This document shows, piece by piece, positions 1-39,254 of a DNA stretch of 39,254 nt. Below the pieces are notes generated by a model, which saw nothing but the letters and a program-made list of their open reading frames with translations, made no database searches and had not been told where the DNA came from. Origin of the DNA: Chiloscyllium plagiosum (lineage: Eukaryota); assembly GCF_004010195.1 (NCBI RefSeq), contig NW_025214117.1, forward strand, positions 1 to 39,254, given 5' to 3'. The position numbers and the translations under genes were made by a program. The stretch's first letter is position 1; every line of letters begins with the position of its first letter.

Positions 1-190
1 TTGACAGGGGGTCGGTGGTGGGATGGGGGCTCACATGGACTGTGCTGTTGCTAGTCTCCTGAACGGGGAGCAGGCTTAATAGAAAACTCTGAGCCCCAGA
101 GGAAAGGCATTGAATCAATTAACCAAAGAATCAATTATCTAAACAATGTAGCGCCCGCCCATCTCTTTCGGATAATCGAGGTTCCCTGTA
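1..190. mobile_element. Right end of a Tigger/pogo-like (Tc1-mariner) non-autonomous DNA transposon, in the last VPS39 intron
   Basis: Ends TCGGATAATCGAGGTTCCCTG-TA; the reverse complement TA-CAGGGAACCTCGATTATCCGA has the TA target + CAG..CCTCG form of Tigger TIRs. The left TIR is outside the window. Confidence 0.6.
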
Positions 191-518
191 TTTAGAATGC
201 TCATGTTTTTCTTGTGTGTCATTGTTTTAGCTTTAACAGGGTAGATCATTATTCAGGATATGGATGAATTCTTCTAATTCTGCTTCTGTATCCAAATACC
301 CTGTACGTCAACAGTAATGTGTAATGTTGTTCCATGAAAGTATCATTTAACAAATGAGCTAATGAGAATTAAAAGATTGCTGGAAAATCAAATCTAGCCC
401 TCAAGCGGACCCCTCAAATATATTTTGTACCTGATTCCAGCCCTAGTTCAGAGATTAGATACATCTTGTATTTTACAGAAAATTTGCTCTTATGCCTACT
501 CATGCTATTTTTAAGCTG

Positions 519-1770
519 TTAGAACATTACAGCGCAGTACAGGCTCTTTGGCCCTCGATGTTGCGCCAACCTGTGGAACCGATCTGAAGCCCATCGAACC
601 TACACTATTCCATTCTCTTCCATGTGCCTATCCAATAGCCATTTGAATGCCCTTAAAGTTGGCGAGTCTACAACTGTTGAAGGCATAGCATTCCATGTCC
701 CTATTACTCTCTGAATAAAGAAACTACCTCTGACATCCGACTTATATCTATCACCCCTCAATTTAAAGCTATGTCCCCTCATGCTCGCCATGGCTGTCTG
801 AGGAAAAGGCTCTCAATGTCCAACCTGTTTTAAACTTCTGATTATCTTGTATGTCTCAATCAAGTCACCTCTCCAATGAAAACAGCCTCAAGTCCCTCTT
901 AAGACCTTTCCTCCATACCAGGCAACATCCGAGTAAATCTCCTCCGAACCCTTTCCAAAGCTTCCATATCCTTCCTATAATGCAGTGACCAGAACTGTAC
1001 ACAATACTCCAAAGGTGGCCACACCAGGGTTTTGTACAACTGCAGCATGAACTCATGGTTCCGAAACTCAATCTCTTCCAATAAAAGCTAACACACCGTA
1101 TGCCTGCTCAACAAACCTATCAATCTGGGTGGCAACTTTCAAGGATCTATGTACCTGGACACAGATCTCTCTGCTCATCTACACTACCAAGAATCCTACC
1201 ATTAGCCAAGTATTCTGCATTCCTGTTCCTCCTTCCAAAGTGAATCACCCCACACTTTCCATATTAAACTCTATTTGCCACCTCTCAGCCTAGCTCTGCA
1301 GCTTATCCATGTCTCTCTGTAACCTACAGCATCCTTTGTCACTATCCACAACTCTACTGACCTTAGTGTCATCTGCAAATTTACAAACCCATCCTTCTAT
1401 GCCCTCAGCCAGGTCATTTATAAAAATGACACTCAGTAGACCCAAAACAGATCATTGCAGTACCCCACTAGTAACTGAACTCCAGGATGAATATTTTCCA
1501 TCAACCTCTGCGTATGTACATATCCCTTTCCACCACTAAAGTAAACATAACTGAATTGTGGTCATTATCACCAACCTCACCTACCTCCAAATCTAACACC
1601 TGGCCAGGTTCGTTACCCAGTACCAAATCTAATGTAGCCTCACCCCTTGTTGTCCTGCCTACATACTGTGTCAGGAGACCCTCCTGCACACACTGGACAA
1701 AAACTGACCCATCCAAAGCACTTGAACTATAGTATTCCTAGTCAAATTTGGAAAGTTAAAGTCCCCCATG
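519..1770 (-). mobile_element. CR1-clade LINE (HER1-like), 5'-truncated, with an internal deletion
   Basis: Minus-strand ORF2 pieces: MGDFNFP (~1750-1769), TRGEATLDLVLGNEPGQV (endonuclease), KFADDT (~1365-1382), LEYCVQFWS, RGHSFKL...FFIQRV..WN (C-terminus), then a CR1 3' UTR. Endonuclease and RT parts are fused at ~1510-1520. Confidence 0.92.
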
Positions 1771-1814
1771 TTGATTTGCCTAGTTATTTATATTTGTTTT
1801 TGTATCTTCTACAG

Positions 1815-1896
1815 TGCTTTTGCTCGTTACCCGAATGGGGTTGTGGTCCATTATTTCTGTTGCAAAGACCGCAAGGTTTGTCCCACAGAGGCATAG
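1815..1896 (+). CDS. VPS39: VPS39 (Vam6, HOPS complex subunit), last coding exon
   Basis: Polypyrimidine tract + ACAG acceptor ending at 1814; one leftover base, then AFARYPNGVVVHYFCCKDRKVCPTEA-TAG (stop 1894-1896), matching the vertebrate VPS39 C-terminus SAFARYPNGVVVHYFC. Not in the ORF track as such because it is a spliced exon. Confidence 0.95.
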
Positions 1897-2997
1897 ATGT
1901 GACCAGTCAAAATCAGAATGCAAGACCCTCCTGTGTTCTCAAAGTCGACATTTGAACAAGATGAACTTTCAGATAGGTGGTCTGACTCTCTTAGAGGATG
2001 AGGGGGCAGATGGTATGCACTGTGTAATATATTGTTAGTTTCATTAATATTGTGTACAGAAACTGATATTGGCATGGATGCTCTATACTTACATTTGTGA
2101 ATTGCTGAGAAACTGGAAGCTAATTTCTGTGTACAGTTGTATATTTGATCTTTGCCATTTCCAGAAAATAGTTGCACTACATCCAGAGAGTCTGAAAGAG
2201 CACTGTCTCAGTGCTTCAAGTTTTTTTTAAAGACTCTGTTTTTGGACTTCTCTAGAGATTAAATTCCTGATGAAGAGGTGTGACGTTTTGAGGGTTTTCC
2301 TCAAATCTTCTGTTCAGATTGTTATTTCACCCTTTATTTGCACCTTGCATTTATTATGAGTGTTGTGTGCCTTGTTCTAACATGCAAAAAAAACTAAGCT
2401 TTCATAGTGGCGCATTATGTATATAAGTAACATGTTCATGACTAGTATGGACTCAATTCCATGCTGTACCATTTGTCTTATGACAGTATTGAAGCCACGC
2501 AGCTCATCTGATGATTTCTCTAATTTGGAATCTTGAATCCATATATGTTAACAACATTGGGTGTATCTTGTAACTTATCTTCACACGTGCTTAGAAGTCT
2601 AGTTTGAATTGAAGGAATAATTTTATTGCACAAAATACCACTTTATATTTCTTTCACTTTTAAATCTCACTTATTAAAGTAACTTGTAATTTGAAGTACA
2701 AGACCAATCCCCGCCTCTTTGGCTGGGAAGCAATTTTGTAGTTGCACTTGATTTGATTCCCTTCATCATCTGCCTGTCTGAATTGAAAGAAGAAACAAAA
2801 CCCAAGGATTTTTAACTGCTGATTGCCAGTATTTGAAGTGGAAATTCTGAGTGTATGAATGCCAGATAAGACTATGACTAAGCTCAGTGGTGATCCTCTG
2901 CACCTTTCCTCCAGAACTATTGGGCAAAAATCACTACCCAGGCAATATGAATGATCTACCAGAGGACTATGGGACTGCTGCAATCTTGTTTTTTGGT

Positions 2998-3218
2998 TAC
3001 AGTCAGTTCTACTGTAATGCATGTTTCTTCAATGCGAATTGGCTTTAACGCGATTGAAGAATTTAGACCATTATTTGTAGAAAGCAAACTTTCCTAACCT
3101 GTACTGGGTATAATGCGACCCCAGCCCATTCGTTTAAATGGCGCTGCTACTATGAGTTTTTCTTATAACGTGGGATCGCATGGAAACAGAACTATGTGTT
3201 ACATCAGAACTGACTGTA
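2998..3218. mobile_element. Tigger/pogo-like MITE (~220 bp)
   Basis: TA-CAGTCAGTTCT ... AGAACTGACTG-TA terminal inverted repeats with TA target duplication; CpG-rich interior, no ORF. Confidence 0.85.
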
Positions 3219-3758
3219 GTAATGACTAAAAAGGTAAATTTTAAACAGTATTCAAAATGAATAGGAATATTCTTGTGTATCTGGCTAAATGCAGTTGGTG
3301 ATGTCTGGTTGTCAAAATGAATTTGTTCCAGTATAAATCCTGTTGAGTGCTAAGCACCAAGTTTGAATTTTAATATTTAGCGGATGGTTAGATTTTGGAA
3401 ATGAGTTTATAGTTTTGTTTCAAAAAATGTTGCTATTTCTAAAGTGGAAGATTTTGAAAATTGTCTTTCTGCACATTCCCATCTGAATCCTATTCATGCC
3501 ATCTATTCCAATGAGCTGGGATACTGTAAAATCACGTAAATACTGATCAATTATTTGCTTTTGACAACACTTTTAAGAACAGTATGTGGAAACAAAAGTT
3601 GAAGACTAGAAAATGGAGTTTGAAGAAGTAATTTGGTATTGATTATTCAAAGGATCCTGATAGTAAGCCTCAAGGGTACAAAACATCCATGTCAGTTTTG
3701 CATGTCAGATTTTCAGTACACTATTCTGAATTGTTATGTTGATCCTAAATTTAGGATT

Positions 3759-4142
3759 AATGTAGGTACTCGAGTAATAGTCAAATTTTTTCGACGACCT
3801 TTTAAGATTATATTCATGCCTGTCAAAATTCATACCATATTGTTAGCAGAAGCCCAACTATCTCTAAACGAATAAAGAAAAATGAACAACGAATTACAGT
3901 AATTCTGAAAACCCGAAGTGGAACACAACAGCCAGCGGGCTAGAAGACTGGGAACATAGCGAAACAACCGGCAGACTGGAAAGCTGGAGTGGGACGTGAC
4001 GACGAGCACACTGATTCATCTGTTATCTATGAAGAACTACGGTCGACTTTTGCATGAGATATGTGGAAAATTCCAGATTATTTGGCCAAAGATAGGGGGT
4101 TGACTTTTACATGAGAGCGACAATACTCGAGTATATACGTTA
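3759..4142. mobile_element. pogo/Tigger-like MITE (~380 bp)
   Basis: Degenerate inverted ends built on TACTCGAGTA (left ..GTAGGTACTCGAGTAATAGTC, right ..ATACTCGAGTATATACG); CpG-rich interior. Confidence 0.65.
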
Positions 4143-4505
4143 ATTCCTAATGGCCTGCTTGCATTATTGCATTTCAACTTGGAGCCCCCAAGTTAAAAAA
4201 TAGAAAATAGACCGAAGCTTGCTTGCATGGCAAACCTCCATAAAATTATCAGCTGGACAAAGGAAAAACAGGCAGGTTAAGGAAGTTGTGGATATCAATA
4301 TACTGAATTCTGTCTTCTGGAGAACAAACAAAAGTCCAGACTGACCAGAGATCTGCATCATGTCTAAATGTTGGAGTGCTCACCTACTTAAATGGGGATA
4401 ATATCTGGAAGAACAGAAATAATTTGGAGGGCAGAGATAAGGAATTAATCATGGATAAAATATTTAAATGGACTGTTTGTGCAACAGATGACATCACATT
4501 AACAA

Positions 4506-5394
4506 TACAACAAGTCCTCATTTAAAGTTGTGTAGGGTTCCTGAAAATGATAACTTTCAGTGAAACATTGTTGCAGTTGGGTTTCGCCAGACCTATTTTA
4601 TCAGAGCAAAACAATTATACCAAGTTTAAATATTTTACATTACTAAATTTCTACATTGGTGAATGAAATAATGTATAAAAAGATGAACAATAAAAATGTA
4701 ACTTGCTACTTATAGTACCTTCTTTTCACCAGTATTCCTGCTTCCTAACCCTTCTGCTCCTTTTCCTCCTGGTTGGTCCAGACCCTTCGTGAGTCATGGC
4801 CTCTGACCTTTTGCTCTGACCACTTCTCCTGGTTTACGTTCCCACTCAAGATCCAGAAGCTGGAGCTGCAGTGTTATCGAAGTGAGAGTCCTGATTGTTC
4901 AGATGTGCTGGGGCTTTTGCAGTATTTTTTCAAATGCTCCCACTTGTGTCTCCTTAACCCTCACCTTGAGCATGGTTTGGGAGAAGGCAGGAGCAGCTTT
5001 GAAAATAATTTGATGATCACATGAATTACAAAAGACCCAACATCTCTCAACCATAGGTGCTTGCTTCCATAATATCAGACCTTCAGTTTTGGATCAAATC
5101 TGGATCATGAATGGGAATGCAGAGATGTAAGTAGAGCATGGGTGAGCTAAGGAGTGAGAATAAGGTTATAACCCATAGGTTGACAAGTGGGGAGAAGCCA
5201 TCACCTGTAGCTTCAAGGTGGAGAAAGGGGACAACTCTGAGGACAAGGAGCAAATGCAGTGTCAATAGTTTCGTGCAGGAATCAATGTTAAAACAAATCT
5301 TGCAATGCTGAACAGGATGATGGGCCCGATTAACTTTCTGACATTAAAGTGAAATTATATTGAACAGGGTAACTTTAAATGAGGTCTTTCTGTA
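4506..5394. mobile_element. Tigger-like non-autonomous DNA transposon (~890 bp)
   Basis: Left end TACAACAAGTCCTCATTTAAAGTT versus reverse complement of right end TACAGAAAGACCTCATTTAAAGTT (21/24 identical), TA at both ends. Confidence 0.75.
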
Positions 5395-7881
5395 TTACAT
5401 TAAGCACCATGCAAAGAATAAAGGAAGTTGATTGAATAGTGATGATTAGGCACCAATTTTTAAAAATTTAACGGTGACACGGAGAATGTGGCAGCTTGAT
5501 ATTGCTTTCTATATTTACTGAATTTGGATCTGTGTGTTCATGTTTGAATGTGATTAATTTTTCTGTGTTTCATTTTTGTACTTCAAGTTGTCCAGTATAT
5601 GCTTGTGAATAAGAATTTTTTATTAACTATCCAGAATGAAGCATCGATGGCCGAGTGGAATTCAGCTCTGACTGGGTCTTGACTTTCATTTTTTGCAATC
5701 AATAGAATTTTGAATTTAGTTGGGATGACTTCCATTTGGTTATACATGTTTGCATATTCACCAAGGAAAACTTCATTATTTACAATAAATTGATATTTGT
5801 TTGTTTATTTTGAAAGGTCCTGTAAAAAAACACTTATACTAAACAAGCTAAAGTGGAATTTCTGGATAGAGAGAATGCATTTGTTTTCCCAGGACTGTTT
5901 GCATGTTATTGTGACCATTACGATCCCTATATCTGCCACATCTGTGTTTTTGCAGCAAAAGTAAAAGTTGGGTAATGTTATTGCCTAATCTGCTAAATTT
6001 CTGACTAATTAAAATATAGTGCTCCTTTTTACCTGAAATCTGTCTGAACATAGATAATTTTTAAAACCTTTCCTCTTCCTGAGAGAAATCAAAAGTTGGT
6101 CATTCAAGGTCACTGACTTTTAAGGTTACGTTTAGTACCACATTAGTATTTTTCCTGTGCCTCCCCTCCCAAGTAAAAGATAGAATATTGAAATTCTAGG
6201 CACCTCATTGGTAGAAATAGTTTGTGTTCTTACCTCAAGATTTGATTGTTGTATTTACAAAACCTTCCAATTCTGCAATTGATTTGTGCTTGACTTGTGA
6301 AGTAAGCCTGTGTTCGGTAAAGTGATCGCATCTAATACAATTTTGGGACAGGATAAGACTAGATCATAGTCTACGTATAGGGATTTTCATTATTCCAATG
6401 GGCAAATATGCAACCAATAATCATAATTAGGTTCACATATGAATTATGCCTCCATATCTAAGTATTGGAGAACAGTTGGCACCTGTGAATCCGCACTTCT
6501 ACATTAGTGCCTTCAGTACATGATGGAAGTAAGCAAGGTGGTACAAGTACTTATAAACCATAAGTTACAGCTTAGTTTTGCTGTAGTTAATGTTGTGAAT
6601 ATTGCCATAATTGTTTCTCTCCCAGTTCCTCCACTGAACAATAGCTGTCAACCTCTTCTCACAGCAGGTCTCACCAAATGTAAACTGAAGTTGACTCTTC
6701 AACTGCAAAGTGCATGGATGCAGTGGCTGTTAACAGATCTAGTGACTTGAACTTGCAATTTTCTGAATCAAAATATGGGAGTATGAAATATTAATGAAAT
6801 AAAAGACACAATACGATAGAGAAATAACTCACATAGCAGTTTTTAAAAAATGATCTGAAGTGCCTAAATGTGGAGGGGAGAAAAACATTTTCAGCGACTG
6901 CCATCATATTTCTAGTTAGTCTTAACGACTGCACACCATTCTGATTTTCTCTCTTATTGCAAGGCATTGCTATGGAGATATTAAGGAATAAAACTTGAAG
7001 GGAAAATACTGTCAATATTAACAACAGATGCTTTTCAGTTACTTTTGGAAAAATCAACTCCTCTCTGCTCACACTCCAGAATTTCTACATTTTGATAGTG
7101 CTATGTCACACCTAACCTCTAATGATTGAAAAGCTTGTGCACTTTTTAGTCTTTTTAAAAATTAAAGATTTGCTCAACAGCGATTCTGATGACTTCTATA
7201 TTTTGTGTTCGTCTCAAATGCTTTTGTATTATTTTAAGCTATATTTGTACGCTTGTATAAATGAAAATCATTTTTATGTTCCATTTTACTTGTCCTGCTT
7301 TAATGAAAAAAAATAGAAAATGAAATAGCAAAGAATGCTTACGACTCTAAATATTGTTTGGTTATAGAAATGCATTTTTGGAAAATCATGGTATGTGCAT
7401 TTAATGGAATTCTTCATAAGAATATTTAGGTTTGTAGTGTAAGCTGACTTAGGTTCCCTCTTTTGAAACAGAAATTAGAATGCAGTAGCAGCTACAGTAT
7501 CCCTGGCTTTAGGAATGAAAAGCCACCCTGATTATTAACTGTTGACCTGAAAGTGCCCATATGTTAAGATGTCAGTTGAGTGGTGAGGCTTAGCTATAAT
7601 AACGTCTGAAGGCACGTAAACTCTTAAGCACTGATTGACTCCGACTATAAGTGAAGTATGAGAAGGCAGTACATTGTTTACCTAGTTAAGGCCTTAAAAA
7701 GAGGCTAAAAAGAATCTAAACTTGAGATTTAATGCAATGAGCAATTGTTTTCACTCTTTTTCATTGAGAAAAATATTTATTTATGTTATAAGAAATTACT
7801 GGATTAGCATTTACAATAATTTTGACTAGTTGGTTTATTTTTGCCAAATTACACAGCTTTGAATCATATAAATCCAATATG

Positions 7882-10800
7882 GAGTCATAGAGATGTACAG
7901 CATGGAAACAGACCCTTCGGTCCAACCCATCCATGCTGACCAGATATCCCAACCCAATCTAGTCCCACCTACCAGCACCTGACCCATATCCCTCCAAACC
8001 CTTCCTATTCACATACCCATCCAAATGCCTCTTAAATATTGCAATTAAACCAGCCTCCACCACTTCCTCTCGCAGCTCATTCCATACACGTACCACCCTT
8101 TGTGTGAAAAAGTTGCCCCTTAGGTCTCTTTTATATCTATCCCCTGTCACCCTAAACCTATGCCCTGTAGTTCTGGACTCCCCGCCCCAGGGAAAAGACT
8201 TTGCCTATTTACCCTATCCATGCCCCTCATAATTTTGTAAACCTCCATAAGGTCACCCCTCAGCCTCTGCTCCAAGGAAAACAGCCCCCGCCTGTTCAGC
8301 CTCTCCTTTTCGCTCAAATCCTCCAACCCTGGCAGCATCCTTGTAAATCTTTTCTGAACCCTTTCAAGTTTCACAACATCTTTCTGATAGGAAGGAGACC
8401 AGAATTGCACGCAATATTCCAACAATATGTCCTGTACAGCGCAACATGCCCTTCCAACTCATGCACTCAATACTCTGGCCAATAAAGGAAAGCATACCAA
8501 ACGCCGCCTTCACTATCCTATCTACCTGCGACTCCACTTTCAAGGAGCTATGAATCTGCGACTCCAAGGTCTGTTTGTACTGTAACGCTCCCTAGGACCT
8601 TGCCATTAAGTGTATAAGTCCTGCTAAGATTTGCTTTTCCAAAATGCACCACCTTGCATTTATCTGAATTAAATTCCATTTGCCACTTCTCGGCCCATCT
8701 GGTCAAGATCTTGTTGTAATCTGAAGTAACCCTCTCCGCTGTCCACTACACTTCCAATTTTGGTGTCATCTGCAAACTTAGTAACTGTACCTCTTATGCT
8801 CACATCCAAATCATTTATGTAAATTACAAAAAGTTGTGGACCCAGCACCGATCCTTGTGGCACTCCACTGGTCACAGGCCTCCAGTCTGAAAAACAACCC
8901 TCCACCACCACCCTCTGTCTTCTACCTTTGAGCCAGTTCTGTATTCAACTGGCTAGCTTTCCCTGTATTCCGTGAGATCTAACTTTGCTAATCAGTCTTC
9001 CATAGGGAGCCTTGTCGAACACCTTACTGAAGTCCATATAGATCACATCTGCAGCTCTGCCCTCATCAATCCTCTTTGTTACTTCCTCAAAAAACTCAAG
9101 TTTGTGAGACATGAAACCATGTTGACTATCCCTAATCAGTCCTTGCCTTTCCAAATACATATACATCCTGTCCCTCAGGATTCCCTCCAACAACTTGCCC
9201 ACCACCGACATCAGGCTCACTGGTCTATAGTTCCCTGGCTTGTCCTTAACACCCTTCTTAAAGAATGACACCACATTAGCCAACCTCCAGTCTTCCGGCA
9301 CCTCACCTGTGACTATCAATGATACAAATATCTCAGCAAGAGGCCCAGCAATCACTTCTCTAGCTTCCCAAAGAGTTCGAGGGTATACCTGATCAGCTCC
9401 TGAGGATTTATCCACCTTTGTGTTTCAAGACATCCTGCACTTCCTCCTCTGTAATTTGGACATTTTGCAAAGTGTCATTATCTATTTTCCTACAGACTAT
9501 ATCTTCCATATCCTTTTCCACAGAAAATACTGATGCAAAATACTTGTTTAGTATCTCCCCCATTTTCTGCGGCTCCACACAAAGGCCGCCTTGCTGATCT
9601 TTGAGGCACCCTATTTTCTCCCTGGTTACCCTTTTGTTCTTAACGTATTTGTAAAAACCCTTTGGATTCTCCTTAATTCTATTTGCCAAAGCTATCTCAT
9701 GTCCCCGTTTTGCCCTCCTGATTTCTCTCTCAAGTATACTCCTACTGCCTTTATATTCTTCTAAGGATTCACTCGATCTATCCTGTCTGTACTTTACATA
9801 TGCTTCTTCTTTTAACCAAATCCTCCATTTCTTTAGTCATCCAGCATTCCCTATACCTACCAGCCTTTCCTTTCACCCTAACAGAAATATACTTTCTCTG
9901 GATTCTCGTTATCTCATTTCTGAAGGCTTCCCATTTTCCAGCCGTACCTTTACCTGTGAACATCTGCCCCCAATCAGCTTTCGAACGTTCTTGCCTAATA
10001 CGTCAAAATTGGCCTTTCTCTAATTTAGAACTTCAACTTTTAGATCTGGTCTATCCTTTTCCATCACTATTTTAAAACGAATAGAATTATGGTCGCTGGC
10101 CCCAAAGTGCTCCCCCACTGACACCTCAGTCACCTGCCCTGCCTTATTTCCCAAGAGTAGGTCAAGTTTTGCACCTTCTCTAGTAGGTACATCCACATAC
10201 TGAATCAGAAAATTTTCTTGTACAAGCTTAACAAATTCCTCTCCATCTAAACCCTTAACACTATGGTAGTCTCAATCTATATTTGGAAAGTTAAAATCCC
10301 CTACCATAACCACCCTATTATTCTTACAGATAGCTGAGATCTCCTCACAAATTTGTTTCTCAATTTTCCTCTGACTATTAGGAGATCTATAATACAATCC
10401 CAGTAAGGTGATCATCCTTTCTTATTTTTCAGTTCCACCCAAATAACTTCCCTGGATGTATTTCCAGGAATATCCCCCCTCAGCACAGCTGTAATGCTAT
10501 CCCTTATCGAAAACACCACTCCCCCTCCTCTCTTGCTTCCCATTCTATCCTTCGTGAAGCATTTGTGTTCTGGAACATTAAGCTGCCAGTCCTGCCCATC
10601 CCTGAGCTATTTTTCTGTAATTGCTATGATATCCCAGTCCAATGTTCCTAACCATGCCCTGAGTTCATCTGCCTTCCCTGTTAGGCCCCTTGCATTGAAA
10701 TAAATGCAGTTTAATTTATTAGTCCTACCTTGTCCCTGCCTGCCCTGACGGCTGTTTGACTCACTTCTGGTCTCAACTGTACCAGTCTCGGATTGACCTC

Positions 10801-11486
10801 TTTCCTCACTATCTCCCTGGGTCCCACCCACCCACCACCTTACTAGTTTAAATCCTCCCAAGCAGCTCCAGCAAATTTCCCTCCTATTATATTCGTCCCC
10901 TTTCAATTTAGGTGCAATCTGTCCTCCTTGTACAGGTCATTTCTACCCCAAAAGAGATTGCAATCATCCAAAAATGTGAATCCTTCTCCCATACACCAGC
11001 TCCTCAGCCATGCATTCATCTCCTCTATCCTCCAATTCCTGCTCTCACTAGCTTGTAGCACCAGGAGTAATCCAGGTATTACTACTCTTGAGCACCTTTT
11101 TAAGTTCCTACCTAACTCTCTGTAATCTCCCTTCAGACTCTCTACCTTTTCCCTTTTTATGTCATTGGTTCCAATGTGGACAATGACCTCTTGCTGGCCC
11201 CTCTCCCCCGTGAGAACATTCTGCACCCTCTCAGAGACATCCTTGATCCTGGCACCAGGAAGCAACACGCCATTCTGCTTTTTCGCTGCTGGCCACAGAA
11301 ACATTTGTCTATACCCCAGACTAGAGAATCCCCTAACACAATTGATCTCTTGGAATCCGACATACCCCTTGTTGCATTAGAGCCAGTCTCGATACCAGAA
11401 ACTTGGCTATTCGTGCTACGCTCCCCTGAGACTCCATTCCCCCACCCCCACCCCCACATTTTCCAAAACAGCATATTTGTTTGAAA
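7882..11486 (-). mobile_element. CR1-clade LINE, ~3.6 kb, partial ORF1 (SGNH/GDSL esterase type) plus disrupted ORF2 (APE endonuclease + RT)
   Basis: ORF1 motifs VLGDSL, PGARIKDV, VHIGTNDI; ORF2 motifs CIYFNARGL..DIIAITE, NYRPVSL, DFSKVFDK, GVPQGSVLGP, KFADDTK, FFTQRVVRVWN; 3' UTR ending CTCTATGACTC. Multiple frameshifts and stops. Confidence 0.96.
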
Positions 11487-11840
11487 TATCTTCAGTTAAC
11501 TTGCATGCTGAGAGGTTGCTTGCCAGCCATGCTGTTGCTCTCGAATAAAGGTAAGATGATGGCATGCAGCATGTTAATTAGCAAACAGACCATTTTTTGG
11601 ATTGTTTTGCAATGTTTTTTTAAATCAGTTGGCAAAGAGCAGTGCTGTTGATGTGAACTTCTGCTAAATAGCAATAGACTGGATGGTGGATTCCTGATCT
11701 TTCATGGGGGAATTGAAGTCTGGTAGTAATAATGTCTCCAAGTAGAGAATATCCGATTGGAGGACAAACCTAAATATATCTAGTCTTTTGCTCCATACTG
11801 TACTTTCTCATGGCAATTTAGCACAGCTTAAGTTTAACTT

Positions 11841-12244
11841 AGAAGTTTAGAAGATTAGGGGGAGATCTAATAGAAACTTACAAGATAATACATGACTTGG
11901 AAAGGGTGGATGCTAGGAAATTGTTTCCGTTAGGCGAGGAGACTAGGACCCGTGGACACAGCCTTAGAATTAGAGGGGGTAAATTCAGAACAGAAATGCG
12001 GAGACATTTCTTCAGCCAGAGTGTGGTGGGCCTGTGGAATTCATTGCCACAGAGTGCAGTGGAGGCTGGGACGCTAAATGTCTTCAAGGCAGAAATTGAT
12101 AAATTCTTGATGTTACAAGGAATTAAGGGCTACGGGGAGAATGCGGGTAAGTGGAGTTGAAATGCCCATCAGCCATGATTGAATGGCGGAGTGGACTCAA
12201 TGGGCCGAATGGCCTTACTTCCGCTCCTATGTCTTATGGTCTTA
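11841..12244 (+). mobile_element. CR1 LINE 3' fragment (different subfamily)
   Basis: TRTRGHSLRIRGGKFRTEMRRHFFSQSVVGLWNSLP plus 3' UTR hairpin GGCC-GAAT-GGCC and TCTTATGGTCTTA tail; possible TTAACT target duplication (11834-39 / 12242-47). Confidence 0.9.
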
Positions 12245-12911
12245 ACTCTATAAGTAGTTCACTCAGATAAGTATTTGGTCAACATTGAGGGCAGTAAATT
12301 TTAGAATAAACTAACCATAAACCTAAACAAACTGAAGGGGAGGAATAGTATAGACATGAAACCAGCTATCAACATAAGTTTGAATGTATCTTGGAAATGA
12401 TATGAGTGGCTGGAAAGTAGGTGCAATCTCAGAAGTTTTAAGGTACTGTGCCGCTGTGCCACTGACCAAGTGGACTGAACTGCAGTCCCCTCCCAGAATT
12501 GGCTGGGATGCTTCAATTTCAAAGCCTATAAGCAAAAGAAAGGGCTAGCAGTCAAGATTCTCAGTCATGTCCACTATTTCTGCTATGTAAATGACTCAAT
12601 TCTTAGTCAGTTCTTTGAGCTGTTCTTCCATAAATAGCCTGATGACATTCAGTTCTGTGTTCACAAGTTAAACAATGCCCACCTTTGTGATTACAGGATT
12701 GTACTGGTTCCCATGTGGCTTTATTGCCTGCAAATGTTAGAAACTTCAATGAAAAAAGCTGGAAAATTTGCAAGGAAATGGGAAGAAAATATCTGCCTTT
12801 GATCCTGCATCAGAATATCACAATTAGCAGGAAATGGAAAAAATAAACAATATCCTGTGTCTCTGTTGGTACTATTTTAGCTGGTTTTGGTTATGTATAT
12901 AAGTCATGCAG

Positions 12912-13195
12912 CACTGTAGCATAATGGTTATATTACTGAATAGCACAGAAGTGTGGATTATTGATCTGGATATATGAGTTCAAGTCCCACCATACCAACT
13001 GGGGAATTGAAATTTAGTTAATTATGTAAAGCTAGAATTAAATAAAGCTATTATTAATAATGGTGATCATGTCATTAAAAATGTCTGGTTTTGCTGTGCT
13101 GTTCAGGGAATGAAATCTGGCATTCTCACTCACTTTGGCTTTCAAATTATTTTAGACCAACAGCAGTATAGTGCTGCCCTCTGAAATAGTCAGTT
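12912..13195 (+). mobile_element. Old tRNA-headed SINE-like repeat
   Basis: A-box-like TAGCATAATGG and B-box-like AGTTCAAGTCC, followed by a body resembling a common shark repeat (recognised from memory); heavily diverged. Confidence 0.45.
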
Positions 13196-13550
13196 ATAAT
13201 AAACTGCTATGAAAATGTCTAATAAGAATAAACCAATTGATCTGAGGGTTGGAACAGTTTAGAAGTCAATGAAAAAAAACTATAGGGTTGATTCAGAAGG
13301 AGAAAATACAGTATGAGTATAAACCTGCAGAAAGGATAAGAACTGACTGTAAAAGTTTCTGTAAGCATGTAAAGAGAAAAATATGTCCCTGATAGAAACA
13401 GATAAACAATGGGGAACACAAATGGCTGACAAGCTACTAAATTCATACTTCGCTTCTGTCTTTTCACAAAGGAGGGCACAAGTAATGTACTGGAAATTAT
13501 GGGGAACGCAGGGTTTAGTGAGAGGGAGACTGAAGCAAATCTGTATTAAT

Positions 13551-13878
13551 CATAGAATCTCTACAATGGGGAAACAGGCTATTTGGCCCCACAAGTCCAC
13601 ACCGACCCTCCAAAGAGTAACCCACCCAGACCCATTCTCTTAATCTCTGCTCTACATTTCCCATGACAAATGCACCAAATCTACACATCCCTGACCACTA
13701 TGGCAATTTAGCATGGTCATTTCACCTAGCCTGCATATCTTTGGATTGTGGGAGGAAACCCACGCAGACACTGAGAGAATGTGCAAACTTCACAAAGACA
13801 GTCGCTGGAAGCTGGAATCGAACCCAGGTCCCTGCCTCTGTGAGATAGCAGTGCTAACCACTGAGCCACCATGCCACC
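13551..13878 (-). mobile_element. HE1-type tRNA-derived SINE (V-SINE) of elasmobranchs
   Basis: Minus strand starts GGTGGCATGGTGGCTCAGTGGTTAGCAC (A box) ... GGTTCGATTCC (B box), a V-domain-like TTTGCACATTCTC..TCTGCGTGGGTTTCC segment, and a CR1-like tail ending ATTCTATG; ATTAAT on both flanks. Confidence 0.85.
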
Positions 13879-14550
13879 AATTAATGGAGAAATTAATAGG
13901 ATTGAAGGCTGATAAATCCCCAGAGCCTGACAATCTCTGTTCAAGAGTACTTAATGAAGTGCTCCTTGAAATTGTGGATGCATGGTGGTCATCTTCAACT
14001 GTAAAATTAGCTCACATGGGATTAAAGGGTACTGTATTGAGATGGATAGAAAATTGTTTTTGGTCTGCTAACCAAAGAGTAGGAATAAATTAGTCTATTT
14101 CTGAATGGTACGCAGTGACTAATGGAGTACTAGAGGTTCAATGCTAGAACTGCAGCTATTCACAGTATATGTTAATGATTTATATGAGGGAACTAAATGT
14201 ATTATCTCAAAATTTGCAGAGGACGCCAAGCTGGGTGGCAGAGTGAGCTGCAAGAGGGATGCAGAGATGTTGCAGTGTGAGTTAGGTAGGCTGAGTGACT
14301 GGGCAAATGCACAGCATATGCAATATAATATGGATAAATGTGACATTATCCATTTTAATAGCAAAAATAGCAAGGCAAATTAATTTTTGGCCATAAATTG
14401 AAAGAGGGGAAAGTTGAACGGGACCGGAAGGTCCTTGTGCACCAATTGCTGAAAGCCAACACACAGGTGCCGCCAGCAGTAAAGAGGGCAAACAACTTTG
14501 GCTTTCATAGTGAGAGGATTCCAGTGCAGGAACAAAGATGTCTTGCTGCA

Positions 14551-14678
14551 GGAGAAAGTGAGGACTACAGATGCTGGAGATCAGAGTCTAGAGTGTCTTG
14601 CCAGAAAAGCACTGCAGGTCAGGCAGCATCCAAGGAGCAGGGGAATCGACATTTCGGGCATAAGCCCTTCATTCCTGA
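14551..14678. mobile_element. Short Penelope-type/hammerhead-associated repeat fragment inserted in the CR1
   Basis: Interrupts the CR1 frame and is flanked by TCTTGCTG (14541-48 / 14679-86). Minus strand reads ATGAAGGGC-TTAT-GCCC-GAAATGTC, a hammerhead-like stem II + GAAA lacking the 5' CUG. Confidence 0.6.
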
Positions 14679-15299
14679 TCTTGCTGTCTTGCCGCTGGGC
14701 ATTGGTGAGGCCACACCTAGAATAGTGTGTGCAATTTTGCTCTCCTCTGAGAAAGAAGACTCTTGCAAAAGAGAGTGCAGCAAGAAGTTTACCAAATTGA
14801 TTCCTGGGTGGCCAGGTTAATGTATGTTGAGAGATTGAGTCAGTTTGGATTGTATTCACTGGAGTTTAGAAGAACAAGGAGGGTATCTCCTTGAAACCTT
14901 TAAGATTTTAACAGGAAAAGGCAGGTTAGATGCAAGAAGGATGTTCTGATGGTGGGGGAGACCAGAACCAGAATTAATAGTTTAAGAATAAGCCAACTGA
15001 GATGAAAAATTTCTTCACCTAGAAAGTGATCAGCTTGTGGAATTCACGCTCACAGAATGTGCTTGAGACCAAAACGTGTTTTCAAGAAGGAGATAGATAC
15101 AGCTCTTGTGGCTAAAGACATCAAGGGATATGAAGGGAGGAGAGGCTTTGACAATTGAGCTTGATGCTCACCTATGATTATAATGAATGATGAAGCAGGC
15201 TCAAGAGGCAGTTGGCCTACTCCTGCTCCTATCTTCTATGTTTCTATATAAATATTTTGCCATTAAAGTTGATTAAATGTTACCACCCACCCTCCCATA

Positions 15300-16790
15300 A
15301 CTATGAAAAATAGTCACCTTTTTGATCATGTCTAGATTCTATAGGTCTGAGTCCATGGCTTCCTGTTACTTAGAGTTGAAGTTCTCCAATCACAGTTTTT
15401 CATCTTCGTGGAAGTCCATCTACCATGATCATACAAACCTTCAATTTTTTTCCACCAGTTCCTAACTACCAGACTTTTCGATTTGAATTAATATACTCTT
15501 AGTTCCATATTTAATTCAGTTTCTTCAGGCAAAAGAACCACCGTGGGTGCTATCTACACTATTCTTTTTATTGCTTATGTGGAAATCATCTAGTTTTTGT
15601 TACTTTTCCTGTTCTTGCTCTGATCTCTGGTATTTCATTGAAATTCTTGGAGAATTTCTTTACTATTTCCTATTTCCACCTTTGTATTTTTTTGGCCCAT
15701 TTACTTGTCCCATTTCCTATCTGGACTTGTCTCTACTTATTATTGATTTCCATTAATATATTTTGTTGTATTATCAATAATTTTCAGACATCATACTCGA
15801 GAGTGAAGTAAAAAACATTCTTCGACTCTTGCCTGCCTTAGACCACATCTGAGACCTAGCACAAGTTTGTGCAAGACCTATCTCCTCTCACAATGGATCA
15901 AAATCTATATGACCCTTTTGTCATATCTATTGGGACGTGAAAGGTATTAAAATTGTTAAAACAGCTTTGGTTTAAAAAATTGGTTTTGCTGGATTTCAAA
16001 ACGAATTCCACAAATCACATGATTTACAAGTTGGCCAAAAGTTCTGAAAGCTTCTGACAGTATGTAGAAGGGGAATATAGCCAGATTGATTACTCTTATG
16101 GGATTTTTCATCTATTGTTTGACTATCACACAAAACATCTTAACAAAGAGGGTTCAGACTCCCAGCTTCCAAGTCCAATTCAATAATACAAGGGGCATCT
16201 TGAATCTCATTGTGCTTGCAGTAGTGCTGAAAGAAGCTATCCATCTCCTAAGATATATTATGTCGATTTTCCCAAGGAGGTGGAAACTCCTTTGTTAATG
16301 TGAAAAGTTTAGTAATGGCTATCCATTATCTGGCTGTGTCTGGCATTGTGATTTAAACACCTCTGAAATTTGAGAGATTTGATCAATATTTCTGAACTTT
16401 TGAGTTGTTTTGCTGTGAAACTCCTTTATAGAGGACTGCACCAGATCTAGACTCTGAACTAAGCTGAAGGGTATAACTCCCTCAAATACCTGTTTACCAA
16501 AGGGATCTTGATGCACCTAGAAAACCAATGATCTCCTATCTACTAACCTTGTCAGGAACTCCCATCTCATTTTTGTGGCCTTATCACCAACTGTGAAAAA
16601 ATTCTTTGACCGCACACTGCAGCCATCCAGACTCTGATCTTAAAGTTAACTGATAACTGCTACTATTTTTTTTTTCGGTTTCAATAATCACAGATGTGAA
16701 ACTCTGCTCCTGAACATACACTATATCTTTCTTGAGTACATGTGTGACGCCACATAAAACAGGATTGAATATGTGGAATAAATCATCCTG
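15300..16790 (-). pseudogene. Possible decayed coding sequence of unknown origin
   Basis: Non-repeat, purine-rich minus strand with protein-like open stretches broken by stops (e.g. 68 open codons QDDLFHIFNPVLCGVTHVLKKDIVYVQEQ...WLQCAVKEFFHSW; EMDSFFQHYCKHNEIQDAPCIIELDLEAGSL). No family recognised. Confidence 0.3.
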
Positions 16791-16865
16791 TCACTTTAAA
16801 AATTGACTTCAAACAATTAGGGTCTTGGGAAATATGCCTCAGTCTTTTCAAAATTAAATCAATCT

Positions 16866-17075
16866 GTGGATGGAATGAGCTGCCAGAGGAAGTGATGGAG
16901 GCTGGTACAATTGCAATATTAAAGAGGCATTTGGATGGGTAGATGAATAGGAAGGGTTTGGAGGGATATGGGTCAGGTGCTGGCAGGTGGGACTCGATTG
17001 GGTTGGGATATCTGGTCAGCTTGGACAGATTGGACCGAAGGGTCTGTTTCCATGCTGTATAGCTCTATGACTCTA
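16866..17075 (+). mobile_element. CR1 LINE 3' end fragment
   Basis: Near-identical to the 3' end of the 7882-11486 element (TGGAATGAGCTG...GAAGGGTCTGTTTCCATGCTG..CTCTATGACTCTA). Confidence 0.9.
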
Positions 17076-17671
17076 AATAAATGATGGATGAGGGAGTTAG
17101 TAGAGAAGATAGTGACAGTGGGTAATTAGGAAATGAGCCAGAGGCTGGTATAAAACAGAATGACATGGCAGAGCTACACCACATTTCACACCCCACTACT
17201 CATTAAGCTACCAAGAAGCTTGATGAAGTTAAATTTTTTGGGGAGAGTTCAAATTTAGAACAATATAAAACCTCAAAAAAAGGTAGACATTCCATATGAA
17301 AATGCATCGTTAATAAAATAACATTGATACAGAAGATTGTGGAGCGCATTTAAAATTCATGCAAAACTAGTCAGAATAAAAACAAAAGACAAAAAAAATC
17401 CAAATATCAAAACATACACATAAAAAAAGTTGACCACAAATGATTTATAGCACCTTAACACAGTTAATGTTTGTTATAATTCTGCATTTCTACACTCCTA
17501 CAAGTACAAAGTCTCTGCTAAAAATCAGTATTTTGTTATTTTTGAAGATCAATAAATTTTAATGAGAATGTTGAACGTGATTGGATGTTTAGGCTTGTTG
17601 GAAACAAAGATGCAAATTTTGTTCAGTGACCATTTTTCCAATGAATGAATCGCTATAGGACAGAAGGTTCA

Positions 17672-17884
17672 TCATTGTGGCCACAAATCAATGAGGCAGC
17701 AATTGCTTTGGTGAAAAATAGGTGGCCAAGGAGCAAACTATGCAAAAGACTTGCTCTTTGAACAATGGTACTTTAAAGGGAAAATGGCATACAAAAGCAA
17801 ACAAAGTCTTCCAGTGAATACTTTCCTTCTTAAGCATCCAATTGCCAATACAATTACTACCTCATTAATTTGTGGCCTCAATAA
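17672..17884 (-). other. Long imperfect inverted repeat / rod-like RNA hairpin
   Basis: 17672-17711 pairs ungapped with 17845-17884: 33/40 Watson-Crick, 5 C-A on plus (G-U on minus), 2 true mismatches. Inner helices 17726-17741/17818-17833 and 17743-17752/17804-17813 also gain G-U pairs on the minus strand. Confidence 0.8.
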
Positions 17885-18602
17885 ACCCTTAGGCATTAAG
17901 CAAACTTTTAATCAACTTCCTTTACATTCACCCATCATTAGTTTGGCATAATAACTGAGAAATGTTATTTCAAGTTGCTTTCTGATTTTTTAGAATGATG
18001 TGCATTGACTAAATAGAAAATACCAGCGAGCTAGTCTGAAACCATCATTCATTCAAGTCATTTTACTGTGTTTTTTAAACAAATGGCCAATTGCACTGAA
18101 ACTTCCATTCCCATCTCATTGTAGGGTGTTTGGAGCAGAGCTAATTAAAAATTTTTTGGGCAAAAGGAGGATTTAAGAAACTATATGCACAATTGTTGTT
18201 GGGCCGTTATACCAAAATGTAATAAATTACACTTCAGGACCACACCTTCATTACTTGTATGGCAAAACCTGTTTATAACCATGAAAACTACTTGACACTT
18301 AGATGCAAATAGTTTGTGTAGAGATATGAAAGGAGTAGTAAGCATGTTATCTGCAATACAACATGCCCTCTAATTTCAACACAAAATGAGTCACAAATCC
18401 TTTAAGCCTTTTTGACAGGTTCTTAATACAGATCTTGAAGGAATATCTAACTTCAGACCTCCCTTACAAGGACACTGGTCACTCATTCATACTTGCTGTG
18501 CAGCCTGGTTGGAGTTTTCTCCATGTTATAATTTTCACTGCACTGAATTTCAATTGCTTGAGTAAGCTTAATTTTATTTACAACAATTGTGCGTCACCTT
18601 AC

Positions 18603-18713
18603 ATCACTCTTTCCAATACATCAGTACTCATTCCAATGTAATAATCCTCTGTGAATGTTAAGTCACTTCCGTATGTTGATCTGGTATAATTAGGATCATA
18701 ATGGATTCTATTT
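18603..18713 (-). other. Candidate 111-nt internal exon
   Basis: Minus strand TTTACTTTCTTTCTTGTTTAG acceptor and GAT|GTAAGG donor; length divisible by 3; one frame fully open (NRIHYDPNYTRSTYGSDLTFTEDYYIGMSTDVLERV). Protein not recognised. Confidence 0.45.
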
Positions 18714-21700
18714 CTAAACAAGAAAGAAAGTAAATTGACCCCAACATCAAATACGCATCAATACTTTTGAAATCCCTGGGGTGGAACAGGAGATAATTAC
18801 CATGTTTTTGCTACCAAAATAAAGATTTCCAAAGAATAAGAAAATACCCACCTGCATTCTATCACTTCACTAGGTTGGTTTTTGGAAGTCAGTTTAATTA
18901 CCACCTATTTTAGCTGCTGCCCCATTTAGAATAATGAATTTTATATAAAACTTTTGAAAGCTTACTGGAAAATGCTAGTTGTAACATTTTAATAAATTTG
19001 ACCGGAAAGCTGGTCATACCTAGCAAATTAATGGAGTTATGTAAAAGTAATAATGTTGGTATTTTACAAACCAATGCAAAACTCAAAATAAGGACTTTAA
19101 ATGGACTTAAAATCTGTTAAATCAAAAATATTTTTAAAATCTATTTTAGTTAAACTTTTAAATTTTTAGAAAAACAGTGAGGTCCAAGCAATAATTCTGA
19201 TGAGCAGTTTGAAGCTTGCACTCAGTGAATGCTGAGAAGCTCATGTCTAGTCAACAGTTAGCTTGTCTGAACAATGCAACATTTTATTATGCTAACTAAA
19301 TTGGATTCAAACAAATTTATTGCATCCTCCTTTCACCTCCCCCCCAGAATTATATACTTCAGATATATTTTATGCAGCTTTAATAAAAATCTTATCACTA
19401 TTTCTGATCACTGCCTTGTCCACTGCCTGAAGGACAGTTGACAAGGGTTCAATGCCGCTGTGAAAACTGTAGTGACACTTCATATTATTTGATTACATAC
19501 TGTCAGGCCACAACAAGCACAACATAAAATGCAAGTAGCACATTTCAGTTGTCTTGTTACATTTGTACTCATCGTTTTTAAAGTCATCATAGATTCTGAC
19601 TTAATTACAAGTTATCAAAATCAAAGTATGGAATCATATCATGTATTAATCACAATGTTTTCAGAACTTAAAAAGGTCACAGATCACATACATTTTCAAT
19701 CTTATTTTGATCTACAAAGTCAGTGTCGCAGTCACAGTACCAGTTGTCCAAGTAATAATTAAACAAAGGACCCTATTATCAGATACAAATACATATATAG
19801 TGTAGTCCGAAATAAAATAGTCATAAATCTCAAAAGGAAAGTACATTTAATCCAACATACAACCCGAATGCATAGCTAAATAATGGCGCCTCTATCATTG
19901 TTTTTCCCTATATTAGCATTGTTTTTAAAGTTACAATACAAGACATTCACAAGGCTCACAGATTTTTGAAACATTTTAAATCAACACATTCAAGCCTGGG
20001 AAAAAAAAATCATATTTTACCTACACAAACATAATCAGAAGCAAAAGCCGAAACAGATCTGAAACCGCAGATCTTCCCAGTCATGCAGGTATGAAAAACA
20101 ACTGTTCTATGATGGACTCTCAGGAACCAACTGTTTGTAGTCTATCACACAGGCTGACTAAGTCACTAACGCCTCTGGCCCAGTGGACACCTCACTCCTG
20201 TTTGAAAAGTGGTGGCAGCTGAAGGAAGAGATATTGATGGCTCACTAGTGGTTGAACAGCTGAGAAACCATTGCTGTCTTCTTCTATTACACCTACATCA
20301 GCAAAGTCACAGCTTGTAAAAGCCCACATGGTGAGGCCTTTCAGGCGAACTGCTCACTCAAAGTATGTGGCAACATTTTCCTCTGTTCTTTAAATTATCC
20401 ACAATGAAAAGTTCTCAAATGAGAGTGTCAGGTAAAGAAAAAAATCCAAACTCCAGCACTCAGTACTGTATCTAGAAATAAGACTTTCCAATGAAGTAAA
20501 TGACAAAAGCAACAAGCTTTTGCAACAGTGGAATGATTTTAGTTATATGACATACACATGAGTATATGATGTTGTAACTGATGGGCTTTAAGCCATAGCG
20601 TCAAGAAACACAGGTGTGGGGTAACTTCTTGGATTAAAGAAAACGCAGTCAAAATAATGGTGTTTATTCACCACCTAATATATTTCCAAGGTCTCATGAT
20701 TTACTACTGTATCTAAATGATACTCCCCATGTCCACATAAGGGGAAAGGTTTTTTGAAAAACAAAACATTACAGCAAGACAGTCATATTTCTAGTTTTAA
20801 TTATGTACAAAAAACATTTAAATGAATTAAGTTTGATCAATATACTGAATTAATAGTTTTATGTCACAATAGGTCTAATTGAAAACTACTGAGTGGATTA
20901 ACAGGATTATCAAATGCACTACTCTGCTGCTGGATCTTTTTAAGATTAACAATGAAAATTCCTAAAGCTCCTTGAGCTGTTCAAGGGTGTGTATGACATC
21001 AGTGGTTTATCGAGTAGAAAGATAATCAATGAGCATTATTAAAGCCTCGTCAGCAAGATCTTAAATAAAAGCACGAATTAGATTGCTCTCTGTGACAGCA
21101 GGAATCATGACCTACCCTATAATAATTAGGTTGATGACCGGCCATCGAAAGGATGAATCTGATCAATCTCACACGCTAGGGACTTACACATCCAAACTAA
21201 AACTCCAGGGAAAAAAAAACTAAATACTTCACATTTCTGACTTGCAGATTAGTATGTTACAAAAATAAGACAACACAAAAGAGAAAAAAAACCTATCACA
21301 AAAAACTCAAAAAAAGGCAAAGAGCAAGAACCTATTTACTGTGAATAACTGCAAACAAAGGCAAAACCAAATCAATTCTTGCATTCCATGAGTGAATATT
21401 TGTGCACTAATGATAGTTAAAATGTACATACATTAAAAAGAATGTTATGATTTTGCTATAGAAGTTAGAAGGAGGAAATCATCTCCCACAGCTCCAGTAT
21501 GCAATTCTATTTTTTTGAACCACAGATTGTGGGGGTGGCATGGAAGGGAGGGAAGATGGAGGAAGGAATAAACAAACCTGAGCAAATGGAAATCCAGAGA
21601 GTGAAATGTATTAGCCAGGGCTCTACCCAGGAGTTCAGTAAATGACATTCACTACAAGTGCATTATCAAAAAGCATGCTGTGCAGATCCACCCTTACAAA

Positions 21701-22585
21701 ACCTGCTCATTTGGAGGTCTTTCATGAGAAATGCTGTTATTTGCCACTGTGAGGACTCCCACCAACACAGCTGCAACATTCCCCAGTTGAGCAGGTGGGA
21801 ATCCATCTACCAATACAAATGGACACCAGGAGGTTTTGAAGCCCACCCAGCTTTTCAGAGAAATGCTTCCACCACCTCCCCCAGAACTTAACAGGATGGT
21901 GATATTTTTGGCACAAACCCAGGCTGATGAGGAGAGCTATTTATTGGACCAGGAATCACCTACAAAAAGAATTTTTTCTTTTTTTTTAAAAAGTGATCAA
22001 CCAAAAAAGGTTTACTTTGTCATTTTGCTTTCTAAAAAAAAAATTGCCCCTTCTGGTCAATCCAGTCCAATCCTCTTCCTTATCCTTGTAACCTACGATT
22101 CATAGTTAATGCTCAACCTTAAAAACTGCAAAATCCACAAGTCCCTCCACAAAGTTTGCAATCTCATTGTCTAATTAATATTTGAGCTGCTTTCCCATCT
22201 TCAGTCAACCAAACAAAAGGGAGATTTTATTTTCTCTCTGGTCACAGAGTAGCTCAAAGTATTGTCAAATGCAGTCTCCAAAGTTAGTTGTCAATTAAAG
22301 CTTTGCAGCCTAATCCTCTCAGACACAGCACTTTGGAATCTATAATAACAAATAGCATGATCACAGGTTTGCCAAACAGACTTAGAATCAGGTGGTTCAG
22401 TAATGAATAATAAAAACAGGACTTGCATTTTAAAATAAAGAACAAAGTCAAATTGTATTGCCGATTTAAAAACAGCTTTAACTGGAAACAATCAAATAAT
22501 CCAGAATCAAAACTACTTTCAAAGTTAGGAAGATTTAACCAGTAAAAAAAAACAACACTGGAGAGTTAAATTCCATTGGTGCCTA

Positions 22586-22975
22586 AACTGAGGGGTGGCC
22601 TTATAGAGGTTCACAAAATTAGGAGAGGCATGGATAGGATAAATAGACAAAGTCTTTTCCCTGGGGTCAGGGAGTCCAGAGCTAGAGGGCATAGGTTTAG
22701 GGCGAGAGGGGAAAGATATAAAACAGACCCAAAGGGCAACTTTTTCACATTGAGGGTGATACGTGTATGGAATGAGCTGCCAGAGGATGTGGTGGAGGCT
22801 GGTACAATTGCAACATTTAAGAGGCATTTGGATGGGTATATGAATAGGAAGGATTTGGAGGGATACGGGCTGGGTGCTGGCAGGTGGGACTGGATTGGGT
22901 TGGGATATCTGGTCGGCATGGACGAGTTGGACCGAAGGGTCTGTTTCCATGCTGTACATCTCTATGACTCTATGA
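22586..22975 (+). mobile_element. CR1 LINE 3' fragment
   Basis: LRGGLIEVHKIRRGMDRINRQSLFPG...RGHRFR...FFTLRVIRVWNELP plus 3' UTR ending CTCTATGACTCTATGA; same subfamily as 7882-11486. Confidence 0.93.
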
Positions 22976-23758
22976 TAATACCTAAAGATAAAAAGATAAT
23001 TTCAATGCCAGAGAGCTATTGAAAGATAAGCAAAATGAAAATAAATACAATAACTTGCATTGATACACACTGCCTTTGATTGGGTCAAAATGAGCACAGA
23101 AAAATACATATTTGATGCCTTTAAAACAAAGCAAAGCATTGAAGTTAGTATTAATGCACTTAGTTATTCTATGTTTTGCAACATATATGTTAAACAGTCC
23201 ACTTGATGCAGAGTTTAAAATCCATAAAATAAGTGAGAGATTTAACAGCAATCTATTGAGAATTTAGGTTATGCATTAGGTAGCGGCACTGCTTTAAAAA
23301 AAAATAGGTTTTACAATAAAAATTCTAAATTTGTGAATAATCCAAGCTTGGTGTGGTTTTCTGCATCAGTTTAAAAGTTCAAGCCAAGCAGCAGTACAAT
23401 TAAGTTATCAACTTCCAAATAAAGCAATTTGAAATATTGGAAGAGCTTACATAAAAATATGACATTCCAGATTCTCAGACACTAGCCATTGTCGAAAGGT
23501 TTAGGAAAGGAGCAATACTGCCAAATGAAATCTAAAATTTACATTCCGCAGTGAAGCTCACACAGCTCATTAGTCTTAATTCAATTCAGGAGTATTAAAA
23601 AAAATTCCAAACTGCAGTTTGCAGCTGTGTACTCTTCAAATATGATCAGTTCATATATTTTATAAATACAGTACTTTGCAGTAATATGGGACATTGCACA
23701 AGGGACTTTCAGTTGTGCAGCTGTGCTAGGTCAATTCTGAAACTCATCTTCGTAAAAG

Positions 23759-23817
23759 ATCTAGTGCCATAAAAGGTAAGGAAATAAATCTAGTGCCATG
23801 GTGGCAGGAAAATAAAT
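23759..23817. repeat. Two-copy tandem duplication, 29-bp period
   Basis: ATCTAGTGCCAT at 23759 and 23788, each followed by ..AAATAAAT. Confidence 0.7.
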
Positions 23818-24169
23818 GGACTATGTTCTGAAGTAAGCCTATTTGCTGCATGCAGAGTAACTGTTTTAAAGTGGTCACCCATCATACTTTTGAACAGAAT
23901 AAACTAGCCACTTTTTTTAAAGTCTTCAGTACATTCTGCATATATGCAATCACATTGTCAGACTTGAGACTTTTAATGGATTTTCAACAATTCAACAATA
24001 CAACACAGCCCGTACCCAATCCCAAAATCCTGTGGGTTTTGGACTTGTCTGAAGTGGTAGCCTTGAATTATTAGAATTAAAACTTTTGATTCTTCTGCTT
24101 TGGTTGGCATCACACTCTAACGCTCATATTCCTTCAAGATGTTTGAATGATGCGAAATAGCAGTGTGAT

Positions 24170-24485
24170 TATGACCAGTATTTTTTGGGTTGTTTTTTGA
24201 GACACATATTGGCCGGGATAACTCCCCCCCCACCCCACTGTTGTTTGAAATAATGCTATATGGAATCTTTTACATCAGTCCATATGGGACCCATGTTTAA
24301 CATCTAATCTGAAAAATGCAACTTCCACAGAGCAGAGCTTCCTTAATGCAATCATGTGTCAGTTTTGAATTTTTTTAGTACCCAAATCCAAAGACTTGAA
24401 TTCAAAATGCCTGTGTGTGTGCACCCATGTATGTCTCTGTGTGTGTGCACGTATGTGGTGTAAGAGGGTATTAGCAACTGAACCA
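24170..24485 (-). mobile_element. Old Deu-domain SINE (SacSINE1/AmnSINE-like) with a (TG)n-like expansion near its head
   Basis: ATCTTTTACATC...GTTTAACATCTAATCTGAAA...GACTTGAA resembles the reverse complement of the DeuSINE body and B box; the same family is seen at 31460-31827. Confidence 0.55.
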
Positions 24486-24894
24486 GCTAATACAGAGATT
24501 GAGATGTGGCCTTAGCCAAATAAATAACCTTAACTATTTGCCTACACTAATCTATTTAACAAAATAAAAGGCAGCTAAAGTACACTATTCAGCTGCAACA
24601 CACGAGGGGAGGGGGATTCCAAAACTGTCACAACCTCAAAAGATCAGACAGTCAAGCTAAATGGAAATAATGTGGTCATTTCTGAAAACTGGCCATACAC
24701 TTTTAAAGAGATGCAAGGCAGCTCAAGCATAAGGTGGAAATTATGAGAACTCTCAAGTTGGAAATGCTGGTGAATATGTGTAGCGTAATTGAATGGTGTT
24801 TGGAGTGGAGGTGTCGGGGGGAGAAAAGAGATGGAGAACTGATACTGATCAATGTTGATAGGTTTTAATATGTTGTACTGCTCAATATGCTCAA

Positions 24895-25085
24895 GAATGT
24901 CAGCAGGTCTGGCAACATCTGTGGAGAGAAATCAGAGTTGACGTTTCAGGTGCAGTTTTGAAAAAGGGTCACTGGACCCAAAACATTAACTTTGATTTTT
25001 CTCCACAGATGCTACCAGACCTGCTGAGATTTTTCAGCTATTTCTTTTCGTTACAGACTTCCAGCACCTGCAGATTTTTTGTTTA
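24895..25085. mobile_element. Palindromic Penelope-type/hammerhead-associated repeat
   Basis: Inverted arms 24901-24950 and 24977-25026 (CAGCAGGTCTGG..CATCTGTGGAGA / TCTCCACAGATG..CCAGACCTGCTG); centre GGGTC-ACTG-GACCC stem with a decayed hammerhead core. Confidence 0.65.
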
Positions 25086-25408
25086 AGTTTTTGTCTTTTT
25101 GTAAATGAACTGATCACCTAATGTTGTGTGCATAGTCCTGTCACAGATGCTGTTCACTACAATATGTTATAGATGACTTGTGTTACAAAACAGCAACATA
25201 TTTTTCCAATCATAAACGTGACCTGGGTGCTGATGAATTACACATTTACCTGTGATAATTACAACAATTAACACAGCCGAGTGAAAGTTCACAGAATTCA
25301 GGCACTTGTGTTTTACCAACTGACAGAAGATGCATCAGTGATATCCTGCATGATTTTTGCACTCATGCCATCACTGAACAGATCATTACAAAGTCTTTCC
25401 ACAACATA

Positions 25409-25614
25409 TCTTGGAGATGCCAGTGTTGGACTGGGGTGGAAAAAGTTAAAAATCTCAACACCAGCTTATAGTCCAACCCATTTATTTGGAAGTACTAGCT
25501 TTCAGAGCACTGCTCCTGCATCTCCTCAACCACCTGATGAAGGAGCGGCGCTCCGAAAGCTAGCCCTTCCAAATAAACCTGTTGGACTATAACCTGGTGT
25601 TGTGTGATTAACTT
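25409..25614 (+). mobile_element. Palindromic Penelope-type element with a minimal hammerhead core and 13-bp target-site duplication
   Basis: TSD TTTCCACAACATA at 25396-25408 and 25615-25627; ~80-bp inverted arms; CTGATGA (25534-40)-A-GGAGC-GGC-GCTCC-GAAA (25555-58)-GC-TA. Confidence 0.8.
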
Positions 25615-26242
25615 TTTCCACAACATAATTCTTCAAAAAGTACTTAGAAATTGTCATTAAGCCCCTAACCAAACACATAGCTCCCAATGTGATAATCACA
25701 CCCAGGTAACTGAGACAATAAATGTGTTCATTTGAAATGTGAGCCAGAGCATGGAAATTATTCTAATGTTAACCTTAATGTGAAAAATTGGTGAAAAAGC
25801 ACACAATTCTTTTTTGTTTCTGTTACAAGTAACAGAAGTACTCAAAAATCCCTGTTATGTGAAGATACTGTACATACATTCTGAAACTATCCTACAATGA
25901 ACTGCAGAGGCAAATGGTATTATAAGCAAAACTTTGAAGATTTGGAATAACCCAGAAAAGAGGTAACACAAGGATCCCCAGACAGGAGACAGGACCCCAT
26001 TAAATACCATGCTATGAATATAAATTGTGCCCATGTCACTTTTGAACAAAACATGGTTAAAAACCCTGCAAACTAAGCTGTGATTCAGTTGAAGACTAAA
26101 ATGGACTAATGATTGTTATCTGCACTAGTGGATGGCAGTGTAAGAAAATATGAAAAATGCTAAGCAGAGGACACAGCAGATTCAAATAAGCTTAGCTGAC
26201 CCTGCTCCATGGCATACAGGAAAGCTGCATCAATGACAATAA

Positions 26243-27095
26243 TTGATCAGATGGACCAATGGACCAGAGAATGGCAGATGGAGTTTAATTCAGATTAATG
26301 TATGACGTTGCATTATAGTAAGGCAAACCAAAGCAAGACTTCTACAGTTAGCAGGAGAGCACTGGGGAATGTTGCCAAACAAAGACCGAGAGATGCAGGT
26401 GCATAGCTCCTTGAAAGTGGAGTCGCAGGTAGACAGGGTAGTGAAGGTAGTGTTTGGCCCACTGATCATAACATTGAGGATAGGGAGGTGATGTTGCAGC
26501 ATTACAGGACATTGGTGAGGCCACTTTTGGAATACTGTGTACAATTCTGTTTACCTTTCCATAGGAAGGATGTTGATAAACTTGAGCGTGCAGAAAGGAA
26601 TTACAAAGGATGCAGCTAGAGTTGGAAAGTTTGAAATATAGGGAGGGGCTGAAATGCCTGGGTCTGTTTTCCCTGGAGCACAGGCTCAGGGGTGACCTAA
26701 TAGAAGTTTATAAAATCATGGGGGGGCATGGATAGGGTGAATAGCCCTGGCCTTTTCCCGGTGGTGGTGATGATTGGGGGAAAGAGTCCAAAACAAAAGG
26801 GCATACAGCATGAGGGAGCAAAAGGTTTAAAAAGGACTGATGGGTAGCTTTTTCATGCAGCAGGTGGTCAGTAAACTGTATATGGAATGAGCGGTCAAAA
26901 GGAACTGGCAGAGGCAGAGACAATCACAACGTTTAAAAGGAACCTGGATGGGTATATAAAACTGGAAGAGTTTAGATGGTTATGGGCAAAATGCTGGCAC
27001 ATGGAATTACATTTGATTGAGATATCTGATCGGTGCACATGAGTTGGACTGAAGGGTCTGTTTCCATGCTGTATTACTCTGACTCTACTGCTCTA
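26243..27095 (+). mobile_element. Diverged CR1 LINE 3' ~850 bp
   Basis: TGGCAGATGGAGTTTAAT (WQMEFN), TTGGTGAGGCCACTTTTGGAATACTGTGTACAATTC (LVRPLLEYCVQF), 3' UTR GAAGGGTCTGTTTCCATGCTGT. Confidence 0.88.
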
Positions 27096-27284
27096 ACTGA
27101 CTTTAAAAATGATGCCTAATTTGAATGATGTGATAATTAAAGCAGTAGGTTCTACACAGGCGGATTCCAAAGTGGAAATATAAAGAACAGCCAGCAGTGG
27201 CTTGCATTTATCATGAAGCAAAAAGGATTTGGACATGGTCAAATATATGTTTTCTGAATAACATCCACATCCTACAATAATATT

Positions 27285-28260
27285 TTTATAAAACCTTTAA
27301 AAATAATGCAATATCACAAGACACTTCACAGAAGCATTACAAAACAAAAACTGAGCAACAAGGATTTCATCAGACAACCAAAAACTTGGTCAAAGGAATA
27401 GATAAAATGTGGAAAGTTAGATTGAGATGTTCAGACATGAATTTCAAAACTAATGTCCGAGGCATTGAAATGATGGAGTGATTAAAAAAAAAGTCAGGAA
27501 CACACAGATCTCAGACTGTTATTAGGAGATGGATGGAGTCAGTACCTAGGATTTGGAATTGGAATGGGAACTTTAAATGATGAGGTCTTCAAACAAAAAA
27601 GGTCAGCATTGTTGACCGCAAGATTTTCCAAACGGTTCAATTAGACTTTGAAATTTCAAATAAAATTTTGAAAATAATACAGATATATCCAGTTCAAATG
27701 GAGGAAACTTCTGCTCATCTAGTATTGAATGTCTGATGAGCAGTCTGGTAACTTAGCATCAGTGGAGACATTGAGAAGCTGTAATGGGTCACCATGTGGT
27801 CATTTACCCTATGCTTTAGGATGTTCCCAAGGGAGCCCATGGTGATGAGAAACTAAAAAGTGGCAATGAAAAAAAAGAGACCCCTGAGAACACCAGAGTT
27901 TATGTTCCACAGGGATTCTGTGGTTATGATTAAACTGAAAAGAATGGAACCAGATGAGAAAATGTCTCATTCAGCTGGATGACTGTGAAGAAAGGTTGCA
28001 GGAGGATTTTAGTTGGCTCTCTCAAACGATCCAGAGAGGCAATCTTTAACACAGTCAAATAGAATGCCATTTGTAACTTCAATAAGAGTCATTTTGAAAC
28101 TGTGACAGGGAGAAAACCCGACTGATAAGATTCAGTACAGAGTTCTGGGAAAGATGGCCAGCAACATGGTCAAAAGACTTGGGAGGGGAAGAGAGATTGG
28201 TGATTGAGTATTGGTTTGCAAGATCACTGAAGTTGATTCATCTTTTTGGAGAAGGGATCC
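27285..28260 (-). mobile_element. Ancient L2-like LINE fragments
   Basis: ACCAAAAACTTGGTCAAAG and downstream purine-rich blocks resemble the reverse complement of L2 3' ends; decayed GVxQGS motif at ~27878-27895. Confidence 0.5.
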
Positions 28261-29714
28261 TGGCTACACTTCCGATTTGCAAGTTGAAGTTCAACGCCTA
28301 AAGCTATACAAATCCTGAGTGTAAAAATAATTCCTATTTTCACCACAGGTGGCGTGATGGAAGATTATCTGGCACAGCTGGGCTAGAAAGAACCTAACCA
28401 TGCTGTGCATTATGAAGGGAAGCCGAGGCCTTCAACAGCTTTCCCAACAAGATGTAAACCATATGAAAACACAGGGGAGGCCAGAAAAAGGGACAGCATT
28501 AAAGACTGAAATAGAACTATGATCTGTGGAGTGCAACATCATAAATGAAAAGTTATTTGGCTCTGATCTTGCTAAATGAAATCAAAATGAATTTCACATT
28601 AAAAAACGTTCCACTGCATTCCCCTCACCCCCTCCCAGTATTGAAGGCAGGTTTAGGTAATTACTAATGAAGTGTCTAAATAGTAGCTCACAATCCTAAA
28701 AGTAGACAAGACAGTCTGATTTACAGTACAATACTGTACTGAATTCTGTATTCCCAAATAGTGCATGTTACATTACTTTCAAAAAAGACACATCATTGCT
28801 TTTAAAAAAAAACAGACTATGTTACACATTGAGACAACACAAGTTTATGAATTTTTTTTCAAGCATAAGTAGAGCTTTGCAGATATCACAGAATGTCATT
28901 TATGGTTTTATCATAAGCCAAGTGAATAAGCACAATCCAAAATAAAATAAAGCTGAAATGGCAAGTTCCAATCAGAACCCAATGTTCCAACACTATTTCA
29001 TTATGATCGCAAAATTAAAAAAAAAAAGACAAAGGCTCGAAAATACACAGATGCATTCAGCAAAGGGACCAATTTTAAACTGCGTAAGTGAATAAAGTTT
29101 TGAGAGAATAAATTCTCACCCAACATGTCAGTTGAGGATGTTGTTTTTATTTTTAAGTCAAACTGTCCTCTTCTCAGCTGACACAAGAACATGGTCTGTC
29201 AGCCAGATCTTCAAAATCTTGCTTTCCTTCTTAAAAGGATTTCTCCCCACCCCCACAATGATGGAAACCCATGTGGTAAAATTTAATAGACACAATGGCA
29301 GCAGTAACAGGAAGAACTAACTGTGGACTGAAGTTTGAAATTCAGCACTAAAATACAACATATCAAAAAATTAAAGACAGACTTTTCAGGATTAGTGATT
29401 AAAAGATATTCTGAAGGTTTAACAAAAATTTTAACTGATTTCAAAAACAATGTAAATGAATTGAAACTCAATAGAATTTGTGCCTTATAACTCTGTAACC
29501 CATTCTCAACTACCTGTTATCCTCAATGCAAATTCAAGACAATTTCTGTCATTAAAGATGCAGCCACAATATTTCCTCAACAATCCCAGTGTTATCCATT
29601 GAAATTGACAAAGCTTAAGAAAAATTTTTCACCACACTAGCAGCTTAAACAAAAATCTATCCAAGGTTAGTCCCATACTTTGCTTTGAATGGAGGATGAT
29701 TGTCAAAGACTAAG

Positions 29715-29900
29715 AATTTGCATTTACACAGGTAGAAAATCACAAAGCATTCTACAATCAATGAATTATACAGTCAACATGGTCAGCCAATTTTAAAGAG
29801 TAAGATCCCATAAACAGAAACTTAAATAATACATGCTTTGGTCAGGTTAGCAAAGGAGAAATATTGGTCAACACACCCAGAAAAGCCTCTCCTCTTCAAG
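29715..29900 (-). mobile_element. Decayed DeuSINE/L2-type 3' tail fragment
   Basis: TTGCATTTA..., CAGCCAATTT, AAGATCCCATAAACAG, AAATATTGGTCA motifs in the order expected for the reverse-complemented SINE tail. Confidence 0.4.
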
Positions 29901-30473
29901 CAGATTGATTGAACAGGCAGGCAGGGCTTGAATCAATTTCTAACCCAATAGACACACTGCACTGACATGTCAATTTGGGTTGTTTCCTCAAGTCTTGAAT
30001 AAGGATCAAGTCCACAATATTCAAAACAGTACAGGAAGAAAGGCAGGGATCTAAGTTTCTGTGCCAAAATAATCCAATAAACATACTGATTTAGGTTGGA
30101 GTATAGAGATAATGAAATGTCACATGCTCCATTTAAAAAAAACGGAAGCATCAGAACTTATTGGATGAAAAGAGGTTAATGGAAATCACATTGTTGTGCT
30201 TAATTCATTATATCTCATGTTCAGGCAGCAAATTAGCAATTGTTATCTTAAGTAGCAAGTGTGTCAAATTAATTAATGCTGCATCACTGTCTCAACCAAT
30301 GGTGGTCAGCCAAAGTAACTGCTTTGAGCCACTAAACAAATTAAAATCAACACTCACTGCTGAGAAAGCATTCTTTGCAATGGTTCAATTTTTGTAAGAT
30401 TGCTTCATTGGCCAGTTACTCTCTCAATTAGCAGCAGTCTCATCACAGAATCAGAAAATTGTGGTCTCAAGTC

Positions 30474-31459
30474 AGAGTCATTCAGCATGGAAACAGACCC
30501 TCTCCCCCCCCCCTTCACTGTTTTGATCACACAGCATTGCCCTTCGATGTGAAGGGCACTGCTTGTCACTGGCCACCCGGGTGTTTTCCTATCTTCCTGG
30601 TGGTGGAAATTGAATAAAAGATTCTGCACTTTGTGTCTTTCACTTTCACTGTGTCTCACACCGTTTCACTGCGTGCTGGGGAAAAAATAAGCACTACTGC
30701 ACTTAGGTGGTAGTGTGGGGGTTAAATTTTTAAAAAAACAAAAAAAAGAAGAAAAAAAAAGAAAAAAATGGAAACAGACCCTTCAGTCCAACTCATCTAT
30801 GTTAACCAGACATCCCAATCTGTCCTAGTCCCATTTGACAGCATTCGGACCATACCCCTCTAAACCTTTCCTAATCATGCTTTTTAAGTGCTGTAATTTT
30901 TCTGCCTTTCTCTGGCAGCTCATTCTGTTCATCCACCATCCTCTATGAAAAAGTTACTCCTCAGGCACAATGTCAAAAGTCGAAAGAACCTGTACTATTC
31001 AGCCTCTCCCTATAACTCAAACCCTCCAGTCCTGAAAACATTCTTGTAAATCTTTGCTGCAGCCTCTAATGTTTATTGACATCTTTCCTGTAGAAGAACA
31101 ACCAGAATTGTACATAGTATTCTAAAAGCAGTTTCATCAATGTCCAACTGCAACATGGCATACGCAATGTTATGACTGACAAACGAAAGCATGCTAAATG
31201 TCTTTTTCACCACCCTGTATACCTGTGACTCCAATTTCAAGGAACGTGCGCGTGCATCCCTCGGTTCCTTTGTTCAATGCCACTCCCCAAGGCCCTACCA
31301 TTAATTGCTCAAGTCCTGCCCTGGTTTGCCTTTCCAAATGCAACATCCCACATTTATCAGAATTAAACTCCATCTGTCACTCTTTGGCCCAACTAATCAA
31401 AATTCCATTGTACTTGAAAATAATTTTCTTCACTGTCCACTACACCACCTATTTTGGTG
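30474..31459 (-). mobile_element. CR1 LINE 3' fragment, itself interrupted at 30502-30767
   Basis: AGAGTCA..CAGCATGGAAACAGACCCTTC 3' end, and sequence collinear (with a deletion) with 7882-8765. Confidence 0.85.
30502..30767 (+). mobile_element. Poly(A)-tailed retrotransposon 3' end (L1/Tx1-like insertion signature)
   Basis: 15-bp TSD ATGGAAACAGACCCT (30487-30501 / 30768-30782), A-rich tail 30732-30767, AATAAA at 30613-18. Confidence 0.8.
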
Positions 31460-31845
31460 CCTACTGCAGAGACATGAGCATGTAATTTAGGCTGCCACTA
31501 CAAAATAGTTCCAAGAGCTGCTGCACTCTTGGATGTGCCAGAATTCAGATGAGAGGTTAAATCATGGCCATGTCCAATGTTGGTGCAACAGATACCATAA
31601 TGTTATTTTAAAGATAAACAGGGGAGTTATAGAAGTATCCTGGCCAAAATGTATCCAATCGACATTAAAACAGGTTATCTATTCATTGTGCTCTACACAA
31701 AAGGAATACTGCATGTCCAACATTATAACAGTGATTACATTTTGATAGTACTTCATTTACTTGCATTGTCTGGAGACACTTTGGATGTATCAAGGTGACG
31801 AGAGGGACTAAAGATGTTTCTTCTTTCTAACTAGACTGATTCTTT

Positions 31846-31910
31846 ATCACAGAATTATTCAAGTGCAGAAGGAGGCCATTCAGCCCATCATACCTGCACC
31901 AGCTCTTCAA
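31846..31910 (-). mobile_element. Short CR1-type 3' tail remnant
   Basis: ATCACAGAATT..AGTGCAGAAGGAGGCCATTCAGCCCATC resembles a reverse-complemented CR1 3' hairpin and tail. Confidence 0.5.
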
Positions 31911-34900
31911 ACATGCACAATTTTTATACCTCAATAGTTAGTCAATCTTCTATTCAGGGGCCAAACATTCTATTTCTGTTCCTATTTCACATAATCATCT
32001 TCAAACCACACTTCATATAGGGTGGATTAGGAAGCTTTTCACTTCTGCTCTCATGAGTAATCATGTGGTATAAATACACAAATAGAAAACCATTACACCT
32101 TCACCCAAAATCTAAACTTGCACACGTTTTAAACAGCTATCCGAGTATAATCGGAAATGGGAAACCTAAACAAAGTGTTAGGGCCAATTGTAACACCTCA
32201 CTGCACCCAGGCTGTGATTAAATAAAAAGTGAAGTCTGGTGATCCACTCTGAAAATATCTTGACTACACTACTCACTTCCACGCTATTTAATTTTTAAAC
32301 ACTGTGCATCAGGATAGTTTAAAAAAGTACATTTTATTCTGAAGTAACTGTCCATCTGAAGAGCAGCAAATTAAAACAAATTGACACAGCATGCATGGGA
32401 AGACAAATGCAGAAGATGAGCATGTCCATCAATAAAAGAGAGAGCACGCACGCGCGAGATTGAGAAGAACTACAATTGGAGGTGGAGTGAAGTGCCTTGT
32501 ACTCTTGATGACTTTGCATTAAAACAGCCACTGTGATACAAGCCCTCAAAAGGGCTTCTAATCGGTATCCCACATTTAAAAACATAAATTAAAGGTTTTT
32601 CTTTTTCTGTTTAATGGTGTTTGTAGAGAAGGGCAGCTCTTGCATATTCTTTACTGTTCGACCAGAAGATAATTCATAGTGCAAAGATTATTTCAGACCT
32701 AGCAGACTAGACCTTACTAGTTCCAATTTCCAAATCATAGATTACCAATCAATTTAATTTGGCTGGTTAAATATGCTGCAGAGACATCATCTTGTCCCTC
32801 AGGAATATAAATGCAAGTTTTCCATTGTGTACCAACAAAGTGTTGCAGCATTTCTTTAGAATACTCTTGCTAGTTTGCAGTATGCATTACAGTAATCATG
32901 CAAGAGGTGTTGTATTGGGTCCACACAAGCAGATTTTTTTTTAAAAAGGCACCTAAAGCACAATAAACATTATTTATTCTTTCACTTTTGAGTTCTGTTT
33001 TTGGAGGGCATCTTAAATTATAATTAACACTAGTTGATTGCAGACTGTGACTAGTAACTGACTAACTGAGTGATTATGAATTTAAGAATGCTACACAGGA
33101 ATTAAATGCTGTTTTGGTGAAATATTGGAGCATATTGGATTGAATTGTAATTTCTAAACTATCCAAATATTGCTATGGGTAAAGGAAATGAGCTCAGCTA
33201 TAATCCCATATTGCTCAATAATTTTTTTCATCTGTATTATTTGAGTGTTGTACAGACAATTAGAACACATTTGTTCTGAAAGTCAGTTCTGCAAAGAAAC
33301 AGGCTCTTGATATCACACATTTTCTTAACATTATTGATGGAAAAATGAACTCTTATTCCTTAGAATGATATTGCAATTTATATGCATTTAAAACTAAGAC
33401 AAGAAAAACAGGAAAATCCTAATTTCACTGCCTGCTGTAACCTCTATCTTTGGGTTAATATTTGGTAGCTGGTCCTAATTGCTGCTTCCCTTTTCTATTT
33501 CCTCCATTCCATTTCAGCTGCAGTTTAGGATTTTTTTTTAAAAAGCATTGCTTTGTGTCTTTGCTCCTCCATTTTCATCTTAATCCTTGACCTTACTGTC
33601 CATTTGTCTCAACAATATCTTGTCACAATAACAGGTATACAAAGCCTTAGCTTGAAATGTGCCTTGCCAGACAAGTGTGCACTCAGATGCAAAGGCTTTC
33701 TTACTGAAGTTTATTGCTTTAGCGTCTCATCAAATATCATAGAAATCTCAAAAGATCTAATCTACCAGCCTTGCAGTTCGATAAACCCACTGAACATGCT
33801 AGCTGCAAGCTTCAGACTACATATATATGGAACCCCAAATGACACTGACATATTGCTTAAGATATAATACAAAGTAGGAGTACAAAATAGCTACTTCAAT
33901 TGGTTAACAAAAGAGTTATCACTGATTGCTAGCTGCCACCTGTGCACAAAAATTAAGACCATCAAAACAAAAAAAACTCCCATTTAAAGTACAACATACA
34001 AAATCTTCATATTCAGTGCTTAAACATATGAAAATCCTATGAACAACAAAGCGTGTTCCTAAGCTGAGCACAAAGTATTCCAGCTGCACTTATTCTACAA
34101 GAATCATTACTGCAGATGAGAAAACATAGACCAAAGTAGTATTTACAAAGCACAGCTAAAAGTCAGTATCATTCAGCTGTAGATAAGAACCTCGAATTGT
34201 GACAGGAATTAACAACTACAAACTTCACCACAATCTATGATTCAAACACACCAGATGCAGGTGCAAAAAGTTAAATCCACAGCCAAGCTGTACAGTAAAA
34301 AACCATATGCCCTGTTACAAACATATGAACTTGCAAGCCAACACTGGTTGCATTATTATTTTGTATTTCCAGTATGTACGTTACAGGAGGATCTGCATAT
34401 CAATGGTTTGCAAAGTATAAATGCTGATTTACAGTGTGTTACACATCCTTTACATTGATTCTATGCTACCAGAGTATGGTTACTCTACTTAAAATAATTG
34501 AATCTTTTTTACAGATGGTCCAAGCATCACATCAATAAAATTGTGCAACCTTCCAACAGTAGAGTTAATTATATTTATAACACAACTTAATTTCTTAAGT
34601 ACTTTTAATTAGCAAAAAGCATTTTGCAATTGTCTCCCCACCACCAACCCCATCCCCGGTGCATACATGTGTCAAACATTCACAACTGACTACAGTTTGG
34701 AGTAAATAACTATTTGCATTTGTATTGCAACTGTCACATCCCGAAAGAGCTCACAAGACAAACACCACACAAAAAAAATAATAAATCAGGAATGTCAGGT
34801 AAATGTTTATACAGAATTATACATATACTTTTTTTTAATTTTGCTTTTGTGTGCAAGATTCTAGTCCATAAATGAAAATATTACCCAGTTGGTTCCTTAA

Positions 34901-37527
34901 TATATTCTTCAAACAAAATTATTTGCTTTGCTGCAATAGTTGCCAGTTCTGACACTAAAGTTGCATGAAACCTAGATAATATTCAGTCATGACCGATAGG
35001 CTCTATTCTACAATTAGCTTTCAGTGAATGGTAAATTTTCTGCAACTGTTTCCAAAGTATCACAAAAAAAATTTCTTGGACATTTAATCCCTCAATTTAA
35101 CCAGCTACTTTTAAATCAAGGGATGCTCGTATTTAGGATTCATGGTGAGGGAGCTGTTAGATCGTAATTATGTGTTGAAGGACAAGTTACACATGTATAT
35201 TATTGTAGCAAGGTAGTATTGATCAAACACTTAACTTTACACAATCTTTCCATTGATCTGCACAAGGTTCGAACTCACTATTTGCTTCTTGCATCCAAAT
35301 ATAACATTCTGCTTCATAATAAATTGAACAGAGAAATTAATCTGATTGTAGCTAATACCATGTAAGCCATTATTTCTCATGTTTTCAGGAATACTTAATG
35401 AACTCAAAAGAAATTTGTCTGCATTTTGCAATCTGAAGTGTATCACAGGAATTGCAGTTTTGTATGCTGTACCTTCATACAGCTTAGTACAAAATAATGA
35501 GTACAATTGCACAATCAAAATATTGTGTTTGATCCTTTTACATAATGCAATTTATTATAGGTCAGAATTTGTACATTAAAAACTGACAAGAGTAGCATCT
35601 AGCCAAATAAACATGAAAATATTATAGAAAGACAGCTATAACCTATTTCATTGCAAAACTTTTGCAGCATAATACCACATTTATCCAATCTCATAAAACA
35701 AACCACAAATAGAAAATAAAAGTTGAAATCATTGACTGTTAAAAGGTCATCATACTAACTTTTGATCACTAAGTTCACAATATTGCGTTACACAACAGAC
35801 AATGAAATAAACAGGCAATGTATCAAGTAACACATTTGGACAAGTAATGCCATGACACCATCCATCAAGAATCGAAAACAGTCTTTTAACTGCCCATTTT
35901 TCAAAGTGCAGTTAAAAAGTTACTTTCGAATCAGGAAACCCACTTATTTAAACAACAATGAAGTCCACGCAAGGAATATTTTTGAAATATTGTTTACATC
36001 TAATCTTATGCCAAATAAATGCTACTTGGAATTTATAATGTATTCTATATTTCAAATATACCGAAAGGAATTAAACTGTGCTGAACATACCAGCGGAAAC
36101 ATGCTTGACAAAACAAACGAAATGTCTTCACATTCAGAACTGTTATAAGCAGTTTGAAATTAACTACCCTACTCACTGATGACTAAGCTGAGCTGTCAAA
36201 CTATTAGGTTAATCTAGGACTTCCATCCTACTGTCAATCGCACGCTAAACAATATATTTCTGCATTTTCAATATTAACACTATTAATACATTCAGCTAGA
36301 CCCCTCGACCCCGCGCACGCAGCTGAATATTTTGGAAACTAGATGAATACTTCCAAACAGGGCATTTTTCATGGCTCCCTTCAGTGTACATATGACAGCC
36401 ATTAATCGACTCAGGACGAAGTTATTCTGCTAATTCACTGATCCATCCGTAGACTAAGGATGTGAAAGAACACATTTTCTGGGTCCAAAATTACACAACA
36501 CTTGAAATAGTTCACAAAATAAAACAAGCATGCACGTTTTTAGAAAAAAAACAGACATCATTCTCAAAATAAACATGTTTAGCCAGTCAATAAAAAAAAG
36601 TTGACTGAACTTACCACAGAAAAAAACTCACTAAATCCTGCCTCTGTGACTGTGGGCCTAACAATCCAGCTTCAAACTTTTCTTAAAAATAAAAAAAACG
36701 TGTACGTTCGCCGCACACTTCCAACTATACGCTTTCCCCTGCCCTTAATCAGAAAAATCCTTCAAGAAGGGATGAAGGTTGGGGAGGAGGAGTGGGGGTA
36801 GAATAAGAACAAACATGCCAGAATATTTCCGGGTTAATTTAAGCGATCAAGGCACTCACCCCCACTGTAACATCCCCCTCAAGAAATAAAAGCCAAGATG
36901 AAGAGGTTTGGGGAGGGAACGGGAAACAGCCACGACTCAAATATAGTTTTTTTAACCCCCCCTTATTTTAAAAAAAACATATAAAATAAAAGTGAAGTGA
37001 AAGGTTGCAAAGGATTATTCACGCTGCTATTATATCCAGTCTGCCCCCTGAAAGCTCTGGTGCTGCTGCTGCTGTTTCTGTCATTTGCTGTGAGGCTGGA
37101 AAAGCGAATAATCCACTTCAAACAAACTCAGATTTCCCTGCCAAGCAGATACATTCGGGTGGCTAAGGGAAGCAGAAATGTTGCTATTTTTACTCACCAC
37201 TCAGAGGATACTGTATCAGCCGCGAAATGAATAATTGTATCAAAAAGACACAATGTTGCTATTTTTAGTCTCCCACAGACAGACCTGCCCCTTCGCTCAC
37301 AGCAGCAATCCTCCTTTATCCTTCCGCCCACCCAGGACATGGGGGGGGGGGTGGTGAATCAAACACACACATCCCCCCCAACCAAAAATACAAGATCCAC
37401 CCCTCCAGCCATCCACATTACCCCACATTACCTCCTCCCCCCCAAGGTTGTTGACAGCTGAACCCCACTACATACACGCTGCCCCCACTCTAATAACAAC
37501 AACAACAACACCAAAAGTGAGGCCTAC

Positions 37528-37580
37528 TTTTCTGCCAGAGCCGCAGCACTGCGCGGAGTAGCACACAGCAGGCTAATGGT
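37528..37580 (-). other. Candidate non-coding first exon of the minus-strand unit
   Basis: GC-rich 50 nt directly next to the CRE at 37582, ending in AAA|GTAGGC donor at 37527-37522. Confidence 0.35.
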
Positions 37581-37990
37581 CTGACGTCAAACGCCCCCCT
37601 CCTTAAGGAGATTTCACAGCCGCCACCTCCTTTAAAGGAGGGTATTACTCCTTCAAATACGCACTTTTATGTTGACTACGCCTCTGTTGCATTGAAGCAG
37701 TTTGGAGGAAAGGACTGAAGGTCTCGGCACCCCGAGATGGTGGTGTTTTTGACCCTCTGGGCTCCGAGAATGTTTCCAGTTTGGGTCTAAATTCTCCCTA
37801 CCTGCTATTGACGTCATGGCAGGGAGTGTGTGGGCGGACCCTCTCTGGACAGACCCTCTCCCTGATTGGCCGCGCCCCCATGACTGACGGGCGCCTAACC
37901 AATAGTAAGCCGGTCGGCTGGCAGGGTGGGGCCAATGGGCGAAGAGGAAGTGCAGTGTTTGGTTGAGCTGGGCGTTGGGCGTGATGAGGT
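37540..37990. promoter_or_regulatory. CpG-rich, probably bidirectional RNA polymerase II promoter
   Basis: TGACGTCA (CRE) at 37582-89 and 37809-16; CCTTTAAAGG (CArG) 37629-38; GGGCGG 37832-37; ATTGG 37865-69, CCAAT 37899-903 and 37932-36; GGAAGT (ETS) ~37947; locally high CpG density. Confidence 0.85.
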
Positions 37991-38490
37991 TTGGTTGAGG
38001 GAACATCGCAGGATCTGGTTCTTCAGGAAGAGGGTGGGGTGTGGGAAGCATGGGCTTTACTCATTCATTTATGTGTCTGTTGCTGGAAATACCTGGAGTG
38101 TAACTACGTACTTTGTCCGGAGTGTCTGAGGAGAGCTTCAGTTGTACACACAAACGCAGTGGCAGTCCAGTTCAGGCGAACACTTCACTTTCTGAGGCCG
38201 GATGTGTTATATCAAACCAACTCTGTCTCTGGAAACTCTTACGAACAAGCGTTAGCTCCAAAAGCTGTAAAACGTCTTTCAGAATCAAACCAGCCCAGAG
38301 TCCGTTGGGTGTAATGTTTTTTTTTAAAACACTCCATTTTATCTGTTTGTGAGGTGCCACCCTAATTTTATTGAATTTAAAGAGATGAATTTAAAACACA
38401 TTTGCCTGTGCAGGACTTTTGTTATTTCTAAAATAAATAAAGCATTGGCCAACTTTATTTCAAATGGTCCTTTGGTAATGTTTAACTTGG

Positions 38491-38598
38491 CCTGATGAAA
38501 GAGCAGTGCTCCAAAAGCTTGTGATTTCAAATAAACCTATTAAACTATCACCTGGTGTCATGTGACTTATGGCTTTGTCCACCCCAGTCCAACACCTC
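38491..38598 (+). mobile_element. Single-arm relative of the 25409-25614 element, hammerhead core mutated
   Basis: CCTGATGAAAGAGCAGTGCTCCAAAAGCTTGTG..AAATAAACCT..CCTGGTGT..CCACCCCAGTCCAACAC aligns by eye to 25533-25610 and to the reverse complement of 25423-25439; GAAA has become AAAA. Confidence 0.7.
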
Positions 38599-38614
38599 CA
38601 CGTCATAACTTGAA

Positions 38615-38900
38615 GGAGATGAGTTGAGTTCAGTTGGCTGGACAACTAGATCAAGATGGGCAGAGGAGGGATGCTGCCTGACCTCCTGTGCTTTTCCAGC
38701 ACCACTCTGATCTAAGCTAGATCAAGATTCAGAGTGATGCCAACAGCATGGGTTTGGTTCCACTTTGGTAGAGGTTACTATGAAGCACTTTGCTCAACTT
38801 CTTTCCATCACCTGAGGCTGGGTGAACCACAGGTTAAACCACCAACAGTTGTTCATCTCTAATGAGGGAGCACTGGTAAGACTATGGCAATTTTACCTTA
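38615..38900 (+). mobile_element. tRNA-derived SINE interrupted by a 59-bp insertion
   Basis: A-box-like GAGTTCAGTTGG, decayed B box GGTTTGGTTCC, body CCTGAGG..CAGGTTAAACCACCA..CTCTAATGAG..GGTAAGACTATGGC resembling a shark SINE (from memory). Confidence 0.5.
38658..38716. mobile_element. 59-bp insertion related to the 14551-14678 repeat, with 12-bp TSD
   Basis: CTAGATCAAGAT at 38646-57 and 38717-28; GGATGCTGCCTGACCT..TGCTTTTC is the reverse complement of ~14604-14631. Confidence 0.7.
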
Positions 38901-39049
38901 TAACTTGAATATTGCTGTAAAAGGGATATATTTTCATCTTGCACTCATCAGAATGATTTGCAAGAAATACCAATGAAAAGGGAAAACATTTGTGCCAGAG
39001 TAGAGTGCTGATTGGAAGGTGAATGCACACTAATTGCAAATATACCAGA

Positions 39050-39254
39050 TATGGGCTTTCAGGAGGTTCATGAAGATGAGTAGGCAGACAGGAGGTTTGG
39101 AGGAATTCTAGAACATGGTGTCAAGGCAGCTAAAGGCAGTGCCAGCAATGGGAAGGCTGGATGCAAATGAAGGCAGAGATGGAAGTGGGGAGAATCCTAT
39201 AGGCTGGTGGTGTTGTCACCAATTTAGTGGAATTGAGGATCGAGGGAGTTGAAG
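39050..39254 (-). mobile_element. Decayed L2-like LINE fragment running off the window
   Basis: GGAGGTTTGGAGGAATTCTAGA..AGGCAGCTAAAGGCA..GCCAGCAATGG resembles the reverse complement of an L2 3' region. Confidence 0.45.

Follow-up and report, generated by a model that had tools for sequence, protein, structure and literature searches.

The fold-back at 17672-17884 raised the question of whether it is the decaying remnant of a DNA duplication or an RNA structure kept by selection. The original prediction described a rod-like hairpin with G-U pairing specific to the minus strand, and the one-sided wobble was taken as a sign of selection on a minus-strand RNA stem. We analysed the element within its window, which is the whole stretch of 39,254 nucleotides from Chiloscyllium plagiosum. 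The locus was not described in the literature found by a search that left out most subscription journals.

Stem geometry and folding

The pairing of the two arms was recounted. The gapless 40-bp stem, 17672-17711 with 17884-17845, contained 33 Watson-Crick pairs, five C-A pairs on the plus strand, which are G-U on the minus strand, and two T-T positions. This gave 38/40 paired positions on the minus strand, as predicted. The right arm (17845-17884) is the 5' arm of the minus stem. The left arm (17672-17711) is its 3' arm and carries all five wobble Gs. The two interior pairings also exist as described, one with 13/16 paired positions and one with 10/10 including 3 G-U. The shuffled-control folding proposed with the original prediction supported the stem on both strands. 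The minimum free energy (MFE) was -81.6 kcal/mol for the minus strand (z -7.47) and -64.1 kcal/mol for the plus strand (z -5.11), and 0/200 shuffles were as good on either strand. The element was the sole folding outlier in the 5.5-kb block 17085-22560, with a residual of -7.3 sd among 530 folds (the best of 488 control folds reached -2.5).

The rod-like shape was not confirmed. The interior (17712-17844, 133 nt) was branched in the MFE structure, and forcing both described helices cost 5.6 kcal/mol (-76.0). The interior alone on the minus strand folded no better than shuffles, with z -0.70 and 68/300 shuffles as good, and 64% of its bases were paired in the MFE structure. An A-A mismatch on the minus strand at 17878/17678 closes a 33-bp core helix, and 6 or more weaker pairs continue below it. 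On the other side, a multi-branch junction was predicted directly after 17845/17711 in the minus MFE structure. A gapped DNA alignment extended a weak likeness of the arms inward, 17664-17760 with 17798-17890, and the inner part was matched by 1.2% of 1905 control pairs. Pairing of the outer flanks beyond the stem was at chance level (49% of 1890 controls). The original prediction had seen no target duplication, and none was found at the ends among the lengths tested, which were of at least 4 bases. Two short-loop fold-backs of the window, 25436-25621 and 24884-25042, served as controls; the former has a relative at 38491-38595.

In the case of the wobble, the one-sidedness itself stood, with 5/5 mismatches of the same kind. 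Its weight as a sign of selection was modest, as the two-sided p was 0.06 and the window leans the same way. The other inverted repeats of the window showed this mismatch type 123 times versus 97 (56%, p 0.09). A G-U pair on the minus strand and an A-C pair on the plus strand are the same letters and are not distinguishable by sequence.

Copy number and changes between genomes

Four of 24 public runs were mapped to 17085-19450 at 80% likeness, and copy number was judged from these reads only. No second copy was present at 80% likeness in the genomic sets X15 and X7, where depth was flat and single. This spoke against a MITE. Short partial matches elsewhere were picked up in the same sets, yet no second record lay over the hairpin. 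A metagenome scan with the arm motif gave 1 locus (L001:368-391), where 24 bases match by chance within a microbial reading frame; it is unrelated to the element. Viral contigs and phages gave 0 matches each.

Organism B, a related species (X15), was represented by a single contig that spans the region and differs by 73 substitutions over 2355 bases. Among the 40 of 89 differences that were listed, only 17695 and 17710 (both G>A) fell in the element; the 49 remaining differences apparently lie further right. Both changes were in the left arm, and both gave G-U on the minus strand. The right arm and the interior had no listed difference. This arm-biased change was observed directly. The putative guide arm was without a listed change and the changes in the passenger-like arm kept pairing in 2/2 cases, which is a small number. 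Constraint on the element was weak: 2 listed changes were found versus 5.3-6.6 expected from the flank rate (p 0.04-0.10), and a gap of 214 invariant bases arose in 11% of simulations. When all 9 events were considered, 7/7 transitions were of the G-U type, a result reached in 0.2-0.6% of simulations. The stem of organism B lost 5 kcal/mol on the minus strand and 11.6 on the plus strand. On the plus strand its two new adenosines again formed A-C, the triplets being AAG and UAG. The comparison revealed no compensatory double change.

Deletions were observed in X7, which is another individual of organism A. One contig was without about 12 bases within 17717-17795, as judged from bin depth and gap count. 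One X7 contig skipped 197 bases (17694-17890), with a 5-base microhomology of 17694-17698 and 17891-17895 at the skip. These deletions may be an allele or a library artefact.

As a separate observation, the hairpin may act as a hot spot for deletions, or it may trip library polymerases.

Transcription and gene setting

The placement of the element downstream of VPS39 was correct. The last coding exon of VPS39 lies at about 1815-1898 on the plus strand (Pfam zf-Vps39_C). In the same Pfam search, 16 of 17 frames gave nothing credible. On the minus strand, an inferred terminal exon of an apparently non-coding host transcript spans 17085-21959, with an acceptor at 21960-21961 identified by eye and a donor near 37198. 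A CpG/CCAAT-rich promoter was noted at about 37550-37950 (within 37000-37950), with two TGACGTCA words and the minus-strand donor at 37198. The promoter, the donor at 37198 and the acceptor at 21960 would outline a minus gene that converges with VPS39, appears non-coding and looks unannotated. No convincing Pfam hit for the host gene was found in 85 minus and 107 plus frames of at least 42 aa with LINE stretches excluded, a search that can miss short exons.

Base skew can be read as transcription direction. It was minus-sense in 5/5 kb-bins of 17001-22000 and in 10/10 bins of 28001-38000, and plus-sense in 5/5 bins of 2001-7000. This pattern points to a minus-strand transcript running from 37 kb to 17 kb. 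We infer that the element is close to the 3' ends of convergent transcripts and probably belongs to the final exon of a non-coding minus transcript. Contigs of X5, a run taken by guess to be RNA (286 M letters), covered 17276-19450 except for a hole at 17819-17856; they filled 28/30 bins, and the two leftmost were not among them. In X21, a single-cell run of which about 2 in 100 was read, 18 reads were placed and 16 were noise below 90% likeness. None of the 18 fell on the hairpin. The two good reads, at about 17175-17400, pointed to plus-strand RNA 270-500 bases upstream.

The claim of a minus-strand RNA stem under selection was therefore upheld in part. The two G-U changes of organism B, the lack of extra copies and the skew were in its favour. 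The 0/18 reads on the hairpin, the interior that is no rod and the missing compensatory double change were against it.

An exon-like stretch was noted at 15788-15852 on the plus strand, with a good acceptor and a short protein-like tail plus stop but without a Pfam match. The two plus reads at 17175-17400 could be explained if this stretch is an alternative last exon on the plus strand.

Similarity of the minus 5' arm to let-7 and miR-98

The minus-strand segment 17864-17846 matched miR-98, a let-7-family microRNA, at 19 of the first 20 bases, with one central base missing. The reference, a miR-98 of bony vertebrates, was the sequence printed in Table 1 of PMC8745176. The segment corresponds to nt 1-11 and 13-20 of miR-98 and belongs to a let-7/miR-98-like 22-mer at 17843-17864 on the minus strand. 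The let-7 seed (nt 2-8) lies at 17863-17857, at the 5' end of the stem arm, and the let-7-like 5' end sits 13 nt above the A-A mismatch. If the stem were cut with a 2-nt 3' overhang, the passenger-like strand would be 17690-17711 on the minus strand. The alignment score was 17; the best of 5000 shuffled elements reached 13 and the best of 60 shuffled windows 15. The next-best miR-98 tile in the whole window scored 12, and the left arm scored 9. Against let-7a, the form that most catshark rows carry, the score was only 13, which was reached in 1/5000 shuffles, or about 4% after allowing for about 190 microRNAs by our own estimate.

The surroundings of this match were not those of a let-7 gene. 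No Rfam let-7 match was obtained for 17640-17920 (281 bases) even at E 10. The 3 matches in this segment were led by a plant long-hairpin model at 27.5 bits versus a cut-off of 211. At gathering score there were 0 matches in the window, and 15000-22500 gave 2 chance lncRNA matches. None of the shark let-7 precursor loop motifs was present in the element, and its lower stem, loop and passenger 3' end did not resemble those of let-7. There was no second let-7-like copy in 39 kb and no clustering with let-7 or mir-100/mir-125 genes within the window. Some let-7 genes stand alone. Both arms were without the same central base, which is explained by one duplication and not by descent. Because of this shared gap and the missing precursor homology, we did not class the element as a let-7 gene. 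Its appearance is that of a let-7-like or let-7-complementary word that was duplicated in inverted orientation.

Shark let-7 sequences were compared in PMC12553114. In its Table S1, 0/32 rows carrying the miR-98 form (of 33 with that start) were from cartilaginous fish. The table has 192 catshark rows, and the first 30 of them include 11 let-7 rows, each with a G at nt 11. In 8/11 of the catshark let-7 passenger strands seen there, a G stood opposite U6, as judged by eye, and the element shares this feature. The let-7-like motif was not found in 6 supplement files of that paper.

Partial likenesses to miR-1, miR-137, miR-458 and miR-724 were also seen by eye, as one would expect when about 150 microRNAs are compared. 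A miR-181 8mer site on the minus strand (17930-17923), just outside the stem, overlaps a miR-1/206-like stretch in 17914-17930; it was found by eye and is at chance level.

Geometry of a putative microRNA precursor

The putative precursor would be 175 nt long with a 131-nt inter-arm region. The geometry was partly that of a canonical substrate, with a 33-bp core (versus about 35 bp) and the 5' end at 13 nt, but at least 6 weaker pairs lie below. The 33-bp core, the position of the 5' end above the mismatch, the seed and nt 1-11 and 13-20 are shared with let-7 precursors (Let-7-P2b3 and miR-98 in the MirGeneDB rows of PMC12553114 Table S1 and in PMC8745176 Table 1). Unlike these precursors, the shark element is one central base short, has no loop, lower-stem or passenger homology and has no bulged first base. 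It is also unclustered, and its inter-arm region of 131 nt compares with 23-55 nt in the catshark let-7 rows. The value of 55 nt, in the catshark let-7 Let-7-P2b3, is the vertebrate maximum given in PMC12553114. The authors of MirGeneDB 3.0 regard the vertebrate precursor-length limit as an open question (bioRxiv 2024.09.27.615356). Basal UG, apical UGUG and CNNC at its position were all absent under the Microprocessor motif criteria of bioRxiv 2024.05.09.593372, a source which also describes many microRNAs without these helper motifs.

Giant invertebrate hairpins such as Drosophila mir-989 and Daphnia let-7 (PMC12553114) share with the element more than 100 nt between the arms, a branched interior and an unpaired stretch at the dicing site. 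According to the same paper, human cells process long hairpins poorly, and a long precursor requires an interior that is paired and a bulge close to where it is diced. In the element, an unpaired stretch next to the would-be dicing site was present in the prediction. However, its inter-arm region was not extensively paired, unlike that of the giant hairpins. The latter have well-paired interiors and are orthologous to conserved genes, whereas the element has a vertebrate host and an origin that looks de novo. MicroRNA loops usually change fastest. The interior of the element was invariant in organism B among the differences listed.

UA steps, G-U wobbles and ADAR

The right arm contains 14 adenosines on the plus strand. 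Five of them have a 5' U, and exactly those five face C: 17850, 17856, 17859, 17867 and 17883. The p value of this placement was 0.0005, or 0.0013 with the control-repeat odds ratio of 1.37 and 0.0034 without assuming which arm had changed. The pattern was noticed after the fact among up to 8 contexts, hence p may be up to 0.03. The left arm was without any TA, which is true of 5% of local 40-mers. The two fold-back stubs of the window kept most UA steps paired (10/11 and 3/5). In the minus stem, no normally paired UA is left, because the U of every UA faces G or its A is lost.

ADAR prefers a 5' U (PMC4373398). With engineered guide RNAs, a G-U wobble on the 5' side strongly reduces the editing of UAN triplets, and adenosines facing C are more prone to it (PMC11994451). 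The minus strand of the element carries the suppressing arrangement at every UA, and on the plus strand every UA adenosine faces C. The effect was shown in human cells with reporters and guides. On this comparison the wobbles should block ADAR on the minus stem, and the same A-C mismatches should invite it on the plus strand. The suggestion of an ADAR substrate therefore fitted the plus strand; it did not fit the minus strand, where the wobbles sit where editing is suppressed. The wobbled and unwobbled minus stems were equal in energy (-81.6 versus -81.2). Reading the five plus-strand As as G moved the plus fold from -64.1 to -91.0. The X5 contigs showed no A-to-G change and had an unedited A at three of the five sites, with the hole at 17819-17856; no raw RNA read lay on the element.

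Opposite editing is thus predicted for the two strands from the same letters. PMC11994451 raises G-U control of ADAR as a layer of regulation that has received little recognition. A natural stem in which every UA step carries a wobble would, even without processing, allow the genomic use of G-U against ADAR to be tested cleanly.

MicroRNA sites on the plus strand

Four 8mer sites were found on the plus strand of the element, for let-7, miR-7, miR-204 and miR-153, and one on the minus strand, for miR-724. Sites were counted by eye against about 95 seeds (PMC4211694 Table S10), and about 0.4 per strand were expected by hand estimate. Four on one strand gave p of about 0.001 on this by-eye count and hand estimate. 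The let-7 site (17857-17864) had six further Watson-Crick pairs to the 3' part of the microRNA (p 0.017 for let-7a). It was buried, with an opening cost of 16 kcal/mol for 17844-17864, and it pairs through nt 9-11. In the case of miR-7, the site (17806-17813) was accessible at 1.7 kcal/mol and looped after nt 9, and it had six 3' pairs at 17791-17796 (p 0.074). The miR-204 site (17775-17782) and the open miR-153 site (17738-17745) were identified by eye. An AATAAA at the foot of the stem (17880-17885, plus strand) may be a poly(A) signal; it is one of 68 in the window and hence weak.

Triggers of target-directed microRNA degradation (TDMD) such as Cyrano (PMC10899785, PMC7798263) share with the element 8mers with extra 3' pairing for miR-7 and let-7, and also a miR-153 site. 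Such a trigger is expected to combine an 8mer with at least six 3' pairs, a number that the let-7a and miR-7 sites both reach, and to be accessible with an unpaired centre at nt 9-10. The element has only six 3' Watson-Crick pairs, and its let-7 site is paired at the centre and buried. The validated triggers described in PMC10899785 are unlike a site that pairs through nt 9-10.

Cyrano (OIP5-AS1) itself was tried as a candidate and rejected. Its motif series, as given in PMC7798263, was absent near 17806 on the plus strand, there was no miR-7 site in the minus terminal region, and the conserved motifs were absent from the element or out of order.

Proposed function of the minus-strand stem

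The element is a real single-copy stem with two unexpected signatures, and a function is plausible on predicted RNA. We put at about 0.4 the probability that it is a selected, editing-shielded minus-strand stem working like a let-7 guide/passenger duplex. This value, like every likelihood expressed below, is a judgement and not a computed posterior. In this model, an old single-copy local inverted duplication would have become an RNA stem near the 3' end of the putative minus, apparently non-coding transcript. The 5' arm, which is let-7-like, would be held in sequence, and the passenger-like 3' arm would be held only in pairing. Each of the five G-U pairs would replace U-A at a UA step, so that the editable UA is gone from the 3' arm. 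The same G-U would put a suppressing 5' wobble before the A on the let-7-like arm without a cost in stability. With G-U at every UA step, the stem would be shielded from ADAR.

The likeliest use of such a stem would be as a Microprocessor/Dicer-type substrate, probably an inefficient one, giving a let-7-seed small RNA across the 131-nt inter-arm region. True processing into this small RNA is unlikely, and the remaining confidence goes to a shielded stem with a structural role. A more specific version is a de novo shark-specific microRNA hairpin with a 175-nt precursor, which would have arisen when a let-7 target site was duplicated in inverted orientation, would lack the let-7 loop motifs read by LIN28 and would be ADAR-shielded by G-U at every UA. 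Its opposite strand would be an editable, let-7-binding mirror image. The chances of this version appear small. If the stem were processed, it would break the observed length limit on vertebrate microRNA precursors, since 131 nt is more than twice the longest curated case, and it would illustrate how a microRNA mimic can arise from a target site in a vertebrate.

The minus-strand shielded stem accounts for the same-arm wobbles, the UA placement, the arm-biased change, the skew and the X5 coverage. It leaves three plus-strand 8mer sites to chance. The missing let-7 precursor homology, the long inter-arm region, the absent helper motifs, the weak constraint, the invariant interior in organism B, the X7 deletions and the plus-pointing X21 reads are against it.

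Alternative explanations

If neither processing nor shielding holds, the element is an ordinary duplication scar. It would then come from a one-off template-switch inverted duplication of 40-100 bases that is decaying, with a G-U bias from chance and transcription-linked mutation asymmetry, and the microRNA likenesses would be coincidental. We consider this doubtful, although several results are as expected of a scar. The arm identity of 82% resembles that of the other fold-backs in the window (79% and 82%), the 56% lean of mismatches is window-wide, the conservation signal is weak, the interior is unstructured, and the X7 deletions lie at microhomology, as expected of a slippage-prone DNA hairpin. 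The scar has to leave the miR-98 match, the four 8mers on one strand, the UA placement and the 7/7 G-U transitions all to chance. Somewhat more doubtful again is a working RNA on the plus strand, in which the miR-153, miR-204, miR-7 and let-7 sites would be clustered ahead of the AATAAA, at a distal 3' end on the VPS39 side. The left arm would serve as an editing-complementary sequence: it would mask the let-7 site and direct ADAR to the five C-facing UA adenosines, three of which lie inside that site, and editing would tighten the stem and switch the site off. The count of four 8mers versus one, the six 3' pairs of both let-7a and miR-7, the favoured ADAR setting of A-C with a 5' U, the shift in folding energy when the five As are read as G, and the two plus-strand X21 reads upstream all agree with such an RNA. 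All sites lie within the block without a listed change in organism B, the two new As of organism B again form A-C, and an X5 contig starts at 17857, one base past one of the five As, which is weak evidence. Against the plus strand are the 16 kcal/mol needed to open the let-7 site, the pairing through nt 9-10 that sets it apart from the validated triggers of PMC10899785, and the skew and X5 coverage, which favour the minus transcript. In addition, no plus read of X21 lay on the element, the X5 contig kept an unedited A at three sites, and the 12-base X7 deletion fell within a bin that holds two of the microRNA sites.

The other explanations were much less probable. Membership in a dispersed repeat family, either a MITE or a Penelope-like fold-back stub, is very unlikely. 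The element resembles the stubs of the window in its size of about 200 bases, its fold-back shape and its arm identity near 80%, and one of these two fold-backs (25436-25621) has at 25534 what we take to be a minimal hammerhead-type core. By the same pattern there was no such core in the element, which also differs in its long interior. It did not resemble any of six repeat pieces from the window (null fractions 0.27-0.92), and it had no target duplication of at least 4 bases and no second record at 80% in X15 or X7, a threshold that leaves copies below 80% out of reach. Slightly less credible is that the Gs are fossil edits, left when ADAR acted once on each UA step of a fold-back RNA that later returned to DNA as a copy. 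The single change per UA step at all five, with none at the other As of the stem, would agree with this, as would the 5' U preference of ADAR. However, no unedited parent copy was present in the two genomic read sets, all five changes are on one arm (1 in 16 by chance), the inner arms are far more diverged, and there is neither a poly(A) tail nor a target duplication. The least probable explanation is an orthodox let-7/miR-98 gene or pseudogene with a loop expanded by insertion. The likeness of the mature arm favours it, and the longest known vertebrate loop is also that of a shark let-7, Let-7-P2b3 (PMC12553114). The lower stems, loops and passenger 3' ends, the central base missing from both arms and the lack of a second let-7-like copy in 39 kb all argue against it.

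Other features of the window

A 36-codon ATG frame with a cysteine cluster was noted at 19483-19611 on the minus strand. It had a weak Pfam match to Hepcidin (E 0.0005, 20.8 bits versus a cut-off of 27) as 1/192 frames, and the match is probably due to chance. About 3.6 kb of LINE sequence occupies 7880-11500 in reverse orientation, immediately behind the 3' region of VPS39, and copies at 16866-17078 and 22588-22973 pair with its end (90-92%).
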